In this document: in pieces, positions 1 through 64,000 of the stretch
Layout of the letters: each line of letters begins with the position of its first letter
How positions within the stretch are numbered: the stretch's first letter is position 1
Assembly (NCBI GenBank): GCA_965204725.1
Contig: OZ242005.1
Location: 896,001-960,000, forward strand
Direction: 5' to 3'
Length of the DNA: 64,000 nucleotides
Source: Candidatus Latescibacterota bacterium
GTDB lineage: Bacteria > Latescibacterota > UBA2968 > UBA8231
Made by a program: the position numbers and the translations under genes
The notes under the pieces: model-generated
What the model saw: only the letters and a program-made list of their open reading frames with translations
Database searches by the model: none
Told to the model about the DNA's origin: nothing

Positions 1-1719
1 GGCGGCTCTGGCTTTGCTTGGGACGATGTCGGCGAACTGACGGGGCTTACCACCGACGAATTCGTCCTGCTCCCGGCCGTAGTCGATTCAACGACCAATG
101 CCGTCGAAAACCTCACTCTCAAGCGGCGAGGGGGCGCGATCTCCTCACCGCAGTCGCGTGAGGACCTAACGGGCCTGCTCACCGACGGCAATGCCGAGAC
201 CTTCTGGCGCGTCACCCGCGAGCGCCGCCCCGACGGCACTTCCATGCTCATCGACTTAGGCGCGATCCTGCCGATCAACCGCATTCGCTTTCAGGGCAAC
301 CCCGACATCTTCCTTCGCGCCTATGAGCTTTTTGTTCACGACGGCAACCCCGCGCAACTGCGCGAGGACCGCCCGATTGCCTTCATCAATCAAGTCAGTG
401 CCAACCTCGAACAGAGCGAATCGGAGATCGACGCGCACATCCCCCTCCAGTTTGTGCGGTTCATCCGCCTAATTAGCCGCTCGGGCCAAGAGTTCATCAT
501 CGAGGAAGCCGAGGTCTTTGGCGACGGCTTCGCGCCCACCGGCAGCTATCTCTCCCAAGTCATCGACCTCGGGGAGGCGGCCAACTTCGGCCAACTCCGC
601 TTGCAGACGCGCTCCGACCCCCTGACCAACGTGGTATTGCAAACGCGCACGGGCACGGTGCCCGACCCCAAAATCTACTACCGCAAAACCGAGGTCTTTG
701 AGGGCGAGGATCGGCAGGAAGAGGCTATCTTGCCGATTGGCTCGCCCGAGGCGGCCGACGAATACGACGATCTGACCTCGTCCAACAAGGGCGCGATTAT
801 CGACAATATCGACGAGTGGAGCCCTTGGTCGGCCCCTTATGAGGATTTTTTCGGCGATTTACTGTCCCCGGGCAACCGCCGCTACGTCCAGTTCCGCCTG
901 TTGTTTTCGTCCGAGGACGCGCGCCAGTCGGCCCTTGTCGATTCGTTTTCCTTTGACTATTCGGTGCCGACGCTGGCCGAAGAGCTGACGGCCGAAGTCA
1001 CGCCGGCAACCGTTACCCTCGGCGAGAGCAACACCTTTGACTACTACATCCGCTCGACCTTCGGCCCGGCCAACGACGGGTTCGACCGCGTGGAAATCCG
1101 CACGCCTTTCAAGGCGACGGTCCATAGCGTCGAATTGGACGGGGAGCCGGTGGCCTTTACCGAAGCGGACGCGCAGGACGACAGCCGACTGGCCATCCAA
1201 CTGACGGGCGATCGCGTGACCGAATCGGGGCAGCTTTTGCGCATCCGCTTCGAGGCCATGGTGACCGTCTATGGCACCACGTTTTTCGCCAAGGTTTTCG
1301 ACAGCCAAACCGGCGAACTCGGCCAAGACGTGGTGCCCGGCGACGCCAGCCCTGAAGCCGAGGCCGATCGCTTGTCCATCCAAGGCGCATTGCGCCAAGA
1401 GCTAGTCCTCGAATTGAAGGCCGATCCGCCGGTATTCAGTCCCAACGGCGATGGGATTAACGACCAACTACAAGTATCCTATATCTTGCTGCGCGCCCTC
1501 TCGCAGGTGCCGGCCGACCTCATCGTGTACGACCTCGCCGGCCGGCCGGTGCGACGCCTGCAAAAAAGCGGCGCGCTCAACGGGCCGCAGCACGTGCCTT
1601 GGGACGGCTTGGACGAGAGCGGCGGCATCGCGCCGCCCGGGCTCTACATCCTGCGGCTTTCCATTGATACGGATACCGGCTCTGAAGACCGGTCGCTGCT
1701 GGTGGGGCTGGCGTACTGA
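1..1719 (+). CDS. Secreted/surface protein, discoidin-like + Ig-like + C-terminal FlgD-Ig/CHU_C-type domain (5'-truncated by window edge)
   Basis: Frame 1 is open from base 1 (GGSGFAWDDVGEL...) into the listed ORF at 244. It aligns by eye with the paralogue at 4169 (IDLGEAANFG, WSPWSAPY, SPGNRRYVQF). C-terminus FSPNGDGIND...YDLAGRPVRRL...WDGLD. Confidence 0.75.
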   Translation, partial: GGSGFAWDDVGELTGLTTDEFVLLPAVVDSTTNAVENLTLKRRGGAISSPQSREDLTGLLTDGNAETFWRVTRERRPDGTSMLIDLGAILPINRIRFQGNPDIFLRAYELFVHDGNPAQLREDRPIAFINQVSANLEQSESEIDAHIPLQFVRFIRLISRSGQEFIIEEAEVFGDGFAPTGSYLSQVIDLGEAANFGQLRLQTRSDPLTNVVLQTRTGTVPDPKIYYRKTEVFEGEDRQEEAILPIGSPEAADEYDDLTSSNKGAIIDNIDEWSPWSAPYEDFFGDLLSPGNRRYVQFRLLFSSEDARQSALVDSFSFDYSVPTLAEELTAEVTPATVTLGESNTFDYYIRSTFGPANDGFDRVEIRTPFKATVHSVELDGEPVAFTEADAQDDSRLAIQLTGDRVTESGQLLRIRFEAMVTVYGTTFFAKVFDSQTGELGQDVVPGDASPEAEADRLSIQGALRQELVLELKADPPVFSPNGDGINDQLQVSYILLRALSQVPADLIVYDLAGRPVRRLQKSGALNGPQHVPWDGLDESGGIAPPGLYILRLSIDTDTGSEDRSLLVGLAY

Positions 1720-1758
1720 GCGCGGGCCGCAGTTGGGATAGGCTAAGGGAGCACGGCT

Positions 1759-4128
1759 ATGACAATCACTGGCGCGTTATGCCTCGTTATGGCGTTGGGC
1801 AGTTTGGCCTTTGGCGAGCGCGTTTCGTTTGACACCCGCGCCGCGTGGCAGGAGTGGGCGCACCCGGTCGGCGCGGTCGAACTGCAAGCGACCGGCCGCA
1901 TTCAGCCCGTGCCCGTCCGCAAAAACATCAACGCCGTGCGCAACGCTGAGCGCTTTGGCGGCGGCATCCGCCGGGTCGGCAGCAACGCCGGCGACGCCCG
2001 CCTCATCATGGACGGCGACCCGACGACGAGCTGGGCACCCGACCCGGCCGACGGCCTTGAAAACGCGTACATCGAACTCGACTTGGGCCGCTTGGTGACG
2101 GCCTCCGAGATCGTCCTCACGTTTGACGAGGCCGCGCCGCCCTTTGAATTTTTCAACATTCTGCTGTCGAGCGGCGAGAAGTTCTTTACCAACGCCTTAG
2201 TGCCTGTGGAGGGCACCCTCGGATACGGCCTGTCCAAGGGCATTGGCTTCAACGACCGCCACGAGCTCGTCCTCGACCCCCGCCAGCGCACCTTGGGCGT
2301 GAGCGCGGCCGGGTCCGACGACATTGGCGGCGGCTTTGTCGAGGGCACGGTGCGCGAGTTCAAGGAATCTTCGGGCCTCGTCCGCATCATTCGCATTGAG
2401 TTGGCCAAGTTCGTCGAGGGCGCTGGCCTAGCCGAAATCTCGGTCTCCACCATCGGCGACAACATCGCCCTCGGGATCATTGAGCGCGGCGGCAACATCG
2501 AGCTCATCACCGACTTGCAGGCCGTGCTCTCCGGCGGCGAAAACATGGTCGATGGCGATATTGTCACCAACTGGGGCATGCAGACCTACCACCAGACCCA
2601 GACCGGCTTCGACATCTTCAATCGCATCATCTTCGACTTAGGAGCCCATTACTGGATCGACCAAATCCGCATCATCGGCGAGCCGGCCGGTGCCCCGTCG
2701 CGCATTCGCAGCCGCTACGCCAACTTCTTCTGGTATCAGCTCCTCGCTTCCGACGGGTCCATCGCCCCGGACGGCACCCTGAATTTTCACGAGATCGCCT
2801 TTGTGGACGACAGCCCCCTGAACGAGACGACGATCCGCAACTTCGACCACCAATTCAGCTTGCAGAAAATCCGCTACATCAAGCACTACTTCCCGTCCTC
2901 CCGCCACGGCGGCGAGCGCACCGGCACCCACGGCACGTACCGCCTCTTTGCCCTGATTAGCGAGTTCCAGATCTACGGCGAGGGCTTTCCGGCCGAGTTG
3001 CAGCTCACCTCGCCGATCCTCGACCTCGGCCAAGCCAAGGCCCTGACCTCGGTTGAGTGGGACGCCGAAATCCCGCCCGGTACGCGCATTGAGTTGCGCA
3101 GCCGCACCGGCGGCGAAGTCGTTGAGAATGTTCACTACTTCGACAAGAAGGGCAAAGAGATCACCGAGCGGAAATGGAACAAGACGCCCAAGACCCTGCG
3201 CGGGCCGACCAAAACCACGATTTCCGTCGGCTCGGACTGGAGCGTCTGGAGCGATCCGTACGTGACGTCGGGGGCGCTGTTTAGCTCGCCCTCGCCGCGC
3301 CGCTATGTCCGGCTCGACCTGCGCCTGATTTCGGACGATCCCAATGCGGCCCCGGCGATCAACGCCCTGCACTTGAACGCGGAAAACCCCATTGCCCTCC
3401 AAACCCGCGCCGAAGTCTTTCCCAGTATCGTCGAGCCGGGCGTCAAAAAGGATTTTACGTATTTTGTCCTGCCCACCTTTGGCGGGCGCTCGCAGGGCTT
3501 TGACCGCCTGACCATGGTCGCGTCCGTGCCCGTTGATTTTACCAGTCTGAAGTTGGGCGACGAGCCGGTGGAGGCCGCAATCACCGCGGTTGCCGACGGG
3601 TTTGTCGTCGATCTACCGGCCACCGTCCGCCGCTCCGAGCTCATCGAGCTCTCGTTCAGCAGCACCATTTACCAAAACCAGACGCGCTTCGATCTCTTTC
3701 TCGGCAACAGCAACCTCGGCCAAGACGTGCGCCAACTCGTCGACCAAGGCGACGCCAAAGCCGATGTGCCGAGCGAATCCGTGTCAGTGCAACTGCCGGT
3801 CAACGACCTCCTACTCGCCAACGTAGCCCTTTCGACGCCCGTGCTAACGCCCAATGGCGATGGGGTCGGCGACGAGCTGGTCATTGAATTCGACGCGCTC
3901 AAGTTGGTGACGCCGCGCCCCGTGCGGGTCCACATCTACGACCTCGCCGGTCGCAAGGTGCGCGTCCTCGACAGCGGCGCGGGGCTGGCTCGGCGCTACC
4001 GCTTCACTTGGAACGGGCGCGACCACGCCGGGGCGCTCGTGCGGCCGGGGACCTATCTAGCCCAGATCGAAATCGCCGGCGACTCCCAGACCGAGACGGT
4101 GCAGCGGATAGTGCCGGTGGCCTACTGA
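1759..4128 (+). CDS. Secreted protein with discoidin-like domains and C-terminal FlgD-Ig/CHU_C-type domain (paralogue 2)
   Basis: 789 aa, signal-peptide-like N-terminus, RBS AAGGGAG. Motifs MDGDPTTSW...IELDLG, WSVWSDPY...SPSPRRYV, TPNGDGVGD...YDLAGRKVR...WNGRD. Confidence 0.75.
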   Translation: MTITGALCLVMALGSLAFGERVSFDTRAAWQEWAHPVGAVELQATGRIQPVPVRKNINAVRNAERFGGGIRRVGSNAGDARLIMDGDPTTSWAPDPADGLENAYIELDLGRLVTASEIVLTFDEAAPPFEFFNILLSSGEKFFTNALVPVEGTLGYGLSKGIGFNDRHELVLDPRQRTLGVSAAGSDDIGGGFVEGTVREFKESSGLVRIIRIELAKFVEGAGLAEISVSTIGDNIALGIIERGGNIELITDLQAVLSGGENMVDGDIVTNWGMQTYHQTQTGFDIFNRIIFDLGAHYWIDQIRIIGEPAGAPSRIRSRYANFFWYQLLASDGSIAPDGTLNFHEIAFVDDSPLNETTIRNFDHQFSLQKIRYIKHYFPSSRHGGERTGTHGTYRLFALISEFQIYGEGFPAELQLTSPILDLGQAKALTSVEWDAEIPPGTRIELRSRTGGEVVENVHYFDKKGKEITERKWNKTPKTLRGPTKTTISVGSDWSVWSDPYVTSGALFSSPSPRRYVRLDLRLISDDPNAAPAINALHLNAENPIALQTRAEVFPSIVEPGVKKDFTYFVLPTFGGRSQGFDRLTMVASVPVDFTSLKLGDEPVEAAITAVADGFVVDLPATVRRSELIELSFSSTIYQNQTRFDLFLGNSNLGQDVRQLVDQGDAKADVPSESVSVQLPVNDLLLANVALSTPVLTPNGDGVGDELVIEFDALKLVTPRPVRVHIYDLAGRKVRVLDSGAGLARRYRFTWNGRDHAGALVRPGTYLAQIEIAGDSQTETVQRIVPVAY

Positions 4129-4168
4129 GGAAGCCGCTTTTGCCACCTTACAGCAAAGAGGAACAGCG

Positions 4169-5953
4169 ATGACCCGTGCCGCACTCGCATTAGCCTGCCT
4201 AGCGATGGGATACAACACGCCAGCCGCGGCCGCGGAACGGCTCAAAATAGGCGGCGATGGGCTGGAGTGGGAGAGCAACTCGCTCGTGTTCAACGCCCTC
4301 GAAGTCACCGCCGAGGGGGGGCTCTCGCCGTTGGAGGCCGACCCGGAGGAAAACATCCTGCCGCGCATCAAGGAGCTCGGCGGCAGCGCGACCACCTCGG
4401 TGCGCACGGCCGCGGCCCGCTCCAACCAGATACTCAACGAACTCATCGACGGCTCCCACACCACGGGTTGGCGCGTGTACACCAACCCCAACGGGGCCGA
4501 ACTCGAAGTCGATATGGGGGCGATTTTCGTCTTGCAACGCATCCGCCTATTGCGCGGCGTCCTCAACGACGACGAGCGCTCGTTGCGCGGCTACGAGTTC
4601 TACGTCAACGACGGCGATTCGCTCAATTTCGTCGGCGGCAATCCCGTGTACGCGCTCATCGCCCAAGACCGCTCGCACGGCCTGCCCGAGCTGGACTTGA
4701 GCTTCCCGCCGACGCAGGTGCGCTTTTTTAGGCTGCGCAGCACGGGCGAACGCGGCTTCCAAATGGGCGACCTCGAAGTATTCGGCGTGGGCGTCACGCC
4801 CTTTGCCCAGTACATATCCCAAGTCATCGACCTAGGGGAAGCGGCCAACTTCGGGCCGGTTGACGTGTACAGCCGCCTCTACGGCGCGGCCCAAGCGCAA
4901 TTCAGCACCAAGACCGGCTTTGTCGCCACGGACTCGCTCTACTTCCGCCAGACGGGCATTCCCGGGGAATTGGCGGAAGTGGCCCTAGCGGATTTCGATC
5001 GCACGCTCGACCCCTCGTATGCCGGCGTCATTCTCGAAAACGACCGCGACTGGAGCGCGTGGTCCCCGCCCTACGCCGAGTCGGTCCGCTCGTCGATCCA
5101 TTCGCCCGACAACCGGCGCTACCTCCAGTTCCAGTTCAAGCTCCTGTCGAATAGCTTGCTCGACAAAGCCGTCATCGACTCGGTGGTCTTCAACTACACG
5201 GTGCCGGCGCTGGCCGATTCAGTAGTCGCCGAAATCAGCCCGACGACCGCGACCCTCGGGCAGGAGAACGAGTTTACCTATCACCTGCGCTCGGTCGTCT
5301 CGGGCGGCCATCGCGGCTTTGACACCGCCATTATCCACACTCCGTTTGCGGCCCGCGCCACGGGCGTCCGCGTCGATGGCGTGGAGATCGACAACTTCAC
5401 ATCGGAGTTCGCTTCGGGCCGCTTACAGGTCCGCTTCCCGGACGCCCGCATTACCCGCAGTGGGCAAGAAGTCGCCGTGCGCTTCGTCTGCTTGGTAACC
5501 GTCTCGGGCACGGAGTTTCGCGGCGAGGTCGCCGACAGCCAGTCCGATGCGTTTCCGCAGCGCGTCGCTTTTGGCGACGCGGCCGAGGAAGCCGCCGACA
5601 ACACGCTCGTCGTCAGCGCCCGCATCGACGAAGAGCTCTTCACCGGCGTCGCGTTCTCGTCCGCCGTGATCACACCCAATGGCGACCAGATCAACGACCG
5701 GATCACCCTCGACTACATCCTGCTCAAGGCGACCCACGAGGTCGCAGTCGAGGTCGTCGCGTACGACTTGAGCGGTCGGCCGGTGCATCGCCTGTACCAA
5801 GCCCGCGATCGCTCCGGCCCCAACCAAGTGAGTTGGGATGGCCGCGACGACGCCGGGGCCGTGGTGCCGCCGGGTATGTACTTGCTTCGTCTCGAGGCCG
5901 CCACCGACGCCGGCATCGCCACGCAAATGCGGAGCATTGCCGTAGTATATTGA
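4169..5953 (+). CDS. Secreted protein with discoidin-like and C-terminal FlgD-Ig/CHU_C-type domain (paralogue 3)
   Basis: 594 aa, signal peptide (AAA-ER). Same motif series as the first two paralogues (IDLGEAANFG, WSAWSPPY, TPNGDQIND, WDGRD). Confidence 0.75.
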   Translation: MTRAALALACLAMGYNTPAAAAERLKIGGDGLEWESNSLVFNALEVTAEGGLSPLEADPEENILPRIKELGGSATTSVRTAAARSNQILNELIDGSHTTGWRVYTNPNGAELEVDMGAIFVLQRIRLLRGVLNDDERSLRGYEFYVNDGDSLNFVGGNPVYALIAQDRSHGLPELDLSFPPTQVRFFRLRSTGERGFQMGDLEVFGVGVTPFAQYISQVIDLGEAANFGPVDVYSRLYGAAQAQFSTKTGFVATDSLYFRQTGIPGELAEVALADFDRTLDPSYAGVILENDRDWSAWSPPYAESVRSSIHSPDNRRYLQFQFKLLSNSLLDKAVIDSVVFNYTVPALADSVVAEISPTTATLGQENEFTYHLRSVVSGGHRGFDTAIIHTPFAARATGVRVDGVEIDNFTSEFASGRLQVRFPDARITRSGQEVAVRFVCLVTVSGTEFRGEVADSQSDAFPQRVAFGDAAEEAADNTLVVSARIDEELFTGVAFSSAVITPNGDQINDRITLDYILLKATHEVAVEVVAYDLSGRPVHRLYQARDRSGPNQVSWDGRDDAGAVVPPGMYLLRLEAATDAGIATQMRSIAVVY

Positions 5954-5994
5954 TGATCAAAGACCGCTAAAAAACGCTCTAAGGGAGGGTTGTT

Positions 5995-8610
5995 ATGCGC
6001 AAAGTTATGTTCTGGGGGTTGTCTCTGCTGGTTTTAGCCGTTGCGGCGTCCAGCGTCCAAGCGGCGACCCCGGGGCGCGAGCGCGGCGCCACTTCGCAAG
6101 TTCGGATCGAGGGCTTCGACCCGCTGATCCCGACTCTGCGCAAGTGGTACGTGCCGCAAGATCTCTACTACATCTATCATTGGGGAGGCTACAAGTACAC
6201 CAACTACGCCAAGGAACCCTATCAGCGCTACGTTTCCACGCAGCTAGAGGGCACGGGCCAGTACGACATCTTCGGCAACTGGATCACCCGCGGCTGGCGC
6301 ATCTACGAGTGGCGTCAGCAGCAGCCGCTGGCCTTCGGCAGCACGGTCTTCAAAGACGGTCGCTTTAATTCTTGGTTCCAAAACCTAATCGTCGCCGCCG
6401 ACTCCAAGGGCCAGTACTATTCCTCCCTGACCATCGGCGACCGCATCCGCACGACCCTGACCCCGCTGACCTTCAGCCGAGCGCGCTTCAACGGCGTCCA
6501 GTGGGACTTTGCGTCCGACAAGTACGAGGCCACCGTGCTGCTGTCGCGCGTCAATCAGCCCGTGCAGGCCGTCCAAGGGTCCAACCGAGTGCAAGACACG
6601 GACTTCACCAATTTCATTGGCTTGCGCGGCACCGCCCAAGTCGGCGACTTCATGGGCTTAGGGCTAACGTACGTCAATACGAACTTCGGCTCGGCGAGCA
6701 GCAATTTCTCGGAAAACTCGCGCGCCGGCTTGCTGACCAGCAGCCAAAATTCGGGTAATGTCACCGAAATCGTCGTCCGCATCTCCGACGACTCGCCCGG
6801 CGACGCCTCGGGCGCGCTGTTCTTTTCGGCGCGGATGATCGTCGATGGGCAAGAGACCTCGGTCAATCCCACCATTGAGGGCGGCCGCCAGCGCGAAGGC
6901 TTCCTCGAAGCCCTTGAAGAGGCCCCGATCCTCCTCCGCTACCGAGTGCCCGACCCGCTCGTGGTGCAAAAGGTCCGCTTTGCCATGGTGCTCTCCAACG
7001 ACTACCGAGTCGAGATCACCTCCAACTTGCAGACGAACATCAACGGCCAGCCCATTTTCTTGCTGGTCACCCGCGCCGAAGGCAATGTGCGCGACAACAC
7101 CAACCAGCGCGTCGTCCGCTTTGACTATGGGCTGCCCTCGGCCAACCAAATCGCCAGCGTGGACTTGGTCATCGAGGATATATGGGGCTTGGAGGTGCGC
7201 GGCGAATTTGCGCGCAACACCCAGTTTCAGCGCTATCCCAACATCAACATCCAGAAACTGAGCAACCTCAAAAAGAGCGACCGCACGGCCGATGCTTGGT
7301 TCGTCAACGCCACCCGCCGCGCCGGCCGCTACTTTGGCTACGGCGAGGTGTTCAGCATGGACTACGACTACACCACGCGCGGGTACATCACCGACCAAAA
7401 CGATGTCGTGGATTACGAAAACCAGCGGCAGAATTGGTTCGAGTACATCGACGACAACGACGACCAAGACCAACTCGTCGATTGGCCGCGCTTTGGCGGC
7501 AGCGGCGGCGACAACGCCGTCTTCCCCGGCCTCGACGAAAACAACGACCTGCTCTCAGACTTCAACGAAAACTCCAACCTCACCCCAGACTACGAAGAGC
7601 CGTTCTTGCGCCACTACATCGATCCGCCCGATTTCCTCTTTGGCGTCGATATGAACCACAACACCGTGGTCGATCGCTTTGAAAACGACGACGAGGCCGA
7701 CTATCCCTACCGCAAGGGGCATCGCGGCTGGAACGTGTACGGAGGGGCCGAGATTTATCCGGGAATCAATATCACCGTAGGCCGCAATCGCGAATGGCTG
7801 ATCGCCGGCCAAGAGCGGTCAACCGCCGTGTACGGGTTGCTCAGCACTGTGCGAGATGTGGCGCGGACGGGCAAGTTCGAGGCCTTCTACATGCTCAAGT
7901 TCGTGGAAGACGACATTGCCGACAATCTACTGCAATGGGTACAGCGGCCCGGCTCCATTGGCGGCTTGCAGCCTTTTGACGACCCCCTAATCACCCAAAA
8001 CACCATCGTCAATCAGGGCTTTGTCGGCTACAAGTACACCCGCGGCAATTTGACCTTTGTCAACAAGTTTCGCTTCGATCATTTCAAGCAGCGCGACGAA
8101 GCGGCCACCCACCTGCGCGACAGCGCGTTCTTAGGCGTGATCAACAAGGCGGACTATCCCTTTTCCATCGGGCGCAACGTCACCTTGATCCCGCGCTGGA
8201 AAAACATGTGGCGCAAGCGCACCCAGCCGCGCACCGTCCAGCTCGAAATCAACGAGTTGAGCGAAATTTTCTCCCTGTCCGCCGTATTTCCCGTGCTGAC
8301 GAGAAGCCGCATCGAGGTCGGGGTGGAAGCCATTATTTTTCGCAATGCCGAGGCGATTCCAGACCCGCTGCCGCCCGAATACATCGACGACTTCATCGGC
8401 CGGGTGTTCACCGTGCAATACACCAATCGGGTGCAGTATCTAGGATACAGCGTCACCTCCAACGTTGGCTTTCAGCTCAACGACATCAACTTCGCCAATC
8501 TCGCCGACCAAGACGTGAGCAATACCATTGCCTTCATCGAGATCTATGTTGGGCAAGAAGAGGAGCGCTTGGGTGGTCGGCCCGCCGAAAGAAGGGGATG
8601 GAGCTTCTAA
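5995..8610 (+). CDS. Large exported protein, probable outer-membrane beta-barrel with Asp-rich Ca-binding-like loops
   Basis: 871 aa, signal peptide, RBS AGGGAGG, aromatic-rich amphipathic strands, terminal Phe. Loops DDNDDQD, DENNDLLSD, DMNHNTVVD. Confidence 0.55.
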   Translation: MRKVMFWGLSLLVLAVAASSVQAATPGRERGATSQVRIEGFDPLIPTLRKWYVPQDLYYIYHWGGYKYTNYAKEPYQRYVSTQLEGTGQYDIFGNWITRGWRIYEWRQQQPLAFGSTVFKDGRFNSWFQNLIVAADSKGQYYSSLTIGDRIRTTLTPLTFSRARFNGVQWDFASDKYEATVLLSRVNQPVQAVQGSNRVQDTDFTNFIGLRGTAQVGDFMGLGLTYVNTNFGSASSNFSENSRAGLLTSSQNSGNVTEIVVRISDDSPGDASGALFFSARMIVDGQETSVNPTIEGGRQREGFLEALEEAPILLRYRVPDPLVVQKVRFAMVLSNDYRVEITSNLQTNINGQPIFLLVTRAEGNVRDNTNQRVVRFDYGLPSANQIASVDLVIEDIWGLEVRGEFARNTQFQRYPNINIQKLSNLKKSDRTADAWFVNATRRAGRYFGYGEVFSMDYDYTTRGYITDQNDVVDYENQRQNWFEYIDDNDDQDQLVDWPRFGGSGGDNAVFPGLDENNDLLSDFNENSNLTPDYEEPFLRHYIDPPDFLFGVDMNHNTVVDRFENDDEADYPYRKGHRGWNVYGGAEIYPGINITVGRNREWLIAGQERSTAVYGLLSTVRDVARTGKFEAFYMLKFVEDDIADNLLQWVQRPGSIGGLQPFDDPLITQNTIVNQGFVGYKYTRGNLTFVNKFRFDHFKQRDEAATHLRDSAFLGVINKADYPFSIGRNVTLIPRWKNMWRKRTQPRTVQLEINELSEIFSLSAVFPVLTRSRIEVGVEAIIFRNAEAIPDPLPPEYIDDFIGRVFTVQYTNRVQYLGYSVTSNVGFQLNDINFANLADQDVSNTIAFIEIYVGQEEERLGGRPAERRGWSF

Positions 8611-9905
8611 CGCCGCGCACGGCCCTGCTGGCCTTGGGATTGTGGGCTTGCGCCGACGCGCCGGAAGAAAGCGCGCCGGCGGTCTTGGCCCGAGTGGGCG
8701 AAGCCGAGATTAGCGAGCGAGATTTTGCCGCGGCCCTAGCCAAGCTGCCCGCTGGCAGCAAAGCCCAGACCCTCGCCGACTGGCGTCGCCAATTGCAGGC
8801 TCTCATCGACAAGGAGCTCCTGCTGCTCGAAGCGCAAGACCAAGGGCTAGACGAAGCGGTCGTCCGGGCGATGGCGGCTTGGGAGCGCGAGGAGCTCGTC
8901 GAGCAATTGCTCGGGCGCGCGTTGGGCGAGCCGTTGGCCCCTACCGAATCCGAACTCGAAGCATTTTTCGCCGAATCGGGCGCGGCCCGCGAAATTCGCC
9001 TGCGTCGCTTGCCCGTGCGCGACCGGGCCGCGGCCCTAGCGGTGCTCAGCAAGGCCCAGCAAGGGGAGGATTTGCCCGGGGCGTGGAGCGAGAGCGGGTG
9101 GCTCAACGCGCTCAACGCCGGCGACGCGCGCATGGCCGCCCTGTTCCTACAGGAAGTGGGGGCCGTCGAGTTGGTGGAAACCGACGGGCGCTACTCGATA
9201 ATCGCCGTTGCGGCCGAGCGCGAAGTCTCGCTGGCAGACCGCCGCCCGCTCGCAGAAGCGGCTCTAACTCGGCGCAAGAAGCAACAGGCGAACTTGGCTT
9301 ACTTAGAGCAGTTGACGAGCCAGTACGCGGTGCAGTTAGACACGGCCGGGTTGCGGCAGGTCGCCGCGGGCGAGGCTGGCCCACAGGTGCGCTTGGTCCG
9401 CAGCACGGCGGGCGATTGGAGCGCGGCCGACTACCAGCAAGCCCTCGTGCGGCTCGGGGCCGCGGCCGAGCCGCTACCGGCCGATGTCAGTGCCCTCGGG
9501 TTCAAGGTGACGCGGGCCTTTGTCGCCGACCAGCTTCTGCCGCAGGAGGCGCGCAAGCACGAAGTGTACGCCGAGTTGGAGCCGCGCCGCGCCCAAGTCC
9601 GCCAACAAAAGTTGATCCAAGCCTTATGGGAGCGAGAAATTTTCGCGCACATCGAAATCGACCCCGCGCAGGTGCGCGCCTTTTACGAGGCCAACCCGCA
9701 ACGCTACGCCCGCTCGGGCGCATTCGGCCGGCAACTGCAAGTACGCGTCGCCCGCGATTTGCGCGACGCCCAAGCCGCGCCCCTGTTCGATCGCTACATC
9801 GAGCAGTTGCGCGCCAAATACGCTACGGTCGTCGCGGTGGAAGAAGGGCCGTTGGGAGAATTTGTCTCCCGCCAGCGACAGGCTGCCAACCCCGTCGAGC
9901 TATGA
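8598..9905 (+). CDS. SurA/PrsA-like chaperone lipoprotein (degenerate peptidyl-prolyl isomerase type)
   Basis: Likely start ATG 8598 (MELLTPRTALLALGLWAC, lipobox-like), overlapping the upstream stop. VLARVGEAEISERDF...LIDKELLLLEA resembles SurA N-domains. Confidence 0.6.
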   Translation: MELLTPRTALLALGLWACADAPEESAPAVLARVGEAEISERDFAAALAKLPAGSKAQTLADWRRQLQALIDKELLLLEAQDQGLDEAVVRAMAAWEREELVEQLLGRALGEPLAPTESELEAFFAESGAAREIRLRRLPVRDRAAALAVLSKAQQGEDLPGAWSESGWLNALNAGDARMAALFLQEVGAVELVETDGRYSIIAVAAEREVSLADRRPLAEAALTRRKKQQANLAYLEQLTSQYAVQLDTAGLRQVAAGEAGPQVRLVRSTAGDWSAADYQQALVRLGAAAEPLPADVSALGFKVTRAFVADQLLPQEARKHEVYAELEPRRAQVRQQKLIQALWEREIFAHIEIDPAQVRAFYEANPQRYARSGAFGRQLQVRVARDLRDAQAAPLFDRYIEQLRAKYATVVAVEEGPLGEFVSRQRQAANPVEL

Positions 9906-9935
9906 GCTTGTTCGATCGTTAGAGAGGAGTATTCC

Positions 9936-10700
9936 ATGTCCGCGTACAAAAAATGTTCCATCCTCGCCGCTGCGACCCTGTTGTTGGGCTGCGGTCACTA
10001 CTTGGTGCCCGGGCGCTTCCAGCCCTTAGAGACCGCCCAGCAGCAGACCGACATTCAAGGGTCGAGCATGAAAATCCTCGACGACGGCACCGTGACCTTC
10101 GTGCAGAACCGCCTCGAAGTGTCCGTGCGGCCCATGAGCGACGAGGAGCTCAACCGCCAGTACCCGGCCGAATCGACCAACGCCAGCGGCCCGGCCGACG
10201 AGCTGCCATCCAACCCGTTCACCTATGGCAACTGGCTCGATCCGCGCACCGGCAAGGCACCGCAGCGCTTGTCCATCTTCAAGGTCACGGTCAAAAACTA
10301 CGAATACCCCAAGGTCAAGTTCGACCCGCTGACGGTCACCATTGAGTCGGCCAACGGTCGCCGCTACTACCCTTGGGGCTCCTACGACGTGGAGGAGTAC
10401 TTCCGGCGGTTTCCACTGGCCTTCAACGGCTTGGGCCGGATGCGCTACAAAGAGCGCACCGCGATCTACAACCAAGCCAAGTATCCAGACGACGAGTTTT
10501 GCTTCTCCGGGCAAGTGGTCGAGGGCTACGTGGTGTTCTCCAAAATTCACGACGACGTCGCCGAGATCGTCTTTGTGATTTCCGAGTTGGGGCTGCGCTA
10601 CGATTTCCGCAACGAACCCCTAGAGACCATCGACCTCCGCTTTCGCTTCAAGCGCGACCTCAAGAAGGTCAGAAACATCGAAAAACTAGCGGCCCACTAG
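9936..10700 (+). CDS. Hypothetical lipoprotein
   Basis: 254 aa, lipobox LLLGC, RBS GAGGAG, host-like codon usage. Confidence 0.7.
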   Translation: MSAYKKCSILAAATLLLGCGHYLVPGRFQPLETAQQQTDIQGSSMKILDDGTVTFVQNRLEVSVRPMSDEELNRQYPAESTNASGPADELPSNPFTYGNWLDPRTGKAPQRLSIFKVTVKNYEYPKVKFDPLTVTIESANGRRYYPWGSYDVEEYFRRFPLAFNGLGRMRYKERTAIYNQAKYPDDEFCFSGQVVEGYVVFSKIHDDVAEIVFVISELGLRYDFRNEPLETIDLRFRFKRDLKKVRNIEKLAAH

Positions 10701-10718
10701 CCGCGCTAGCCGGTAAGA

Positions 10719-10747
10719 ACTGGATTCCCGCTTGCGCGGGAATGACG
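10719..10747. repeat. Palindromic REP/dRS3-like repeat, copy 1 (ATTCCC-N8-GGGAAT)
   Basis: ACTGGATTCCCGCTTGCGCGGGAATGACG; 28/29 identical to 53625-53653; intergenic. Confidence 0.8.
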
Positions 10748-10835
10748 AAAGCCGGCTCTACGGCTTGTTCAACATGACCCAAGGTGGGTCTTCAGACAGC
10801 CTCTAAGGGGCGCCTTTCTGCCCGACGCCCGTTCC

Positions 10836-13800
10836 ATGCTGACCAAATTCCTCCTAGCCGCCACCGCGGCCTTCTTCCTGCTATCGGTCACGGCCTTTGA
10901 CCCGGCCACCATTTCGCGCTGGCTTGAACAGGCCATCGGCTGGGAGCCGCTGCGCGAAGCACCGCCCACCGCTCAAGCATCCTCGTTGCGCGAAGCGGTC
11001 GCGCAAATAAACGCCGCCGATCTAGCGCGTCACCTCCGCGTCCTCACCGCAGACTCGTCCCGCGTCACCGGCTATGCCGGAGCTGCCCGCGCCGCCCGCT
11101 ATATCGACGGGGAATTTCGCCGCCTCGGCCTGCAAGTCACCAGCGAATTTTTCCCGGTTTCCGTTCCCCTAGATCGCGGCGGTCGGCTGCGCTTGATCGG
11201 CTCAGACGAAACCATCCCCATCTACGGATTGTGGCCCAACCACGTGCGCTCGCCATCCCTGTCGCCGGGCGGCGTCTCCGGCCCCCTCATAGACTTGGGG
11301 CGCGGCCGGTTGGCCGAGATGGATGGCAAACGGCTAGCCGGCAGCATCGCGCTGATGGGGTTTGGCTCAGGCAACGCCCACGTCCAAGCGCGGGCCTTGG
11401 GCGTCCAAGCCATCTTGCTGTACGACGATGGCCGCGTCACGCGCAGCGAGGCCGCGGAAAAATTCCTCCAAGTGCCCGTGGACATCCCGCGCTTTTGGCT
11501 CGAAGCGGCCGGCGCGCAATTCCTGCGGCAGCAAGCGCGCACCGGCGACGTCGAGGTGCATCTCGAAGCGCGCATGGACTGGACGTCGGTCCAAGCGCGC
11601 AACCTATTTGCCGTCCTGCCGGGCTTGGCCGAGGATATGCCGCGCGGCCAGCGCCGCGAAATCGAGCGGTGGAGCGACCAAATCATCGTCCTGCAAGCGC
11701 ATTACGACGCCATCTCGGTCGTCCCCGCGCTGGCCCCGGGTGCTGAGAACGCGACCGGCATGGCCGCGCTGCTCGAAATCGCACGGTTGCTCGTGGCCGA
11801 AGGCACCCGCTACACCGTGCTCTTTTTGGCCACCCCCGGGCACTTTCAGGGCTTGGCCGGCGTCAACGACTTTCTCTACCGCCACGCGCGCGAAAGCGAG
11901 CACTTCCGCGACCAGATCCCGCCGGCCGAGCGCATTGACTTCCGCCTCTTCGTCGGGCTCGACTTGGCCAGCCACAGCCCCCGGGTCGGCAGCTTCACCA
12001 TGGGCACGTTCTACAACTCGGCGTGGCGCAACGACGACTATCAGAAGAACCTGATGGCGCACTACGCCGCGCGCTTTGGCCGCTACAACCGCGAGATTTT
12101 CGCCGACTCCACTCGCTATCAAGACGCCATTGCCCCGCAGAAGCGGGTGTGGAAAAACTTTATGCCCGTGCGGCTGGCCCTCGACAGCGAGGCCGCGGCC
12201 TTCGTGGGCAAGGAAGCGCTCTCTTTTGTCACGCCCAACCAACTGCGCCAGCGCGTGGATACGCCCCTCGACCGGCTCGAATTCGTCGCGCTCGACAACC
12301 TCGCCGAGCAGACCCGCACCCTAGCCGGGCTGATGCTCAAGGCCGCTTCCGACCCAGACTTTTTCAACGACACCAAGCTGACCCTGCGCGATTGGGGGCA
12401 CCGCCTAGAGGGCAACATCTACTGGTTTGACCGCGACGTGAATTTTGCCGTGCCCAAGGCACCCGTGCCCAAAGCCCTCGTCACCTATCTCCAGCCCGGC
12501 CCCAACTCCGTGGCCGGCGTCCGCACCCTGATTGCCACGCACGGCGACGAAAACGGCTACTTTGAGTTCGACATCGTGCGCAACCGCTTTGCCAACCGGA
12601 TTCAAGCCTTTGAACTCGACGAATACGGGCGCATCGTCTCCGCGCCCGACCTCGGGGAGGAGGGCGACAAAACCTACCCGGGCACCCAGCCGTACGGGTG
12701 GTGGGAAAACCGCATGTTGCAGGTCCTGTTTCGCTGCCGCGCCCTGAGCTTTTTGGAGGTGGTCGATCCGCGCTATTTATCGGCCATGGACCGCGTCAAC
12801 GTCCTCGGCACCAACGACGCGCCCCCGCGCTCTTTTTCCCTCAACTACATCGAAAACCAGAGCGCGGCCCAGGACCGGGTGGTGCAGGCCGGCGTGGTGT
12901 TCGCCGAGCCGGGCACTCGCGTCAAAATTCTCGCCGGTGAGAGCGCCTTTGGCGGCGAGAACGCGCTCGCCGGCGTGCGCTACATGCTCACCAACGCAGA
13001 CTCCGCGCTGTTCACCGACCTCGACCCGGCCCGCGTCGATCTGGCGACCATTGAGCGGGCACAGGGCGAGGGCTTTCCCATCGAACAGGGCCTCATCCCC
13101 TATCCGGCCTTGCAGGCGGCCCGCGACCTCTGGATCATCGACGAGGCGCGGATCAAACAAATGGTGCGCCACGGCATCGTCCTCGAGCAGCTACAGGCCA
13201 TGCACGAGCAAGCGCGGGAGGCCCTGCTCGCGGCCGGCGACAAACTCGCAGCTTTTGATTACACCGGCTACCAGCGCGCCGTGCGCCGCGCCCTCGGGCT
13301 AGAGGCCCGCATCTACCCAGAAGTCAAGGCCACCGCCAACGACGCCGTCCGCGCGGTAATTTTCTACTTCGCGCTCCTGTTGCCCTTTGCCTTCTTCTGC
13401 GAGCGGTTCTTCTTCGGCTTCCCGGACGTGCGGCGGCAAATCGCCGGCTTTGTGGGCATCTTCGTCCTCGTGTTTTTGATCCTGCGCTTCGTCCATCCGG
13501 CCTTCAAACTGAGCACCTCGCCGTACATCATCTTCCTCGCGTTTGTCATCCTCGCCTTGGGCGTCCTCGTCATCTTCATCGTCGTCACGCGCTTCAAGGG
13601 GCTTTTGCAACGGCGCAAGGGAGCAGCCGCCGGGATGCACGAGACCGACGTGGGGCGCGTGGCCGCGGGGTTTGCGGCCGTGCTGTTGGGCATCTCCAAC
13701 TTGAGCAAGCGTCGCCTGCGCACCGCGCTGACGGCCGCAACCCTGACCTTTTTGACCTTTACCGTCAATTCCTTTACCTCGGTCAAGTCCAGCCTCGACT

Positions 13801-15422
13801 TCTACCGCCTGCCGCGCGACACCCCGCCCTTGTACGAGGGGGGCCTCATCCGCGACCGCGCTTGGCGCGGGATGCAGGATTCCATCTTGGACTACGTGCA
13901 GAGCGCCTTCGGCGACCGCGCCTTGGTCGTGCCGCGCGCCTGGTACTTGTCGCCGGTCGAATCCGAGCGGGCCTTTATCGACTTTGCCGCCACCGCGACC
14001 GGCGCGACCAGTTTTGTCCACGGCTTGGTGGGCCTGCAGCCGGCCGAAGCCCAAGTAACGGGCCTCGACGCGCACCTGTCGGCCGGCCGCTTCTTCGCGG
14101 CGGGCGACGACCGGGCCGTCATCTTGCCCGACAGCCTAGCCGCGCTCGTCGGCATTGGGGCCGCAGAGGTGGGCACCGCGACTATCGAACTCTACGGCGA
14201 GGAGTACCGAGTCATCGGCTTGTTCGACAGCGCAGCCCTGAAAGAAGTGGTCGATCTCGACGGCGAGCGGCTAACGCCTGTGGACACGGTCAAAGACGCC
14301 GGGCTTATCGTGCGAGAGAGCACCGAAGACCCGCGCACCCTAGCCGCGACCGCAGTTGAGACCTTCAACCACCTCGAAGTGGTCAACACCCTCTTCTTGC
14401 CCTATCAGCGCGTCCGCGCCATGGACGGCCGTTTGCGCTCCATCGCCATTGCCGCCGACGCAGACGACCCGGAATTCGTCCGGCGCGTAGAGTCCTTTAT
14501 GTCGCGGGTGGCCCTGACCCTGTTCGTCGGCCAAGGCGATCGCGTCGTGGCGTACAGCTCAATTGGCTCCACCGAAATAAGCGGGGCCGGTCAGCTTTTG
14601 GTGCCCGTGATCATCGCCGCCTTGATCGTGCTCAATACCATGATGGGGGCCGTGTATGAGCGCGTGCGCGAGATCGGCATCTATAGCGTCGTGGGCTTGG
14701 CCCCCAGCCACATCGGCCTGCTGTTCTTGGCCGAATCCACGGTCTTTGCCACCTTTGGCGCGGTGGTCGGCTACGCCTTGGGCCAAATCGCCCACCTGTT
14801 CATGCTGCAATACGGGCTGCTCGCCGGCCTGACGCTCAACTACTCGTCGCTTTCGGCCGTGTGGGCTACGGTCGTCGTCATCGGCACGGTCTATTTATCG
14901 ACCTTGTATCCCGCACGCTTGGCGGCCAACATGGCCGTCCCCGACGTGACGCGGCAATGGCAATTCCCCCCGCCCGTGGGCGATCACTGGCGCTTTGACT
15001 TTCCCTTTACGGTCGGCGGGGCCGAGGTGCCGAGCATGTACGCGTATCTCAAGTCGGTCTTTGTCGCGTACGGCGAAGGCTCCATCGGCGACTTCATCGC
15101 CCGCGACGTCGAGCTATCCATCGCCACCGACGGGCCGGAGCCATCCTACGCCATTGCCATGCGGACTTGGCTGGCCCCCTACGACCTAGGCATCAGCCAA
15201 AAGGTGCGCTTGCAGGCGACGCCCACCGGCGAGCACCGCATCTACAAGATCGAGACTCACATCGAGCGCCTCAGCGGCGACGTGGCCTCTTGGCAGCGCA
15301 TGAATCGCAAGTTCCTCAACGTGCTCCGCAAGCGCTTCCTCGTGTGGCGCACCCTGTCGCCGGGAATTCGCCAAGGGTATCGGGACGAGGCGGAACAGGC
15401 GTTTGCCGAGGCGGGGCCGTAG
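10836..15422 (+). CDS. M28-peptidase-like/PA domain fused to multi-TM and MacB/FtsX-like ABC permease domains
   Basis: 1528 aa. SRVTGYAG, AHYD, PGAEN-ATG M28-like motifs. ISNLSKRRLRTALT and LNTMMGAVYERVREIGIYSVVGL are FtsX/MacB signatures. Confidence 0.75.
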   Translation: MLTKFLLAATAAFFLLSVTAFDPATISRWLEQAIGWEPLREAPPTAQASSLREAVAQINAADLARHLRVLTADSSRVTGYAGAARAARYIDGEFRRLGLQVTSEFFPVSVPLDRGGRLRLIGSDETIPIYGLWPNHVRSPSLSPGGVSGPLIDLGRGRLAEMDGKRLAGSIALMGFGSGNAHVQARALGVQAILLYDDGRVTRSEAAEKFLQVPVDIPRFWLEAAGAQFLRQQARTGDVEVHLEARMDWTSVQARNLFAVLPGLAEDMPRGQRREIERWSDQIIVLQAHYDAISVVPALAPGAENATGMAALLEIARLLVAEGTRYTVLFLATPGHFQGLAGVNDFLYRHARESEHFRDQIPPAERIDFRLFVGLDLASHSPRVGSFTMGTFYNSAWRNDDYQKNLMAHYAARFGRYNREIFADSTRYQDAIAPQKRVWKNFMPVRLALDSEAAAFVGKEALSFVTPNQLRQRVDTPLDRLEFVALDNLAEQTRTLAGLMLKAASDPDFFNDTKLTLRDWGHRLEGNIYWFDRDVNFAVPKAPVPKALVTYLQPGPNSVAGVRTLIATHGDENGYFEFDIVRNRFANRIQAFELDEYGRIVSAPDLGEEGDKTYPGTQPYGWWENRMLQVLFRCRALSFLEVVDPRYLSAMDRVNVLGTNDAPPRSFSLNYIENQSAAQDRVVQAGVVFAEPGTRVKILAGESAFGGENALAGVRYMLTNADSALFTDLDPARVDLATIERAQGEGFPIEQGLIPYPALQAARDLWIIDEARIKQMVRHGIVLEQLQAMHEQAREALLAAGDKLAAFDYTGYQRAVRRALGLEARIYPEVKATANDAVRAVIFYFALLLPFAFFCERFFFGFPDVRRQIAGFVGIFVLVFLILRFVHPAFKLSTSPYIIFLAFVILALGVLVIFIVVTRFKGLLQRRKGAAAGMHETDVGRVAAGFAAVLLGISNLSKRRLRTALTAATLTFLTFTVNSFTSVKSSLDFYRLPRDTPPLYEGGLIRDRAWRGMQDSILDYVQSAFGDRALVVPRAWYLSPVESERAFIDFAATATGATSFVHGLVGLQPAEAQVTGLDAHLSAGRFFAAGDDRAVILPDSLAALVGIGAAEVGTATIELYGEEYRVIGLFDSAALKEVVDLDGERLTPVDTVKDAGLIVRESTEDPRTLAATAVETFNHLEVVNTLFLPYQRVRAMDGRLRSIAIAADADDPEFVRRVESFMSRVALTLFVGQGDRVVAYSSIGSTEISGAGQLLVPVIIAALIVLNTMMGAVYERVREIGIYSVVGLAPSHIGLLFLAESTVFATFGAVVGYALGQIAHLFMLQYGLLAGLTLNYSSLSAVWATVVVIGTVYLSTLYPARLAANMAVPDVTRQWQFPPPVGDHWRFDFPFTVGGAEVPSMYAYLKSVFVAYGEGSIGDFIARDVELSIATDGPEPSYAIAMRTWLAPYDLGISQKVRLQATPTGEHRIYKIETHIERLSGDVASWQRMNRKFLNVLRKRFLVWRTLSPGIRQGYRDEAEQAFAEAGP

Positions 15423-15431
15423 GAAAAAGCT

Positions 15432-16427
15432 GTGCGCGAAAAGCCACCCTATACCATCGCGGCGGATATTCTTTTTCGCATTGAACAGATCGGCGAAGCG
15501 ATTGGCCGGGCCGAGGCCGCGGGCCTTGCACGGGATTTGCGCTTGCGGCGCATCAATCGCATCCGCACAATTTGTGGCTCGCTCGCCATTGAAGGCAACA
15601 TCCTCAGCGAGGAGCAAATCTCCACGATTCTCGACGGCAAGCCCGTCGTCGCCCCCCCGCGAGACATTCGGGAAGTCCGCAACGCCATTGCGGCCTACGA
15701 TCAATACCAGCAATGCAGCCCCGCCAGCGAGGCCGACCTTTTACGCATGCACGAAATTTTGCTGACCGGCTTATTGGACGCGCCCGGACAGTATCGCCGC
15801 ACTGGCATTGGCGTTATGGGCGGCGGCCAAGTCCATCACGTCGGCCCGCCCGCCCAGCGTGTACCGCAACTCATGGCGAATTTGTTGGCATGGCTGGGCA
15901 GCACCGATGAGCATCCGCTCATTGCCAGTTCGGTCTTCCACTACGAGTTCGAGTTCATTCACCCTTTTGAGGACGGCAATGGGCGGATGGGGCGGCTCTG
16001 GCAGACGCTGATTCTGACCCGCTGGAAACCCCTGTTCGCCCACATCCCGGTGGAGAGCATGGTAAACATTCGCCAAGGCGACTACTACGAAGCGATCCGG
16101 CAGAGTTCGGCCGCCGGTGAGAGTACACCGTTTATTGGGTTCATGCTGGACATCATTCTGGAGGCCCTCCAATCTTCCGCAATAAGCGACCAAGTAAGCG
16201 ACCAAGTAAGCGACCAAGTAGCGCGGCTCCTCAAGGCACTGCGGACCGGCCCGAAAACCGCCGCTGAACTCATGGCGGCTCTGGGGCTGGCGCATCGTCC
16301 TACACTCCGCAAAAACTACATTCGCCCGGCCCTAGCCGCCGGGCTGGTGGAAATGACCCGCCCGGAATCGCCCACTGCGAAAAACCAAAAGTATCGGCTC
16401 ACTACACGCGGGCGGGAGATGCGCTGA
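15432..16427 (+). CDS. Fic/DOC family protein with C-terminal HTH
   Basis: Canonical Fic motif HPFEDGNGRMGR; SLAIEGN inhibitory-helix-like motif; GTG start. Confidence 0.9.
   Translation: MREKPPYTIAADILFRIEQIGEAIGRAEAAGLARDLRLRRINRIRTICGSLAIEGNILSEEQISTILDGKPVVAPPRDIREVRNAIAAYDQYQQCSPASEADLLRMHEILLTGLLDAPGQYRRTGIGVMGGGQVHHVGPPAQRVPQLMANLLAWLGSTDEHPLIASSVFHYEFEFIHPFEDGNGRMGRLWQTLILTRWKPLFAHIPVESMVNIRQGDYYEAIRQSSAAGESTPFIGFMLDIILEALQSSAISDQVSDQVSDQVARLLKALRTGPKTAAELMAALGLAHRPTLRKNYIRPALAAGLVEMTRPESPTAKNQKYRLTTRGREMR
16183..16220 (+). repeat. 3x 12-bp tandem repeat TAAGCGACCAAG (SDQV x3) in the Fic linker
   Basis: Three perfect copies read directly from the sequence. Confidence 0.95.
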
Positions 16428-16442
16428 TACTCGGCTGCATCC

Positions 16443-16486
16443 TTGACACGGTGCCGCCACAAAAATAGACTTAGCTTAACTTAGCT
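16443..16486 (+). promoter_or_regulatory. Sigma70-type promoter of the TA operon with ACTTAGCT direct repeat (putative operator)
   Basis: TTGACA (16443-48), 17 bp spacer, TAGACT (16466-71). ACTTAGCT at 16469 and 16479. RBS GGAGGA at 16490. Confidence 0.7.
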
Positions 16487-16501
16487 ATTGGAGGATTCGC
16501 C

Positions 16502-16756
16502 ATGACAAAGGTGAACATGCACGAGGCCAAATCGCAGCTTTCGCGCCTAGGTAAGTTGGCTTGGGCCGGGGAAGAAGTCGTCATCGCCAAGGCCGGCGAG
16601 CCGTATCTGCGGCTGGAACCGTATCGGGAGCGCTTAGAGAAACGTCAGCTTGGTGGGCTAGAAGGAAAAATCTGGCTGTCTCCAGACTTTGACGAGCCCG
16701 ATGAAGAACTCATAGACCTGATTGAGAACTCGAAAATTTTCCCAGATGAGGATTAG
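16502..16756 (+). CDS. Phd/YefM family antitoxin
   Basis: MTKVNMHEAKSQLSRL...GEEVVIAKAG, typical Phd N-terminus. Confidence 0.9.
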   Translation: MTKVNMHEAKSQLSRLGKLAWAGEEVVIAKAGEPYLRLEPYRERLEKRQLGGLEGKIWLSPDFDEPDEELIDLIENSKIFPDED

Positions 16757-16758
16757 CC

Positions 16759-17139
16759 ATGTCGCGGCTGCTGTTGGATACCCACACCTTTTTGTGGTGC
16801 CTATCCGATGTGGAGCAACTGGCCGAAGATATCCAAGCCGCAATCGTCGATCCGCACAACGACGTTTTCGTCAGCGCGATCACCGGGTGGGAAATCGCGG
16901 TCAAGCAGGCCAAGGGTCGCTTGGTCGCTCCAGACAATCTGCCGCTGTTGATTGAGCAAAGGGGCTTTACCCACCTTCCACTGACATTCCAGCACGCCGA
17001 GCAGGCCGGCAGCCTCCCGCTGCACCACCGGGATCCCTTCGATCGGTTCCTGATTGCCCAAGCTCAGGCCGAAGGGCTGGTCCTCGTGACCCGGGATGGC
17101 CTCATGCGGCGATACGACGTGCCCATTATGAAGGTTTGA
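16759..17139 (+). CDS. vapC: VapC/PIN-domain toxin
   Basis: LLDTH...WEI...HRDPFDRFLIAQA...LVTRD acidic PIN residues; 2 bp downstream of the antitoxin. Confidence 0.9.
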   Translation: MSRLLLDTHTFLWCLSDVEQLAEDIQAAIVDPHNDVFVSAITGWEIAVKQAKGRLVAPDNLPLLIEQRGFTHLPLTFQHAEQAGSLPLHHRDPFDRFLIAQAQAEGLVLVTRDGLMRRYDVPIMKV

Positions 17140-17160
17140 AGCCATGAACGGTCAGCTTAC

Positions 17161-19071
17161 ATGACCGCACGCGCCTTCCTCATCGGCTTGGGCCTCGTGG
17201 TCCTGATCAACATTGGGGCCCCGTACAGCATGTTCATCCTCAAGTCCTCGCAGTGGGCGATCAGCTACCTGCCCTTGAGCGTCGTCTTTCTCTTTACCGC
17301 CTTAGTCTTTCTCAACGCCACGGCCAAGTCGCTGCTCAAAGTGCGCGGCCTGAGCACCAGCGAGCTCGGCCTCGTCTTTACCATGTCCTTAGTCGGGGCC
17401 TCGATTCCCACTTGGGGCACCTCCACGTACATGATCGCGGTCATCGCCGCTCCCCAGTACTTTGCCTCGCCTGAGAATCAGTGGCAGAGCAAGGTCGTCC
17501 AATACATTGAGGAATGGCTCGTGCCCAACGACGCGATTGCCCTCAAGTGGTTTTACAACGGCCTGCCCGCCGGCGAATCCATCCCTTGGGGTGCTTGGAT
17601 CGGGCCGCTTTTTTGGTGGACCAGCTTGGTCATGGCCATCTTCTTTTTGTGTCAGTGCATGGTCGCCGCCCTGCGCAAGCAGTGGGTTGAGTACGAGCGC
17701 CTGCCCTTCGCCCTGATGGAGTTGCCCCAACAACTCATCGACCCGCCGCGCGGCTCGAACTGGCCCGGTTTCGTGCGCCAAAAGGCGTTTTGGTTCGGCT
17801 TTGCCCTGCCCTTCTGCATGGTTATGTGGAACGTGGTCACCTACTTTACTCCGGCCTTTCCGCCTATCCCCCGCGACCTGTCCGACCCCATCCGCATTGG
17901 CCGCGAATTTCCCGCCATTCACACCAACGTCAACTGGGCCATCGTCGGCTTTGCGTACTTCGTCAACCTCGACGTGTCGTTCAGCATGTGGTTCTTCACC
18001 GCGCTCACCATGCTGCAACAGGGGCTGTTCAATCGCTTCGGCTACACCCTTCCCGGCCGCGACGTGTACACCCTCGGGCATCCCGGCATTGGCTGGCAGT
18101 CTTTCGGTGCCCTGATCGCCCTCGTCGCCGGCATGCTGTGGATGGCGCGTGGGCACCTCGGCGCGATCTGGCGCAAAGCGGTGTACAACGATGCGGACAT
18201 CGACGACGCAGACGAGCTGATGTCCTATCGGATGATCGTCTTTGGCGGCGGGCTGGCCCTGCTCTACATCGCCTTTTGGATGGGGCGGGCCGGCATGAAC
18301 CTGCCCACCATCGCGCTCTTTATCTTGGCGACCTTGGTCCTCTACGTCGGCATTACGCGCATCATCATGGAGGGCGGCTTGCTCTTCAGCCGCGCCCCGC
18401 TCGTCGGCCAGACCTTCGTCGGGTACGCGCTCGGGCCGCACGCCACCGCGCAGAGCAACATCGCCCTGGGGCTGTCCTACGGCTGGCACCACGAGCTCAA
18501 GGGCTTTTTCATGGTCGCCGCGGCCAACAGCGCCAAAGTGGCCGGCTCCATCCGCGGCAACCGCCGCTATCTGAGCTTCTACATCCTCCTCTCGGCACTG
18601 GTGGCCCTCGTCGTCTCCATGGCCTTCGCGCTCTACATGGGCTATTCCTTTGGCGCGTACAACTACGGGGGCTGGATCTTCGGCACAGGCTCGCAAGTGC
18701 CCTACGTGGAAAGCCTGCGTAAAATCGATCTCAAGGCCCCGGATTGGACGCGGTTGGGCCACCTCGTCAGCGGCGCGGGCGCGATGGGGCTTTTGACCTT
18801 TATGCGCTACCGCTTCTCGTGGTGGCCCCTACACCCCATTGGCATGCCGGTCGGCATCTGTTCCTACCCCATGACCATTATCGTCTTTTCGATCTTCGTC
18901 TCGTGGCTGGCCAAATGGGCCATCATGCGCTCGGGCGGCATCGGCCTCTATCACCGCGCCCAACCCTTCTTCATCGGCCTCATCCTCGGGTACTTCACCG
19001 CGATTGGCCTGTCCTTTTGCATCGACATGATTTGGTTCCCCGGGCAAGGGCACCCGCTATACGGAAACTAG
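17161..19071 (+). CDS. Polytopic membrane protein, DUF6785/DUF6784-like
   Basis: 636 aa, many TM segments. LRKQWVEYERLPF and RYRFSWWPLHPIG motifs recalled for this family. Confidence 0.65.
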   Translation: MTARAFLIGLGLVVLINIGAPYSMFILKSSQWAISYLPLSVVFLFTALVFLNATAKSLLKVRGLSTSELGLVFTMSLVGASIPTWGTSTYMIAVIAAPQYFASPENQWQSKVVQYIEEWLVPNDAIALKWFYNGLPAGESIPWGAWIGPLFWWTSLVMAIFFLCQCMVAALRKQWVEYERLPFALMELPQQLIDPPRGSNWPGFVRQKAFWFGFALPFCMVMWNVVTYFTPAFPPIPRDLSDPIRIGREFPAIHTNVNWAIVGFAYFVNLDVSFSMWFFTALTMLQQGLFNRFGYTLPGRDVYTLGHPGIGWQSFGALIALVAGMLWMARGHLGAIWRKAVYNDADIDDADELMSYRMIVFGGGLALLYIAFWMGRAGMNLPTIALFILATLVLYVGITRIIMEGGLLFSRAPLVGQTFVGYALGPHATAQSNIALGLSYGWHHELKGFFMVAAANSAKVAGSIRGNRRYLSFYILLSALVALVVSMAFALYMGYSFGAYNYGGWIFGTGSQVPYVESLRKIDLKAPDWTRLGHLVSGAGAMGLLTFMRYRFSWWPLHPIGMPVGICSYPMTIIVFSIFVSWLAKWAIMRSGGIGLYHRAQPFFIGLILGYFTAIGLSFCIDMIWFPGQGHPLYGN

Positions 19072-19074
19072 CGC

Positions 19075-21057
19075 ATGGCTCAAGACGACAAAAAATCACC
19101 TGAGCTGATTCCCGCGGACCTCAAATTCGAGCCGGGTTTTAACGTCAAGACCTTGTGGGCCGCGCTCTTCGTCGGCTTCATCATGCTGCCCGGGGCCATC
19201 TACTTGGGGCTGGTAACCGGCCAAAGCATGGCGGGCGGCGCCGAGTGGGTGACGCTGATCCTCTTCATCGAAATCGCCAAGCGCTCCTTTGCCCGGCTGC
19301 GCACCCAAGAGGTGATCATTCTCTACTGGGTGGCCGGCGGCTTGGTCGTGATGGGCGGCAAGCTGGGCACTGGGGCCGAGCTGTTTGGCGGGCCTTTTGG
19401 CGGGCTGATCTGGGACCAGTACTTGATTCAATCGCCCCAAGCCGACGGCTTGCACCAGTACATCCCCGATTGGGTGGTGCCACCGCGCGGCTCGCCGGCC
19501 CTAGCCGGACGCTCCTTTTTGCACCCCGATTGGATCAAGCCCATCGCCCTCCTGCTGACCGTCATCGTCATGCAGAAGGTCAACAGCCTGTCCTTGGGCT
19601 ACGTGCTCTTTCGCGTCACCAACGACATCGAGCGCCTGCCGTACCCGCTGGCCGCAGTGCAGGCCGGCGGCGCCACCGCCCTCGCCGAGAGCTCCGGGCC
19701 GAGCCAAGGCTGGCGATGGGAAGTCTTTAGCGTCGGGGCCTTTATCGGCATTGTCTGGGGGCTGTTCTACGTGGTCATCCCCACGATTTCGGGCATTTTC
19801 TTTACCGAAACGGTGACCATCCTGCCGATTCCGTTCATCGACCTGACCGTTTCGATCAAGGAAATGCTGCCGGCGAGCATCATGGGTATTGGCACGGACT
19901 TAGGGCACGTCATGGTCGGCTTTGTCCTGCCCTTTTGGATTGTGGTCGGCTCCTTTGCCGCCGCCTTCCTCGTCAACCTCCTCGTCAATCCGGTGCTCTA
20001 CGCATACGACGTGCTGCACACTTGGGAGCCGGGCATGTCGGCGATCCCAACGCAGATCGCCAACTCCTTCGACTTCTGGCTCAGCTTCTCCATTGGCGGC
20101 GCGGTCGTCGTGGCCCTGATGGGTTTTGCCATGGTCGGCAAGACCTTGTGGACTTTGCGCGGGGTCAAGCGCGCCGAAGACGACGAGCACCTAACCGAGG
20201 GCCGCGGCGACATCCCCATCCCCCTCGCCTTGGGCGTCTGGGCGGTGAGTACGCTCGGCTTCGTGGTTTTGGTGTGGTATTTGGTGCCGGAATTTCCCTG
20301 GTGGATCAGCGCGTTCTTCGGCTTTGTGTGGACGCCGATTTACTCGTACATCGGAGCGCGTATGATCGGCCTGACCGGCTCGCCGCAAGGAGCGTCCTTC
20401 CCCTATCTGCGCGAAGGCTCCTTTTACCTGTCGGGCTATCAGGGCGCGGCCGTGTGGTTCGCGCCGATTCCGCTCTTCCAGTGGGGGTACGAAGCGGCGG
20501 CCTTCAAGCAACTAGAACTGACCCGCACGCACTTCGGCAGCATCGTCAAGCTGGCCGGCGTCACCTTGCTGATCATGTTCGTCTGCTCGTTTGTGTTCTG
20601 GTCTTTTATCTGGAAGTTGGGGCCGATTCCCTCGGCGGCCTATCCCTACGTGCAAAAGTTTTGGCCCTTTCACGCCACCATGCAGGCGTTCTGGGCCAAA
20701 TCGACCCTCGCCGAGGGAGGCAACGAGCTGATCAAGACCATCATTCGCTGGGAATACGTGCTCACCGGCGCGCTGGGCAGCGCGGGGATTTTGGGCGCGT
20801 TGGCCCTGGTGCGCTGGCCGGTCGCCCTGTTTTACGGATTCATCGGCGGCGTGGGCGCATGGCCGCACTTTCTGCTGCCCAACTTCATCGGCGCGTTGCT
20901 GGGCCGCTATCACTTGCAGAAGCGTTTTGGCGCGGCGCGCTGGCGGGCTTACGCGCCGATTCTCTTGGCGGGCTATTCGTGCGGGATGGGATTGGTCGGC
21001 ATGTCTTCCATCGCGCTGGCACTGATTTCCAAAGCGGTGTCGAGCATTGTGTTTTGA
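19075..21057 (+). CDS. OPT/YSL-like oligopeptide transporter family membrane protein
   Basis: 660 aa polytopic. DIERLPYPLAAV matches the OPT-like ExLxFP motif; 3 bp after the previous gene. Confidence 0.6.
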   Translation: MAQDDKKSPELIPADLKFEPGFNVKTLWAALFVGFIMLPGAIYLGLVTGQSMAGGAEWVTLILFIEIAKRSFARLRTQEVIILYWVAGGLVVMGGKLGTGAELFGGPFGGLIWDQYLIQSPQADGLHQYIPDWVVPPRGSPALAGRSFLHPDWIKPIALLLTVIVMQKVNSLSLGYVLFRVTNDIERLPYPLAAVQAGGATALAESSGPSQGWRWEVFSVGAFIGIVWGLFYVVIPTISGIFFTETVTILPIPFIDLTVSIKEMLPASIMGIGTDLGHVMVGFVLPFWIVVGSFAAAFLVNLLVNPVLYAYDVLHTWEPGMSAIPTQIANSFDFWLSFSIGGAVVVALMGFAMVGKTLWTLRGVKRAEDDEHLTEGRGDIPIPLALGVWAVSTLGFVVLVWYLVPEFPWWISAFFGFVWTPIYSYIGARMIGLTGSPQGASFPYLREGSFYLSGYQGAAVWFAPIPLFQWGYEAAAFKQLELTRTHFGSIVKLAGVTLLIMFVCSFVFWSFIWKLGPIPSAAYPYVQKFWPFHATMQAFWAKSTLAEGGNELIKTIIRWEYVLTGALGSAGILGALALVRWPVALFYGFIGGVGAWPHFLLPNFIGALLGRYHLQKRFGAARWRAYAPILLAGYSCGMGLVGMSSIALALISKAVSSIVF

Positions 21058-21103
21058 GGTGTCAATCGGCGAAGCATTGTCAAGGGCATTGTCAAATTAG
21101 CTA

Positions 21104-21947
21104 GAAGCTATCTCATAAATACCGTAGCAATATGAGGATACATCCGAGTTGTACAAAGCCGAGGTAGTTTCCAGCATAGTATTCGTATCGAACCACGATG
21201 CGGCGGAAGTTATGCAACCAAGCAAACAGTCTTTCTACTTTCCAACGTCTTTTGTAGCCCCGCAACCGCCGCCCATCCTGGGTTTTGGCTTGCGTGCGAT
21301 TGCGGCGATGCGGGGCGATCATCTCAATGCCTTGGTCGGCCAGGCTCGCATCCAATCGATCCGAGTCATAGGCTCGATCCCCGATGAGTCGTTGCGGTCG
21401 GGGCTGGACCCATCGGTTTTCCAAGGTGGCTTCTACGAGGGTGCCTTCGTGCGGCGAAGCACTTTGGATGGGTACGGCGATAGGAAGACCAGCGCGGTCT
21501 GCCACTGCCATGAGCTTCGTACCTTTGCCCCGCTTGGTCGGACCCACTCGGTCCCCCCTTTTTTCGCCGCGACAAACAGGCCGTCGATGAAACATTCGCT
21601 CACATCAAGGCCCCCGCGCTCATGCAAGTCGTGCGCGAGGGTGCGCAGAATACGCTCCAAGGTGCCATCAGACGACCACTGTTGGAATCGACGATGGCAG
21701 GTCTGGTAGGACGGATAGCGATCAGGCAGGTCATGCCAAGGCGCCCCGGTGCGGAGAATCCACAGAATACCATTGAGCACCGCCCGGTTACAACGCCAAG
21801 GACGACCCCGGCCATCGCGGCGTTTGGGACACGCCGGCCGCAGCGGGGACACGATCGACCACTGGTCATCGGTACGATCCATAAGAGATACCTCCGAAAG
21901 GGAATACCACTAACGTAGCACAGCCAGACTATTTATGAGATAGCTTC
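21104..21947 (-). mobile_element. IS5-family insertion sequence (IS427-like), 844 bp
   Basis: Perfect terminal inverted repeats GAAGCTATCTCATAAATA / TATTTATGAGATAGCTTC. Both ends sit in CTAG, consistent with a TA target duplication. Encloses a two-frame transposase. Confidence 0.92.
21113..21882 (-). CDS. IS5-family transposase expressed via -1 programmed frameshift (orfA 21882-21433, orfB 21595-21113)
   Basis: orfA has the DUF4096-like [16 protein letters not shown]. orfB has DDE motifs GDRAYDS and [11 protein letters not shown]. Slippery AAAAAAGGGGGG on the minus strand at 21564-21553. Confidence 0.88.
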
Positions 21948-21949
21948 TA

Positions 21950-22315
21950 GATTTTTGGAGCTTTATCGAGGCTAGCTTCGCATGGTTTGAAGAATCGCCC
22001 AAAACAGTTCCTGCATTCGATGACAACATAACGGAATATAAGGAAGAGAAGGACACGTGGCATGACCTCGTGAACGAAGTGGTTAGTGAATGTGGACGAG
22101 AACAAGTGACCCTAAATGTGCTGTTACAAGGTCTCGATCTTCGTTCCAAAACGTCGGTTCCACCTAAGGACTCAGTACCCTGCTTTACTATTCATGCCTC
22201 AAAGGGCATGGAATTCGAGCATGTTTATCTAGTTGGACTAGTGGAAGACCAATTACCGAATTGGGCAGCAGTCAAAAAGGGGGATGATAGCCATGAGATG
22301 CGGTTAGTAAATTGA
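21950..22315 (+). pseudogene. C-terminal remnant of a UvrD/REP-like SF1 helicase
   Basis: Frame is open from the IS junction (DFWSFIEASFAW...). Contains motif V TIHASKGMEFEHVYLVGL but ends before motif VI (EERR..VAITR). Confidence 0.75.
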
Positions 22316-22510
22316 GAGATGGATAATTTGTTGTGGAACTGGCGGTTTTTATTACGCCTTAGCGGCTTTCCTTGTCAGTCCTTTTCGGTCATTGGTTCAC
22401 CGCAAGGGTCGGCTGACCCCTGCGAATCGCTTACCTATGAGATAACCCGTGTACTCCGTGCCAAACAGCCCGTGCATTCTTCTGCACTCCGAGCCTGTGT
22501 GCCGTATAAC

Positions 22511-23527
22511 CTACGAGACCTGCTCAACGAAGGTGATCCACAGCGGGCTTTCGCCTACTTCGTGTTGCTCCAAGGGCGTCAGCGCACCAGTCACCGCGTC
22601 AATGCGATACGAAGCTAGCCGCCCCGATCCTTGGCCGACCGCGTAGGCGAAGCGGCCGCTCGGATCCAACTCAAAGAAGCGGGGCGTGGCCTCGGTGGGA
22701 TAGTGTCCTTTGGCCGTCAGCCTCCCATCGTTGCCAATGGCAAACAGGGCCAAGGAATCGTGGCCGCGATTGGACCCGTAGAGAAACCGGCCATTGGGTG
22801 CGATCTTTATTTCGGCCGTCGTGTTGCCCGCACGATCAAACCCCTCCGGCAGGGTCGAGATGACCTGAAACGACGACAGGGCCCCCGATTCCGGGTCGAA
22901 GCGGTAGGCCGAAATGGTGCTGCCGTTTTCGTTGATCGAATAGAGGAGATCGCGGGTTGGGTGGAAGGCGAAGTGGCGCGGGCCTTCGGGCGTGGCCGGT
23001 TGGACCTTGGGCGGGTCGTTGGGCGTTAGCTGCCCGGTTTGCTCGTCAAAGCGGAACTGAAAGATGGCGTTGGTCGGGTTGGTGTGCGGCACAAAGGCGA
23101 AGCGGTTCGAGCGGTCGGTTTGGATGCTGTGGGCGCGTATGGCGGTGGGGAGCATTTGCCGCGGCTGGTCCGCGAGTATGCCGGGGCCGCTCATGCTGTG
23201 AACGCCGACGTGGCCCGACCCATAGTAAGACGACAATAAAAAGGAGCAGGTATTGTCCAAAAATAAATAAGGCGGGCCTTCGGCTAGGGCCGTCTCCGAG
23301 AGCCTGGCGAGCGTCCCCTTCTCCTGATCGACCACATAGTTGACCAGTAATCTGGCGGCGCGCAGGGCCACAAACATCACTCTCCCGTTTGGGTGCATGA
23401 CCACCGCTCCGGGGGCACCCTCCAGCTCGATATTGGGCTGCGGCTCTAGTGCGCCGCTGTCTTCGTCCATTAGGAAATGAGAGAAAAAGTTGTTGCCCGA
23501 GTTTGAAACATATACGTGATAGGCCAT
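22511..23527 (-). CDS. pgl: 6-phosphogluconolactonase (lactonase beta-propeller family)
   Basis: GPRHFAFHP, LYGSNRGHDS and PRFF motifs of the YbhE/Pgl family. Confidence 0.8.
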   Translation of the reverse strand: MAYHVYVSNSGNNFFSHFLMDEDSGALEPQPNIELEGAPGAVVMHPNGRVMFVALRAARLLVNYVVDQEKGTLARLSETALAEGPPYLFLDNTCSFLLSSYYGSGHVGVHSMSGPGILADQPRQMLPTAIRAHSIQTDRSNRFAFVPHTNPTNAIFQFRFDEQTGQLTPNDPPKVQPATPEGPRHFAFHPTRDLLYSINENGSTISAYRFDPESGALSSFQVISTLPEGFDRAGNTTAEIKIAPNGRFLYGSNRGHDSLALFAIGNDGRLTAKGHYPTEATPRFFELDPSGRFAYAVGQGSGRLASYRIDAVTGALTPLEQHEVGESPLWITFVEQVS

Positions 23528-23548
23528 GGTGAGCTCCGCGGAAAAGTG

Positions 23549-24136
23549 TTAGGTAAGCGATGGGCAATATGCCGCTTCTCGCAAGGCATGCAAAAACGCG
23601 ACTGGATCGGCCGGGCCGAGCAAGAGGGCGTAGGGGCCGTGCGTTGGAATATACACGGCGCGCGGCGCACCGGTGTAGAAAACGTGCGCCTTCTCCTCGC
23701 TGCGCAGATGGAACGCCCCCCCGTAAAAAAAGAACGCGCTGATGGCGAAAATTTTGCGGCCGGGCCGATATTGGGGCGCGGCCGGCAAATCGACGACGTG
23801 GGCCTCCTCCACCGTTAGCTCGTTATAGGCAAAGTGCTTGCCGTGGGCGCTGTTGCGGATGAGGAGGTGCTCCTCTAGCAAGGCGAAATCCGTGCGGCGG
23901 GCACTCAAGTAAAACCAAGTGAGGACCGAGAAAAATATGATCAGCATCAGCGCGTACGACGAGCCCAAGGCCACGGGCGCGGCGAGTTGCGCGACCGGGC
24001 CTTCTGGGTCAATGGCCGCGTAGAGCGCGAAGGTCAGCACGGCGAAAAAGGCGGTGGTCGCGGCAAAAGACGCGGCCAGTACTTTGCCGAACAGGGCCGC
24101 GGACGGCGGGTGGATGGGAAAGATGCGCGGGTCCAT
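23549..24136 (-). CDS. Membrane protein with bacterial PH-like domain
   Basis: Two N-terminal TM helices, then a beta-rich domain ending ALLLGPADPVAFL (bPH_5-like). Confidence 0.55.
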   Translation of the reverse strand: MDPRIFPIHPPSAALFGKVLAASFAATTAFFAVLTFALYAAIDPEGPVAQLAAPVALGSSYALMLIIFFSVLTWFYLSARRTDFALLEEHLLIRNSAHGKHFAYNELTVEEAHVVDLPAAPQYRPGRKIFAISAFFFYGGAFHLRSEEKAHVFYTGAPRAVYIPTHGPYALLLGPADPVAFLHALREAAYCPSLT

Positions 24137-24137
24137 G

Positions 24138-24992
24138 TCAACTGGCCTTAATGAGCACCAACCCCCCGACGATGGCGAGGAGGCCGGTGGCCTTGAGCAG
24201 GGTGAGCCGTTCCTTGAGGAATATCCAGCCCAGCAGCGCGCCGATTACGACCGACGACTCGCGCACGGCGACGATGTACCCGACCGGGCCTTGGGTATAG
24301 GCGTAGAGAATCAGCAGATACGTGCCCAGCGAGGCTACGCCGATCAGGGTGATAACAGGCCAATGGACGCGGGCTATCGTCAGCAATCCCGCCCCGTACC
24401 GGCGCACGACCCAAGGTGCGCGCACGAGGCTGCCGATCAGCCACATGCCGGTGATGTAGTAGAGCGGTTGCACGTAGCCGACGCCTATTTTATCCACCAG
24501 CGAGTAGCAGACAATCGTCAGCCCCACGCCCAACGCGAGTTGCAAGCCGCGCGTCTGGTGCTTGAAGGCGGAGGCGCCCAAGCAGAAAATTCCCGCCAAG
24601 ACCAAGGCGATGCCGCTGGCTCCCAACAGGGAAATGTCTTCGCCCAAGGCCAGCCACGCGGCTAGGGCTGTCAGCCCCACGCCCGAGCCGCGGGCGACCG
24701 GATAGACGAGGGAGATTTCGCCGTGCTCATAAGCCTCGGCCAGCAGCGCGAAGTACAGCCCGTGAATAATGCCCGTAGCCACGAGGCACAGGCCGCCGGA
24801 CCACGACAGGGGCAGGGGCGGCGGTGTGCCCTGCCACCACGTGTACGCGCAAAACGGGATGGCGACTAGCACCCCAACCACTACGGAGAGCCAAATTATG
24901 GCTGCATCGCCAGCGGCTTTGCGGGCGGCGAAATTCCACAGGGCGTGGCCGATGGCGGCCGTCAATACGAGTCCCCAAACGTCGGCGTTCAT
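24138..24992 (-). CDS. DMT/EamA family transporter
   Basis: HALWN, AYEHGEISLVYPVARG, VAVRESSVV...FLKER; about 10 TM. Confidence 0.85.
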   Translation of the reverse strand: MNADVWGLVLTAAIGHALWNFAARKAAGDAAIIWLSVVVGVLVAIPFCAYTWWQGTPPPLPLSWSGGLCLVATGIIHGLYFALLAEAYEHGEISLVYPVARGSGVGLTALAAWLALGEDISLLGASGIALVLAGIFCLGASAFKHQTRGLQLALGVGLTIVCYSLVDKIGVGYVQPLYYITGMWLIGSLVRAPWVVRRYGAGLLTIARVHWPVITLIGVASLGTYLLILYAYTQGPVGYIVAVRESSVVIGALLGWIFLKERLTLLKATGLLAIVGGLVLIKAS

Positions 24993-25118
24993 TTTTTACT
25001 AAGGCAATCGGGGTACATGGGCCGGTTGACCATAGCGAGATTGAACTCTCGCGTCAAATGATCAATATTCTAAGCGAGCGATGGTACGCGGTGTTTCCTT
25101 ACTCGACTGAATAAACGG

Positions 25119-26093
25119 ATGGCAAACATATCTACTCCTACTTTCGCGGCGGTGGAGGAGGCCGCGGCGTTTATTGGGGCGCATCTGACGCCGACGCCGC
25201 TGGTCCACTGCTGGAAGCTCTCGCAAATGCTCGGTTGCCAATACCACGCCAAGTGCGAGAACTTGCAGCCTGTGGGGGCCTTTAAGGTCCGCGGCGGCGT
25301 CAACCTCATCGGGCGCTTGCGCCCAGATGAGCGACAACGGGGTGTCATCAGCGCGAGCACCGGCAATCACGGCCAGTCGCTGGCCTACGCGGGTCGGCTC
25401 TTTGGCACGCCGGTGATCATCTACGGGCCGGAGCGCGCCAGCAACCCGGCTAAGGTCGCGGCCATGCGCGCCCTCGGAGCCGAAGTCCGCCTGTGGGGCC
25501 GCGATTTCGACGAGGCCCGCGAGGAAGTCGAGCGCGTGGCGCGCAGCACGGGCTGCCGCTATGTGCATTCGGCCAACGAGCCTTTGCTGATCGCCGGCGT
25601 GGGCACCATGGGCTTGGAGATTTTTGCTGCCCTGCCCGATGTAGATGCGCTGATCGTGCCCGTAGGCGGCGGCAGCGGCATTTGCGGCCTCTCGCTCGTG
25701 GCTCGCCACCTAAACCCGGCTGTCGAGATCATCGGCGTCCAGACCGAGAGTGCCCCCGCCTGCTACCGGGCTTGGCAGCAGCGGCGGCTCGACGTGGCAG
25801 CCCCCATGACTACGCGGCACGAGGGGCTCGCCACACGCGTACCCTTTGCGATGACCGCGCGCATGATGTGGACACTCGTAGATCGCTTCGAGCTGGTCAC
25901 CGACGAGGAGATCGACGCGGCGATTGGCCTGCTGGCGCGGGAAGCCAAGCTGGTGGCCGAAGGTGCCGGGGCCGCATCCCTCGCCGCGGCCTTGAAGATC
26001 CGCAAGTCCTTGGCCGGCAAAAAGGTCGTGGGCATCCTCAGCGGTGGGAACGCGCCCGCCGAGGACTTGGCGAGGGTTTTGCAGCATGGCTAA
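25119..26093 (+). CDS. PLP-dependent threonine/serine dehydratase family protein
   Basis: KCENLQPVGAFKVRG, SASTGNHG, VPVGGGSG, ILSGGN. Confidence 0.9.
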   Translation: MANISTPTFAAVEEAAAFIGAHLTPTPLVHCWKLSQMLGCQYHAKCENLQPVGAFKVRGGVNLIGRLRPDERQRGVISASTGNHGQSLAYAGRLFGTPVIIYGPERASNPAKVAAMRALGAEVRLWGRDFDEAREEVERVARSTGCRYVHSANEPLLIAGVGTMGLEIFAALPDVDALIVPVGGGSGICGLSLVARHLNPAVEIIGVQTESAPACYRAWQQRRLDVAAPMTTRHEGLATRVPFAMTARMMWTLVDRFELVTDEEIDAAIGLLAREAKLVAEGAGAASLAAALKIRKSLAGKKVVGILSGGNAPAEDLARVLQHG

Positions 26094-27768
26094 AGGAACG
26101 AGGCGCAAAAAGGGACGGCGGCGGGGCGCGACCGCCCGCGCCAATGCCGAGTTGGGTGCCCACCTAGCGTCGCTGGGCCTAGCGGCGATTGAAGCCTATA
26201 AGGTCTGGTGCCGCCAGCACGGGTTTAGTGCCGCCCTGAGCAAGACTTGGCAGGAGCGGCGGCAAGAGCGCGTGGCCCACCAGCGCGACCAACGGGCCGC
26301 CCAAGCCACCCAAGCCCTGCAGCAACACGTCGAGCGACTGGGGCTCGACGGGGTGGCCGCCTACCAAGCGTGGTGTCGGCAACAGGGGATCGGCGACGCC
26401 ATGTACAAAAGCACGACCCAGCGCAACAAGGAACTCAAGCTCCACCAGCAAATTCAGAGTACGCAAGTCTTGCATGCGGGCCGCAAGCACAGCCGGCGCA
26501 CCAAAGACCTCGTCGAACAGATCTGGGCCGGCACCATCGCCGAGGAAGTACTGTCCACCGATGTCCTGCGCTTGCTCGGCCGGGCCTTTGCCGGATTGGC
26601 GGGCCGCGAGCGAGCGCAGCTACGAGATCTGCTTTTGCACGTGGAGAAGCGGGCGTCCAGCCTGCTCGACGCTCGCCCGGCCCTCCAGCGCTTGGGGCGG
26701 GTGGAGGGCAATACCTTTGTCGAAGCACTCGGCGCGTTGGCGCGGCACAGCCACGTCTGGCAGCGGCCCCCAGCCGAGTGGAAGCCAGACAGCCGCAACC
26801 CCCGGCGGCAATTCGCCGCGCTGGCCCGCTTCTTATTGGCCCGTTACGAGGTGTCGGCCTGCTTGGATTCGGGGTGGTTCGGCGGCTGGGGGCCAGCGGC
26901 CCAACGCCAGCAGGGGTGGTTTGTCCACGTGGGCAGCGGGCAGAACCTCCGCACGGCCGATCTGCCGCTTGTGCTCTCCAAACGCATGGCGCACGTCTTT
27001 GCCCAAGCACCGAGCGACCTGACGGCGACCGAGGCCCTGCGCTGGGCGCAAGTGGTGGGACAGGGTGGCAGCGAGGTACTGGCGCAAGCCGTAATAGCCA
27101 CGGAATTGGGGTGCGGTTTTGCCGACGAATCCTTCTGGAGCACCGCGGTGCTCTTCTTGGTTGAAAACCCAATGCTCGACCCGGATATGGTCGGGCCAAT
27201 CGTCGATTATATCAATCACCAAAAGTACGCGCCCACCGAGGAGGGCGGGCCGCCGCAGCCGGACTACGCCATGAAGGGGCGCAGCGCGGTTAAGCTCCTG
27301 AGCCAAGTCGAGGAATGGCACGAGCAACTCGCACGCGCCCGCCGCCAGCCCGGCGGGCAGTGGCCGGGGTCGGGCATTGAGGGGTTTGCCGAGGCGGACG
27401 ACGAGGAAGGGCTGCGCTGGACCATCCACGAGCTGACCTCCGCCAAGGAGCTGATGCTCGAAGGGCGGGCCATGAAACACTGCGTGGCCTCGTACGTGGC
27501 CAATTGCCGCCGCGGCAGCAAGTCGGTGTGGTCGCTACAAGCGGCCGACGCCGAGGGCCGCAGTGCGCGTGTAGCGACGATTGCCGTACACAACTCGAGC
27601 CGCAGAGTCGTCGAGGTGCGGGGGCGCTGCAACGCCGCGCTGTCGGGCAAGCGCGCGCAAAACAAGCGCTTGCAGCGGCCCTACCGGGAGTTATTGGCGC
27701 GCTCGGGGGCGGTGTTGCGAAAGTGGATTGACGCCGAGGAGCTGGGGCGGACCAAGCAAGTTTTCTGA
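26086..27768 (+). CDS. PcfJ domain-containing protein
   Basis: Start ATG 26086 overlaps the upstream stop. C-terminal ELMLEGRAMKHCVASY...VATIAV...EVRGRCN is the PcfJ motif. Confidence 0.75.
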   Translation: MAKGTRRKKGRRRGATARANAELGAHLASLGLAAIEAYKVWCRQHGFSAALSKTWQERRQERVAHQRDQRAAQATQALQQHVERLGLDGVAAYQAWCRQQGIGDAMYKSTTQRNKELKLHQQIQSTQVLHAGRKHSRRTKDLVEQIWAGTIAEEVLSTDVLRLLGRAFAGLAGRERAQLRDLLLHVEKRASSLLDARPALQRLGRVEGNTFVEALGALARHSHVWQRPPAEWKPDSRNPRRQFAALARFLLARYEVSACLDSGWFGGWGPAAQRQQGWFVHVGSGQNLRTADLPLVLSKRMAHVFAQAPSDLTATEALRWAQVVGQGGSEVLAQAVIATELGCGFADESFWSTAVLFLVENPMLDPDMVGPIVDYINHQKYAPTEEGGPPQPDYAMKGRSAVKLLSQVEEWHEQLARARRQPGGQWPGSGIEGFAEADDEEGLRWTIHELTSAKELMLEGRAMKHCVASYVANCRRGSKSVWSLQAADAEGRSARVATIAVHNSSRRVVEVRGRCNAALSGKRAQNKRLQRPYRELLARSGAVLRKWIDAEELGRTKQVF

Positions 27769-27780
27769 TAGGAGGGTATT

Positions 27781-29631
27781 ATGTACGCAAAGTGCTTGTT
27801 TTCTCTATCGTTGTCTTTGGTGCTCAGCGTCCCGGCGGCCCGCGCTTGCGGCGGCTTCTTCTGCACCACGGTTCCCATGAATCAAGTCGCTGAAAACATC
27901 CTCTTCATCCAAGGGGAAGGCACGGTCACGACCCACGTCCAGATCCAGTATAGCGGCACGGCCGCGGACTTTGCGTGGGTGTTGCCCCTGCCGGCCGTGC
28001 CCGAACTCGCCGTCAGCCACAACCAAATTTTCGTCGAGTTGCAGCGCGCCACTCAGCCCTCGTTCCAATTGAACTTTCAAGAGGACGTTAGCTGTGGGTT
28101 CCCCCCCATTGCATTTTCTACTAGCGTCGAGTCCGGCCCTAGGTCTGTGGAAGTCGCCTCTGAGGAGCGCGTCGGTCCCTACGACACGGCCGTCATTTCC
28201 GCGGACGATGCCGAGGCCGTCGTCGGCTGGCTCGTAGAAAATGGCTACCAACTCGGCGATCTCGGGGTCGAGCTTTTGACGCCCTATATAGAAGAGGGCT
28301 TCTACTTCTTGGCCCTCAAACTCGCGCCGGACCGCGATGTCGGCGACCTGCAACCCATCGCCATGACCTATGCGGCCGATAGACCCGGTATCCCCATCCG
28401 CCTCACCGCCGTTGCCACCGAGCCGGACTTAGGCGTCCTCGCATACGTCTTGGGCGAGCACCGCGCTGTCCCCACCAACTACCTGCACGTGCAACTCAAC
28501 AAAGCAGCCATCAATTGGTTCTTCGGCGGCTTCAACTACCAAAGTGTCGTCTCGCAAGCCGCCAATGAGGCCGGGGGCCAAGCCTTTGTCACAGAGTACG
28601 CTGGCCCCAGTGCGATCGTCGGCGACTTTTTCTTGGATACCTTTGATCTAGATGAACTGCGCCAACAGGATCATCCCGCCGACTTCATCACCACCGCCCT
28701 AGCGCAGGGTTTCCCCAACGACGCGCAGATGCAAACCCTGCTCCGCCGCCACATTCCCATGCCGTCGGTCGTGCTGACAGAAGGCGTGCTCAAAGTGGTG
28801 TTTGCCGGCGACCGCGAAGCCTACGAGCAAGCGCGCCAAGGAGGCTGGCTGCAAGACACAGCCGAAAGCTCCTTCTACGGCAACATGCGCGCGTACGACC
28901 GCTATCTCGCTGACGTTGCCTTTGACGCCCGTGCTTTTGTCGATGACTTGGAGCGCATCGTGGTTGATGCGCTGATGCAGGTGCAAGCGGTATTGGCCGA
29001 CGCGCCGTACCTCACCCGGCTCTACACCACCCTCTCGGCCGACGAGATGACCCTCGACCCGGTGTTCTCCTACAATCCCGATCTGCCTCGCGTCAGCAAT
29101 GTTCACGCTGCGGACGCCTATTGGGATTGTGCCGACCCGGAGACGACTCCGCTCGAAGAATGGGGGTTGGTCGTCGCGTTGGCCGACGGCCGCCAATTCC
29201 GCACGCTTCCGTTTACCGCGCTTGGCGATCCGCGCTCCGTGCCCGCCAATATGGAGGCCGCCGAGGTCGTCGAGCGACTAACCACGTCCGGCCCGCCGCA
29301 AGTCCTCCGCGCCTTCCCCACGACCATAGAAGCTACTGCCGGCTCCACTCCGACCGGCTGGTCCCTCTTGCCCAACTATCCCAACCCCTTCAATGCGGGC
29401 ACGATCTTGCCCTTTATCGCGCCCGACTCCGCGCCCGCCGCCCTACGCATCTACAATCTCCATGGGCAGCAGATTCGCACCCTCACCACCGACCAAGCCG
29501 CGGCCGGATACGGCGAAGTCGCTTGGGATGGACGCGACCACAGCGGCCACGTCGTGGCCAGCGGCGTGTATCTGTATCGCTTGGAGACTGAAGGGATGGA
29601 GTTGACGCGCAAGCTGCTCTTTTTGCGCTAG
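27781..29631 (+). CDS. DUF2330 domain protein with C-terminal FlgD-Ig/T9SS-type-A-like sorting domain
   Basis: Signal peptide plus ACGGFFC, DFAWVLPLP. C-terminus PNYPNPFN...IYNLHGQQIRTL...WDGRD...ASGVYLYRL. Confidence 0.8.
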   Translation: MYAKCLFSLSLSLVLSVPAARACGGFFCTTVPMNQVAENILFIQGEGTVTTHVQIQYSGTAADFAWVLPLPAVPELAVSHNQIFVELQRATQPSFQLNFQEDVSCGFPPIAFSTSVESGPRSVEVASEERVGPYDTAVISADDAEAVVGWLVENGYQLGDLGVELLTPYIEEGFYFLALKLAPDRDVGDLQPIAMTYAADRPGIPIRLTAVATEPDLGVLAYVLGEHRAVPTNYLHVQLNKAAINWFFGGFNYQSVVSQAANEAGGQAFVTEYAGPSAIVGDFFLDTFDLDELRQQDHPADFITTALAQGFPNDAQMQTLLRRHIPMPSVVLTEGVLKVVFAGDREAYEQARQGGWLQDTAESSFYGNMRAYDRYLADVAFDARAFVDDLERIVVDALMQVQAVLADAPYLTRLYTTLSADEMTLDPVFSYNPDLPRVSNVHAADAYWDCADPETTPLEEWGLVVALADGRQFRTLPFTALGDPRSVPANMEAAEVVERLTTSGPPQVLRAFPTTIEATAGSTPTGWSLLPNYPNPFNAGTILPFIAPDSAPAALRIYNLHGQQIRTLTTDQAAAGYGEVAWDGRDHSGHVVASGVYLYRLETEGMELTRKLLFLR

Positions 29632-30122
29632 GATTCCCTCGGGGATACGCGCACTTCGCTTAACTCGGGATTGAGTACAGAAAGCCCTGCCAAGGTGGCG
29701 ATCCGACAGAAGGGGCCATCAGCGCAAACAAAATAATTGAGCGGTGTATGGCTATTGACGTGAAGAGCAACGGCAAGCTGAAGAGCATCTAAGGTCCGCA
29801 AATTTTCGGTGAAAGCATAACGGGCGAGAAGTCGAACAGCTTGGTTTTGGTGTGTGCGCTCAAAAGGCAGAATGAGAAATTTTCGCTGCCGAATATCTAA
29901 AAGAAATCGAGTCCGTATCGTTTGAAACTCGTCTTGGGTAAACGTATTCATGCGCATGAGACGAAAAAAAGCCGAATGCCATTCTATCAGTCCAAGCCGT
30001 GAAATAAAAATGCGATTGTTTGGATTATCAACGAGGTCAACAACCTTTTGCCTTCCCTACTCGTTGTGATAGTACTTGATCAGAGCACTAGTATCTAAAA
30101 AACAGAAGGCATTATCGTTCAT
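29628..30122 (-). pseudogene. vapC: VapC/PIN toxin disrupted by an in-frame amber codon
   Basis: ATG 30122 reads MNDNAFCFLDTSALIKYYHNE*GRQKVV..., in frame with the listed 29957-29628 ORF (LRTLDALQLA...FVCAD). TAG at 30059-30057. Confidence 0.8.
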
Positions 30123-30420
30123 CTCGTTCTTCACTCACGATCTTTGCCATAGACCCCTTAAACTTAGATGTGATTCTGAGCACTTCCTCCATCGAGGTCG
30201 AAGCCGCTGTGGCATCGGCGTTTTCTCGATTCCATTCCAATCCCCACAAGTCGTCCTCATGAAGGTCATCCAATAGCTTCTGAGACCGATCCGGTTTTTG
30301 GAGTTGCCTTTCGATCCTTCGTTTGACTTCCCGCAGCGTGTCAGGGGGCAGTTCGCACAGGGTGTCAATGAGGTCTTTGAGGGGCAAATTAATTTCGACG
30401 TTTTTGTCAATGCTAGTCAT
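30112..30420 (-). CDS. Putative antitoxin partner of the PIN gene
   Basis: 102 aa, overlaps the toxin start; C-terminal SMAKIVSEERDER resembles VapB tails. Confidence 0.65.
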   Translation of the reverse strand: MTSIDKNVEINLPLKDLIDTLCELPPDTLREVKRRIERQLQKPDRSQKLLDDLHEDDLWGLEWNRENADATAASTSMEEVLRITSKFKGSMAKIVSEERDER

Positions 30421-30433
30421 TTTATACCTCTAT

Positions 30434-30847
30434 CTAGCGGCGGATCGCGTCCAGCTCGGGTAAGAGTTTAACGCTCTCTTGTTCGTTGGGGTCCGTCCGG
30501 GCGATCACAGCCGTGCAGGTTTCTGTCTCGCTGGGGTTGTAGGGAAGGTGAGGGACGCCGGAAGGGATGTAAACAAAGTCGCCGCTGCCGACGTATTGAT
30601 GCTCCTCTAACCGCTCGCCATACCACATTCCAGCTTGGCCGCTGATGACGTAAATAGCGGTTTCGTGGTTTTCGTGCAGGTGTGCCTTGGCCCGTCCTTT
30701 AGGGGGCATGTTCAGCAGGTGCATGCAAATCCTCTGCGAGCCAGTGGTTTCGGCTGCGACCCCCGAAATGTACGTGAGTGCCTGTTTGCCTTCGTAGGTT
30801 GCTTGGGGGCGAATCACCTTGCAGGTTGGCTTGGAGTGCTCTGACAT
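30434..30847 (-). CDS. Cupin domain protein
   Basis: Likely start ATG 30847 after GAGGAG. AHLHENHETAIY...GDFVYIPSGVPHLP cupin motifs. Confidence 0.85.
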   Translation of the reverse strand: MSEHSKPTCKVIRPQATYEGKQALTYISGVAAETTGSQRICMHLLNMPPKGRAKAHLHENHETAIYVISGQAGMWYGERLEEHQYVGSGDFVYIPSGVPHLPYNPSETETCTAVIARTDPNEQESVKLLPELDAIRR

Positions 30848-30890
30848 TCGGTTCTCCTCTGTGAGTGAGTTGGTTCTCGCGGCTGGCAGT

Positions 30891-33503
30891 TCAAGACGCC
30901 AGCCCGTCGAGCAGGTACTGCTGGATGCGGTCGAGCTCCTCGGGGCTGGCGATCTTTTGCCCCTCGGCATCGACGATGTAGAAGGCGTCTTGGGCGCGCG
31001 CCGCGACCGTGTTGATAATGGCGCGGTGAATGTTGAGACCCAGCTCGCCCAGCAGGTACGCGATTCGGTAGAGCAGGCCCACGTCGTCTTGGGCCTCGAT
31101 ATCGACGACCGTATAGCGCGCCGAGATCTGGTTGTCGAGCGCGATGCGAGGCGGCTGGTCGTACTGCCGCTGCCGGCGGCGGCGATCCCAACTGCTGCTG
31201 TACCGCTCCAGCAAGTCGCGAGCCTTGAGCCGCAGCGAGATGACCTCGTCCACCCGCTCGCGCACCCGCTCCTTCTTCCAATCGGGCAGCACCGGGCTGC
31301 CGTCGATGTCGGTCCCTTGGAAAATGTCGAGCACCACGTCGTCGGCGCGGGTGTTGACATCGGCGCGGAGGATGTTGATGTCGTTGACGGCCAAGGCACC
31401 GCAGATCTTGGCCATGAGTTGGCGCTGGTCGCGGGTGCAGACGACGATCTCGGTGTGCCCCTCGTGCTCAATGAATTCCACGACAAAAGGCTGCTCCCGG
31501 CTCAGGCGGGCGATCATCGCTAGATGCACCTTGATCTGCGCGCGGTTGTAAGCGACCAAGTAGCTGGGGGATAGCAGCTCGATGTGTTCTTGGAACTGGA
31601 CGACCCGCTGGGCCGACCAGCGGCCCTCAATGTGATCGAGGTGCTCGTTGAGCACCTGCCGAGCGCGTTGTTTGGCCTCTAGGGCCTGCATGTCCGAGTG
31701 CAATTGCTCGGCTGTCTTGTAGTACAATTCCCACAGCAAGGCCCCTTGCCAGTCGGTCCAAGCATCGGGCGCGACGGCCGACAGGTCGGCATACGAAACC
31801 AAGTAGAGCGCCCGCAGCCATTCCGCGTGGGCGAACAGCCCGGCGAACTCGGCGATCATCTCGTAGTCGTCGAGATTGCGCCGCCTAGAGATTAGCACCA
31901 TATCTTGGTGGTGCTCCACGAGGAAGCGCAGCATGGCCCGCTCCTCTTGGGCCAGCCCCATCCGCTCGCTCAACGCCTCGGTCATCTCAATGCCCCGCGC
32001 GATGTGGTCGTCGCGCTTCCACTTGCCCACGTCGTGCAAGAGTACGGCAAAGAACAGCAGGTCGCGGCGCGTGCATTGGGCGAAGATCGCCGACATACCG
32101 CCCTCCTGCTGACCGAGGGCTTCCAAGTTTTCCAGCGCGACCAGCGTGTGCTCATCGACCGTGTAGATGTGGTAGATGTCGTATTGGACCAAACAGGTCA
32201 GCCGCCCGAACTCGGGCAAGTACGCGCCCAAGACTCCTAAGTCGTGCATGCGCCGGAGGGTGTGCGCTGTGCGGTATTTGCGCTTGAGTATCTTGAAGAA
32301 CAGGTCGCGGGCCGCGGGCCGACGCCTGAATTCGTCGTCTATTAGCGGCAGACTAGCGCGTACCGCGCCCTGCGCCTGATCGCTCAACGCCAAGTTTTTG
32401 GTCTGAGCCGTGAGGAAAATTTTTAGCAGGCGCAGGGGATCGGCGGCAAAATACGCCTCGCCGTCGGCGAGGACGAGCTCCCCCTCTACCGCAGCCATGC
32501 CGCGCTCTAGATACATGCTGCGGCTGCTGTTGCGCGGCTTGTACGTCAGCCGCTGGAAGGCCCGTTCTACTAGGTGGTACACGGTGCGCGCATGGAGGTA
32601 GTAATCGCGCATGAAGCATTCGGCCGCCAGCTCTTGGCCTTGGTCCGCATAGCCCAAGGAGGCCGCGATTTGCGGCTTGAGATCGTGCTCTAGCACATCG
32701 CGCTTGCGGCCCACCGCGAAGTGGAGCGCGTGCCGCACCCGCCAGAGAAAGGCGCGGCTGCGGGCGAGGCTAGCGCCGCTCCCATCGAGATACCGGTCGA
32801 ACAAATCGCCCCATTCGGGTGCTTTGACCTTGGCTTTGAGTGCCCACTCGAACATCTGCATCTCGCGCAGGCCCCCGGGGCTTTCCTTGACATTCGGCTC
32901 TAAAAGCTGGACGGATTGCCGCGCTTGGATGCGCTGCCGGCGCAGCCGATTTAGCTCGGTGACCGTGCGCTTAGGCACGCGCTTGTAGAGCCGCTTTTGG
33001 AACTGGGCGAAAAGCGCGGCGTCGCCGGCCAGCAAGCGGCCATCCATCATCGCGGTGCGAGACTCCAGATCTTCGCGCACCGCTCGGACCACATCGTCCA
33101 ACGTGCGACTGCTGTGCCCCACCTCAAAGCCCAAGTCCCAGAGCGGATTGAATACGCCCGCGACGGTTTCGGGAACCTTGTCCTCGCTCTTGACGAACAG
33201 GAAGAGCAAGTCAACATCGGAATGCGGGGCCATTTCGCAGCGGCCGTATCCGCCCAGTGCCACCAGCGCGTGGGGGCCGGCTGTCGGGGGCATGGCGCGC
33301 TGGTAGATAGACAGCACCACCGCGTCCATGGCCTCGGCGATCCGCCGGGCCACGGCCTGCCCGTCGGCCCCGGCTTGGTGCTCGGCTTCAATCTGCGCGA
33401 GGGCATCGCGCCACAGCGGCCGCAGGGACTCGCCCAGCGATGTCCGGGGCCGCTCTTTTAGCGCGTCGGCAAATGTTTGTACAAATCCCATGAGGGTGTC
33501 CAA
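30891..33503 (-). CDS. glnD: [Protein-PII] uridylyltransferase/uridylyl-removing enzyme
   Basis: ALGGYGR..PHSDVDL NTase, EPNVKESPGGLR, YHIYTVDEH...LLHDVGK HD domain, two C-terminal ACT domains. Start may be ATG 33491. Confidence 0.95.
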   Translation of the reverse strand: MDTLMGFVQTFADALKERPRTSLGESLRPLWRDALAQIEAEHQAGADGQAVARRIAEAMDAVVLSIYQRAMPPTAGPHALVALGGYGRCEMAPHSDVDLLFLFVKSEDKVPETVAGVFNPLWDLGFEVGHSSRTLDDVVRAVREDLESRTAMMDGRLLAGDAALFAQFQKRLYKRVPKRTVTELNRLRRQRIQARQSVQLLEPNVKESPGGLREMQMFEWALKAKVKAPEWGDLFDRYLDGSGASLARSRAFLWRVRHALHFAVGRKRDVLEHDLKPQIAASLGYADQGQELAAECFMRDYYLHARTVYHLVERAFQRLTYKPRNSSRSMYLERGMAAVEGELVLADGEAYFAADPLRLLKIFLTAQTKNLALSDQAQGAVRASLPLIDDEFRRRPAARDLFFKILKRKYRTAHTLRRMHDLGVLGAYLPEFGRLTCLVQYDIYHIYTVDEHTLVALENLEALGQQEGGMSAIFAQCTRRDLLFFAVLLHDVGKWKRDDHIARGIEMTEALSERMGLAQEERAMLRFLVEHHQDMVLISRRRNLDDYEMIAEFAGLFAHAEWLRALYLVSYADLSAVAPDAWTDWQGALLWELYYKTAEQLHSDMQALEAKQRARQVLNEHLDHIEGRWSAQRVVQFQEHIELLSPSYLVAYNRAQIKVHLAMIARLSREQPFVVEFIEHEGHTEIVVCTRDQRQLMAKICGALAVNDINILRADVNTRADDVVLDIFQGTDIDGSPVLPDWKKERVRERVDEVISLRLKARDLLERYSSSWDRRRRQRQYDQPPRIALDNQISARYTVVDIEAQDDVGLLYRIAYLLGELGLNIHRAIINTVAARAQDAFYIVDAEGQKIASPEELDRIQQYLLDGLAS

Positions 33504-33760
33504 TCCAAATTCAATAAATATACGGAGAATGAGCCGTCGCGTGTAAAAGAGCCTTCCGCGTTGCGGGCCAAGTGCCCGACGATGGCTCGACGCAAGCGAA
33601 TATCCGGCGGCTCGAATTGGCGGAATTGGCGCGGCCGGGCGGCACCGGACTATTTGCCCCAGCCTTGGCGATTGGGTAGATTATAAAACCCCATCGGCGT
33701 AGGGAAGTGAGCTACAACATGCGTAGCATTGGCTATTAGGATCGTCGAGGAAAGCACAGC

Positions 33761-34888
33761 ATGGCTCAGATACAAGCAGCGATTATGACCGGCCCCGGCC
33801 AGATCGCCGTGCGTTCGTATCCCAAACCCCAGATCAAAGACGACGAAGTCCTATTGCAGGTCGAGCGTACGGGTATCTGCGGCAGCGACAAGCACCTGTT
33901 CGCCGGCCACATGGCCGTGTCGTTTCCCGTGGTCCCCGGCCACGAATTGGTGGGAACCATCGAGGAGATAGGCCCGGCCGCAGCCGATAGCTTGGCCATA
34001 GTGGGCGGCCCGGTTGCGGTGGGCGACCGCGTCACCACGACGCCTTCGTCGCGGGCCTGTGGACGGTGCTATTACTGCCTGCACATACCCCAGCGGCCCA
34101 CGCTGTGCGCCAATCGCTTTGTGTACGGATTTGTGTCCGCTGATCTCGCGCCCATGCCGCGCGGCGGCTTTGCCGAATGCCTGCATTTGACGGGCCATTC
34201 GTGGCTCTTCAAGATCCCCGACGACCTGCCCTCAGACCGGGCCGTGCTCACCGAGCCAGCGGCCGTGGCCACCCGGGCGGTAGAGCGCGCCTTGGGGCCG
34301 GGCATCCCGCACATCGGCGAGGGGTTGGGCCTCGACAAGTCCGTGCTGGTCCTCGGAGCGGGCCCCATCGGCCAGCTCGTAGTGGCGGTGCTGAGCCACA
34401 TCGGCACGGATCTGATTATCGCCGGCGACCTGAGCGCGGGCCGGTTGGAACTCGCCCGCGCCATGGGTGCTCACCAAGTGCTCGCAATGGGAGAAGGCAG
34501 CCCCGAGCAGCGGCAGCAGGCCCTCTATGACATGACCGCAGGCGTGGGGGCCGACATCGTCATTGAAACAGCCGGCGTACCCGTAGCCTTCAAGGAATCG
34601 CTTGACTTGGTGCGCCGGGGCGGGATCGTCGTGGAGGTGGGGCACTTCACGGATCCGGGGGGCGTGGAGATCCACCCACATATCGTCTGTTTTAAGGATT
34701 TGGACATTCGCGGCATGTGGGCGTACCCTTCCATGCAGTTCAAGACCGCGCTATCTTTCTTGCGCCGCACTACCGCGCCCTTGGATCGTTTTATTACGCA
34801 CCGGCTGCCGCTGTCCCACATCCGCGAGGGCCTCGACCTTACCGGCAGCGAAGAGGCCATGAAGGTAGTGGTAGAGCCGGGAAATTAA
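33761..34888 (+). CDS. Zinc-dependent medium-chain alcohol dehydrogenase
   Basis: GICGSD, GHE, CxxCxxC, GAGPIG. Confidence 0.9.
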   Translation: MAQIQAAIMTGPGQIAVRSYPKPQIKDDEVLLQVERTGICGSDKHLFAGHMAVSFPVVPGHELVGTIEEIGPAAADSLAIVGGPVAVGDRVTTTPSSRACGRCYYCLHIPQRPTLCANRFVYGFVSADLAPMPRGGFAECLHLTGHSWLFKIPDDLPSDRAVLTEPAAVATRAVERALGPGIPHIGEGLGLDKSVLVLGAGPIGQLVVAVLSHIGTDLIIAGDLSAGRLELARAMGAHQVLAMGEGSPEQRQQALYDMTAGVGADIVIETAGVPVAFKESLDLVRRGGIVVEVGHFTDPGGVEIHPHIVCFKDLDIRGMWAYPSMQFKTALSFLRRTTAPLDRFITHRLPLSHIREGLDLTGSEEAMKVVVEPGN

Positions 34889-34930
34889 CCATTTGACAGC
34901 CGCGTTAGGCTAAACCAACTTGGAAGGAAA

Positions 34931-36100
34931 ATGGCTACCTTACGACCCAAGATTCTCGTCGTTGATGACGAGCCAGATTTAGAGCATCTAGTAAGGCAAC
35001 GCATGCGCCGCGAAATTCGCTCGGGCCAGTACAGCTTTATGTTCGCCCACAACGGCGTTGAGGCCCTAGAGGTGCTAAACGAAGAGCAAGACATCGACAT
35101 GGTGCTCTCGGATATCAACATGCCCCGGATGGACGGGCTCACCTTGCTAGAGCAGATCCCCAAGGTGGACCCCAACATCCGCTCGGTCATCGTCTCGGCT
35201 TATGGCGACATGAAGAACATCCGCACGGCCATGAACCGCGGTGCGTTTGACTTCATCACCAAGCCCATTGACTTCGAGGACATGAAGGTGACCATCCAGC
35301 GGACCTTGCGCCATCTAGAGCTGTGGCGCGAGGCGCTCGAATCGCGCGATAAGTTGGTCGCCCTGCAAAACGAACTCAGCGTGGCCAACAAGATGCAGCA
35401 GTCCATCTTGCCCACCTGTTTTCCCAAGGGCCCGGGCTTTGAAATTTTCGGCAGCATGAAGCCCGCCAAAGACGTCGGCGGCGATTTCTTCGACGTCTTG
35501 GCCCTTGAAGACGGGCGCATCGGCCTCGTCGTCGCCGATGTCTCAGACAAGGGCGTACCCGCGGCCCTGTTTATGATGTCGAGCCGGACCCTACTAAAGG
35601 GCGCGGCCATCGGCCACGATGCGCCGGGCAAGGTATTGACCGAAGTAAATCAACTGCTGCAAGAAGAAAACGACGCCGCCATGTTCGTAACCGTCTTTTA
35701 CGCGGCCTTCGACCCGGCAAACGGCGAGTTTGCCTATGCCAATGGCGGGCACAATACGCCCCTTATAGTCCACGCCGATGGCAGCTCGACTTTGCTGCCG
35801 ACGACCGGCGGGGTGGCACTCGGCGTGGTGCCAGAGTTCACCTTTGAAGAAACCTCGGTGACCCTACGGCCCGGTGACCGCGTCATCTTGTACACCGACG
35901 GCGTCCCCGAAGCCGAGAACAACCAAGGCGACCAGTTCGGGTTAGAGCGCCTGTGCGACGTTTGTACCAAAGGCCCCTCCCAAGATGTCCGCGCCACCAA
36001 CGCGGCCGTTTTTGAGGCGGTCGAAGCCTTTGCCGGCGAGGCTCCTCAATTTGACGACGTCACTTGCCTGACGCTTTGCTGCAGCGAGACCGAACGATGA
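34931..36100 (+). CDS. Response regulator receiver + PP2C/SpoIIE phosphatase (RsbU/RsbP-like)
   Basis: ILVVDDE...SDINMP...KP receiver; VGGDFFD, VADVSDKG, YTDGV, DDVT phosphatase motifs. Confidence 0.9.
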   Translation: MATLRPKILVVDDEPDLEHLVRQRMRREIRSGQYSFMFAHNGVEALEVLNEEQDIDMVLSDINMPRMDGLTLLEQIPKVDPNIRSVIVSAYGDMKNIRTAMNRGAFDFITKPIDFEDMKVTIQRTLRHLELWREALESRDKLVALQNELSVANKMQQSILPTCFPKGPGFEIFGSMKPAKDVGGDFFDVLALEDGRIGLVVADVSDKGVPAALFMMSSRTLLKGAAIGHDAPGKVLTEVNQLLQEENDAAMFVTVFYAAFDPANGEFAYANGGHNTPLIVHADGSSTLLPTTGGVALGVVPEFTFEETSVTLRPGDRVILYTDGVPEAENNQGDQFGLERLCDVCTKGPSQDVRATNAAVFEAVEAFAGEAPQFDDVTCLTLCCSETER

Positions 36101-36519
36101 GTGCTCAGAGATCACTGCGCATGGCGACCGATTTAGACGAGCTACGCAAGGTCAACGCCGCTATTGAGGAGATTGCAGAGGAAGAAAACTGGCCTCCAGA
36201 CGTCACCTTTCAGATCGGGCTGGCCATTGAGGAATTGGGGGTCAACATCGTCGAGTACGGGCACGACGACGGCAAAGTCCACGAAATCAAGATCGTCATC
36301 ACCTCCGAGGACGAGGTGATCACAATCGAGATCGAGGACGATGGCCGGGCCTTCAATCCGCTCAGCGACGCTCCAGAGCCGGACTTGGAAGCCGCCGTTG
36401 AAGACCGCACTGTGGGCGGCCTCGGCGTCCACCTCGTGCGCACCATGATGGACGAGGTCCACTACCAGCGACAGCAGGACAAAAACTGCCTGACCTTGGT
36501 CAAGCGGAGGGCTAGTTGA
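36097..36519 (+). CDS. Anti-sigma factor / Ser kinase (RsbW-like)
   Basis: ATGA overlap with the previous gene; EELGVNIVEYG, EDDGRAFNP, GGLGVHLVRTMMD. Confidence 0.88.
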   Translation: MSAQRSLRMATDLDELRKVNAAIEEIAEEENWPPDVTFQIGLAIEELGVNIVEYGHDDGKVHEIKIVITSEDEVITIEIEDDGRAFNPLSDAPEPDLEAAVEDRTVGGLGVHLVRTMMDEVHYQRQQDKNCLTLVKRRAS

Positions 36520-37685
36520 ACCGCGTGCTTGCTTTGTGCGCGGCCGCGCTGCTGGTTGCGGGTGCTGTGCTTGGCGAGGAACAACCCGGCGTTTCCGACC
36601 GGAGTATCCTCTTTGGCCAATCCGCCGCCTTTAGTGGGCCAGCCCAAGAGTTGGGCCGGAACATGCGGCTCGGGATGCAGGCGGCCTTCTGGGAGGTGAA
36701 TGAGCAGGGCGGGGTCCACGGGCGTCGGCTCGAATTGGTATCGTTTGACGACGGGTACGAACCAAAATCCGCCATTGACAACACCCGCCAGTTGATCGGG
36801 GGCGAGCAGGTTTTCGCGCTGATCGGTGCCGTTGGTACCCCAACCTCGCTCGCCGCCGTTCCCATTGCCGAAGACGCGGGCGTTCCCTACATCGCTCCCT
36901 TCACGGGCAGTAGTTTTCTCCGCGACCCCAAGTGGCAGGGCGTGGTCAACATGCGCGCCTCCTACTTTCAGGAAACCGAAGAAATCGTCGCCCGTCTGAC
37001 CGACAGCTTAGGAGTCAAGCGCATTGCCATAATGTACCAAGACGACTCCTTCGGCCGAGAGGGGTTTCGCGGTGTGCGGCGAGCGCTAGAGCGTCGCGAG
37101 CTATCCCTCGTGTCAGTCGGCGTGTATCCGCGCAATACCACGGCCGTAAAAACCGCCTTACTCGACCTGCGCGGCGGCCAGCCCCAGGCCGTGATCTTGG
37201 TCGGGACCTATGAGCCGGTCGCAACCTTAATCGCCTGGGCCCAAGCGACGGGTTTCAACCCCATCTTTGCGACCATCTCATTCGTGGGCAGTAAAGCATT
37301 GGCGCGGGAGCTCGGCCCCGCCGGCACGGGGGTTTTGGTCTCGCAGGTCGTGCCCTTCCCAACAGCCACCGATCCGGCCATCGTCGGCTCGTACCGCAGC
37401 GCCCTCACAGCCTACGCTCCCAAGGCCGAGCCTAGCTTTGTCTCATTCGAGGGCTACCTCGCCGGTCGCTTAGCCATCGCCGCCCTCACCGGCTGCGGGC
37501 GGGAGGTCAGCCGCGCCTGCCTATTAGAAAACTTGCGCCGCGCCGATGTCATCAATCTAGAGGGGTTCAAGCTGCGCTATGGGGATGGCGATAATCAGGG
37601 GTCGGACGCAGTATTCCTCACCGCGATCGACCGCGATGGCGAATATCGCCCCATCCAATCCTTGGAGAGCGCGACGAAGCCATGA
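36516..37685 (+). CDS. Periplasmic binding protein, branched-chain amino acid/amide (LivJ-like) family
   Basis: FGQSAAFSGP, NEQGGVHGRRLEL..DDGYEP; no ABC permease or ATPase adjacent. Confidence 0.85.
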   Translation: MNRVLALCAAALLVAGAVLGEEQPGVSDRSILFGQSAAFSGPAQELGRNMRLGMQAAFWEVNEQGGVHGRRLELVSFDDGYEPKSAIDNTRQLIGGEQVFALIGAVGTPTSLAAVPIAEDAGVPYIAPFTGSSFLRDPKWQGVVNMRASYFQETEEIVARLTDSLGVKRIAIMYQDDSFGREGFRGVRRALERRELSLVSVGVYPRNTTAVKTALLDLRGGQPQAVILVGTYEPVATLIAWAQATGFNPIFATISFVGSKALARELGPAGTGVLVSQVVPFPTATDPAIVGSYRSALTAYAPKAEPSFVSFEGYLAGRLAIAALTGCGREVSRACLLENLRRADVINLEGFKLRYGDGDNQGSDAVFLTAIDRDGEYRPIQSLESATKP

Positions 37686-39862
37686 TCGCTTTCCTGAAAC
37701 GCCTGCTCGTAGCCCGGCACCGCATTGCCTTTCAGCTCTACATGGGTATCGGCACGGCCGTGGCTCTCACCATGGTCGCGAGTTTGGTGGCTTGGTTTTC
37801 CTTCGACCAAGTCGGCGAGGCCCAAAGGCAGGTAAACGAGCGGGCTGTCCCAGAGATAGCCACTGCTTTTGCGGTCGCCCAACAAAGCGGCTCTCTCGCA
37901 GCGGCCGCCCCGCGCTTGGTAGCGACCGAGACGCCGATGGCATTTGCCGAGGTTGCCGCCAAGGTCGTCTCCGAGCGGGACGACTTTAAGAAACAATTGG
38001 CGGCCCTGACCCAGCAGGGCGCAGCCGAGGAACGCTTTGCGCGGATTCGCGCCCGCGGCGACACCCTCATCGCCAACATCAAGATCATTGAGGAATCAGT
38101 GGCCAAGCGCTTTGAGCTCAACGCGCGCAGCCGCGGGTTGCACAAGAACTTGGAGACCCTGCAAAACGATTTGAACGGCATCTTGATTCCGGCCATTGAC
38201 GATCAGCTATTCTACGCAATGACCGGCTACCACACCCTCAGCGAACCGCCAGCGCCCCGCGTTCAGCACCTTTCAGAGGCCGAACTTTCTCGCTATCGCG
38301 CTCTGGCCGAGTTGCAGGAAGGGGCTGCTACGGCCATGCGGCTGCTCGCTGATACCTTCAACTTGTCGGACGCGCGCCTGCTGGGGACTTTACGAGAGCG
38401 TTTCGAATCCACAGTCGAAGGGATTGAGCGAAAACTAGCCACATTGGGCGAAGGGCCTTTGCACAGCGCACTCAGCCAGAACTTTGACCGCCTGTTCGAC
38501 TTGGGCCGCGGGGAGGAGAAAATCTTCGCCCTCCGTGCCTCGGAACTCGAGATCGTTGAACAGCAACGGATAGTGCTCGACCGCAACCGCAACTTGTCCG
38601 TTGAACTAGTCGCCGAGGTTGAAAGCCTAGTGGATGCATCCCGCACGAGCGCCCAAGAGGCCACGCAAACCTCCACCCAAGCCATCTTCAACGGCCGCAG
38701 GATCTTGCTCGTTCTTAACGCGATCAGCATCGCCGGAGCAGCCCTGATCGCTTGGCTGTTCGTCGGTCGGGTGCTGCTGCGCCGCCTCGCATTTTTGTCG
38801 AACCGAATGCGCCGCATGGCGGAAGGCGAACTAGAGGCCAAGATCGAGATGCCCGGACGCGACGAGGTCGCAGACATGGCCGCGGCGCTCGAAATTTTTC
38901 GCCGCAACTCTTTGGAGGCTCAGCGGCTCAACTTGGTAGAAAAGCTGGCCGCCGACTTGGAAGAGAAAAATTCCACGCTCGAAAAGGTGCTCGAAGATCT
39001 GGAGCAAGCGCAGGATCAGATCGTCATGCGCGAAAAACTAGCCGCATTGGGCGAGCTCACCGCGGGCGTGGCACACGAAATCCAGAACCCCTTGAACTTC
39101 GTGAAGAACTTCGCGGAAGTCTCGGAGGAACTGTTAGAGGAATTGCAAGAGGTTATAGAGCAAGACGGCCAGAAACTAGACGAAGAGCAGCGCGATCTAA
39201 TCAACGAGATCAACGGCGACTTGACCGATAATCTCGGGCGCATCCGCGAACACGGAGATCGCGCCAACCGCATTGTCCGCGACATGCTGCAGATGGGTCG
39301 CGGATCGGGTGATGCCCAATTCGCAGAGATCAACGCCCTGCTCGACGAGCACACCCGCCTCGCTTTCCACAGCGCCCGAGCGACCAATGAAGATTTTCAG
39401 CTCGACATCAAAGAGGATTTAGACGAGGAGGTCGGGGAGTTGGAAGTGGTCCCGCAGGACTTGGCCCGCGTCTTTTTGAATATGGTGAGCAATGCCTGCT
39501 ACGCCACCAACGAAAAGCGCCACGCTCCAGATACGGCATCCGACTACGTACCCACGCTCTGGATCAACACGCGGCGCACACCCGACCAAGTCGAAGTCCG
39601 CATCCGCGACAATGGGAACGGAATCCCACCGGATGTCGTCGATAAGATCTTCAACCCGTTCTTCACGACTAAGCCGACCGATCAGGGAACCGGGCTTGGG
39701 CTCGCGCTGTCCAACGACATCGTGCGCGAACACGGGGGCACCATCAAGGTTCACTCCGAGCCTGGAGAATTTACCGAGATGACGATTGAGCTGCCCACGG
39801 TGCGGCCGACGGCTTTGCAATCGGCCGCAACCGATTCAGACGCAGACGAGGCGTCCTCTTAG
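37682..39862 (+). CDS. Sensor histidine kinase with TorS-like helical periplasmic domain and HAMP
   Basis: Two TMs flanking a ~300-aa helical domain; GRDEVADMA HAMP; AGVAHEIQNPLNF; DNGNG, PFFTTK, GTGLGL. Confidence 0.88.
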   Translation: MIAFLKRLLVARHRIAFQLYMGIGTAVALTMVASLVAWFSFDQVGEAQRQVNERAVPEIATAFAVAQQSGSLAAAAPRLVATETPMAFAEVAAKVVSERDDFKKQLAALTQQGAAEERFARIRARGDTLIANIKIIEESVAKRFELNARSRGLHKNLETLQNDLNGILIPAIDDQLFYAMTGYHTLSEPPAPRVQHLSEAELSRYRALAELQEGAATAMRLLADTFNLSDARLLGTLRERFESTVEGIERKLATLGEGPLHSALSQNFDRLFDLGRGEEKIFALRASELEIVEQQRIVLDRNRNLSVELVAEVESLVDASRTSAQEATQTSTQAIFNGRRILLVLNAISIAGAALIAWLFVGRVLLRRLAFLSNRMRRMAEGELEAKIEMPGRDEVADMAAALEIFRRNSLEAQRLNLVEKLAADLEEKNSTLEKVLEDLEQAQDQIVMREKLAALGELTAGVAHEIQNPLNFVKNFAEVSEELLEELQEVIEQDGQKLDEEQRDLINEINGDLTDNLGRIREHGDRANRIVRDMLQMGRGSGDAQFAEINALLDEHTRLAFHSARATNEDFQLDIKEDLDEEVGELEVVPQDLARVFLNMVSNACYATNEKRHAPDTASDYVPTLWINTRRTPDQVEVRIRDNGNGIPPDVVDKIFNPFFTTKPTDQGTGLGLALSNDIVREHGGTIKVHSEPGEFTEMTIELPTVRPTALQSAATDSDADEASS

Positions 39863-39863
39863 T

Positions 39864-40193
39864 TTACGACAGGGTGGCGAGGGCCTCTTCCTCGGAGGCG
39901 TGGATCGCAATAATCTTGTCAAAACCGCTGATTTCAAAGATTTCCCGTATCGGATCCGAAAGCGAGCACAGCGCGAACTGAGCACTGCGCTGTTGGAGGT
40001 TTTTGGCAATCAGCAGAAACGTCCGCAGGCCCGCACTGCTGATGTAGTTGATGGCCGCCAAATCGACGAGCACCGCGCCGCTTTCCGTGCCGATCGCCTT
40101 GGTTAAGGCGTCGTGAAAGTCGCGGGCATTGACCCCGTCAATGCGGCCTTCGGGCTTGGCGATTAATACGCCATCCTTCTGTTCGGTGTTCAC
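39864..40193 (-). CDS. STAS-domain anti-sigma factor antagonist (RsbV-like)
   Basis: GRID...DLAAINYISSAGLR...IFEISGF with the conserved phospho-Ser motif. Confidence 0.9.
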   Translation of the reverse strand: MNTEQKDGVLIAKPEGRIDGVNARDFHDALTKAIGTESGAVLVDLAAINYISSAGLRTFLLIAKNLQQRSAQFALCSLSDPIREIFEISGFDKIIAIHASEEEALATLS

Positions 40194-40243
40194 TGGATCT
40201 CCTACCTTTCTAAATTAAATGGTGTGTACCGGTTTTTGGCCGG

Positions 40244-41647
40244 TTATGAATTGTTCCGAATTTGGTCAACGTCATCCTGATCGGGCATGAGCATAAACTC
40301 AGAATACGCTTCGATTCCGAGTTCTGCGGTATCTTGGCCGAGCTCTTCAACGCTCTGCGACACCCGCACGCCGATTATCTTGCCCAGAACCAGCCACGTG
40401 AGCCACGAAGCTACAAACGCGAACACGCCCACCGCTAGCACCCCGATGAGCTGGACGCCGAAATTGCCACCGGCTGCAATGCAGACCGCCAGGGTGCCCC
40501 AGATGCCGGCGAACAAGTGGACCGGAATCGCCCCTACTATGTCGTCCAACTTGACGATCTCTAAGAACCGTATCCCGGCGACGCACAACACGCTGCCTAC
40601 AGCACCGATTATGAGTGCCCAGTAGTGATCGACGATATCTGGCCCGGCCGTAATGGAGACGAGACCGGCGAGTGCGCCGTTGAGAACGGCGACCAGATCG
40701 ATGCGGCCTAAGAGGGGCCGCGACAAGAAGAGAGCAGCCATGGCGCCGGCCGCCGCGGCAAGGTTGGTATTCACGAGGACATGGCTCATGGCGACAGCAT
40801 CGGTCGCGCTCGACAGCGCGAGCTGCGAGCCGCCGTTGAAGCCGAACCACCCCAGCCACAAAATGAAGACTCCCAAAGTCACGGCGGGGACATTGGAAGG
40901 CGGCGTGTTCTTGACGCTGCCATCGGGGCGAAATTTTCCGTACCGCGCTCCGACGACGATTGCCCCGGCGAGTGCTGCCCAACCCCCGGTCGAATGCACG
41001 ATGGTTGAGCCGGCGAAATCCTGAAACCCCATTTCACTGAGCCAGCCGCCGCCCCAAGTCCAAGCTCCGATGACGGGATAGATGATCATCGTCAACACAG
41101 CCGTAAAAATAAAAAACGCCCACAGATTCACCCGCTCGGCCAGCGTACCCGATACAATGGAAGCGGTCGTCGCCACGAAGACCATCTGAAAAAACCAGTC
41201 CGACATGGTGGCATAGGACTGGCCCTTTATCAGGGCTGCGGTCGCCGTTGCTTTGGCTGCATCGGTCGCTGCATCCAACAGCTTGAGCTCTTCGCCCGAA
41301 GGCCCGTATAAAAACTTGAGAGAGCCAATCCAGCCTCCCCCCACATCGACGTACATGAGGTTGTAGCCAATCAAGTAATAGGTGATCCCGGCAATCGAAT
41401 AAAGCCCGACGTTCTTGAGGCAGATCATAGAGGCATTCTTGGTGCGCACGGAGCCGGCTTCGAGCATGGTAAAGCCCGCGCACATCCACATTACGAGCGC
41501 GCCCCAGATAAGAAACGAGAAGGTGTTGAAGACGAATTGCAGGTCTTCGCCGCTTGCGGCATAGACCCCGGTCGCTCCCATTAGGATGCCGCTGGCCGCG
41601 ATAAATCCGCCCACCCGCAATGCATCGCCACTAGACTTTCTAATCAT
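40244..41647 (-). CDS. amtB: Ammonium transporter
   Basis: DFAGSTIVHSTGG, LWLGWFGFNGGS, DDIVGAIPVH; both conserved His present. Confidence 0.95.
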   Translation of the reverse strand: MIRKSSGDALRVGGFIAASGILMGATGVYAASGEDLQFVFNTFSFLIWGALVMWMCAGFTMLEAGSVRTKNASMICLKNVGLYSIAGITYYLIGYNLMYVDVGGGWIGSLKFLYGPSGEELKLLDAATDAAKATATAALIKGQSYATMSDWFFQMVFVATTASIVSGTLAERVNLWAFFIFTAVLTMIIYPVIGAWTWGGGWLSEMGFQDFAGSTIVHSTGGWAALAGAIVVGARYGKFRPDGSVKNTPPSNVPAVTLGVFILWLGWFGFNGGSQLALSSATDAVAMSHVLVNTNLAAAAGAMAALFLSRPLLGRIDLVAVLNGALAGLVSITAGPDIVDHYWALIIGAVGSVLCVAGIRFLEIVKLDDIVGAIPVHLFAGIWGTLAVCIAAGGNFGVQLIGVLAVGVFAFVASWLTWLVLGKIIGVRVSQSVEELGQDTAELGIEAYSEFMLMPDQDDVDQIRNNS

Positions 41648-41793
41648 GCCAATTTCCTCCCTTTGGTCGTTTTGGCTGAGTAGATGCTACTCTTGCTCAT
41701 TCTATTAGGTCTATACAATAGCCAATAGCCAATCCTCGCGCAATTACCACGTCACTTTCGAGCCACCAAGCAACAGGTTCTGAATAGCGCGAT

Positions 41794-43530
41794 CTAGTCT
41801 GCGGCCGGCGTCGCGCACTCCGCGACCCGCACGATCGCGTCCAGTTTCTCGCTAATCTCGGGATCAATTTCGCTATCGGGGATGTGCTCGGCCAACTCGT
41901 AGAAATTTTTCTTGGCCATTAGGTTGGGTAGGCCGAGCGTCTTGAAGTAGGACTTGAAGAGCGGGATGAGAAAATCATCGCTGGCTTTGATGTCGGCACT
42001 CCAAGGAGACCCCTTGCCAAGCGTCTTTAGGGCCGATTCTACGTCCTCAATGGCTTGGCTCATCGCATTTTGACGCTTCCCCTGTTCAGCCGACGTAAAC
42101 AGCGATCCCGGCGCAGCATCCGCCGCCGTCGCCCCCGCGTATGCTTTGAGTGTGGCCCGCGAGCAAATGTAGTTTTCGATCTCCCGGCGCTCCCAGATTA
42201 GGTATTCAACCGGGGACAAATCGAGAGGCTCCGATTCAAGGCGATCGAACAGGGCGACTCCACCAAGCGCGGGGAGAGCCTCCCGCAAGCCGTGGTAGTG
42301 ATTCTGAACCGCCGGGAGCTGGTTCCCTACGTATTTGACGAATGGCCGCTCAAGCACCTCAATCGCGCGGTCGTGTCGTAGCCGTCTAGCAAAAGCCTGC
42401 ATTATCGCTAAATCCGTTGAACCCTCTAGGTAGAGTACCCAGCCGGTTTGTTTCGCTTGGTAGTACTGCTCAAACCCGATCTCCCTGAGTGCTTTCAAGA
42501 CCTGACTGCCGCGGTCGTCAATGCGGTGCGGTTGGCCGACGAAAGCAACGACCAAGTCCCGGTCCGCGGCTTCGTTGAGCAGCACTTCAGAGTGACTGGC
42601 GGCGATGATCTGGCTGGTGCTGGCGCCCGCCACATCGGTGAGCAGGCGGTAGATCTGGCGCTGGCGAAGTATCTCTAGATGCGCGTCAGGCTCGTCTAGG
42701 AGCAAGACGGCACCGGGGTTGGCGTACATATATGCGAGGAGCAGCAGCGTCTGTTGCAGCCCCCGCCCGGCGGACGACAAATCGAGCTCAGCACCCTGCT
42801 CGCGATAGGTCATTGCGATCTCGCCGCGCTCGGCAATGTAGCGCGGCGGACGGAGTTTTGAGCCAAACAGGCTCTCAATCTGCTCGACGAGTTCGTCCCA
42901 CTTCGCTTCATCTTCGTCGCGAATCCGAAAACAGAGGTTGCGCAACACTTCGGCGGTGCGTCCCTCGCCGATCCGAACATTGATGGCACCGGCATCAAGG
43001 CGCGTTTCTGTAGCGGTAAGCCCCGACATGGGCGGTAGGAAGGCGGTCTGGACGCTGCGAGCGGCGGCCGGCACCGACATGCGATCGGCGACCGTGTCGT
43101 CAGACAGCCGGAGCGGCCGGCAGTAGAACGATTCGTCATTGGCGTAGTCGAACTCCAGCCCACACGTCCAGCCTTGGCCGTTGGTCACCCCTTCTACGAT
43201 GATGTCGATGCGGATATTGCTGGTGCGCTGCTGGCCCTCGACTCGGCGCACGTCTCGCACGTGTAGCCCACGCCACAGGAGGTTCGCGTCTGGAATCGGA
43301 ATGGCCACTAGGTCGCGGCGGTTGACGGTGACGCCGGGGCGCTTCTCGGGCGTGCTCTTCCCGGATCGCTTCTCGTTCCAGCGCTTGAGGCCGATGTCCC
43401 ATAAGGCGAGTGCCTGCATGGCCGAGGTCTTCCCAGAGTTGTTGGGACCGATAAAGACCACCGGACTCCCGAGTTCGATCTCAACTTCGTCAAAGCGTTT
43501 GAAGTTGTGGATGGTGAGCTTGGTAAGCAT
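41794..43530 (-). CDS. ABC-type ATPase + TOPRIM-like domain (OLD-family nuclease-like)
   Basis: IHNFKRF, GPNNSGKT, SSAGRG, LLLDEPDAHL, ASHS; C-terminal LYLEGSTD...FD...REIENY. Confidence 0.7.
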   Translation of the reverse strand: MLTKLTIHNFKRFDEVEIELGSPVVFIGPNNSGKTSAMQALALWDIGLKRWNEKRSGKSTPEKRPGVTVNRRDLVAIPIPDANLLWRGLHVRDVRRVEGQQRTSNIRIDIIVEGVTNGQGWTCGLEFDYANDESFYCRPLRLSDDTVADRMSVPAAARSVQTAFLPPMSGLTATETRLDAGAINVRIGEGRTAEVLRNLCFRIRDEDEAKWDELVEQIESLFGSKLRPPRYIAERGEIAMTYREQGAELDLSSAGRGLQQTLLLLAYMYANPGAVLLLDEPDAHLEILRQRQIYRLLTDVAGASTSQIIAASHSEVLLNEAADRDLVVAFVGQPHRIDDRGSQVLKALREIGFEQYYQAKQTGWVLYLEGSTDLAIMQAFARRLRHDRAIEVLERPFVKYVGNQLPAVQNHYHGLREALPALGGVALFDRLESEPLDLSPVEYLIWERREIENYICSRATLKAYAGATAADAAPGSLFTSAEQGKRQNAMSQAIEDVESALKTLGKGSPWSADIKASDDFLIPLFKSYFKTLGLPNLMAKKNFYELAEHIPDSEIDPEISEKLDAIVRVAECATPAAD

Positions 43531-43571
43531 CTGTCAGAGGCGCAGAGGCGGCTGGCCATTCAAACCGCCGG

Positions 43572-44255
43572 CTAGCCCGCCATCTCAGCGCGGATTTCCC
43601 GAATCCAATCGACGCTCTGGCGGACTTTGTCGGCTAAGCCATCCCAGTCTTGGGCGGCGACGAGTTCCTTCGTGATTAGCTTGGAGCCGGCCCCGACAGC
43701 GGCTACTCCGGCCTCGAACCACGCGGCAAGGCTTTCGCGGGTGGCATCGACGCCGCCGGTGGGCATGATGCGGGTCCAAGGACAGGGGCCGAGCACGGAT
43801 TTGACGAAGGCCGGGCCGCCGACTTCGCTGCCCGGGAATACCTTGACGATCTCGACGCCCAGCTCCTCGGCTTGGCCGATCTCGCTGACCGAGCCGCAGC
43901 CGGGCGAATAGGCAATTTTGCGGCGATTGCACAGGCGGGCGACCTCTTCGTTGAGCAGGGGGCCGACGACGAAGTTCGCGCCGTTGGCAATATAGAGGGC
44001 CGCAGTGGGCGCGTCGCATATCGAGCCAACGCCCATGATGATGTCGATTTTTTCGGCCATTACGTGGCGCACGGTCGCGGTGAAGACGTGGTAGGCCAAG
44101 TCGCCGCGATTGGTGAACTCAGCGCAGCGAGCACCTCCTCGGGCGCAGGCTTCGACAATGCGAATGGTGGTTTCCGGGTCTTCGTTATAAAAGACCGGAA
44201 CGATACCTGTGTCGTATATGGCGTTGAGGACGGCCATCCGGTCGTACTGGGCCAT
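43572..44255 (-). CDS. eda: KDPG/KHG aldolase
   Basis: EFTNR, IVKVFPG, IMPTGGV. Confidence 0.88.
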   Translation of the reverse strand: MAQYDRMAVLNAIYDTGIVPVFYNEDPETTIRIVEACARGGARCAEFTNRGDLAYHVFTATVRHVMAEKIDIIMGVGSICDAPTAALYIANGANFVVGPLLNEEVARLCNRRKIAYSPGCGSVSEIGQAEELGVEIVKVFPGSEVGGPAFVKSVLGPCPWTRIMPTGGVDATRESLAAWFEAGVAAVGAGSKLITKELVAAQDWDGLADKVRQSVDWIREIRAEMAG

Positions 44256-44299
44256 TGGGTCTCCTTTTGCGTTTTATGGGTATGGCGGGGCGGGGCTGA

Positions 44300-45061
44300 T
44301 TATTGAGAAGCAAGGGCAAAGGGCATGGGTTGCTCGGGAAAGTTGCCGTAGCGATCCTCGCCGCGCACCAAGATGGTCGGATACTTGGTGCCCAGCGAGT
44401 TGAGCTCGACCTGCTCGACGTGTGGGGCTACGTAGCGCAGCGTTAGCCCGCAGCGGCGGCGATTGGAGGCATTGGGGTTGCTGGCGTGGAATAGTTGGCC
44501 GTCGTGAATGGATATCTGGCCCGGCGCGAGCACTAAATCGACGGCATGGCTGTCATCGACGAGCTCGTCGGGGATTTCCTGATTAATGCTGAGCAGGTTG
44601 CCGGCTCTAGCCGACTCGCCGTGGGTGGCAAGGCCGTTTTTGTGCGAGCCGGGGATGACCCGCATACAACCGTTTTCCACATCGCTGGCATCCACGGCCA
44701 CCCAAGCGGTGTGGGCCTCGGGCGGCTGCAAGCCCCAATAGGTGACGTCTTGATGCCAAGCCACAAAGTGCTTGGCCTCCGGGTCGGGATATTTGCAGAA
44801 AAAGTGCGTCGATAGCAGCATGATGTCCGCGCCCATGACCTCCTGCATGGCGTTGAGGACGCGCGGGTCCGTGGCCATCTGCCATATAAATTCTTCGTTG
44901 AGGTGGCGAGCCTGAAGCCCGATCTGGCACTTTTCTCGGCCTTCGCGCGCTTCCAACTCGTCGAAGCAAGCCCGGAAGTGATGGATCTCGCTAGGGCTGA
45001 ACAGGTCAATGCCCGTGAGAAAGCCCTGCTCGGCGTACGTCTGGGCGGCGGTTTGGGTCAT
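44300..45061 (-). CDS. Phytanoyl-CoA dioxygenase (PhyH) family protein
   Basis: Start ATG 45061; WHQD, NGCMRVIPGSH, HASNPN...RR. Confidence 0.85.
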   Translation of the reverse strand: MTQTAAQTYAEQGFLTGIDLFSPSEIHHFRACFDELEAREGREKCQIGLQARHLNEEFIWQMATDPRVLNAMQEVMGADIMLLSTHFFCKYPDPEAKHFVAWHQDVTYWGLQPPEAHTAWVAVDASDVENGCMRVIPGSHKNGLATHGESARAGNLLSINQEIPDELVDDSHAVDLVLAPGQISIHDGQLFHASNPNASNRRRCGLTLRYVAPHVEQVELNSLGTKYPTILVRGEDRYGNFPEQPMPFALASQ

Positions 45062-45164
45062 GGTGGCTCCGTTTTTGTAGGGCGGCGGTTTCGTGTATAT
45101 ATTGCACAAATCCCCCGTGCGAAACAAGGCTTGGTTCGCCGCATCAACCTAGAGGAAGGCCGCG

Positions 45165-46397
45165 ATGGGCAGGGTGCAGATCAACGAGGAATTGCTATCT
45201 AGCAGCGCCTATTTTGCCGCAGAAAATCGGCGGGCCGCGCTGGCCGCGCTGTTTGAATTCCGCGACCGGCGGGTCGTATTCGGGGCGGGTGCCCTAGCGC
45301 AGCTAGCGGCCGAGTGCGTCCGCCTCGGCGCGGGCCGGGTGTTGCTAATCCACGATCCGGGCATTACCCCACTCGTCGCCCTAGTCCGCCAAGCCCTCGG
45401 CCGCCTAGACGTGGTGGGCACGTATAGCGAGATCGCACCCAATCCCTCGGTCCTCAGCGTCGATTCCTGCGCCCGCACGCTGGCGGCCGCGGATTTCGAT
45501 GTGGCCGTCGCCTTGGGCGGGGGCAGCACGATGGACACGGCCAAGGCCGCGCTCTGCACCGCTGCTGCTGGCGGCTCCGTGGCCGATTACTTTGGCTTCG
45601 ACCGCTACGAAAATCCGCCGCTGGCTCCGCTCGTCGGCATCCCGACTACTGCGGGCACGGGCAGCGAAGTCAGCCGGGTGGCAGTAATCGCCGACGCAAC
45701 CGGCAAGAAGGCCGTGTACAGCCGCTATTTACAGCCCAAGGCCGCGCTGATAGACCCGCGTTTGCACCAAAACATGCCGCCGGTATTGACCGCAATCACG
45801 GGCTTAGATGCCCTCGGCCACGCCCTCGAATGCACGGCCTCCACCAAGAGCAATGCCACGGGCGACGCCGTGGCGCGGGCCGCCCTGACTGCGGGGTGCC
45901 CGGCCTACGTGCAAGCCGTAGTCCGCGGCGATCCAGACGCTCGCCATCAAATGGCGCGTTGCGCCCTGCTGGCCGGGCTGCTGTTGAGCCCAATCAACAC
46001 CGGGGCCGGTCACGCCCTCGGCTACGGAATCGAAAAGGTCTCCTTTGAGCGCGGCGCACCCGTGCCGCACGGCGCGGCCGTAGCTCTCGTCTTGCCGGGC
46101 GTGATGCGGCACAACGCCCCGGCCGTGGCCGACAAATACTACTTTGCCGCTGGCGCGGCCGGGCTGCCCTTGGGCGGCAAGAGCCGCGAGGCGGGCGTTG
46201 AGCTGGCGGCGGCGTGGATCGACGGACTGCGGCGGCAGCACACCCCATACGGCTCGCTGGGCGCGGCCGGGATAAGCGCGGCCGACATTCCGCAAATGGT
46301 CGAAAGTGCCCTGAGCGTCCAGCGCTTGCTCGAACCCAACCCGGTCGCCGTGGAAGCAGACGATGCGGCCCGCATCTATCAGAACGCACTACATTAA
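45165..46397 (+). CDS. Iron-containing alcohol dehydrogenase
   Basis: LGGGSTMDTAK, IPTTAGTGSE, DALGHALE, H..H ligands. Confidence 0.88.
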   Translation: MGRVQINEELLSSSAYFAAENRRAALAALFEFRDRRVVFGAGALAQLAAECVRLGAGRVLLIHDPGITPLVALVRQALGRLDVVGTYSEIAPNPSVLSVDSCARTLAAADFDVAVALGGGSTMDTAKAALCTAAAGGSVADYFGFDRYENPPLAPLVGIPTTAGTGSEVSRVAVIADATGKKAVYSRYLQPKAALIDPRLHQNMPPVLTAITGLDALGHALECTASTKSNATGDAVARAALTAGCPAYVQAVVRGDPDARHQMARCALLAGLLLSPINTGAGHALGYGIEKVSFERGAPVPHGAAVALVLPGVMRHNAPAVADKYYFAAGAAGLPLGGKSREAGVELAAAWIDGLRRQHTPYGSLGAAGISAADIPQMVESALSVQRLLEPNPVAVEADDAARIYQNALH

Positions 46398-46416
46398 CGG
46401 CGAAAGGAACCGCGCG

Positions 46417-46890
46417 ATGGCGTTTGATCCCCTGCTTCAGCGACAAATTATGGGCCGCTTTGCCACGGGCGTCACCGTGGTGACCACCCGCTCGGACGGC
46501 CAGCTTTGGGGCATGACGGCCAACGCGGTCATGTCCCTGTCCCTGTCGCCCCCGCTGGTGGTGGTCTCGGTTGACAAAAGCGCGTCCATGCACGGCCTCT
46601 TGCAAAAAGCTGAGGGCTTTGCCATCAACATCCTCAAGCGAGAGCAGGAGGACCTCTCCGTGCGCTTTGCCCAGCGCGGCCCCAAGGACTTTGCGGATCT
46701 AGCGACGAAAGTGGCCCAGACAGGTGCGCCGATTTTGGCCGACGCCTTGGCCTACGTGGACTGCAAGCTGGTACAAATCGCCGCTGCGGGCGACCACGAC
46801 ATGTTCATCGGCCAATGCCTAGCCGGCGAGGGGGGCGATGGCGCGCCGCTGATCTTTTTTGGCGGTCGGTACGCCGAATTGGCCAATTAG
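46417..46890 (+). CDS. Flavin reductase family protein
   Basis: Start ATG 46417; [26 protein letters not shown]. Confidence 0.88.
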
Positions 46891-46919
46891 GGCGGACCCC
46901 AAGAGAAAGGAATGCTGCG

Positions 46920-47333
46920 ATGAAGAAAAAGATCGTCAAAAGCGATGCCGAGTGGCGGCGGGAACTGACCCAAGAGCAATACGACATAACGCGGCAGAAG
47001 GGCACGGAACGAGCGTTTACCGGCGCGCTCTGCGACAACAAGGAGTCCGGGGTCTATCGCTGCGTCTGCTGCGGCAGCGAGTTGTTCAGCTCGGCAACCA
47101 AGTACGATTCGCGGTCCGGTTGGCCTAGTTTTTGGCAGCCCATCGCCGCGACCCAGGTCGCCGAGGAGCGCGACACGAGCCACGGCATGGTGCGCACCGA
47201 GGTCCTGTGTAGCCAATGCGACGCCCATCTCGGCCACGTCTTCAACGACGGCCCCCAGCCGACCGGCCTACGCTACTGCGTGAACTCAGCGGCACTCCAG
47301 TTCGAGCGCGAGCAGGAAGGCGAAACCCCTTGA
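46920..47333 (+). CDS. msrB: Peptide-methionine (R)-S-oxide reductase
   Basis: Start ATG 46920; [28 protein letters not shown]. Confidence 0.95.
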
Positions 47334-48136
47334 ACGACGAGAGATACTTGCGGATTGTGCTCGAATGCCTTCGAGTATCCGCAGAGTATAGGCCAAAGTT
47401 CGGTCGGGGAAGTAGAGACAAGGGCCTGTCGTTGGACGAGTTTCAAGTGCTTTATGGCAGCGATCCCTTCTATTCTTGGTTTGGCCTTGACAATCCGTTG
47501 ATGTACGCCGCCCATAAGGCCGCGGGCGGCATGACAAGCGTTTACAGGCAGATCGGGAGCGGATGCGAAGAGTTGGTTCGCACCATCTTGCAGGATTGCC
47601 TAGGGCTTTCCGCAGAAGACGCGAACTGGTCTTATGAACTCCCAAGGCCCGATGGCAAGACGAGGAGGCTCCACCTCGACGGGCGAGTAATTTTGGACAA
47701 GATCGGCGACGAAGCCTCTCGTAGGCGTTTTCGCCAATGGATGCAGGCTTCGGCAAGCCTTGTAAACGTGGATTCTGGCGTATCTGCAACCTTAAAGGGC
47801 ACTGTCTTTGAGATTCGCCAAGGCTACAAAAGCAAGGACTCCAAGAGGCAAAACGCCGATATCGCCAACGCTGCGAACGCCTACGCACAAGCCTACTTGC
47901 CTTGCGCCTTAATCCTGTCCACGCAGATCGACTCGGAGGTCCAGTTGCGATACAGGGCGCAGAAGTGGTCCATCCTCACCGGTGTAACCGGGGTATCAGA
48001 TCCTTTGGCATCCACCTACGATTTTCTGCAGGAGGTCGTAGGTTATGACTTAGCGGGATTTTTTAGCCGGAATCAGGATGCCCTGAAAAGTGAAATCGAC
48101 TCGATTCTCGGCAAACTGCTGGAGCCGTCGCCATGA
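47330..48136 (+). CDS. Putative type II restriction endonuclease
   Basis: TTG start overlaps the msrB stop; LDG...[10 protein letters not shown]-(D/E)XK-like; coupled to a methyltransferase; less GC-rich than flanks. Confidence 0.6.
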
Positions 48137-49374
48137 CCGAGATGCTTCGACGTTCGCTCGCGCAAAGGGCAGATTACACCCACAAGCACAACGCCGAATC
48201 CGGGCGGCACGGTTGGCTGCGCCTGACTCCTGCGTACTCGCTCAAAATTGTCGATGAAGTTCTGCGGGCTTACGAAGGAATCGCCGAAATCAATGTTTTC
48301 GATCCTTTTTGCGGGACCGGGACCACTGCTCTTTGTGCGGGGTATCGCGGGCACACCGCAGTCACCGTGGAAATCAATCCCTTTCTGGTCTGGTTTAGTC
48401 GCACCAAGACCGACTCTTATTCCACACAGGTGATTTCCGAACTGAATCAGGTTGGCCATGCGGTGTCTGACGACATCCGCCACGGCAGGGCACCGGGCGC
48501 ACCAGCACCGCGCATGTACAACATTGAACGGTGGTGGAACGCCACCGCACTCGATTTCCTCTGCGCCCTGAAGGGTGCCATAGATTCCAAGTTTGCCGAA
48601 GAGAGCAAGCAACGTTCTTTGCTTTTGGTCGCGTTCTGTAGGACGTTGATTCACCTTTCCAATGCCGCCTTTAATCACCAGTCCATGTCCTTTAAGTTGG
48701 GCGTTCAAACAACCTTTGATTTCGATACCGACTTGTGCGGAATTTTTATTAAAAACCTGAACTTCGTTCTAGGGGGAGCGAGGCAGAATCCAGCCGGCCG
48801 GGTATGCGTCCACCGCGCCGACTCTCGCCGGCTGGCAAAAAGAGATGCCGACTCCGTCGATTGCGTCATTACTTCGCCTCCGTACGCGAACCGGATGTCG
48901 TACATTCGCGAGCTTCGCCCATACATGTACTGGCTCGGCTATCTCGTGGATGGCCGCGATGCCGGGGAAATGGATTGGGAAGCCATTGGAGGGACTTGGG
49001 GGATTGCTACCAGCAGACTAGAAAAATGGTCGGCTCCAGCGCACGGGTACCAATCTAGACTACTGAGCGATGCCGTGAAAAGAATTAGGAAGGCAGAAAA
49101 CAGAAATGGCCGGCTTTTGGCCAACTACGTTTCAAAGTACTTCAGCGATATGTGGAGTCATTTTCAATCGCTGATCGGCGTACTCAACCATGGAGCGACG
49201 ATTCACTACATCGTAGGCAATTCAACGTTCTATGGAGTCTTGGTCCCGGTTGAGCAGATCTATGCGGATATGTTGTCCCGGCTCGGGTTTTCCAACGTGG
49301 AGTGCGTTCCCATCCGAAAGCGCAATTCCAAAAAGGAGCTGATCGAGTTTGACGTACGGGCGCGCTGGAAATAA
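48133..49374 (+). CDS. DNA amino-methyltransferase, probably N4-cytosine (alpha motif order)
   Basis: Motif I DPFCGTGTT precedes motif IV TSPPY; ATGA overlap with the upstream gene. Confidence 0.85.
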   Translation: MTEMLRRSLAQRADYTHKHNAESGRHGWLRLTPAYSLKIVDEVLRAYEGIAEINVFDPFCGTGTTALCAGYRGHTAVTVEINPFLVWFSRTKTDSYSTQVISELNQVGHAVSDDIRHGRAPGAPAPRMYNIERWWNATALDFLCALKGAIDSKFAEESKQRSLLLVAFCRTLIHLSNAAFNHQSMSFKLGVQTTFDFDTDLCGIFIKNLNFVLGGARQNPAGRVCVHRADSRRLAKRDADSVDCVITSPPYANRMSYIRELRPYMYWLGYLVDGRDAGEMDWEAIGGTWGIATSRLEKWSAPAHGYQSRLLSDAVKRIRKAENRNGRLLANYVSKYFSDMWSHFQSLIGVLNHGATIHYIVGNSTFYGVLVPVEQIYADMLSRLGFSNVECVPIRKRNSKKELIEFDVRARWK

Positions 49375-49390
49375 TCCGCAATCCCTATCC

Positions 49391-50629
49391 CTACGCCCGC
49401 TCCAGCACGACCCCCTCGCGCTCAATCCGATCGAACATCGCTCGGTACTCCTCCGTTCCGTCGTCGTCCCAATAGTCGGTTTCAATGGGCGCGGCATAGC
49501 TCATGGGCATCAGGCGGTTGCGGTCGGGCCGCACCATGAAAAGCGAGTGGGCCGGGTCGGCGATATTGTACATGCGGGTGCCGTTTTTGAAGCGCGATTT
49601 GATGATCCACTTGTCTTGCGCCGGCAGCTTTTGCGCTTTCAGCCGCTCCAACTCCCTCCGATCTAAGGTCAGCCCAAGCCCCGGTTTTTCCGGGACCCGC
49701 ACCAAGCCATTGATCGGGTCCAGCCGCTCTTCCACTACGTCGCTTTGCCAGACTTCGCAATCGTTGTGGCAGTGAAAGGTGCCCGTGGGCGAGGCCGCCA
49801 TTATATGGACGACCATGGCGCGGGTGATGGCTCCGCCGACGTTTTGCAGCATAAAGGGCTTGCCCGCAGCGGCAAACAAGCCGGCGCGGCGCATGGCGTC
49901 GCCAATTTTTGCATGCCCGAGCATGTAGATATCGGCCGGCCCCATCAGCACCTCATAAGTGGCCCCCAGCGGGTAGTGGTGCAAGACGATGGGCCGCTTG
50001 GCCCGCTTGCGTAGGTCGATGTAGCCCTCAATATCCCCGGGCGGCAATGGGTCCTCAAAGCAACCGGCAATCGGATAGGCGGCTAGTTTTTCCACCAGCT
50101 CGGGTATGTGGTCGTCCGTGCCGTGCATGGTGAAGTCGTAGTGGATTTTGAAGCCGGGCGGCGCGACCGCCTGCATGGCCTCGGTCTGGTCAAAGACGTT
50201 TTCAAAGGGCGAGAGGTGGTACTTTAGCCAAGTGTAGCCCTGCTCCGCATAGCGGGTTACGGCCTCGGCCATCCGCTGGGGATGGGTCGATACCGTCCAA
50301 GCCCCCACGGGTACAAACGACCGATACTTCTGGCCGAAGAGCTTATAGACGGGGACGCCCGCGGCCTGCCCCATCAGGTCGTACATGGCCGTGCCCAACC
50401 CCAGCGAGGTCTCGTCGCCGACCCAGTCAAAGGGGTTGCTGCCGATGTACTGGTCTAGGGTCTCCTGCGGCTCAGGATGGCCGCTCTCGCCGAGGCCAAT
50501 CCGGCCGTCGTCGGTGTGGGCGATGTACACCGTGCGGCTCGCCGGGCCGTAGTAGTGGTTGAGCGGATAGGCGATCCAGTCGCGATAGGCCAGCGCGATC
50601 TCGTGGACTTCGATTTGGGTCACTTGCAT
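49391..50629 (-). CDS. Mandelate racemase/enolase superfamily protein
   Basis: AMYDLMGQAAGVPVYKLFG, KxH, FEDPL. Confidence 0.8.
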   Translation of the reverse strand: MQVTQIEVHEIALAYRDWIAYPLNHYYGPASRTVYIAHTDDGRIGLGESGHPEPQETLDQYIGSNPFDWVGDETSLGLGTAMYDLMGQAAGVPVYKLFGQKYRSFVPVGAWTVSTHPQRMAEAVTRYAEQGYTWLKYHLSPFENVFDQTEAMQAVAPPGFKIHYDFTMHGTDDHIPELVEKLAAYPIAGCFEDPLPPGDIEGYIDLRKRAKRPIVLHHYPLGATYEVLMGPADIYMLGHAKIGDAMRRAGLFAAAGKPFMLQNVGGAITRAMVVHIMAASPTGTFHCHNDCEVWQSDVVEERLDPINGLVRVPEKPGLGLTLDRRELERLKAQKLPAQDKWIIKSRFKNGTRMYNIADPAHSLFMVRPDRNRLMPMSYAAPIETDYWDDDGTEEYRAMFDRIEREGVVLERA

Positions 50630-50636
50630 CTCAGAA

Positions 50637-51620
50637 TCAGGGGAATTTGAGCACGACCTTCAGGGCTTGGTGCGGCTCGGGATCGTCAAAGGCCATGGCA
50701 AAGGCTTGCTGGATCGCGGCAAAGGGCAGGACGTGGCTGACAATCGGAGCGACGTCGATGCGCCCTTGGACGATCCAGTCGAGCGCGGGCCGGTAGTCGC
50801 GGTCGGGGTTGGGGCCAATGGAAAAAACCAAGCGCAGCTCTTGGCGCAACAAATCCAACATCTTGACGGACATCAAGCCCTCGGCGTCTTCTTTGTCCGG
50901 GACGCCAAAGCAGATCACCTCGGCATTGCGCTGGCAGAGGGCCGGCACGAGGCCGAGGCTCGCGGCCACGCCCACGGCCTCAACTGCGAGACCGGCCATG
51001 GCCCCGCCCGTGATCTCGGCGACCGCCGCGACCGGGTCTTGGGATGCCGAGCAAATCGCGTGCGTGGCCCCCATCCGCCGGCCCACTGCCAAGCGATAGG
51101 GCAGCCGATCGATCGCCACGATGCGGCGGGCGCCGAGGTTGCGCAACACCGCGTTGAACAGCAGTCCCACCGGACCTTGGCCCAGCACGACCACATCGCG
51201 GTTGATGATGTTGCCCAGCTTGTAGAAGCTGTGAATCACCGTGCCCAAAAGCTGGCTCATCAGCACCTTTTCTGCGGGCAGATCGCCGGGCAGCCGGATG
51301 CAGCGGCCATCGTCTTGGGCGAGGACGTATTCTTGAAAAAGCCCGCGGTCAAATCCCCACAACAACACCCGCTCGCCCTCCCGATAGCGCCCCGAAGAAC
51401 AGGCTTCGACCACGCCCAGCCCTTCGTGCCCCGTGGCCCCGGGCGGCTGCGGATAGTGCTTGTGGACGCCGCAAAATGGCGGCTTGTCGCTGCCGCAGAT
51501 CGCGACCCGCTCCATTTTTACGAGCATCTGGTCGGCGGTCGGCTGGGGTTTGGCTGTCTCGATGAGTTCCCACTGACGCGGGGCGACTAATTGGGCCGCA
51601 CGCATGCCTTTCCTTTCCAT
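50637..51620 (-). CDS. Zinc-binding dehydrogenase (MDR)
   Basis: AICGSD, GHEG, GQGPVG. Confidence 0.85.
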   Translation of the reverse strand: MERKGMRAAQLVAPRQWELIETAKPQPTADQMLVKMERVAICGSDKPPFCGVHKHYPQPPGATGHEGLGVVEACSSGRYREGERVLLWGFDRGLFQEYVLAQDDGRCIRLPGDLPAEKVLMSQLLGTVIHSFYKLGNIINRDVVVLGQGPVGLLFNAVLRNLGARRIVAIDRLPYRLAVGRRMGATHAICSASQDPVAAVAEITGGAMAGLAVEAVGVAASLGLVPALCQRNAEVICFGVPDKEDAEGLMSVKMLDLLRQELRLVFSIGPNPDRDYRPALDWIVQGRIDVAPIVSHVLPFAAIQQAFAMAFDDPEPHQALKVVLKFP

Positions 51621-51628
51621 CTAAAGTT

Positions 51629-52846
51629 CTATGCGTCGAAAAAGTCGGCGTCTTCCGCGCGCAGATAGTGCCGCGCTTCTTCGGCAATTAGATCGACGCC
51701 CATCCCGGGCGCGTCCCAAACGGCGATGTGGCTATCGACCACAATCGGGTCGGGCAAGCCCTCGACGATGTCGTACCACCACTCGGGCTGGCCGGTCGGA
51801 TATTCAAACGCGAGGTAGTTCTGCGGCAGAGTCGCCGCCACTTGCACCAAGGCCGCCAAGCCCAACAGGCCGTCCCCCGTGCCGTGCGGGGCCATGAGAA
51901 TGCCGTGCATATCGGCGTATTCGGCCACCCACTTGAGCTCGGCGATCCCGCCGATGTCGCAGGGATCCGGGCCGATGATATCCACGGCTCGCTTCTCGAT
52001 CAGCTCCTGAAAGTTGTGCCGCAAGTAGATCTGCTCGCCGGTGTGGATCGGGGTCGAGGTGCTCTGGGTGACCTCTCGGTAGTGATCGGCCGAGACGTAG
52101 GGGACGTAATCGCCGGTGAGCATGTCCTCCAGCCAAGCCACGTTGAGGTCTTCGACGGCCCGAGCCAAGCGCAGCGCGTCGGGCACGAGCAAGCCCGGCC
52201 CCAAGTCGAGTGCTAGGCCGATCGCGTCGCCGCAGACTTCCTTCATCGCCCGGATGCAATCGACGATGTGGTTGAGGCCGCGTTCGCTCAAAGGGCCGCG
52301 ATTGGCGTGGAACGGGCCGGCTTGGTGAGTGCCGTAGAAATGCTTGGGCACCTCGGTGATCCGCCCGCCGTGGAAGGCAAGCCCTTGCTTGATGATGCTG
52401 AATTTCTGCGGCGCGTCTATCATGCGCTGCATGTTGGCCGCGTAGTCCGAGGGCGGTCGGCCGCCGGCCTCGGGCGGACGAGCGTCCGCCATGGGAAAGC
52501 GCACTGCGCCGTTGTACACCCGCACTTGGTCGCGGATTTTGCCGCCGAGCAGCTTGTACACCGGCGCTCCTACGGCCTTGCCGGCAATGTCCCACAGCGC
52601 CATTTCAATCGCGCTGACGGCACTGCCCCAAGGCTTGAAGCTGCCCAAGCGCCGGATATTGAGCATCACTCGCTCGACATCGGTCGGGTCCTGGCCGAGG
52701 ATGAGGTCCTTATAGAACAGCACGTGGGGCTTGAGATAGGGCTTGCTCGCCTCGACTTGCCCGAGGCCGTAGATGCCCTCGTCGGTATTGATGCGCACGA
52801 CCGGGTTGTTGCCGATGACCGCGCATTTGAGATCCGTGATTTTCAT
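51629..52846 (-). CDS. Mandelate racemase/acid-sugar dehydratase family enzyme
   Basis: SAIEMALWDIAGK..PVYKLLGGK, WLED, TGEQ, APH. Confidence 0.88.
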   Translation of the reverse strand: MKITDLKCAVIGNNPVVRINTDEGIYGLGQVEASKPYLKPHVLFYKDLILGQDPTDVERVMLNIRRLGSFKPWGSAVSAIEMALWDIAGKAVGAPVYKLLGGKIRDQVRVYNGAVRFPMADARPPEAGGRPPSDYAANMQRMIDAPQKFSIIKQGLAFHGGRITEVPKHFYGTHQAGPFHANRGPLSERGLNHIVDCIRAMKEVCGDAIGLALDLGPGLLVPDALRLARAVEDLNVAWLEDMLTGDYVPYVSADHYREVTQSTSTPIHTGEQIYLRHNFQELIEKRAVDIIGPDPCDIGGIAELKWVAEYADMHGILMAPHGTGDGLLGLAALVQVAATLPQNYLAFEYPTGQPEWWYDIVEGLPDPIVVDSHIAVWDAPGMGVDLIAEEARHYLRAEDADFFDA

Positions 52847-52904
52847 CTGCTGCCTTTCAAATGGGAGTTGAGAATTGGGGGTTCATGGGTATTCAATGGA
52901 TTAG

Positions 52905-53258
52905 TTATCCTTCATCCCTTGCCAAGAGTATTTCGGCTTTCTGTAAAATCGCATCTACGGTCTCCGCGGGCAAAGGACATATTAAGGTCGCATTTCTCGC
53001 CCACCAATCCATGCTTTTGACCTGATCAGCCAGAATAACACCTATCACCGCCAGCCCCGCGGGAATGGCAATCTCAAAGGGATACCCCTTCACTTGATTG
53101 GTGATTGGGCAGAGAATCGCCAAACGGGTCTTGCGGTTATAGGTTCCCGGTGAAAGCACAACGGCGGGCCGACGACCGGCTTGCTCGTGTCCCGCTTGCG
53201 GATTGAAGTCAATCCACACTACATCGCCGCGCTGTGGGACGTACTCGGTTGAATTCAC
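52905..53258 (-). CDS. mazF: MazF/PemK endoribonuclease toxin
   Basis: PQRGDVVWIDFNPQAGHEQAGRRPAVVLS...DQVKSMDW. Confidence 0.93.
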   Translation of the reverse strand: MNSTEYVPQRGDVVWIDFNPQAGHEQAGRRPAVVLSPGTYNRKTRLAILCPITNQVKGYPFEIAIPAGLAVIGVILADQVKSMDWWARNATLICPLPAETVDAILQKAEILLARDEG

Positions 53259-53497
53259 TATGCTTCACCACCCACCGCCTGTCCGGTATCTACTTCGCCG
53301 TGCAAGTTGTCTGCGGTCACTTGGGCTAAAAGGTCGTCCAATTTCAAACTGGGCGTACTCACAGGCGCAACGACCAATTCCGCACCGCGAAGCGACAATT
53401 CGACTGGCGAATTGGGTTCAATCCCAATCTGGGTAGCGAGCGATTGAGGAATACGCAGGGCCAAACTATTGCCCCATTTCTGTATAAGAGCTTCCAT
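53258..53497 (-). CDS. mazE: MazE/AbrB antitoxin
   Basis: Start ATG 53497 after AGGAGG; KWGNSLALRIP; 1-bp overlap with mazF. Confidence 0.93.
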   Translation of the reverse strand: MEALIQKWGNSLALRIPQSLATQIGIEPNSPVELSLRGAELVVAPVSTPSLKLDDLLAQVTADNLHGEVDTGQAVGGEA

Positions 53498-53624
53498 AAT
53501 TTTCCTCCTTCCTACAGAACTCCTGAAATTCGTCGGGTGTATTGTTAATGGTAACAATTCCCTTGAATCGCGCTATGCGAGGCGCGTCCGCTTGCATAGA
53601 TATAGCAATCCTACATCCTTCAAG

Positions 53625-53653
53625 ACTGGATTCCCGCTTTCGCGGGAATGACG
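53625..53653. repeat. Palindromic REP/dRS3-like repeat, copy 2
   Basis: ACTGGATTCCCGCTTTCGCGGGAATGACG; one mismatch to copy 1. Confidence 0.8.
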
Positions 53654-53721
53654 CCTCATAGACAAAAGAGACCGGGCCGATCAACATTCCATGCTTTCGA
53701 GTCATTTAGGACTGCTATAGG

Positions 53722-56700
53722 TCAAAGCTCCTGTCCTCGGCTCGCCAACTCCTCCAAATTCCACGCGACTGGGATGCGCATCCGGCCCTCGTTTTTGCGG
53801 TCGAAGAGCAGGTAGTTTTCGCGCAGCCCAAAGTAGAACAGGTCGCGGGTCAGCTCTACGTCCTTTTGGCAATAGTCGGCAATCAAGTCCAGCCGCCCCT
53901 GTTTGAACCACCTAAGCGCGTCGAGCCCGTCGGCGCTCTTGGGCGCGTTGAGCGTGGCCCGGCCTAGTGAGTCGAGACTCACTCGGTAGCGTAGCTGCTG
54001 GTGGACCTCGCGCAGAATATCGAGCGTGTTGAGCTGGCGGAAGTCGAATGGGCTATACCCGCGCAAGACCGAATAGTCAAAGCCAAGGATGTTGAAGCCG
54101 ACGATCAAATCGGCCGCCTGTAAGTGCTCTAAGAGCCGGTCGATGTCTTTCTCAAGATACGTGGTGCAACCCTGCTCGTGGCTGTCCCACACCACGCCGA
54201 CCGACAGGCCCATCAGATGGGCTTTGTTCCAGCCGCCAACTTCGGCGGCCGAGCGCTGGGTTTCGAGGTCGAACACGACCACGCGCGGGCCTTGCTCGGG
54301 CCGCTCGTCGGCTGCGCTTTCTTCTTCTTGTTCCCACTCGGCGAAAATCGGCGGAGCGTCTGCGACCTCGGCTGTAGATGGAGTGCGCTCAATGGCCCGA
54401 TGGCCGGTGAGTACGCCGAGCAGGTGGATCGCGCCGGCCTTGTCGAGGGGGACGTTGCCCGCGCCGCATGTGGGAAAGTGGATACAAGAGGGGCAGCCGA
54501 TCAGGCAATCGCAGGTTTCGACCATGGTCCGCGTCAGGTCCAAGAGGCGGTCGAGTTGGGCAAAGCCCTTTTCGGCGAGGCCAATGCCGCCGGGGTGATA
54601 GTCGTACACGAAAATCGCTCCTTTGCCGAGTTGTGGGTGCTGGGGATAGCATATTCCGCCGACATCCGTGCGGTCGCACAAGGCCAGCAGGGGGAAGAGC
54701 GACTTCACGGCGTGTTCAATGGCGTGGATCGAGCCCATGTAGTGGTGCTGGTGGCGGCTGAGGTCGGCCTTGAAGTGGGCGTCGAGCTCAATCCAGAAGC
54801 CTATGGTCTCAACGTGCTCCACCGGCGATTCGAGGGGGTGTTTGCTGAGGACGACTTGGTCGCCGACGCGGATCTTTTCGTAGCCCACCACCTGCGAGCT
54901 GACCTTGAGCCGGCCCAGCCGCGCCATAAAGCCCTGCAACGGCCGCGAGCGCAATTCCTCTAATATCTCGGTATCCTTTTCCGTGCGGGCGCGGGTAAAG
55001 TACGCCACGTGTACTTCCTCGGCGTAGATCTGGCCCTGCTGGGGATTGCGGTCGCCGATCTCGTACTGGCGGCCGCGATGCAAGTAAATCGCGCCTTTGT
55101 AGCACTCGCCATGCACTTGGCCGCCGCTGACCGTGCCGATTGGGTTGTGGTCGCGGTCGACGATGCGATACGACTCGCCGATGGTGCGCATGTTGACCAA
55201 GCGGTGCGGCTGCTTGCGGGCGGCAAACCAAGCGTCGCCCTCGGCATTCTGCAGCAGCGCCCCCTCCTCAGTCAGCGCGTCAAGGGTCGCCCGATAGTTG
55301 GGCAGCGCGTACTCGGGTTCGCCGGCCGCGAGGGGGAGCTCGCGCGCCGCACACGCGAGGTGGTTTTTGAGGATGTACTGATTAGTCGGGTCCACTACGG
55401 CGTCCTCCAAATCGCGAGTAAAAAACTCCTTGGGGTGCCGCATAAAATACTGATCGAGCGCGTCGGGAGACGCGATGAGGAGGATTAGGGACTCGCGGCC
55501 AGCGCGGCCCACGCGGCCGGCACGCTGCCAAGTGTTGATGATAGAACCCGGATACCCCACCAACACGCAAATATCCAAGCCGCCGATGTCAATGCCCAAC
55601 TCCAAGGCCGACGTGGCGACCACGCCCATGAGTTGGCCGGCGTTGAGTGCCTGCTCAATCTGGCGGCGCTCGCTGGGCAAATAGCCCGCGCGATACGAGG
55701 AAATCCGCGCCTGCAAGTCGGGGCGGCTCTGGGTGGCCCAGCGGTACACGAGCTCGGTGGTGATGCGGGCGCGGGTAAAGACAATCGTGCGATAGTCCTT
55801 GAGTACGCTGGCGCGCAGCACGTGCGCCGCGAGGGTGTTGGGGCTTTCGCTCGGGTTGACAAACACAAAGTGGCGCGTCGCGGCCGGCGCGCCATGGTCC
55901 TCAATCGCGCAAAAGGAGCGGTTGAGCAACTCGCCCGCTAGCTCGCGGGGGTTGCCCATCGTCGCCGAGCTGGTGATGTACACCGGATCGGCCCCGTAGT
56001 GCGCACAGATGCGGTTCAAGCGGCGAAAGAGGTGCAGCACGTGGGAGCCAAAGACGCCGCTGTACGCGTGCAATTCGTCGATGACCACGTAGCGCAGGCG
56101 AGCGAAAAAGCCGGCCCAAGCCTCGTGGAAGGCGAGGATGCCCGAATGCAGCATGTCCGGCGTGGTGAAAAGCACCTGCGGCGGCGTGGTGCGAATTTGC
56201 CGGCGGCGGTGGGCCGGGGTGTCGCCGTCGTAAATAGCCGCTTTCAGGGTGCCTCCCAAGCCCAGCATCAAGCCGTTTAACTCGTCGAACTGATCCTGCT
56301 CTAGGGCCTTGAGCGGGAAGATGTAGAGCGCGTGCGCGTCCGGGTCGTTGAGCAGCGTGGCCAGTACGGGTGCGTTGTACACTAAGGTCTTGCCCGAAGC
56401 CGTGGGCGTGGCTAGGGCCAAGTGCTGGCCTGCCAACACTTTTTGGATGCCCTCGGCTTGGTGCGTATAGAGCGCGGGAATGCGGGCGATTTTGAGGATG
56501 CGGGCCAAGGCCGGAGGCAGGCCCGATACGTCGCGGACTAGGCGCGCCGGGCGCGCCGGCAAGGTCTGGTGATGGACGACCTCGTTGCCCAAGATGCGGC
56601 GTTTGAGAAAGCGGATGTGCTCGGCGAGCCCCTCGGCGTCGCAGATCAAGGCTTGGTTTCCTGAAACAGGGTGGCGAAAACGAGCGGGGCGGAGAGTGAG

Positions 56701-56754
56701 AATAGCGAAGCCGTTGGAATGGGGCAAGGCGGGCGGCAGCAAACCCCTTCGCAT
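53722..56754 (-). CDS. DEAD/DEAH helicase + DUF1998 (MrfA/Hrq1-like) fused to an RNase H-like 3'-5' exonuclease (YprB/MrfB-like)
   Basis: TPTASGKT, DELH, QRAGRVGR, CDCLIGCPSC; C-terminal VFDLET...GFN..FD...YCQKDV. True start uncertain (possibly TTG 56649). Confidence 0.85.
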   Translation of the reverse strand: MRRGLLPPALPHSNGFAILTLRPARFRHPVSGNQALICDAEGLAEHIRFLKRRILGNEVVHHQTLPARPARLVRDVSGLPPALARILKIARIPALYTHQAEGIQKVLAGQHLALATPTASGKTLVYNAPVLATLLNDPDAHALYIFPLKALEQDQFDELNGLMLGLGGTLKAAIYDGDTPAHRRRQIRTTPPQVLFTTPDMLHSGILAFHEAWAGFFARLRYVVIDELHAYSGVFGSHVLHLFRRLNRICAHYGADPVYITSSATMGNPRELAGELLNRSFCAIEDHGAPAATRHFVFVNPSESPNTLAAHVLRASVLKDYRTIVFTRARITTELVYRWATQSRPDLQARISSYRAGYLPSERRQIEQALNAGQLMGVVATSALELGIDIGGLDICVLVGYPGSIINTWQRAGRVGRAGRESLILLIASPDALDQYFMRHPKEFFTRDLEDAVVDPTNQYILKNHLACAARELPLAAGEPEYALPNYRATLDALTEEGALLQNAEGDAWFAARKQPHRLVNMRTIGESYRIVDRDHNPIGTVSGGQVHGECYKGAIYLHRGRQYEIGDRNPQQGQIYAEEVHVAYFTRARTEKDTEILEELRSRPLQGFMARLGRLKVSSQVVGYEKIRVGDQVVLSKHPLESPVEHVETIGFWIELDAHFKADLSRHQHHYMGSIHAIEHAVKSLFPLLALCDRTDVGGICYPQHPQLGKGAIFVYDYHPGGIGLAEKGFAQLDRLLDLTRTMVETCDCLIGCPSCIHFPTCGAGNVPLDKAGAIHLLGVLTGHRAIERTPSTAEVADAPPIFAEWEQEEESAADERPEQGPRVVVFDLETQRSAAEVGGWNKAHLMGLSVGVVWDSHEQGCTTYLEKDIDRLLEHLQAADLIVGFNILGFDYSVLRGYSPFDFRQLNTLDILREVHQQLRYRVSLDSLGRATLNAPKSADGLDALRWFKQGRLDLIADYCQKDVELTRDLFYFGLRENYLLFDRKNEGRMRIPVAWNLEELASRGQEL

Positions 56755-56768
56755 CTCAGGACAGCAGT

Positions 56769-57941
56769 TTATCGAAAAATGTGCCCCACGTCGGTAAAAT
56801 GCCGCACGCTGGCATGGGACAGTTCCGGGGTGAGATGGCCGGCGTAGATGACGTAGCCTTTCTGGGTGGAGGCCGCGATCTGCTGGAACTGCGCGATCCC
56901 TTTGGCAAACTCTGGATGAAACGTCATGGCCGATTTGATTTCAATGGGGATTAACTGCCTGTTTTGCCGGAACAACAAATCGACTTCGTGGCCTTTGTTG
57001 TCGCGGTAAAAGTAGAGTTCAGGTTCTTTTCCCGCGTTGAGTCTGGCTTTCAAGGCTTCGATGACGATCATGTTTTCAAAGAGATTGCCGATCAGTGGAT
57101 CCCGGGCCGCCAGCGCGGGCGATTCAATGCCGAGCAAGTAGGACGCGAGCCCGACCTCGGTAAAATAGATTTTGGGCGATTTGACGATGCGTTTGCCAAA
57201 GTTTTCAAAATAGGGCTTCAACCTGAAAACGGTGTGCGATGCTTCGAGTACCGAGAGCCATTCTTTGAGCGTGGTGCTCGACACCCCCACGTCGTTGGCC
57301 AGCGAACTCAGATTCAAAACTTGGCCGACGCGGCCGGCGAGCAGGCGCGTGAAATGCTCAAAATCGGTCAGGCTCCTCAGATGGATCATTTGCCTAACGT
57401 CGCGCTCGATATAGGTTTGACAGTAATTTCGGTACAGGCGAGTCGGATTGACTTTTTCGCTGTACAGGCGGGGCATAAAGCCCTGATAGATCCATTCGTC
57501 GCGCGTGTGTTTGATGCGGGTCGCTTTGAGTTCGGCTATCGACAAGGGGAGCAGGCGCAAGAGGGCCGTGCGTCCGGCGAGGGATTGAGCAACGGTTTCT
57601 TGCAGACGCAACTGGTGGTGGCCGGTGAGAATGTATTGCCCGCGTTGCTGGCTGCTGTCCGCGAGGACTTGGATGGTTGAGAGCAGTTCGGGTACGCGCT
57701 GAATTTCGTCGATAATAACGGGCGGGGGAAATTGCGAGAAGAACGCGTGGGGATCGCTCATCGCCAGCCGGCGCACATCAGGTGCTTCGAGGTTTGCATA
57801 AGCGTAATTTGGAAACTGCATCCGCGCCAACGTGGTTTTTCCCGCTTGCCGTGGACCGATGATGGTCACCACGGGAAATTCGCTTGCCGTCGCGACCAAT
57901 TCTCTGGCAATTTGTCGCAAAATCACGGTTTTAAGCTCCAT
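56769..57941 (-). CDS. AAA_14 ATPase with DUF4143 domain
   Basis: Start ATG 57941; GPRQAGKTT, IIDEIQRVP, KSPKIYF, EVDL...IEIKS. Confidence 0.85.
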   Translation of the reverse strand: MELKTVILRQIARELVATASEFPVVTIIGPRQAGKTTLARMQFPNYAYANLEAPDVRRLAMSDPHAFFSQFPPPVIIDEIQRVPELLSTIQVLADSSQQRGQYILTGHHQLRLQETVAQSLAGRTALLRLLPLSIAELKATRIKHTRDEWIYQGFMPRLYSEKVNPTRLYRNYCQTYIERDVRQMIHLRSLTDFEHFTRLLAGRVGQVLNLSSLANDVGVSSTTLKEWLSVLEASHTVFRLKPYFENFGKRIVKSPKIYFTEVGLASYLLGIESPALAARDPLIGNLFENMIVIEALKARLNAGKEPELYFYRDNKGHEVDLLFRQNRQLIPIEIKSAMTFHPEFAKGIAQFQQIAASTQKGYVIYAGHLTPELSHASVRHFTDVGHIFR

Positions 57942-57975
57942 TCGCGTTGATGCTACGCGAGGAGAAAATAAAAGG

Positions 57976-58016
57976 ATCGGTACAGATCTCAAGTTACACT
58001 TGAAATTTGTACCGAT
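57976..58016. repeat. 18-bp imperfect inverted repeat upstream of the AAA_14 gene
   Basis: ATCGGTACAGATCTCAAG-ttaca-CTTGAAATTTGTACCGAT, 2 mismatches. Confidence 0.7.
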
Positions 58017-58071
58017 TTTCAGGCATACCAGTTGCCGCGCAACTTGGAAGTTGATGGCCGCGAACCCGTCG

Positions 58072-58112
58072 TTTGCTTGACAAATAAAGCAAATGCTCTA
58101 CATTCTAAGCAT
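58072..58112 (+). promoter_or_regulatory. Sigma70-like promoter of the pAgo operon overlapped by two TGCT-N10-AGCA palindromes
   Basis: TTGACA 58077-82 and TACATT 58099-104 (16 bp spacer). Palindromes at 58074-58091 and 58094-58111. RBS GGAGG at 58128. Confidence 0.65.
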
Positions 58113-58142
58113 ATTAGTTGAAAGGCCGGAGGTCATGTGAGC

Positions 58143-58487
58143 ATGAGTCACGAAGAGCAACTCGGTTCCTACCTCAAACGCGCTCGGAATACTGCGGGTC
58201 TGACGCTGCGGGCGGTTGAAGGGGAGACCGGTATATCTAACGGATACCTTAGCCAACTCGAGAGTGGCCAAGTGCGGCGTCCATCGCCGATGAACTTGCA
58301 CAAGCTGAGCGAACTCTATCGGCTACCCTATGCTGAAGTGATGGAAGCAGCAGGGTATCCTATACCTTCGACTCAATACAGCAACGAAGAACAGCGGTTC
58401 TTCGCGAGGCTTGGGGAGACTTCTAATGAAGAGAAAGAGGCACTGCTGGAGTATTTGGAGTTCATGCGAACTCGGAGAAAGCGGTAA
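58143..58487 (+). CDS. XRE-family HTH transcriptional regulator
   Basis: LGSYLKRAR..GLTLRAV..GISNGYLSQLESG..PS; start ATG 58143 or GTG 58137. Confidence 0.9.
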   Translation: MSHEEQLGSYLKRARNTAGLTLRAVEGETGISNGYLSQLESGQVRRPSPMNLHKLSELYRLPYAEVMEAAGYPIPSTQYSNEEQRFFARLGETSNEEKEALLEYLEFMRTRRKR

Positions 58488-58493
58488 CACATA

Positions 58494-59435
58494 ATGAGGT
58501 GGTCAGTGTCGAAGGCAAAGCAGTTCCAACGTTGTCAACGCCAGTGGTACTACAAGGAGATCGTCGGACGCCACTCTGCACCGGCGGGCAGTACTCGGCG
58601 TGAAGTCTATCTCCTCGGATTGCTGAAAAGTATCAGCCAGTGGCGCGGAGATATAGTCGATAACGTCCTCACTAGGGCCTTTCTCACTTGGCACAAGCAC
58701 CAGGTACGGCTCGATCCCGAAAAGATAATCTTCAATGCACGACGACAGTTTGATGAGCAGCTTGCCGTTGCAAGAGAGCATCACCTGCACAAGCCGGGTC
58801 TCACTCCATCGAAGTGGGAAAATTTCGTCGCATTCAGATGCATGGAATACGACAAGTCCATCCCGCAAGATGAACTGGATGCGGCTTGGCAAGAGATCGA
58901 ACAGGCGATCCGGAATCTATTCGAGATGCGCCCCGTTGCTGAGGCTATGCAGGGTACCAATGCGCTGGTAGCGCAACGCTCGTTGCAGTTCCAGCACTCG
59001 GACATGAACGTAGTAGCCAAGCCCGATTTGGTGGTCTTCTCCAAAGAAAGGCCACCCGTGATCATCGACTGGAAGGTGCATGCTTTCGGTGTTCAAGAGG
59101 CTTGGTTACAGCTTGGCATCTATGCCCTTGCTCTTTCACGTGCGAAACCGCACAAGGATTTTCCCCAAGATTGCTGCTCGTGGGCACCTACCGACGTTAA
59201 ACTCCTCGAAGTGCAATTGCTCAAGCAGGATTTAAGGGAATACCAGCTTTCCAAGAGGGATGTTACCCGTCTGGAAAACCATATCGCCACGACAGCGTAT
59301 GAGATGCTGTCTGCTGTCGGAACCGTGCGACCGAAATATGAGGACTTGATCCCCGAAGACTTCACTGTGACGCGCTATCCGACTACGTGCCAACAGTGTT
59401 CATACAAACGCGTTTGCTGGGAGGGAGAGGCATGA
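58494..59435 (+). CDS. Cas4/AddB-like PD-(D/E)XK nuclease with a putative Fe-S cluster
   Basis: C14 plus C299/C302/C308; KPDL...IIDWK...QLGIYAL RecB-type motifs. Confidence 0.85.
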   Translation: MRWSVSKAKQFQRCQRQWYYKEIVGRHSAPAGSTRREVYLLGLLKSISQWRGDIVDNVLTRAFLTWHKHQVRLDPEKIIFNARRQFDEQLAVAREHHLHKPGLTPSKWENFVAFRCMEYDKSIPQDELDAAWQEIEQAIRNLFEMRPVAEAMQGTNALVAQRSLQFQHSDMNVVAKPDLVVFSKERPPVIIDWKVHAFGVQEAWLQLGIYALALSRAKPHKDFPQDCCSWAPTDVKLLEVQLLKQDLREYQLSKRDVTRLENHIATTAYEMLSAVGTVRPKYEDLIPEDFTVTRYPTTCQQCSYKRVCWEGEA

Positions 59436-61813
59436 GCATGCTCGAAACCAACATCTTCGCCATCGAGAATCTGGATGCGCTGAAAACGGACTACGTTCTT
59501 TACAGAATTCGAGGTCTAACGAGGGGAGACAACGAGTATTTCCAGAACAAGGACGAGATCGCGAGAAAGCTAAGCTATGACCTCCAGAGGCCGGCACTCG
59601 TGATCGAAAGAAACGGCCACCCGTACCTCGTACTGCCCGCTGACACGCCTCCCCCGCCGCAGCCATTCTCACTTGTACGTGTGCAGGTGTACCTCGACAA
59701 ACAGAAGGAGTCGCTCACACTCGACTATGCGAAGCGGAATCATGAGACCGACGATATCTGCCTTCGCTTTCTCAACTTCTTCGCAGTCCAAGGCAGGTAT
59801 CGCAATGACAAGCGTTTGTGGCAACCGCGGTCCGGTCAGCCCTTCTTTGAGTACAAACCAGTCAAGACGATCAGAGGAATCGATGTCTTCCAGGGTTTCT
59901 CCGCCCGAGCGGTCATCACGCCCGACAATGGGATTGGCATTTGCCTCGATCTGCGCACGAAGTTTGTCGCGAGCAAGCCCCTTGACGCTAGACTGAAGCG
60001 TGACGGGTTCAGGCCATATCGCGGACAGCACTTCATCTATCGGTTCAAGGGCTGGTATGGGGTGCAGCTACAGGACTACTGCGATCTGAACGCCTCTGAA
60101 GCTCACATCGATACCGGAAACTGCTCAGTTTACAAGTACCTCAGACGCGAGTCCCCCAAGCCGCTACCTCAGCAGCTTGCCAATCTCCCTCGGGACGCAG
60201 CACTCGCCTACTACCAGACAAACCGCGGAAACCGTGTATACGCGAGTGTGGGCCTTTGCCATCTCATCTATGACACGCGGCATCCTGAGGTTCAGCGCCG
60301 GCAGGGGATGATGACCCCACAGCCCCACGAACGGGATCGCAAGATCCAAGAATATGCAGCCAAGTATCTACAAGGATTGCAGCTCGGACGCACTCGGCTT
60401 GAAGTGTCGCGTACGCCCATAACGGCACCCCGCAAGGTGTTCCAAGCACCAGATATCGAGTTTGGGGGTGAACACGTGCTCTCCGTCCGCCGGACGGCGG
60501 GTGCTCACATAGCGACTATGGATACACTGGGAAAAAAGAAGCAGCGGTTGCTTATGCGTGAGGACGCAGGCTTCTTCGTCAAGCGTCTCCTTGGTCCGCA
60601 GTACCTGATTATGCCTGAGAGCGTTTACAAGACATGGGGGAAACAGTATATCAAAAATTTAAAGCAGACGGTTGAACGGCTCTACGGTCCAGCCGAGCGA
60701 GACGAAGTACTGCCAGACGTACCCGTGTACGACCCGAAGGTAATCACCTACAACGACTGTGACTCAGGTCATACGTATGTCGAGCAGGGACGGGCAATCT
60801 TGGATGCCGCCGAGAAACATCGAGTGCGTGGTGGATACGGGTTGATAATGATTCATGACGCCTCGGACCGCGAGGTCAGGCAGGAGGACCAACTCGCCGC
60901 TATGCTCTCCCAGCAGTTTTGGGAGCAGCGTGATATGCGCATTACCGTAAACCATACGAAGACCGGGAGCGAATGCTACAGTCCGGTGAATGGTCAACAT
61001 GGGGCGTACGTTGTGAACCCGAAAAAGCGGGGCAAGCTCAATGGCTACCTACGCAATGTGGCGTTAAGTAAGATCCTTCTGAACAATGAAATGTGGCCGT
61101 TTGTCCTAGCCACCCCACTGCATGCGGACGTGACGATCGGCCTCGATGTGAAGCGCAACACAGTGGGCCTGACAGTCGTGAGCGATGGCGGACGCAGCAT
61201 CGCGACCTTATGTCGCAGGTCCAGTCAAAAGGAGAAGCTGACCCGCCGTCAGATCGAGACGCTCCTGACCGAACTGTTGCGCCATACAGCCGAGAAGCAG
61301 GCCGTCAAGGAGATTAAGGAGATCGTCATTCACCGCGACGGGCGGAGCTTCCAGTCCGAGATTGACGGTGCAATCAACGCGAAGAAGACCCTCCAAGCGG
61401 AGGGCCTCCTTCCTTCTGACGTGCGCATCACGATCTTGGACGTAAGCAAGACAGCCATGACTCAAGTGCGCCTATTCGACGTGAAGCGCACAAACGGTCG
61501 CTTACTACGGGTAGAGAACCCACAGAACGGCACGTACGTCTTTCTAGGAAATCAGGATGCGTACTTATGCTCAACAGGGCGAGAGTTCGGGCACTCCGGC
61601 ACCACCCAGATGTTGCATGTGCGGTATGAACTGCCTGGGCTGCCGTTTGAGCAGGCACTTGAAGACCTGTACTACCTAACGACGCTGACGTGGAGCAAAC
61701 CTGACGACTGCTCGCGCTACCCAGTGACGATGAAGCTGACCGACAGGTGGTTGTGGCAGGATGCAACGGAGTACAACCAAGACGTGCTCGTATATGGCGT
61801 CGAGGAGGGTTGA
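59432..61813 (+). CDS. ago: Long prokaryotic Argonaute, predicted catalytically active (DEDD)
   Basis: 793 aa from ATG 59432 (ATGA overlap). PIWI motifs IGLD572V, QKE601KL, IVIHRD636G, LTTLTW...RYPVTMKLTD771. Confidence 0.9.
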   Translation: MSMLETNIFAIENLDALKTDYVLYRIRGLTRGDNEYFQNKDEIARKLSYDLQRPALVIERNGHPYLVLPADTPPPPQPFSLVRVQVYLDKQKESLTLDYAKRNHETDDICLRFLNFFAVQGRYRNDKRLWQPRSGQPFFEYKPVKTIRGIDVFQGFSARAVITPDNGIGICLDLRTKFVASKPLDARLKRDGFRPYRGQHFIYRFKGWYGVQLQDYCDLNASEAHIDTGNCSVYKYLRRESPKPLPQQLANLPRDAALAYYQTNRGNRVYASVGLCHLIYDTRHPEVQRRQGMMTPQPHERDRKIQEYAAKYLQGLQLGRTRLEVSRTPITAPRKVFQAPDIEFGGEHVLSVRRTAGAHIATMDTLGKKKQRLLMREDAGFFVKRLLGPQYLIMPESVYKTWGKQYIKNLKQTVERLYGPAERDEVLPDVPVYDPKVITYNDCDSGHTYVEQGRAILDAAEKHRVRGGYGLIMIHDASDREVRQEDQLAAMLSQQFWEQRDMRITVNHTKTGSECYSPVNGQHGAYVVNPKKRGKLNGYLRNVALSKILLNNEMWPFVLATPLHADVTIGLDVKRNTVGLTVVSDGGRSIATLCRRSSQKEKLTRRQIETLLTELLRHTAEKQAVKEIKEIVIHRDGRSFQSEIDGAINAKKTLQAEGLLPSDVRITILDVSKTAMTQVRLFDVKRTNGRLLRVENPQNGTYVFLGNQDAYLCSTGREFGHSGTTQMLHVRYELPGLPFEQALEDLYYLTTLTWSKPDDCSRYPVTMKLTDRWLWQDATEYNQDVLVYGVEEG

Positions 61814-61817
61814 AATC

Positions 61818-62177
61818 ATGAGCGACCGGAGTTTACAATCAGGCTACTACAACACGATCAGCTACCTCGCCGAGCTTCTAGATGAGGCCTTGATGCAGAT
61901 CAAGCTCGCACGGGGCGGCGCACCCTCGTCAGAGGTCGAAAAGGTCTCCAAGATGTTGGAAGTAGCGGCTAGCGAGGAGTGCCGCGATCTCTCGACAGCA
62001 TTCCTGCGCTTGATCCTTCGAGATGAGCTAGGAGAGCAACAGCAGGCTTGGCAAGAACTAAGCGTACGACTTGGGCAGGGAGTGTGCGACGAGCATGACG
62101 TAGAGATGATGGAGCGGATTGCTGAAGTCGTGGACACCGAGCGGGCGTCGGCGTTTCGCAAAATGAGAGGGTTCTAG
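61818..62177 (+). CDS. Small acidic, predicted alpha-helical hypothetical protein
   Basis: 119 aa from ATG 61818 with RBS GAGGAGG, 4 bp after the ago stop; no recognisable motif. Confidence 0.7.
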   Translation: MSDRSLQSGYYNTISYLAELLDEALMQIKLARGGAPSSEVEKVSKMLEVAASEECRDLSTAFLRLILRDELGEQQQAWQELSVRLGQGVCDEHDVEMMERIAEVVDTERASAFRKMRGF

Positions 62178-63308
62178 GTGTTTGAGGAGTATATCAATGG
62201 AACTCTCGGCGAGTTGGAACGACGGGCACGAGTACTGCGGGCAAAAATTCCGCGAGACCTGCCAACCTACTATGCAACGCTCGTGAAGTCGTGCAACGAA
62301 CGGCTTAAAGAACTATTGTTTGCCCTCCGCGACCTGCGCGATAATCCTGCGTGGCAGGATGAGAAATTTCGCCCAGAGCGCCAGCGGCGTCTGCGCAGGA
62401 TCGTGACGGCTCTCGACAGGCTGGAGTCTGGCGGCATCACGGCCCTCTGTCGTGCGAACGAGGACGACCATTACTTCAACGGTCTGCTCGAACGCCTTCG
62501 ACGGGAAATCAAGTATCCGGGAGAACTGCCCACGGTCTCCTCGCTCTCGCAGCGTTACTTCTATGTCGATACGGATCTCAACCTCATGAGTGTACCGTTG
62601 GCCGAGCGACATTTTCTTCTCCATTTGCCGGATCTTTACCATGAACTAGCGCACCCACTCTTGGTAGCACGCGACGATTCGGTCATCGAGCCCCTACAGG
62701 ATAGGATGTTGGAGTCGGCGGCGGTGGCGATGGAGCACTTTCACACGATAGCACACGAAAGGGAAGGTGGGCGCACTCCAGAGCAGGAACGGAATCGGCT
62801 GCGGACATGGGAGTTCTACTGGGGCAAGTACTGGATCTTCGAGTTCTACTGCGACCTGTTCGCCACCTACACCCTAGGACCAGCCTTCGCGTGGTCACAC
62901 GTGCATCTGAGTGCCAAGCGGGGCGTGAACCCGTACGACTATTTGATGGAGCAGCATCCGGCCGACGCTGCGAGGATGTCCGTGCTCCTCATCGGCCTGC
63001 GCGAGATAGACTATGATGAAGAGGCGGAGGCAATCGCTAGGGTGTGGCAGTCGGTGATCGGCTCGTCGAGCTATAAGCCCCCGTCCGATTTCAGGACGTG
63101 CTATCCCCAAGATATGCTCGAAAAAATAGCCAAGCAGGGCCTTGAAGGAGTTAAAGCGATCGGATGCCGCATCGCACACGCTAAGTGCGATGACGAAATC
63201 CACACGCTCCTGAACGAGGCTTGGCAACGGTTCTGGGATAACCCGAGCGAGTACGCCGCTTGGGAGGATCAGAGGACGAGGAAGTTATCTAAATCGCGTC
63301 TGGCTTAG
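62178..63308 (+). CDS. HExxH zinc metallopeptidase-like protein (gluzincin, M48/M56-like motifs)
   Basis: GTG immediately after the previous stop; YH155ELAH159, E222FYCD226LFA, H260PADAAR. Confidence 0.7.
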   Translation: MFEEYINGTLGELERRARVLRAKIPRDLPTYYATLVKSCNERLKELLFALRDLRDNPAWQDEKFRPERQRRLRRIVTALDRLESGGITALCRANEDDHYFNGLLERLRREIKYPGELPTVSSLSQRYFYVDTDLNLMSVPLAERHFLLHLPDLYHELAHPLLVARDDSVIEPLQDRMLESAAVAMEHFHTIAHEREGGRTPEQERNRLRTWEFYWGKYWIFEFYCDLFATYTLGPAFAWSHVHLSAKRGVNPYDYLMEQHPADAARMSVLLIGLREIDYDEEAEAIARVWQSVIGSSSYKPPSDFRTCYPQDMLEKIAKQGLEGVKAIGCRIAHAKCDDEIHTLLNEAWQRFWDNPSEYAAWEDQRTRKLSKSRLA

Positions 63309-63362
63309 ACTGGATCCCATACTTTTCAACTATATAGGAGCCTTTAGGGGCGGCGGTTGACT

Positions 63363-64000
63363 ATGCTTCAAATAGATTACAGCGATCCAAGATACGAGAA
63401 TGCGGCGGCGGCGATTCTGCAACGGCACGACAATAATGAACCCGAGGCTAATATCACTAGTGCGGTGCGGGACTTTTTGCTCTGCACGGGATTGGTTGAT
63501 GCCAATGAAGTCGCCGAGGAAGTGGCACCGTCGGGGCACTCGGTGCGGGCTGTGGATTTGAAGGCGTCAAACACGTTTATCGAAATCAAGAAGCGCGTCA
63601 GCACGACCGGCGGCTTTAATCCCAATGAAATCTATGTGAAGCAGTTGGATAAATACTTGGCGGAATCCATGACGTACGAGCGGAAAGCGCGGATGGGCGT
63701 TCTCACAGACGGGCGGTACTGGCTCCTGCGCTGGCCGAATGCCGGCGAGGTCAAAACGACTAAGCCCTATGCTTTTACCCTAGAATCGACGGCTGACTGG
63801 CTGCTTTTGTACGAGTGGCTGCGCGACGAGGTCATCGGTACGCAGGATGACATTCCGGCTCGGCGCACTGAGGTCGAGCAGAATTTTGGGCCTAACAGCC
63901 CGTTGTATCGGCGGGATATTGACGCCCTAAACTTGCTCTACCAAGGAGCGAAGGACCGCGAAACCGTCCGCGTCAAGTGCCGGCTGTGGGAAACCTTGTT
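63363..64000 (+). CDS. Probable type IIG / type I-like restriction enzyme, N-terminal nuclease domain (3'-truncated by window edge)
   Basis: Open frame from ATG 63363 to the window end, absent from the ORF track: PEANIT...VDL...FIEIK...QL..Y...GVLTDGRYW (HSDR_N-like). Confidence 0.7.
   Translation, partial: MLQIDYSDPRYENAAAAILQRHDNNEPEANITSAVRDFLLCTGLVDANEVAEEVAPSGHSVRAVDLKASNTFIEIKKRVSTTGGFNPNEIYVKQLDKYLAESMTYERKARMGVLTDGRYWLLRWPNAGEVKTTKPYAFTLESTADWLLLYEWLRDEVIGTQDDIPARRTEVEQNFGPNSPLYRRDIDALNLLYQGAKDRETVRVKCRLWETL

Follow-up and report, generated by a model that had tools for sequence, protein, structure and literature searches.

A small protein and an HExxH protein are encoded as a coupled pair behind a predicted RNA-cutting Argonaute

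Positions 58143-63308 on the plus strand of the window, the whole 64,000-nucleotide stretch of DNA that was analysed, hold five tightly coupled genes that run in one direction and share a promoter and operator. They encode an XRE-family regulator, a Cas4-like nuclease, a long Argonaute (pAgo) and, at the end, a helical protein of 119 aa and an HExxH protein of 376 aa, a pair that appears not to have been described previously. Comparison of loci from metagenomes, genomes and plasmids strongly supports the view that the nuclease, pAgo, small protein and HExxH genes are inherited as one unit, in several phyla and in both groups of RNA-cutting pAgos. Complex predictions make binding of the small protein in the cleft of the HExxH protein probable.

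Results

The layout of the operon, its gene junctions and its flanks are given in Table 1. A preliminary description of this DNA had proposed a coupled five-gene Argonaute operon behind a single promoter, lower in GC than its surroundings and placed between an AAA_14 gene and a restriction-enzyme gene, and all of this was borne out. The operon lies in a defence island between an AAA_14/DUF4143 gene and a gene for a Type IIG-like enzyme, and its GC content is 0.552, compared with 0.605 for the window. GC3 of the operon genes is 0.57-0.68, compared with 0.80 in the helicase gene, and low GC was also found in both flanking defence genes. For the XRE gene, the ATG at 58143 was preferred as the start because of its ribosome-binding site, GGAGG.

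Table 1. Features of the operon, its control region and its flanks; positions are those of the window.
Feature	Position	Strand	Details
AAA_14/DUF4143 gene	56769-57992	-	Upstream flank
Promoter with overlapping operator	58072-58110	+	
Operator inverted repeat	58072-58093		TTTGCTT-N8-AAGCAAA
Promoter -35 box	58077-58082		TTGACA; spacer to -10 box 16; the two boxes match at 10/12 positions
Promoter -10 box	58099-58104		TACATT
XRE-family HTH regulator gene	58143-58487	+	114 aa; alternative start GTG at 58137 (116 aa)
XRE/nuclease junction			6-bp gap
Argonaute-associated Cas4-like PD-(D/E)XK nuclease gene	58494-59435	+	313 aa
Nuclease/pAgo junction			ATGA overlap
Long pAgo gene, PliAgo group	59432-61813	+	793 aa; predicted DNA-guided RNA endonuclease, intact DEDD tetrad
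pAgo/small ORF junction			4-bp gap
Small helical protein ORF, unnamed family	61818-62177	+	119 aa; predicted partner of the HExxH protein
Small ORF/HExxH ORF junction			0-bp gap
HExxH protein ORF, unnamed family	62178-63308	+	376 aa; GTG start; probable zinc hydrolase or peptidase
Downstream flanking ORF			Type IIG-like enzyme, 1035 aa; N6_Mtase, Eco57I and MmeI_Mtase domains; read past the window end

A promoter scan returned 3 promoter-like sites where 3.0 were expected by chance, and because the count equals chance the site alone carries little weight; its support comes from conservation in relatives. In most of 34 upstream regions compared, from loci whose proteins are only 40-55% identical, a related TGCTTGA-N-TCAAGCA repeat lies over a TTGACA -35 box, and in an exact-match search the repeat was missing from about a third of these regions. 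Strong support thus exists for a conserved operator in front of the HTH gene, overlapping the gene's own promoter, and the XRE protein, which was matched by Pfam HTH_31 (7e-13) and HTH_3 (8e-11), is probably an autorepressor of the operon. A second promoter-like site, at 61810-61839, was considered as an internal promoter for the last pair and dropped, the scan having shown no excess over chance.

The pAgo was assigned by comparison with proteins of characterized function. It matched the PADLOC model pAgo_II (PDLC02382) at 6e-260, PliAgo (7R8F-K) over its full length in phmmer (6e-130, residues 3-787), and the gene for RslAgo (WP_013921749, cited in PMC9360449) at 34% identity in tblastn (1e-129). 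When mapped by hand on the PliAgo alignment, D572, E601, D636 and D771, which had been picked out beforehand as the catalytic tetrad, all fell on D563, E592, D626 and D762, the tetrad named for PliAgo in PMC9360449. MID residues H508 and Y539, together with K768, align with PliAgo H498, Y530 and K759, while R467 and S501 of PliAgo are replaced by D476 and T511. Among the RHSY residues of the MID pocket only the His and Tyr are called absolutely conserved (PMC9360449), and the DEDD, His and Tyr positions were invariant in 43 relatives.

By sequence, then, the pAgo is a member of the PliAgo/RslAgo group (Lisitskaya 2022), and there is strong support for its carrying all the sequence hallmarks of DNA-guided RNA cutters. 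In vitro, members of this group cut RNA but not DNA, with DNA as the guide (Lisitskaya 2022, PMC9360449), and the earlier picture of a generic DNA-cutting long pAgo had to be replaced. PMC9360449, in which pAgo alone was studied in vitro, leaves the biological role of such D-R pAgos open.

The nuclease matched the PADLOC model Aga_Cas4-like_Nuc (PDLC02406) at 2.8e-108 and Pfam PDDEXK_1 at 3e-18. The four cysteines and RecB motifs ascribed to it in the preliminary description were recovered as C14, C299, C302, C308, D178 and D192-x-K194, all invariant in 38 relatives, and this conservation strongly supports an intact active site accompanied by iron-sulfur cysteines. The features of ACE membership, a D-DxK motif with one N-terminal and three C-terminal cysteines, are present, and the length of the protein equals the mean given for ACE2 (313 aa) in PMC12094033. 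A search of PDB sequences gave no solved relative of the nuclease at E<=0.01; crystallography of ACE1 is among the methods of PMC12094033.

We asked how regularly the last two genes accompany the pAgo. A search with the HExxH alignment yielded 80 metagenome loci, including the near-identical duplicates L027/L074, L039/L042, L047/L049, L052/L053 and L062/L063, and these formed the base for the counts of eligible loci. A pAgo gene accompanied the HExxH gene at all 46 eligible loci (45 full, 1 remnant), the small gene lay directly upstream of the HExxH gene at all 73 (71 full, 2 partial), and the nuclease gene was present at all 38 (37 and 1 partial); an XRE gene was found upstream at 33 of 36. 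Across 168 genomes from the phylum, an HExxH gene lies downstream of the pAgo gene at 11/11 matches to the pAgo model, and among 72,556 plasmids the searches for pAgo and for HExxH match the same 5 records. The check on co-occurrence thus placed the last two genes beside homologous pAgos in metagenome loci, phylum genomes and plasmids alike.

Plasmid loci carry the same core under different regulators. On the Runella plasmid pRUNSL03 the gene for RslAgo itself belongs to an operon with this five-gene order, and a Rhizobium plasmid has that order as well. Emticicia and Spirosoma plasmids have the order sigma70 - hypothetical - nuclease - pAgo - small - HExxH, the hypothetical being a 180-aa protein without a family match, and on an Aphanizomenonaceae plasmid the four core genes lie without an annotated regulator. 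In the second group of RNA-cutting pAgos, therefore, the small protein and HExxH pair is present and a sigma factor takes the place of the HTH regulator. Across 41 loci, distance matrices were correlated at r=0.95 for pAgo and HExxH and at r=0.93 for the small and HExxH proteins, and mean distances of 0.555 (HExxH) and 0.533 (pAgo) indicate the same rate of divergence.

Because RslAgo lies in this five-gene arrangement and the operon family is in print, the architecture is partly catalogued. The earlier proposal of a new system accordingly holds in part: the family has been published as that of PliAgo and RslAgo, and the last two genes appear undescribed. The accessible text of PMC9360449 names only the nuclease and the regulator as operon partners, and its figures and supplements may show more; that text contains no match for 'unknown function' and one, unrelated, for 'hypothetical'. 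In the accessible parts of PMC9360449, PMC12094033, 10.1101/366930, PMC10772731 and PMC12642450, no peptidase-like or small conserved protein is described in these operons; the pair genes may appear in Fig. 1b and Supplementary Fig. 1 of PMC9360449 and in Table S1 of PMC12094033. In the accessible text of PMC12094033, a term search turned up 'protease' among reagents only and peptidases nowhere.

In an alignment of 37 sequences, the small protein has conserved ends, MSxxGLYSGLY at the N-terminus and LExLAxxLExERAxxxAxMRG at the C-terminus, with M1 invariant and S2 nearly so. For the last gene, the preliminary description had pointed to the motifs HELAH, E-x3-D and HP-x4-R; all three are present (H155-E-L-A-H159, E222-x3-D226 and H260-P-x4-R266) and invariant in 39 relatives and 11 distant ones, the invariant residues being H155, E156, H159, E222, C225, D226, H260, P261 and R266. 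In an AF2 model of the HExxH protein (pLDDT 92.8), the motif H155-H159 lies within helix 151-162, and the invariant E222, a candidate third metal ligand, lies in helix 202-233.

Family and fold searches gave neither protein a name. Pfam, NCBIfam and PADLOC had no match to either one even at E<=10; in the PADLOC check that had been suggested, the pAgo and the Cas4-like nuclease had models and the last two genes had none. None of 39 members of the HExxH family matched any peptidase family, with scattered chance matches only, and M78 (PF06114) matched neither the HExxH protein at E<=10 nor any of its 39 relatives. A profile search of the HExxH protein against PDB sequences found nothing relevant. 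With Foldseek, the full HExxH model had no match below E 0.15 in PDB and BFVD, and a separately folded core (residues 112-300) had none below E 0.48 in PDB. In the ESM Atlas the HExxH protein scored highly with unnamed clusters only, the nearest named ones being Peptidase_U49 and M48 (0.78), which we treat as a lead rather than a match, and the small protein had no usable match. Weak, coiled-coil-like matches to the N-terminal helices of the HExxH protein (YmcA/RicA at E 0.065) were not taken as evidence.

In a search for the HExxH family, 1101 cluster representatives matched at E<=1e-3, of which the best 150 were listed. Fourteen proteins of 711-799 aa combine the family domain with a C-terminal half, and in both of the longer forms that were read (P0121 and P0125) this half has a second motif, HEFLH; Pfam matches to the C-terminal half were non-significant (M78, E 0.12). 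The name 'gluzincin peptidase' given to the HExxH protein earlier drew on motifs only, without family or fold support, and was not confirmed. The motifs make the protein a probable zinc hydrolase or peptidase, and we infer a peptidase activity from them.

Complexes of the small and HExxH proteins were predicted with ipSAE 0.76 in three of three runs, compared with 0.00 for the best of three controls; ipSAE is a model confidence and not a measurement, and it makes no distinction between an inhibitor and a substrate. The partner was modelled with pLDDT 80-82, and the runs had at least 90% of their contacts in common. The tool's mark is reached by 58/80 solved complexes and 2/110 mismatched pairs, counts that hold here only roughly because our own alignments were used. 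The predicted interface includes residues of the catalytic motifs. In the model, the conserved N-terminal tail of the small protein runs along HExxH strand 126-133 and against E156, H159, E222, C225 and H260. From these models we infer a heterodimer. To the earlier suggestion of a protease module that is either effector or regulator, they add only a probable binding of the small protein in the enzyme's cleft. The arrangement is toxin-antitoxin-like in that the genes are adjacent and coupled (junction 0-4 bp, conserved) and their products are predicted to bind.

Variants of the operon show which parts can be separated. Six genomes, with at least four different deletion junctions, have lost the nuclease and pAgo genes, and their XRE, small and HExxH genes are all of full length. 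Their dN/dS (0.10-0.17) is the same as in intact operons; low dN/dS as proof of selection after the loss was rejected because the deletions cannot be dated and may be recent. All motif residues are also invariant in divergent small and HExxH pairs with a 0-bp junction, which occur by themselves next to a Type IIG/AbiU cluster and next to a STAND NTPase. A variant missing the HExxH gene only was found on contigs from two sequencing runs, and the HExxH gene is decayed at two loci, so that it is dispensable in some strains.

Discussion

We tentatively favour a reading, to which we would give somewhat less than an even chance, in which the HExxH protein of the last pair is a metalloprotease kept latent by the small protein, as a cognate pseudo-substrate inhibitor or as a first substrate, and the pair serves as a toxin-antitoxin-like output arm. 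By analogy with ACE1, the nuclease would supply or trim DNA guides, and the pAgo may cut invader transcripts. The HExxH protease would be latent while the N-terminus of its small partner occupies the cleft; on infection it could be released by a pAgo signal or by loss of the partner, and the freed protease would cut a host or regulatory protein. A fuller version appears doubtful: the RNA-cutting pAgo would act as sensor, invader RNA would lead to loss of the plug, and a metalloprotease of a new type would then cut a regulator or host protein, as a convergent counterpart of Craspase built on an Argonaute, and other defence islands would also have recruited the cassette of protease and plug.

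Several points weigh against the latent-protease reading. No family, sequence-to-PDB or fold search ties the HExxH protein to a known peptidase, the complex score fits a substrate as well as an inhibitor, the link between pAgo and pair consists of gene order and co-inheritance only, and a catalytically active pAgo has no obvious need for an effector. Some strains also do without the HExxH gene, and if the deletions of nuclease and pAgo are recent, low dN/dS tells little about selection after them.

The binding model and the regulators bear on an alternative that we consider unlikely, in which the HExxH protein, modulated by the small protein, cuts the negative regulator of the operon on a danger signal and so turns the operon on. 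In this operon the target of cutting would be the XRE repressor, and in the second group a putative anti-sigma protein. For CBASS and for Deinococcus, pairing of an XRE repressor with an M78 metallopeptidase has been documented (10.1101/2022.04.27.489752, PMC12828697); the XRE gene here lies behind a conserved operator overlapping the promoter and stays with the pair after deletion of nuclease and pAgo, and in the second group sigma70 and the 180-aa protein form a regulator pair that proteolysis could control. However, the HExxH family has no M78/ImmA/IrrE similarity (0/39 match PF06114), and the model puts the small protein, not a regulator, in the cleft. The XRE protein has a weak full-length match to PADLOC capH (2.3e-8), but this is largely a generic HTH-level match, and the RmrA and HTH_VI models match too. 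Nor is pairing with a repressor obligatory: XRE is absent at 3/36 eligible loci (L017 among them), a sigma factor replaces it on two plasmids, and the pair occurs without it on the Aphanizomenonaceae plasmid and at the stand-alone loci.

The same stand-alone pairs, found in other defence islands, would also fit a toxin-antitoxin or abortive-infection cassette of independent function that accompanies the pAgo genes and stabilizes the island, with no part in an Argonaute mechanism. Retention of the pair after pAgo deletion agrees with this, as do the predicted inhibitor-like binding and the tolerated loss of the HExxH gene only, as for a toxin gene. Such a cassette seems rather improbable in view of the way its position and coupling stay constant and its divergence follows that of the pAgo in both groups, across at least 6 phyla and 41 loci, and of its presence behind every pAgo of the PliAgo/RslAgo kind examined. 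Quite improbable is that the pair serves the pAgo itself, in maturation or loading of pAgo or nuclease, in freeing guide precursors of bound protein or as an adaptor that depends on metal and is not proteolytic. Consistent with such a role are the strict translational coupling immediately after the pAgo gene, the equal divergence of HExxH and pAgo, and the lack of a peptidase fold detected by Foldseek; against it, both PliAgo and RslAgo, when purified, work in vitro in the absence of the two proteins (PMC9360449), and the pair outlasts pAgo loss and occurs without any pAgo.

The natural function of DNA-guided RNA-cutting Argonautes is an open question, and the pair suggests that one half of the system has so far been missing from view. 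The four-gene core is common to both RNA-cutting pAgo groups and includes an unnamed protease-like family of about 1100 sequence clusters; as this family has no Pfam or Foldseek match, a structure would be informative in itself.

Comparison with known systems

The operon resembles those of PliAgo and RslAgo (Lisitskaya et al. 2022, Nat Commun, PMC9360449) in full-length pAgo homology, the DEDD tetrad, the MID His and Tyr, the K759 equivalent, and an upstream PD-(D/E)XK nuclease and HTH regulator, and its architecture shows no difference from theirs. A feature that it shares with APACE1 (2025, Mol Cell, PMC12094033) is a nuclease of the Cas4 family, with D-DxK and 1+3 cysteines, whose gene immediately precedes that of a catalytically active long pAgo and whose likely role is guide supply or trimming; in contrast, the APACE1 pAgos are cyanobacterial and cut DNA.

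As in CapH/CapP, DdrO/IrrE and ImmR/ImmA, an XRE repressor and an HExxH enzyme are encoded in one defence locus. Unlike in those systems, the enzyme in the window is not M78, the XRE and HExxH genes have three genes between them, and in relatives the regulator gives way to a sigma factor or is absent. Serralysin inhibitors and TIMPs are protein inhibitors that block zinc proteases with an N-terminal trunk, and the extreme N-terminus of the small protein is likewise predicted in the cleft beside the HExxH residues; sequence and fold are unrelated, and the likeness is one of predicted tail position.

In the Type III-E CRISPR Craspase, RNA-guided RNA recognition activates a protease that acts on Csx30 and a sigma-factor circuit (PMC9729208, PMC9825189). 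Cas7-11 and the caspase-like TPR-CHAT are unrelated to the pAgo and the HExxH protein, and control of the HExxH enzyme by the pAgo is hypothetical. What the two systems have in common is a guided nuclease that targets RNA (here by prediction), a protease-like protein and a small partner, together with a sigma factor, which on the pAgo side occurs in the second group only.

Organization of the operon

The five co-oriented, coupled open reading frames proposed in the preliminary description correspond exactly to the layout of the locus (see table), and are joined, from XRE to HExxH, by a 6-bp gap, an ATGA overlap, a 4-bp gap and a 0-bp gap. The GC content of the operon is 0.552, as against 0.605 for the window. 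Of the 34 upstream regions examined, most have an operator, TGCTTGA-N-TCAAGCA, lying over a TTGACA −35 box, and its recurrence fits autorepression by the XRE protein, an ordinary HTH_3/HTH_31 protein in Pfam searches. Repression of the operon by XRE is well supported. In several relatives (L047, L056, L075 and other loci) the −10 box was found about 7–10 bases 5′ of the XRE start codon, a spacing that suggests leaderless or near-leaderless transcripts. At the pAgo/small junction there is a further promoter-like site (TTGAAA-18-TACAAT, 61810–61839, + strand), from a scan in which such sites were not above chance expectation. In the upstream flank, the helicase also gave a weak C-terminal RNase_H-like match and BrxHI- and SngC-like matches in PADLOC.

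Features of the operon, its flanks and its variants (window positions unless a locus, L, is named; G, genomes of the phylum, with G000 the window's own)
Feature	Position	Strand	Remarks
Helicase, 1010 aa	53722-56754	-	DEAD, Helicase_C, HRQ1 winged-helix and MrfA Zn-binding domains
AAA_14/DUF4143 ATPase	56769-57992	-	Upstream flank; match to PADLOC candidate system PDC-S01 (2e-96)
Promoter TTGACA-16-TACATT	58077-58104	+	Within inverted repeat 58072-93
XRE gene	58143-58487	+	Alternative GTG start at 58137
Nuclease gene	58494-59435	+	
pAgo gene	59432-61813	+	
Small gene, 119 aa	61818-62177	+	
HExxH gene, 376 aa	62178-63308	+	
Type IIG-like restriction-modification enzyme, 1035 aa			Downstream flank; read beyond the window end
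Divergent pair, 150-aa and 371-aa HExxH-like ORFs	L132:9282-10850 (G000:C1, about 3,106,281-3,107,849)		0-bp junction; outside the window
Nuclease and pAgo losses	L134, L135, L107, L108, L136, L137		Genomes G139, G143, G054, G056, G046, G047; short remnants remain
Nuclease and/or pAgo interrupted	L102, L106, L109		Genomes G059, G083, G053; 1.2-1.6 kb insertions

The nuclease and pAgo retain their active-site residues

The nuclease matched the PADLOC Argonaute-associated Cas4-like nuclease (2.8e-108) and keeps D178, D192-x-K194 and four cysteines, all invariant across 38 relatives; a Cas4-like nuclease with an intact active site is well supported. The pAgo matched PADLOC pAgo_II (6e-260), and its DEDD tetrad is kept and is invariant across 43 relatives. 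According to text excerpts of PMC9360449, PliAgo and RslAgo take DNA guides and cleave RNA but not DNA, and have an unusual MID pocket with one His and one Tyr that are absolutely conserved. In a hand mapping of equivalent residues on the PliAgo alignment, D572, E601, D636 and D771 of the window pAgo fell at the PliAgo tetrad positions, H508 and Y539 at those of the conserved MID His and Tyr, and K768 and K574 at PliAgo K759 and K565, respectively. Its hallmarks as a member of the group that cuts RNA with DNA guides are well supported, and its homology to PliAgo, together with the residues kept, means that it is best read as a putative DNA-guided RNA endonuclease. The DNA-targeting activity first ascribed to it was not borne out, as among solved structures the pAgo comes nearest to PliAgo (7R8F-K, full-length match, 6e-130), whose group cuts RNA instead.

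The last two genes are conserved with the pAgo

The HExxH protein has at least 683 homologues; all that are named are called "hypothetical", and none has a recorded Pfam domain. A profile of the family core matched 1101 cluster representatives at E≤1e-3. The family alignment retrieved 80 metagenome loci, and among those with enough upstream DNA the small gene was found in 71 of 73 in full and in the other 2 in part, the pAgo in 45 of 46 with a remnant in one, the nuclease in 37 of 38 with one partial copy, and XRE in 33 of 36. In the reverse search, pAgo-model matches occurred in 11 of 168 phylum genomes, with an HExxH gene downstream in every one (11/11), and pAgo and HExxH searches of 72,556 plasmids each yielded the same five records. 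The proposed co-occurrence of the two downstream genes with this pAgo clade thus held in metagenome loci, phylum genomes and plasmids. Two of the five plasmids, from Emticicia and Spirosoma, belong to the sigma-factor group and have the order sigma70, hypothetical, nuclease, pAgo, small, HExxH; on a cyanobacterial plasmid the four core genes are present and no regulator is annotated. Inheritance of the four-gene core as a unit is well supported. Inter-locus distances are strongly correlated for all four genes (r=0.89–0.95, 41 loci), which demonstrates co-inheritance rather than interaction, because gene order alone would produce such a correlation.

The pair persists where the nuclease and pAgo are lost

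The HExxH family is present in 17 of the 168 phylum genomes. Six of these carry intact operons; in two, the nuclease and/or pAgo gene is interrupted by 1.2–1.6 kb of extra DNA; six have lost the nuclease and pAgo, with at least four different junctions, and retain XRE, small and HExxH at full length; in one the HExxH gene is decayed; and two have a divergent form only. The insert at one interrupted locus (L109) encodes a DDE_Tnp_1_4 transposase. For the genes kept after loss, dN/dS was 0.10–0.17, equal to that between intact operons, which does not prove selection after loss because the deletions cannot be dated.

The divergent form consists of a 148–150-aa ORF and an HExxH-like ORF of about 371–378 aa with a 0-bp junction. 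Its settings are a pAgo operon that a DDE transposase has disrupted; the window's own genome, where it lies alone just downstream of Type IIG restriction-modification and AIPR/AbiU genes with no pAgo nearby; and a site beside a STAND NTPase, again alone, in another genome of the phylum (G082, L133:7873-9450). The small and HExxH genes behave as a module in these settings. Variants among public-run contigs, which were placed at 85% likeness and are to be read with care, point the other way: 58015 is joined to 63358 in one run, with the whole operon absent, and 62163 is joined to 63339 in two runs, with only the HExxH gene absent. In one run of this set, 2468 additional letters stand between 58019 and 58032.

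Predicted structure of the small–HExxH pair

The HExxH model (pLDDT 92.8) begins with an N-terminal helical bundle, followed by three short strands (119–138), the HExxH helix (151–162) and long helices that bear the invariant residues E222/C225/D226 and H260-P-x4-R266. None of these motif residues varies, even among the remotest relatives. Family, PDB-sequence and fold searches found no relative of the protein, and the term putative metallopeptidase therefore stays motif-based. Fused proteins of 711–799 aa (P0121–P0134) continue for about 400 residues beyond the HExxH family domain; in the two sequences examined (P0121 and P0125) this C-terminal part carries a second HEFLH motif, and Pfam matches there were not significant.

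The small protein, which is helical, is conserved at its N-terminus (MSxxGLYSGLY) and in its C-terminal helix. Complex predictions with both alignments gave an ipSAE of 0.76 in 3/3 runs, as against 0.00 in 3/3 for the controls, with a partner pLDDT of 80–82 and at least 90% of contacts common to the runs. Of 80 solved complexes, 58 reach the mark set for the complex tool, as against 2 of 110 mismatched pairs; because the alignments used here were our own, these counts are only rough. In the model, small-protein residues 1–10 run along HExxH strand 126–133, against E156, H159, E222, C225 and H260, and its helices pack on HExxH helix 63–77. The N-terminus is thus placed as a substrate or pseudo-substrate inhibitor would sit.

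A possible mechanism

By analogy with ACE1, the Cas4-family nuclease paired with a long pAgo in text excerpts of PMC12094033, the nuclease is probably the source of the DNA guides or trims them. For the downstream pair we tentatively favor a latent metalloprotease: the N-terminal tail of the small protein would block the predicted HExxH enzyme, which infection would free to act as an output arm. The main alternative, that the HExxH protease cuts the operon's own regulator, draws on the XRE context and on the sigma-factor variant of the operon, but the enzyme is not M78-like (ImmA/IrrE), the pair is also found where there is no regulator, and in the model the predicted cleft is occupied by the small protein rather than the regulator; we consider this alternative unlikely. 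That the pair is a pure hitchhiker with the pAgo genes, or that it has a role in pAgo maturation, seems quite improbable. With the pair in hand, the cellular function of RNA-cutting pAgos becomes directly testable.

Relation to the published operon family

As far as the text excerpts of PMC9360449 describe them, these pAgos sit behind a PD-(D/E)XK nuclease that is a distant relative of Cas4; the PliAgo group has an HTH regulator and the PnyAgo group a sigma70 factor. The genes on Runella slithyformis plasmid pRUNSL03 run HTH regulator, PD-(D/E)XK nuclease, WP_013921749 (the accession that these excerpts give for RslAgo), a 125-aa hypothetical and a 378-aa hypothetical, and profile matches assign the last two to the small and HExxH families. 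The gene order on a Rhizobium plasmid is identical.

A multiubiquitin/ThiF-family adenylyltransferase gene set adjoins the pAgo operon in Runella and Spirosoma (L110:8441-10620; L141:1-1554), and DUF6527 is also annotated in the Runella set. At a metagenome locus that has no XRE (L017:4078-6252), the ORFs directly upstream of the nuclease resemble this set, a likeness judged by eye.

In the accessible published text on PliAgo, RslAgo and related pAgos, figures and supplements lying outside the search, no mention of the last two genes was found, and they are a real and conserved module of a new protein family, one apparently undescribed. This part of the earlier interpretation stands, while the novelty of the system as a whole does not: the candidate new defense system belongs to an operon family already in print, and the gene order on the RslAgo plasmid is identical. 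The window operon is a new member of that family, not a new system.

Follow-up and report, generated by a model that had tools for sequence, protein, structure and literature searches.

Which type of pAgo does this locus encode, and with which partners does it act? The window, i.e. the whole stretch of 64,000 nucleotides of Candidatus Latescibacterota DNA analysed here (contig OZ242005.1, positions 896,001 to 960,000), contains a 793-aa ORF with an ATG start which spans 59432-61813 (+) exactly and whose ATG overlaps the stop codon of the preceding gene (ATGA). A preliminary description made from the sequence had read it as a pAgo with an intact slicer tetrad and a non-canonical MID pocket, possibly from a clade using DNA guides to cleave RNA. 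The strings quoted there, ...RITVNHTKTGSECY... and ...NGYLRNVALSKILLNNEMWPFVLATP..., are found in the translation. The ORF is a real, conserved gene and not a product of chance; 37 database relatives are detected at E ≤ 1e-10. To call the lineage poorly sampled is appropriate with respect to the host, which belongs to an uncultured lineage, but not with respect to the protein family, which is not rare: 133 relatives are present in one-genome-per-species collections, across 13 phylum labels. The parts of the gene considered below are:

59432..61813, + strand, long pAgo of the PliAgo group, 793 aa (PDB phmmer, PADLOC, AF2 with Foldseek)
60857..61048, + strand, MID 5'-end pocket, D476, H508, T511 and Y539 (PliAgo R467, H498, S501 and Y530), with K510 (alignments)
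61145..61744, + strand, catalytic tetrad codons D572 (61145), E601 (61232), D636 (61337) and D771 (61742), with K768 (61733) (alignment to PliAgo)
61745..61810, + strand, acidic C-terminal tail of 22 residues (translation; conserved in kind across the family)

Sequence, model, pocket residues and gene neighbourhood all agree in assigning this protein to the PliAgo group, and the suspected membership in the DNA-guided, RNA-cleaving clade is thereby supported. In a phmmer search of the PDB, PliAgo (7r8f/7r8k) is the top match of the nine sequences listed (E about 7e-130, pAgo residues 4-787); MbpAgo (9WMD, E 6.6e-49) and 8XIH (E 6e-49) are found as well, and VbAgo (E 2.7e-26) aligns with the PIWI part only. 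Foldseek, queried with the AF2 model (pLDDT 87.1, pTM 0.85), returns PliAgo entries at ranks 1-6 (TM 0.87-0.91; 7r8i 0.89/0.91), and the PADLOC model pAgo_II matches with E 6e-260. The protein is a full-length long pAgo with the domain order N-L1-PAZ-L2-MID-PIWI, nearest to PliAgo according to phmmer and model. Among its likenesses to PliAgo (Pseudooceanicola lipolyticus, PDB 7R8F-7R8K), as far as described in PMC9360449, are the length, the domain order, the DEDD tetrad, the pocket His and Tyr, a Lys ahead of the last catalytic Asp, an extended C-terminus which is not placed at the pocket, and the upstream HTH regulator and Cas4-like PD-(D/E)XK nuclease. It differs in sharing only about 32% identity with PliAgo, in its D-H-T-Y pocket with K510 and in forming a subclade of its own. 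A tree was calculated from 83 rows which include two MbpAgo-type outgroup rows and do not comprise PliAgo and RslAgo themselves; it places the window pAgo inside the ingroup, away from the outgroup rows (marked 100*), in a separate subclade with a long stem. A Mesorhizobium row of the ingroup scores 583 bits against PliAgo, the window pAgo 438 bits.

The preliminary description had grouped the protein with PliAgo, RslAgo and MbpAgo together, of which the likeness to PliAgo holds, whereas MbpAgo represents a sister group. We take MbpAgo and MpaAgo to be the same protein of M. paludis. MpaAgo is placed in the PnyAgo sister group by Lisitskaya et al. (PMC9360449). The PnyAgo/MbpAgo group shares with our locus related long pAgos, an upstream Cas4-like nuclease and, downstream, D1-like and D2-like genes (see below). 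Its own features, where described, are a standard-like HKQK pocket, Mg-dependent guide binding, the standard 10/11 cleavage site and an operon with a sigma-70 family factor in place of the HTH regulator. Membership of the window pAgo in this group was considered and rejected, as these pocket residues are absent, the regulator is an HTH protein and not a sigma factor, and 9WMD matches with an E of only 6.6e-49.

The slicer tetrad is indeed intact, since HMMER aligns D572/E601/D636/D771 with D563/E592/D626/D762, the tetrad residues of PliAgo (Lisitskaya et al. 2022, PMC9360449). Within alignment A1, which holds 32 relatives, no variation is seen at D572, E601 and D771, and D636 is conserved to 90% or more; the wider family alignment of 81 rows shows DEDD in 77 and DEQD in two, two further rows being cut by a contig end. 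K768, which lies in the motif MKLTD three residues ahead of the last catalytic Asp, is at least 90% conserved and corresponds to K759 of PliAgo, a position occupied by His in other pAgos (PMC9360449). The non-canonical nature of the MID pocket is likewise confirmed by alignment, as the (Y/H/R)KQK residues are absent. The pocket reads D-H-T-Y with K510, compared to R-H-S-Y with D500 in PliAgo. Equivalents of H508 and Y539 are present in 81/81 rows, and in the account of the RHSY-type pocket given in PMC9360449 only this His and Tyr are absolutely conserved throughout the PliAgo group. The acidic tail noted earlier comprises 22 residues after D771 (RWLWQDATEYNQDVLVYGVEEG), five of them acidic and one basic. 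Its EDAxEYDxDAL-like pattern is kept in kind across the family, and the confidence of the AF2 model is low at its very end. The tail of PliAgo is disordered, and guide binding does not depend on it (PMC9360449). VbAgo (PDB 9V65), equally RNA-targeting and endowed with an extended acidic C-terminus beyond the last catalytic Asp, is described as auto-inhibited by this segment, which fills the nucleic-acid channel in the apo state (PMC13219720). VbAgo is, however, a distant relative (E 2.7e-26, PIWI only), and its pocket is reported there as standard Y/K/Q with Mg.

The pAgo gene is the third of five genes which are ordered XRE HTH, Cas4-like nuclease, pAgo, D1 and D2, with all neighbours 0-6 nt apart or overlapping:

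58071..63283, + strand, extent of the mobile five-gene cassette (blastn vs L001 and L002)
58077..58104, + strand, promoter-like TTGACA-16-TACATT, 5' of the HTH gene (consensus scan, 10/12 matches)
58137..58487, + strand, XRE-family HTH regulator, 116 aa (GTG start, ATG at 58143; Pfam)
58494..59435, + strand, Cas4-like PD-(D/E)XK nuclease with four conserved Cys, 313 aa (Pfam, PADLOC)
61818..62177, + strand, D1, helical protein, 119 aa (HMM built here, alignment A3)
62178..63308, + strand, D2, predicted gluzincin-like metallopeptidase, 376 aa (HELAH at 62640-62654; E222xxxD226 at 62841-62855)

Blastn of the whole window shows that the cassette travels as a single, horizontally mobile unit. L001, a MAG titled Latescibacteria, matches 58071-63283 at 89.5% nucleotide identity, its second match being a stretch of 105 nt at 75% far from the cassette (21482-21586), and L002 matches 58144-63281 at 79.8%; the flanks of the cassette are unrelated in both. 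The GC content of the cassette amounts to 0.53-0.56, compared to about 0.58-0.64 in most of the window. The promoter-like site falls within the stretch shared with L001; by count such sites are not significant, with 3 found vs 3.6 expected.

Both operon features of the PliAgo group, the upstream Cas4-like nuclease and the HTH regulator, are present in the window. The HTH gene, which has a counterpart at 75/80 related pAgo loci (the sample used for all neighbourhood counts), matches Pfam HTH_31 (7e-13) and HTH_3 (8e-11) and is conserved in its C-terminal part at G73-Y74-P75, R91, G93, E99, L103, Y106, L107 and F109. The nuclease gene, directly upstream of pAgo in the window and found at 78/80 loci, matches Pfam PDDEXK_1 (3e-18) and PADLOC Aga_Cas4-like_Nuc (2.8e-108). 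At least 90% conservation in 76 sequences is observed for C14, C299, C302, C308, D178, D192, K194, Q206 and Y210; from what is known of Cas4, the four Cys residues are presumably ligands of an Fe-S cluster.

What is new at this locus is D1 and D2 downstream of pAgo, the pAgo itself being of the known PliAgo type. D1, with a GGAGG-like site ahead of its ATG, follows pAgo directly in 77/80 loci, and the three misses have 0 nt beyond pAgo, so that D1 is present in 77/77 loci with any sequence there; because 59 of these loci had supplied the sequences for the D1 HMM, only its further matches are independent. At two loci, the pAgo reading frame continues directly into D1. D2 follows in 74/80 loci, and the six misses have at most 428 nt beyond pAgo, so that D2 is present in 74/74 loci with room for it. 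D1-like and D2-like genes also follow MbpAgo-type pAgos (L091, L092), where hhalign relates them to those of the cassette with 100% and E 4.8e-43 for D2 and 85% and E 6e-6 for D1, and the pAgo of L094, which is more divergent, has them downstream as well. In loci with enough sequence, the association of D1 and D2 with the PliAgo group and its sister group is universal. Both go unmentioned in the papers searched; the text and the Figure 1b legend of PMC9360449 name three genes alone.

D1 is conserved at both ends (N-terminus MSxxGLxSxxY, C-terminus LExLAxxLxxER...RxRG; alignment A3) and matches no Pfam, PADLOC or NCBIfam family. For D2, searches against Pfam, NCBIfam, PADLOC and PDB profiles gave no match. 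Its H155, E156, H159, E222 and D226 (HExxH...ExxxD) are invariant in 45 sequences, and the confident AF2 model (pLDDT 95.1) places HExxH on helix 152-163, after strands at 119-140, and ExxxD on helix 202-233. Gluzincins of the thermolysin- or neprilysin-like type carry HExxH...ExxxD, and inhibitors such as the TIMPs and those of serralysin insert their N-terminus into the protease. D2 resembles gluzincins in that its invariant HExxH helix is preceded by a three-stranded sheet and followed, further on, by a helix which bears ExxxD; it differs from them in that neither its sequence nor its fold matches any of the known peptidase families searched. The best Foldseek matches are not significant (E 0.47 in PDB, 0.25 in BFVD), and the Atlas leads, U49, M48 and M13, score only 0.76-0.84. 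As there is no fold match to any solved zincin, the label peptidase is founded on the motifs and the order of secondary structure elements. Two database relatives of D2 bear a C-terminal CHAT domain which the window D2 lacks. The genome holds a further, distant D2-like gene, which adjoins a type IIG restriction enzyme and AbiU, without a pAgo.

Prediction of a D1-D2 complex yields a score of 0.84, the best of three controls reaching 0.02. The score mark is reached by 58/80 solved complexes and 2/110 mismatched pairs, counts which hold only roughly because own alignments were used as input. At least 89% of the contacts are common to the runs, and the partner has a pLDDT of at least 83. In the predicted complex, the conserved N-terminus of D1 sits in the active-site cleft of D2, residues 2-13 contacting D2 127-133, E156, H159, 163, E222 and 225, reminiscent of the inhibitors which insert their N-terminus at the metal site. 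As D2 has no match in the PDB, no similar complex has been solved.

In all likelihood, the locus is best explained by an intact PliAgo-group pAgo which forms the third gene of a mobile five-gene cassette with D1 and D2. PliAgo and RslAgo use a DNA guide against an RNA target, cleave at 9'/10' and bind the 5'-phosphate independently of Mg and of the C-terminus, as reported in PMC9360449. By homology to these two, the pAgo would bind short DNA guides with a 5'-phosphate in an xHxY pocket that neither requires metal nor involves its C-terminus, and would slice complementary RNA one position nearer to the guide 5' end than usual; at about 32% identity to PliAgo, RNA cleavage is what we infer for it. 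The Cas4-like nuclease probably supplies guides or degrades targets. D1 and D2 are predicted to form a complex in which the D1 N-terminus in the D2 zinc site may be a substrate or a pseudosubstrate inhibitor, and through this complex the system may possess a switch or effector arm based on proteolysis.

It might be argued that the odd MID strings merely reflect divergence and that the protein is a canonical long-A pAgo which, like TtAgo or CbAgo, directs a DNA guide against a DNA target. Domain order and DEDD tetrad are indeed shared with active long pAgos, but we regard this as extremely improbable: TtAgo matches with E 0.8 (KmAgo with 6e-5) and CbAgo is absent among the nine sequences listed by phmmer, while the model compares at TM 0.58/0.61 with CbAgo and about 0.55 (by query length) with TtAgo, against 0.89-0.91 for PliAgo. 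A standard MID pocket, named in the preliminary description as one of the grounds against its reading, is not seen on alignment: (Y/H/R)KQK is absent and the PliAgo-type His and Tyr are invariant. The operon, too, is of the PliAgo-group type. Less far-fetched, though still improbable, is altered guide handling on a PliAgo-group fold, whereby Asp476 and Lys510 would cause another register or tolerance of 5'-OH guides and shift cleavage position or guide preference. R467 of PliAgo contacts the guide 5'-phosphate and the double mutant R467A/Y530A loses tight guide binding, as described in PMC9360449; since this Arg is Asp476 in the window pAgo, guide-end preference or register may differ. D476 occurs together with K510 in the window pAgo and its closest relatives, and Arg at 476 is accompanied by Asp or Glu at 510 in 13/15 cases among the 81 rows, which may point to a paired site. 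In the other direction, the association is weak (Asp or Glu at 476 with Lys or Arg at 510 in only 3/29 ingroup rows). A basic residue, Arg or Lys, often stands four positions further on (R480) and could substitute. Moreover, position 476 varies throughout the group (of 81 rows, 15 have R and 7 have D, and S, E and H are frequent among the others), so that Asp476, with only His and Tyr absolutely conserved according to PMC9360449, may be normal variation.

A further proposal concerns the accessory genes and is compatible with the assignment of the pAgo to the PliAgo group: HTH, D1 and D2 may constitute a self-contained module rather than an effector arm of pAgo, which we consider a serious contender although we lean against it. 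The module could be a repressor and protease switch similar to CapH/CapP or ImmR/ImmA which turns the operon on, or a toxin-antitoxin-like addiction pair which stabilises the cassette, with D2 as a toxic protease and D1 as its inhibitor. In 6/13 kin genomes with a strong D2 match, the nuclease and most of pAgo are lost, with at least four different breakpoints, and all six retain HTH, full-length D1 and an open D2; the D1-D2 pair therefore does not strictly need pAgo. As in CapH/CapP, IrrE/DdrO and ImmA/ImmR, an XRE HTH protein, here with a weak PADLOC capH match (2.3e-8; 1.8e-13 for the counterpart in L135), occurs with an HExxH protein in one defence operon, and the two are retained together when the cargo is lost. 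In the literature, many immune operons are described as being under the control of the protein pair CapH and CapP. An inhibitor role of D1 would agree with the predicted placement of its N-terminus in the D2 cleft, and the distant D2-like gene beside AbiU and a type IIG enzyme stands without pAgo. On the other hand, D2 is not M78/CapP by any model tried (no PADLOC CapP/M78 match at E ≤ 0.01; Pfam Peptidase_M78 in 1/45 members, at E 0.16 only), the operon begins with HTH and ends with D2, and D1 is predicted as an additional protein in the active site. The sister group has an ECF sigma factor and a 198-aa protein in place of HTH yet keeps D1 and D2, which makes D1, and not the regulator, the constant partner. 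The in-frame read-through of pAgo into D1 in two loci also speaks against a module separate from pAgo.

Returning to the five-gene cassette with a PliAgo-group pAgo, a bolder view, which we hold to be rather unlikely, extends it to D-R pAgo systems of both the PliAgo and the MbpAgo type: these would serve as immune systems which sense RNA and are coupled to a protease, instead of acting as stand-alone slicers. A pAgo loaded with DNA guides which the Cas4-like nuclease helps to make would recognise invader RNA and release or activate D2 via D1, encoded right after the free acidic C-terminus; D2 would cleave D1, the regulator or host targets, leading to altered transcription or a growth stop. 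Type III-E Craspase consists of gRAMP/Cas7-11 and the protease TPR-CHAT, with the substrate Csx30 and a sigma factor. Likewise, a programmable effector predicted to target RNA is encoded here alongside a putative protease and a small partner protein, joined in the sister group by an ECF-type sigma factor; in contrast, the effector and protease families are unrelated and the window D2 lacks the CHAT domain seen in two of its database relatives. If this view were true, the cassette would be an Argonaute analogue of Craspase, and D2 would found a new metallopeptidase family without a solved relative.

The window pAgo is in any case a divergent addition (about 32% identity, D-H-T-Y pocket) to the DNA-guided RNA nucleases, a class sought as RNA tools. 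The text of PMC9360449 leaves the natural function of this class open and points to the nuclease only. In both groups, all loci with sufficient sequence encode a putative protease together with a small protein which is predicted to plug the active site of the former, and this pair outlives the loss of pAgo. Taken together, the linkage, the predicted plug and this survival make cheap and concrete cell experiments on D-R pAgo function available, and they suggest that in vitro work with pAgo alone may miss half of the system. Beyond the cassette, the window closes with a gene of another kind:

63357..64000, + strand, outside the cassette, start of a type IIG Eco57I/MmeI-like restriction-methylase gene of 1035 aa (Pfam N6_Mtase, Eco57I)

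Its complete 1035-aa ORF was taken from L096, and a type IIG restriction-methylase neighbour occurs in 0/80 related pAgo loci.

The pAgo gene at 59432-61813 on the forward strand is an open reading frame of 793 aa whose ATG start overlaps the stop codon of the preceding gene, and the sequence strings quoted in the preliminary description are indeed located in its translation. Its Pfam Piwi match stays below threshold (22.9 bits versus a cut-off of 28.9), a weak score which fits a divergent Argonaute. In a phmmer search against all PDB chains, the nine sequences listed include 7r8f, 7r8h and 7r8k, three forms of one “Argonaute” of 789-791 aa which match over the full length (E ~1e-128 to 7e-130) and which Foldseek names as Pseudooceanicola lipolyticus Argonaute (PliAgo). 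They are followed by 8xih and 9wmd (E 6e-49), the latter being MbpAgo, by VbAgo (E 3e-26 and 4e-24), by KmAgo (E 6e-5) and by TtAgo (3hjf; E 0.8). An AlphaFold2 model built on 32 relatives (pLDDT 87.1, pTM 0.85) was compared by Foldseek and reaches TM values of 0.87-0.91 at ~32% identity with the PliAgo entries, 0.80 with 8xih_B, 0.58/0.61 with CbAgo and ~0.55 with TtAgo. PADLOC assigns the protein to pAgo_II (6e-260) and the gene upstream of it to Aga_Cas4-like_Nuc (2.8e-108), while the gene before this nuclease encodes an XRE HTH protein.

According to Lisitskaya et al. 2022 (PMC9360449), the PliAgo group possesses a DEDD tetrad (D563, E592, D626, D762), none of the (Y/H/R)KQK residues in its pocket, and a disordered, dispensable C-terminus. 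In PliAgo the 5'-phosphate is contacted by R467, H498, S501 and Y530, of which the His and the Tyr are absolutely conserved, and K759 is found near the last Asp; the operon of the group consists of an HTH regulator, a PD-(D/E)XK Cas4-like nuclease and the pAgo. The phmmer alignment to PliAgo places the tetrad of the window pAgo at D572, E601, D636 and D771, accompanied by K768, and the two pocket residues at H508 and Y539, all seven being invariant or nearly so in the family alignments. The two variable pocket positions are occupied by D476 and T511. These alignments bear out the non-canonical MID pocket claimed in the preliminary description. Its attribution to the PliAgo group holds as well, given the best phmmer and Foldseek matches, the pocket His and Tyr, the DEDD tetrad and the operon with HTH regulator and nuclease; its grouping of MbpAgo with PliAgo, however, was imprecise, as the same paper assigns MpaAgo, presumably the same protein as MbpAgo, to the PnyAgo sister group, whose pocket reads HKQK and whose operon encodes a sigma factor. 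The gene is a real, new and divergent member of a known pAgo class, and by analogy with this class we infer that its product would slice RNA. Among 81 family rows the first pocket position (476) holds Arg in 15 and Asp in 7, the remainder being mostly Ser, Glu or His, so that Arg is not the general residue there. In 13 of the 15 rows with Arg it is paired with Asp or Glu at position 510, whereas the closest relatives of the window pAgo combine D476 with K510, which may reflect a charge swap between positions 476 and 510.

A word-index protein search with the window pAgo retrieved 37 proteins at E <= 1e-10, comprising 10 full-length clusters besides the window's own (69-95% identity), a partial protein of 470 aa labelled Gemmatimonadota (81%) and others which all share at most 47% identity with it. 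Relatives were also sought in one genome per prokaryote species. Among the best 80 of the 133 found, the closest stem from metagenome-assembled genomes (MAGs) titled Latescibacteria (89%) and Gemmatimonadaceae (76%), and all others share at most 46% identity; their labels include Planctomycetota, Chloroflexota, Acidobacteriota, Verrucomicrobiota, Bacteroidota, Pseudomonadota, Cyanobacteriota and others, and two are archaeal MAGs. The tree, calculated with FastTree only, comprises 83 rows without the sequences of PliAgo, RslAgo, TtAgo, CbAgo and RsAgo, and is rooted on two rows identified as MbpAgo-type by 1040 bits to 8xih and 9wmd. Within the ingroup, the window pAgo forms a group with the Latescibacteria- and Gemmatimonadaceae-titled MAGs (support 100), borne on a long stem. 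Phyla are intermingled across the tree, with 26 label changes versus a minimum of 12. PliAgo nests in this ingroup, since a Mesorhizobium ingroup row matches it with 583 bits compared to 438 bits for the window pAgo. The pAgo alignment includes 32 of 38 sequences, omitting P0002 (identical to the window protein), P0004, the partial P0013, P0030, P0033 and P0037.

The pAgo is the third of five closely spaced genes, neighbours being separated or overlapping by 0-6 nt.

Genes of the pAgo cassette
58137-58487, forward strand: HTH regulator, gene 1
58494-59435, forward strand: nuclease, gene 2
59432-61813, forward strand: pAgo, gene 3
61818-62177, forward strand: D1 (119-aa helical protein), gene 4, start preceded by a GGAGG-like site
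62178-63308, forward strand: D2 (376-aa protein), gene 5

At the DNA level, the nearest two MAG loci match 58071-63283 and 58144-63281 of the window; the sole further match, of 105 nt at 21482-21586, is remote from the cassette. The GC content of the cassette lies below that of most of the window. The nuclease keeps D178, D192, K194, Q206 and Y210 as well as the four cysteines C14, C299, C302 and C308 (76 sequences). Three neighbouring genes were considered as parts of the system and rejected: the gene starting at 63357, which occurs in none of the 80 related loci and lies outside the shared DNA; the upstream AAA gene, likewise present in 0 of 80; and the upstream helicase, with six weak, non-syntenic matches among the 80. 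A 19-nt inverted repeat (57976-58016; 89% complementary, 3-nt loop) is found between the AAA gene start and the left cassette border; it does not belong to the stretch in common with the related locus L001. Near-identical copies of the cassette (58071-63308) occur in public runs whose labels read sponge metagenome, marine metagenome or coded organism names; of 24 listed rows, 12 contain at least half of the sampled cassette words, and the 20 rows with matches stem from 10 studies, no RNA run being listed among them. The best-matching runs may be the window's own source.

Both genes downstream of the pAgo are firmly linked to it. By tblastn D2 is detected in 74 of the 80 loci, always ~370-450 nt past the pAgo, and in the six loci lacking it at most 428 nt of sequence follow the pAgo; in L058 the two are separated by an inserted IS-like ORF. 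D1 evolves fast and is recovered by tblastn in merely 15 of 80 loci, while with an HMM based on 59 D1 ORFs it is detected immediately behind the pAgo in 77 of 80, the three misses being loci which end at the pAgo stop codon. The pair is conserved in every related locus with room for it and, in addition, in the MbpAgo-type sister group. In two loci of that type (L091, L092) the order is ECF-type sigma factor, 198-aa protein, nuclease, pAgo, D1-like protein (147 aa; hhalign 85%) and D2-like protein (374 aa; hhalign 100%, E 4.8e-43). Further examples are L094, where the pair comes after a pAgo of even greater divergence, and L135, where the pAgo preceding it is encoded as two separate ORFs. The latter locus, from a genome of the same phylum (L135:7107-11024, reverse strand), contains a divergent pAgo in two halves, the N-terminal one of 410 aa and the PIWI one of 345 aa, separated by a 444-aa ORF on the opposite strand; it may be either a split form or an insertion.

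In two loci, and in no other, the pAgo frame continues into D1 with no intervening stop codon (L005:7956-10727, 923 aa; L015:7956-10757, 933 aa), whereas elsewhere the pAgo stop and the D1 start overlap, usually as ATGA, or lie a few bases apart. The read-through in L005, a locus from a MAG, is possibly an assembly indel error. L070 was dismissed as a further fusion, its long ORF lying in a different frame and its pAgo having its own stop. The text and the Figure 1b legend of the PliAgo paper (PMC9360449) name regulator, nuclease and pAgo only, though its Supplementary Figure 1 may show more genes. Neither “protease” nor “peptidase” occurs in Ryazansky et al. 2018, and literature searches for proteases, metallopeptidases or HEXXH motifs in connection with pAgos or PliAgo, together with term finds in PMC6299218 and PMC13346755, revealed nothing relevant. 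The PliAgo-type class is accompanied by an apparently undescribed pair of a predicted protease and its partner, which we regard as a more interesting result than the pAgo itself.

The D2 and D1 alignments (45 of 75 loci each, chosen for spread) were used to characterise the pair. D2 contains an invariant H155-E156-x-x-H159 followed, 63 residues on, by E222-x-x-x-D226, a combination which we take to be the gluzincin signature. In its very confident model (pLDDT 95.1, pTM 0.93), long helices at the N-terminus are accompanied by a sheet of three strands (119-140), and the HExxH and ExxxD motifs lie on helices at 152-163 and 202-233, respectively. Neither D1 nor D2 could be attributed to a family in Pfam, NCBIfam or PADLOC. 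The D2 profile yields only coiled-coil noise among PDB sequences (best 6r17, E 0.0035, on the N-terminal helices), and Foldseek finds nothing at E <= 0.001 for the D2 model (best E 0.47 in the PDB, 0.25 in BFVD). In the Atlas D2 falls to unnamed clusters (0.97-0.98), with weak peptidase leads to U49, M48 and M13 (0.76-0.84). Peptidase_U49 has no match in the window's own genome, which is uninformative given that 14 control genomes likewise show none. Among 1.84 billion representatives the D2 profile detects 342 relatives at E <= 1e-30, 844 at <= 1e-10 and 2463 at <= 1e-3. Two of the relatives carry a C-terminal match to the caspase-like CHAT domain, one above the cut-off (P0045, 609 aa; 36.7 bits, Pfam E 4.3e-9) and one below it (P0068, 632 aa; 21.1 bits, E 2.4e-4); a search of metagenome contigs for the P0045 locus found three partial relatives only and not the locus itself. 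Longer forms, 14 clusters of 711-799 aa, possess a C-terminal extension. That of P0072, the sole long form scanned against Pfam, gave no domain; it holds a second HExxH.

D1 is helical and conserved at its C-terminus as well as its N-terminus, where M1 is invariant, S2 is present in at least 90% of the sequences and the consensus reads MSxxGLxSxxY. The predicted D1-D2 complex scores 0.84 versus 0.02 for the best of three controls, a mark which was attained in 58 of 80 solved complexes and in 2 of 110 mismatched pairs; these counts are only approximate here because the alignments were those of the present analysis. Agreement between runs amounts to at least 89% of contacts, with a partner pLDDT of at least 83. 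Since no similar complex has been solved, the prediction is not a reproduction of a known structure. The predicted interface comprises residues 2-13 of D1 against 127-133 (the sheet edge), E156, H159, 163, E222 and 225 of D2, which puts the most conserved segment of D1 into the catalytic cleft of D2. In this model, the D1 N-terminal segment is predicted to occupy the cleft in the manner of a substrate or a pseudosubstrate inhibitor.

The constant linkage and the read-throughs in L005 and L015 suggest that D1 and D2 function together with the pAgo. A different arrangement, in which HTH regulator, D1 and D2 form a self-contained switch or addiction pair, is suggested by their survival after pAgo loss in relatives of the host. 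Within the window's phylum, a D2 match occurs in 18 of 168 genomes searched, including 4 of the 30 other genomes of the same genus. Strong D2 matches are present in 13 other genomes of the phylum, of which five contain the intact five-gene cassette, two an interrupted one and six a deletion form (L121, L124, L128, L130, L131, L132). In the latter the nuclease and most of the pAgo are gone, with at least four different breakpoints, and in all six the HTH gene persists together with a D1 of full length and a D2 with an open frame. In genome G407 (locus L133) D2 is in pieces beside an intact D1.

The window's own genome has a single pAgo and, in locus L099:3832-10850 (G000:C1 near 3.10 Mb), another D2-like gene of 371 aa, which is only distantly related (E 4e-32). 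Preceding it in this locus, which lacks a pAgo, are a type IIG restriction-methylase of 1186 aa, an AbiU/AIPR protein and an ORF of 150 aa which is not D1-like (hhalign 0.3%).

Other genes of the window
41794-43530, reverse strand: AAA_21/AAA_15 (AbiEii/OLD-like) ATPase
48133-49374, forward strand: DNA-methylase-like gene
52905-53557, reverse strand: MazF/PemK toxin (Pfam 1.9e-25) and MazE antitoxin (2.1e-10)
53722-56754, reverse strand: DEAD/MrfA-type helicase, 1010 aa, with MZB zinc domain and, at its C-terminus, a weak RNase H-like match
56769-57992, reverse strand: AAA_14/DUF4143 ATPase adjoining the helicase; PADLOC candidate system PDC-S01 (2e-96)
63357-64000, continued in L096:58-3165: type IIG restriction-methylase, Eco57I/MmeI-like, 1035 aa, directly after the cassette and not shared

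Taken together, helicase, ATPase, pAgo cassette, restriction enzyme and toxin pair give this end of the window the appearance of a defence island. The ATPase at 41794-43530 and the methylase-like gene at 48133-49374 lie amid ordinary chromosomal genes (GlnD, ammonium transporter, histidine kinase).

Follow-up and report, generated by a model that had tools for sequence, protein, structure and literature searches.

Which function do the two genes that follow the Argonaute gene of this locus serve, and do they belong to its defence operon? In the window, i.e., the whole stretch of 64,000 nt analysed here, a prokaryotic Argonaute (pAgo) gene of the PliAgo type is followed by open reading frames (ORFs) for a 119-aa and a 376-aa protein. 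To our knowledge, no pAgos other than those of the PliAgo type are known to cut RNA with DNA guides, and PliAgo-type Argonautes are under development as RNA tools. The initial annotation of this DNA took the 376-aa product for a gluzincin-like metallopeptidase and offered two models: a CapP/ImmA-like enzyme that cleaves the XRE repressor of the operon, or a toxic effector held by the small protein and released on target recognition.

Organization of the Operon

The operon is headed by the XRE gene, as the initial annotation had stated, followed by genes for the Cas4-like nuclease, the pAgo, the small protein, and the peptidase (Table 1). An alignment of 13 sequences revealed that the catalytic tetrad of the pAgo is intact, with D572, E601, D636, and D771 invariant. 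The pAgo stop codon (61811–61813) lies just before the small ORF, which starts with ATG at 61818 (MSDRSL...), has a ribosome-binding site, GAGGAGGG, 8–9 nt 5' of this start, and ends with TAG at 62175–62177. The 376-aa ORF (62178–63308) begins with GTG directly after this TAG, with no gap, which confirmed that the two genes abut. The stop codon of the small ORF falls at the extrapolated peptidase start, or at most 11 nt inside it, in 69 of 80 loci.

Table 1. Positions of operon features in the window, with the basis of each assignment.
Feature	Position	Strand	Basis
Promoter-like site TTGACA-16-TACATT	58077–58104 (element 58072..58104)	+	XRE upstream region
Palindrome TTTGCTTGA / TAAAGCAAA	58072–58080 / 58085–58093		overlaps promoter-like site
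XRE-family HTH repressor, 116 aa	58137..58487	+	Pfam HTH_31 7e-13; PADLOC capH 2.3e-8
Cas4-family PD-(D/E)XK nuclease, 313 aa	58494..59435	+	PADLOC Aga_Cas4-like_Nuc 2.8e-108; Pfam PDDEXK_1 3e-18
Long pAgo, PliAgo type	59432..61813	+	PADLOC pAgo_II 6e-260; PDB 7r8k/7r8f 'Argonaute' 6e-130, residues 3–787
Small acidic helical partner, 119 aa	61818..62177	+	conserved gene position, complex prediction
Peptidase N-terminal three-helix bundle, residues 1–93	62178..62456	+	AF2 model
Peptidase catalytic gluzincin domain (predicted), residues 95–376	62460..63308	+	AF2 domain model, VIA-align, motif alignment
Peptidase motif codons HExxH; ExxxD; HPxxxxR	62640–62654; 62841–62855; 62955–62975		

The arrangement corresponds to the operon of the PliAgo group ('D-R'), described in the searchable text of PMC9360449 as an HTH regulator, a PD-(D/E)XK nuclease, and a pAgo, with a sister group that carries a sigma-70 factor. 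The window nuclease has the length of the ACE2-type nucleases, which average 313 aa according to the accessible text of PMC12094033. The two downstream genes are unmentioned in the searchable text of both papers; Figure 1b or the supplements of PMC9360449 may draw them. In the literature searched, no paper connected pAgo to HEXXH, or Argonaute to CapH/CapP. On a Runella plasmid, RefSeq labels both downstream genes as hypothetical proteins.

Linkage of the Pair to PliAgo-Type pAgos

In 73 of 80 loci centred on the peptidase, a pAgo gene is found upstream. Conversely, of 80 loci centred on the pAgo, 71 have the peptidase downstream, and the remaining 9 have less than 900 nt of downstream sequence; the peptidase was present in 71 of 71 assessable loci, and none was seen without it. 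The peptidase is itself accompanied by the small protein, a homologue of which is encoded directly 5' in 80/80 genome loci and 77/80 metagenome loci, and one homologue (P0041) has the two proteins fused. The small protein and the peptidase are a fixed part of the XRE/Cas4-like nuclease/active pAgo operon of the PliAgo type, and their linkage to these pAgos is as tight as that of the nuclease. This agrees with the earlier view that the small protein partners the peptidase in the pAgo operon. A link of the pair to the type IIG enzyme encoded downstream was rejected, with a tblastn relative in 1 of 80 loci. Among viral contigs, 25 pattern matches included no relative.

Motifs and Predicted Fold of the Peptidase

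The 376-aa protein carries three motifs, H155-E156-L-A-H159, E222-F-Y-C-D226, and H260-P-A-D-A-A-R266, all invariant across 52 diverse homologues, down to 24% identity. Among 137 homologues drawn from 160 loci, H155, E156, H159, E222, D226, and H260 are kept in all 137, and P261 and R266 in 136. As the family spans at least 645 clusters at 50% identity, this conservation is far beyond chance. The HExxH, the distal Glu, and the HP..R motif noted in the initial annotation were thus confirmed, including the conservation of HExxH in homologues that it had singled out beforehand as a decisive point, and the conserved catalytic motifs support its assignment to gluzincin-like metallopeptidases.

The AF2 model of the whole peptidase (pLDDT 96.8) displayed an N-terminal three-helix bundle, in line with the helical N-terminus described before, and a remainder that is helical except for three short strands within residues 119–138. 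VIA-align matches of the whole model were helical bundles only, over residues 1–93, and we therefore folded the catalytic domain alone (pLDDT 96.6). Its best match was BepA (M48; 6sar), with a Z of 7.7 and an rmsd of 4.4 Å over 143 residues, followed by the M13 peptidases PepO, Zmp1, neprilysin, and ECE-1 (Z 6.8–7.5) and by ZMPSTE24 (Z 6.8); Ste24, 3c37, abylysin, and BlaR1 were also among the matches. Zinc peptidases occupied the top 8 rows and, judged by titles, about 36 of 50, all with Z below 8. Foldseek against the PDB returned nothing at E ≤ 0.001 for either the whole model or the catalytic domain, and a peptidase profile against PDB sequences returned only coiled-coil noise. The hydropathy peak (Kyte-Doolittle, 19 residues) was 0.96, with no signal peptide or membrane helix apparent. 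The model and motifs point to a soluble gluzincin, with M48 and M13 as the nearest peptidase families; a search of 41 genomes of the phylum for the M13 family itself (PF01431) found it in none.

The protein matched no family in Pfam, PADLOC, NCBIfam, or PHROG, and the searches that covered the window peptidase in particular gave no Pfam match at E ≤ 10 and no PADLOC family at E ≤ 0.1. Nor did it match Pfam M48 (PF01435) at the curated threshold. One of the 52 family members matches Pfam M48 with an E of 7.6e-3, and a distant relative on L229 reaches 19.9 bits against a cut-off of 20.3. A low-stringency hhalign with 16 M48 domains placed HELAH on HEigH, EFYCD on E.eAD, and QHPADAAR on tHPp..eR, in the M48 order, with a probability of 10% (P 0.003) on small home-made alignments that score known families no better against each other (M78–M48 35%, M48–U49 27%). 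HExxH, ExxxD, and (S/T)HPxxxxR occur in the same order in M48/M56 peptidases (BepA, HtpX, Ste24; BlaR1) and in minigluzincins. The window peptidase differs from M48/M56 in falling below the Pfam threshold, in its predicted soluble, cytoplasmic nature, in a family-specific N-terminal bundle and a C-terminal helical domain, and in its dedicated partner; HtpX, Ste24, and BepA are membrane or periplasmic proteins. We consider it the representative of a new, unannotated gluzincin family with the M48-like motif set HExxH, ExxxD, and HPxxxxR. The nearest named Atlas clusters, U49 and M48 (score 0.78), serve as a lead only, and hhalign against four U49 (Lit) sequences gave a probability of 9% (P 0.0036).

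Alternatively, the 376-aa protein might not work as a protease and instead be a zincin-like scaffold, or hydrolyse another substrate in a metal-dependent way, the small protein then being a structural subunit. The modest Z values, the empty Foldseek search, and the lack of a curated family would suit this reading. We regard it as highly improbable given that the three catalytic motifs do not vary among 137 sequences and align in the M48 order.

The CapP/ImmA-like family membership proposed in the initial annotation did not hold. According to the accessible text of the preprint 10.1101/2022.04.27.489752, CapP and IrrE combine a peptidase domain, an HTH-like linker, and, at the C-terminus, a GAF domain. 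The model of the window peptidase has no GAF-like sheet, with the three-helix bundle and a long helical insert in place of the linker and GAF domain, and the protein has no Pfam M78 (PF06114) match at E ≤ 0.1; we rejected membership in CapP/ImmA/IrrE (M78) on these two grounds. Weak signals toward M78 exist nevertheless: 4 of the 52 relatives match it (best E 7.7e-4), and H155ExxH159 together with E222FYCDLFA places the Glu ligand in an E..aN.FA-type helix, as in M78. With 30 M78 domains from related genomes, hhalign aligned 19 columns at this ExxCDxFA motif (probability 54%, P 1.3e-4). A helical insert of roughly 60 residues makes the motif spacing differ from that of M78.

The Small Partner and the Predicted Complex

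The small protein (119 aa) is helical and acidic, as first described, with a pI of 4.67 and 22 acidic versus 14 basic residues. Its two ends are conserved (N-terminal MSxxGLxSxxY and C-terminal LExLAxxLExERAxxxARMRG). Searches of the four libraries (Pfam, PADLOC, NCBIfam, and PHROG) returned no family, the Atlas no usable relative, and a profile search against the PDB only noise.

Complex prediction with the peptidase, which the initial annotation had called for, gave a score of 0.75 (runs 0.75, 0.79, and 0.74), compared to 0.00 for the best control. The mark for this score is reached by 116 of 157 solved complexes and by 2 of 215 mismatched pairs, counts that hold only roughly since custom alignments were supplied. 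The runs share at least 87% of contacts, with a partner pLDDT of at least 81. Residues 1–13 of the small protein are predicted to contact peptidase residues 127–133, 152, E156, H159, 162–165, E222, 225, and 259–260, so that its conserved N-terminus would lie in the catalytic cleft as a plug, with residue 5 beside H159 and residue 8 beside residue 131 on the edge strand. The helices of the small protein are predicted to dock on the three-helix bundle of the peptidase, which they would contact at its residues 63–84. The part of the earlier effector model in which the peptidase is held by the small protein is backed by this predicted plug in the active site; the prediction fits an inhibitor or a substrate alike.

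The placement of the tail in the cleft and the conservation of the N-terminal motif could also indicate that the small protein is the true substrate of a signalling or maturation protease. It might be cut, for example, near the conserved G5-L6, thereby releasing or destroying a factor with an effect on pAgo, nuclease, or transcription; otherwise the peptidase may process either of these two proteins or an effector encoded nearby, e.g., the dCTP deaminase. The varied effectors with which the pair combines (pAgo and nuclease, dCTP deaminase-like proteins, and a fused CHAT protease) are consistent with this reading. The pair is, however, retained where no effector remains, and the accessible text of PMC12094033 reports that the APACE1 pAgo and nuclease, which belong to another pAgo clade, work in E. 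coli without such genes. Taken together, we find a signalling or maturation role rather improbable.

The XRE Repressor and Its Operator

An alignment of 71 XRE sequences revealed an HTH, an AGYP(V/I)P linker, and a conserved C-terminal helix that begins at an invariant Arg (R91). The match to PADLOC capH extends over residues 8–112, i.e., the whole length, and the relatives in the PDB are the HTH parts of immunity repressors, ClgR, SinR, and ImmR. The XRE is thus CapH-like in layout. Of 71 loci, 62 have the hexamer GCTTGA at most 100 nt 5' of the XRE start, compared to 129 of 3550 background windows (consensus TGCTTGACAnATnnAGCAA), and the palindrome over the promoter-like site is likely the operator of the XRE repressor.

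These features bear on whether the peptidase works as a CapP/ImmA/BlaR1-like switch. In such a switch the small protein would hold the peptidase off until an invasion signal, such as ssDNA that the Cas4-like nuclease produces or a pAgo carrying guide and target, activates it to cleave the negative regulator and induce the operon. The substrate would be the CapH-like XRE here and a protein of about 190 aa, encoded beside the sigma factor, in sister operons. CapP/CapH (CBASS), ImmA/ImmR, and IrrE/DdrO likewise join an HExxH zinc peptidase to an XRE repressor, and BlaR1 cleaves the BlaI repressor. In CapP/CapH the operator overlaps the promoter, as it does here, and a CapH-like XRE sits in the same defence operon; a palindromic operator over the −35 element in 62 of 71 loci would imply that an inducer is needed. 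The accessible text of the preprint 10.1101/2022.04.27.489752 names F82/R83, in the C-terminal domain's first helix, as the site at which CapP cuts CapH, and states that the CapP active site is blocked by its own cysteine switch. The C-terminal helix of the XRE with its invariant Arg would be the kind of site that CapP cuts, and the predicted plug would block the resting active site in trans as the cysteine switch does internally. The weak M78 signals described above also point in this direction.

Several differences from CapP weigh against a switch. The window peptidase has a separate small partner, lacks the M78 match and the GAF domain, and is not encoded adjacent to the XRE as CapP is to CapH. 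The genome of the window also holds six true M78 peptidase matches, which could cleave the XRE in trans.

The Pair Outside the Full Operon

Three sigma-factor operons (L219, L220, and L233) contain the pair without an XRE gene. The exchange of regulator with retention of the peptidase fits the removal of whatever negative regulator is present, as a switch would require; the ~190-aa protein of these operons, however, scored an hhalign probability of 1.4% and 0.2% as an anti-sigma factor/HTH protein, and we rejected it as an XRE-like HTH protein. No regulator gene adjoins the pair in three further cases: a second copy in the genome of the window (G000), which lies beside a type IIG enzyme, an AIPR gene, and a broken relBE-like pair; a lone copy in L254, likewise without XRE; and an Aphanizomenonaceae plasmid, for which the gene table is incomplete. 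Distant relatives adjoin dCTP deaminase-like genes, with no XRE seen there, and two relatives carry a fused CHAT (protease) domain; a plasmid search with a dCTP-deaminase-linked relative returned no match.

The pair also outlives the nuclease and the pAgo. The XRE, small protein, and peptidase are kept in eight loci from which the pAgo is deleted, with pAgo remnants of at most 58 aa in L003, L004, and L065, no remnant in L023 and L052, and a deletion in L256, L261, and L262. In a ninth locus, L259, transposase genes (insertion sequences) split both nuclease and pAgo and the pair is intact. The comparison of L261 with L262 yielded dN/dS values of 0.144 (peptidase; dS 0.42), 0.168 (small protein), and 0.115 (XRE). 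The pAgo remnant of these two loci had a dN of 0.186 and a stop codon, compared to a dN of 0.059 for the same stretch in an intact pair. The nested deletion junctions differ between L261 and L262, so the deletions may be independent, which weakens the argument from selection.

The pair is thus kept independently of neighbouring genes. Cleavage of the XRE, as in the first model of the initial annotation, gains from the CapH-like repressor behind a conserved operator and loses from the occurrence of the pair in sigma operons without XRE, alone, and beside dCTP deaminase-like genes. Purifying selection on the pair where no pAgo remains to regulate argues further against a regulatory switch, and we consider this reading possible but doubtful.

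A Proposed Latent Protease Held by a Cognate Plug

The reading that we tentatively favour, although it falls somewhat short of being probable, is that the protease is latent, kept in check by a cognate plug or antitoxin-like protein, and that the two are selected as a separate unit. An inhibitor–enzyme relationship is suggested by the small gene abutting or overlapping the peptidase gene, a layout like that of antitoxin and toxin genes, and a unit of its own by the persistence of the pair after loss of the pAgo and its occurrence without XRE. The 376-aa protein would be a soluble zinc endopeptidase and the 119-aa protein its obligate partner, the helices of which would dock on the N-terminal bundle while the tail runs along the edge strand in the cleft, as an inhibitory plug or first substrate. 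The two would be translated in a coupled fashion, and the XRE, acting at the conserved operator, would repress them along with the nuclease and pAgo. We infer that the pair acts as the antitoxin and toxin of a three-part module of repressor, small inhibitor, and enzyme. The protease would be silent as long as the small protein is present, and the trigger may be its displacement, cleavage, or failing synthesis, for example upon infection or target recognition by the RNA-cutting pAgo. The freed protease could then act on cellular or invader proteins as a second, abortive or addictive arm of the pAgo system. An extra effector would not be needed for interference itself, because the DEDD tetrad is intact and relatives of the window pAgo cleave RNA on their own in vitro, according to the accessible text of PMC9360449.

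The omega-epsilon-zeta modules offer a parallel in layout and in retention of the pair. They combine a separate repressor with a gene for a small helical acidic inhibitor that overlaps a larger enzyme gene. They share no homology with the window pair, of which any toxicity is presumed, and two large defence genes stand between repressor and pair in the window. Lit of e14 (Peptidase_U49), which targets EF-Tu, is a precedent for a zinc protease as a phage-exclusion effector. Lit has no known plug protein, and the hhalign score of U49 against the window peptidase is the low one given above. The dCTP deaminase-like neighbours and CHAT fusions of distant relatives would fit a switch or activator at least as well as a toxin.

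Guide-dependent RNA-targeting nucleases with a protease and a small substrate or partner are also found in Craspase, in which Cas7-11/Csx29 cuts Csx30 and a sigma factor is present, and in the comparable CalpL/CalpT/CalpS; the sister operons of the window likewise contain a sigma factor. By analogy, a DNA-guided RNA-cutting pAgo on an invader transcript might strip or expose the plug and free the zincin to cut the plug and the XRE or sigma-factor partner, or cellular targets. Such an Argonaute counterpart of Craspase appears unlikely to us. The protease classes differ, a predicted zincin here versus caspase-like or Lon-like enzymes in Craspase and CalpL, and activation of the protease by pAgo is a proposal by analogy. 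If true, target RNA recognition would be converted into a proteolytic signal, and this pAgo protease arm would have arisen independently of type III CRISPR.

Implications for PliAgo-Type Immunity

The searchable text of two key papers on PliAgo-type systems (PMC9360449 and PMC12094033) is confined to pAgo, nuclease, and regulators. New here is an unannotated protease family with a dedicated predicted plug protein, linked to PliAgo-type pAgos. The pair suggests, as far as the models can tell, that this immune system includes a hidden step of proteolysis, and reconstitutions with pAgo alone probably miss part of the system. Zinc peptidases gain a new family of the size given above, which also occurs beside other defence genes. 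For PliAgo-type systems, the coupling of RNA targeting to a cellular response becomes a testable idea.

A Five-Gene Operon Ending in a Tightly Joined Pair

The operon consists of five tightly packed genes encoding an XRE repressor, a nuclease, a long pAgo, a small acidic protein (pI 4.67), and a peptidase. The initial annotation, an HExxH protein abutted by a small acidic protein in an XRE-headed operon, proved accurate at the positions it gave. Neither of the last two proteins had a match in Pfam, PADLOC, NCBIfam, or PHROGs; the peptidase carries the motifs H155ExxH159, E222xxxD226, and H260PxxxxR266. The small gene has the ribosome-binding site GAGGAGGG and an ATG 4 nt after the pAgo stop, and the GTG start of the peptidase gene directly abuts the TAG of the small gene. 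Judged from sequence, these junctions show what is presumably coupled translation of the terminal genes.

Positions of the features discussed (in the window unless a locus or genome is named)
Feature	Position	Strand	Match or remark
Five-gene operon	58137-63308	+	
XRE repressor	58137-58487	+	HTH_31 7e-13; PADLOC capH 2.3e-8
Cas4-family PD-(D/E)XK nuclease	58494-59435	+	Aga_Cas4-like_Nuc 2.8e-108
Long pAgo	59432-61813	+	pAgo_II 6e-260
Small protein, 119 aa	61818-62177	+	no family match
Peptidase, 376 aa	62178-63308	+	no family match
-35/-10-like site	58077-58104		
Palindrome overlapping it	58072-58093		
Inverted repeat, 19 nt	57976-58016		89% complementary, 3-nt loop
Defence island	53722-57992	-	upstream of operon
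Two ORFs, presumably toxin-antitoxin	52905-53258, 53258-53557		
Type IIG enzyme, 1035 aa	63357-63998 onward (L002 6358-9465)	+	PADLOC REase_MTase_IIG 5e-67
Sigma-70-like + ~180-200-aa genes	L219 2820-4053; L220 2894-3993; L233 1790-2928		operon start
Second copy of the pair	G000:C1:3106299-3107846 (L237 9282-10850)		
Rows with dCTP deaminase-like gene	L263 6324-8761; L264 6046-8204		DCD 4e-41, 2e-25
Ubiquitin-like genes, Runella pRUNSL03	L232 7441-9620		directly 3' of operon
Distant pAgo-like gene and peptidase homologue	L227 (G520:C1:2674950-2675999)		

The defence island upstream holds an AAA+DUF4143 gene (PADLOC PDC-S01 2e-96) along with a DEAD/MrfA-Zn helicase of 1010 aa whose C-terminal part is RNase H-like (BrxHI-like 2e-46); the inverted repeat lies where the AAA+DUF4143 gene region begins, between the two divergent units. 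The two small ORFs resemble a toxin of the MazF/PemK kind and its AbrB/MazE-type antitoxin. Downstream, a type IIG restriction-modification gene starts 48 nt past the peptidase gene, followed by ilvD and other housekeeping genes. We rejected this enzyme as part of the unit, as it was found in 1 of 80 peptidase-centred loci.

Linkage of the Pair to pAgo

These 80 loci came from reference genomes of many phyla, with neighbours sought by tblastn. XRE turned up in 70 and the nuclease in 65. A pAgo match was obtained in 76; since three of the matches are remnants, a pAgo gene is present in 73. Starting from pAgo, the peptidase lay downstream in 71 of 80 metagenome loci (the best 80 of 271 relatives), and no locus was seen without it because the other nine end <900 nt past pAgo. 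Among 401 Bacteroidota genomes, the pAgo profile hit six and the peptidase profile the same six, adjoining pAgo. The pair belongs to the pAgo system. In L227, a distant pAgo-like gene precedes a peptidase homologue that carries a TAA in frame, and the locus may be decaying.

The DEDD tetrad of the pAgo is invariant, and its nearest solved relative is 7r8k/7r8f (6e-130). We take structures 7r8f-7r8k to be PliAgo, and RslAgo is presumably a studied member. The operon fits the layout that the text of PMC9360449 gives for the PliAgo group, whose pAgos cut RNA under DNA guidance, namely an HTH regulator, a PD-(D/E)XK nuclease, and pAgo. In their searchable text, PMC9360449, PMC12094033, and PMC6299218 mention neither a peptidase nor the small gene. 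The same five genes occur on the Runella slithyformis plasmid pRUNSL03, where the last three are annotated as hypothetical. Directly 3' of them lies what looks like a ubiquitin-like defence cassette, coding for a multiubiquitin-domain protein, an adenylyltransferase of the ThiF family, and a DUF6527 protein.

A Probable New Family of Soluble Gluzincins

For the peptidase family, a full scan of 1.84 billion representatives returned 645 clusters at E <= 0.001, of which 149 reached E <= 1e-30. A word-indexed search gave 683 proteins, every named one hypothetical; the 120 of these that were listed had no precomputed Pfam domain. Conservation of HExxH, on which the initial annotation had staked its reading, was borne out: H155, E156, H159, E222, D226, and H260 were kept in 137/137 sequences from 160 loci, and P261 and R266 in 136/137. 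Across 52 diverse members at 24-45% identity, E83, P140, G234, and W349 were invariant together with all eight of these residues. On sequence evidence, the 376-aa protein is a member of a real, large family with fixed, putatively catalytic motifs. Three members (P0129, P0148, and P0144) are extended at the C-terminus; the extension holds a CHAT (caspase-like) domain (8tl0 at 1.5e-15) in two of these cluster representatives and a second HExxH domain in the other.

The AlphaFold2 model (pLDDT 96.8, pTM 0.94, 52-sequence alignment) displayed a three-helix bundle (1-93) followed by a domain built of three short strands (119-138), the HExxH-bearing helix, and numerous other helices. Foldseek with the whole model or the catalytic domain gave nothing at E <= 0.001, and VIA-align with the whole model returned only helical bundles matching the N-terminal part. 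Folded alone (pLDDT 96.6), the catalytic domain gave a VIA-align list headed by zinc peptidases, which made up ~36 of 50 rows judging from entry titles: BepA (6sar, Z 7.7, rmsd 4.4 Å, 143 residues aligned), PepO, Zmp1, neprilysin, and ECE-1 (Z 6.8-7.5), ZMPSTE24 (6.8), 3c37 (6.6), Ste24 (6.0), abylysin (5.4), BlaR1 (4.7), and PprI (4.2). As all Z values are below 8, these matches indicate a fold class, not a family.

Pfam M78 was touched by 4/52 members (best E 7.7e-4) and M48 by 1/52. Against alignments of true M78 (30 sequences), M48 (16), and U49 (4) domains from related genomes, hhalign gave 54% for M78 (P 1.3e-4, 19 columns at ExxCDxFA), 10% for M48, and 9% for U49, percentages that cannot place the family because the known families score no higher among themselves (27-67%). 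More telling, as a sequence comparison, is probably a low-stringency M48 alignment that brings HExxH, ExxxD, and HPxxxxR in order onto HEigH, E.eAD, and tHPp..eR. A distant 392-aa relative (L229; family profile 2.6e-4, hhalign 93.5%) scored 7.2e-4 and 19.9 bits against Pfam M48 (cut-off 20.3), and apparently links the two families. No membrane segment was found in the peptidase. We conclude that it is probably a soluble gluzincin of a new family whose motif set is M48-like. The gluzincin-like assignment proposed initially is supported by these motifs and the zinc-peptidase fold matches. The 376-aa peptidase falls outside M78 and has no GAF domain, which CapP and IrrE possess.

The Small Protein as a Probable Dedicated Partner

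By HMM search, the peptidase gene is immediately preceded by a homologous ORF of ~117-125 aa in 80/80 genome and 77/80 metagenome loci; jackhmmer found it in 79/80 loci. In 69/80 loci the small gene stops at the extrapolated start of the peptidase gene or runs up to 11 nt into that gene, and one 495-aa protein (P0041) is a fusion of the two. Conservation is highest at the N-terminus (M1, S2, G5, L6, S8, and Y11) and the C-terminal helix.

Structure prediction of the two proteins together, a check the initial annotation had proposed, gave a complex score of 0.75 (runs 0.75, 0.79, and 0.74; best control 0.00), with partner pLDDT of at least 81 and contact agreement of at least 87%. The score mark was reached by 116/157 solved complexes and 2/215 mismatched pairs, counts that hold roughly because self-built alignments went into the prediction. 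The best run has small-protein residues 1-13 entering the cleft of the peptidase and contacting its edge strand (127-133), E156, H159, 162-165, E222, 225, and 259-260, with small-protein helices 15-29 and 99-117 packed onto helix 63-84 of the N-terminal bundle. The model supports binding of the small protein to the peptidase, through contacts compatible with an inhibitor or a substrate. A role of the small protein as substrate or in signalling would fit its pairings with other effectors, and we consider it quite improbable. The operon probably encodes, as a coupled pair, an intact zinc protease and a dedicated partner predicted to fill its cleft.

Regulation and the CapP-Like Model

In 62/71 loci the motif GCTTGA lies no more than 100 nt 5' of where XRE starts, versus 129/3550 random windows, and the operator-like consensus TGCTTGACAnATnnAGCAA has a median distance of 38 nt from the start codon. 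With a conserved palindrome over the promoter-like site, XRE very likely represses its own operon, the leader being short or absent. Only a few bases separate the end of the -10-like element from the start codon of XRE in most of loci L007-L046, so the operon mRNA may be leaderless; the window copy has a longer spacer.

In the XRE protein, an HTH and an AGYPVP motif precede a C-terminal helix that opens at an invariant Arg. According to the available text of 10.1101/2022.04.27.489752, CapP cleaves CapH at F82/R83, within the first helix in CapH's C-terminal domain. This resemblance keeps alive the proposal that the protease removes the operon's negative regulator, since XRE is CapH-like and needs an inducer. 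In the operons of L219, L220, and an Emticicia plasmid (L233), a sigma-70-like gene and a ~190-aa gene replace XRE, and nuclease, pAgo, small protein, and peptidase are all still present. The L219 peptidase matches the family by hhalign (probability 100%, E 5e-49), and the three small proteins retain the MSD start and ERA..RK.R end. The protein beside the sigma-70-like gene had no Pfam or PADLOC match and may be an anti-sigma factor. The exchange of XRE for this sigma-factor pair could point to a protease that removes whichever negative regulator is present. We nevertheless regard cleavage of the regulator as less likely, as the pair is kept without XRE in these operons, in a second copy in the window's own genome, and in L254, where the copy stands alone.

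The second, divergent copy (150 aa and 371 aa, E 1.9e-41) adjoins an AIPR gene, an Eco57I-like type IIG enzyme, and a broken relBE-like pair; no XRE or pAgo was found beside it. Its orthologue in L255 lies in the row XRE-nuclease-410 aa-IS-345 aa-small-peptidase. In L228/L263 and L229/L264, distant relatives of the pair, a small gene and a peptidase-like gene, are directly followed by a dCTP deaminase-like gene; PADLOC matched no protein of these rows, which may be a separate, undescribed defence cassette.

Retention of the Pair after pAgo Loss

The pair persists in loci where pAgo and the nuclease are missing or disrupted. Loci L003, L004, and L065 hold XRE, small protein, and peptidase with pAgo remnants of <=58 aa whose end points differ; L023 and L052 had no pAgo within the locus sequence examined. 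Of the 15 matches in the window's class outside its own genome, 9 were examined and 7 have the window-type peptidase. The operon is intact in L257 and L260; in L258 a transposase gene separates the nuclease from pAgo, and in L259 transposases split both of these genes. L256, L261, and L262 are reduced to XRE, a remnant of <=79 aa, and the genes for the small protein and the peptidase. When L261 was compared with L262, dN/dS was 0.144 in the peptidase (dS 0.42), 0.168 in the small gene, and 0.115 in XRE. For the pAgo remnant, which contains a stop codon, dN was 0.186, compared with 0.059 for the corresponding segment in the intact pair L257/L260. This suggests that the trio is under selection after pAgo loss. 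The L261 and L262 deletion junctions are nested, not identical, so the deletions may be independent.

Analogies are offered by Craspase/Csx30, CalpL/CalpT/CalpS, Lit and EF-Tu, omega-epsilon-zeta, and BlaR1 and BlaI. Because of the gene layout, the predicted plug, retention after pAgo loss, and occurrence without XRE, we tentatively favour, with a little under even confidence, a selected unit of its own in which the antitoxin-like small protein would hold the protease latent. Once freed, the protease would act on cellular or invader proteins, and may thus form a second, abortive or addictive arm of an RNA-targeting pAgo system.
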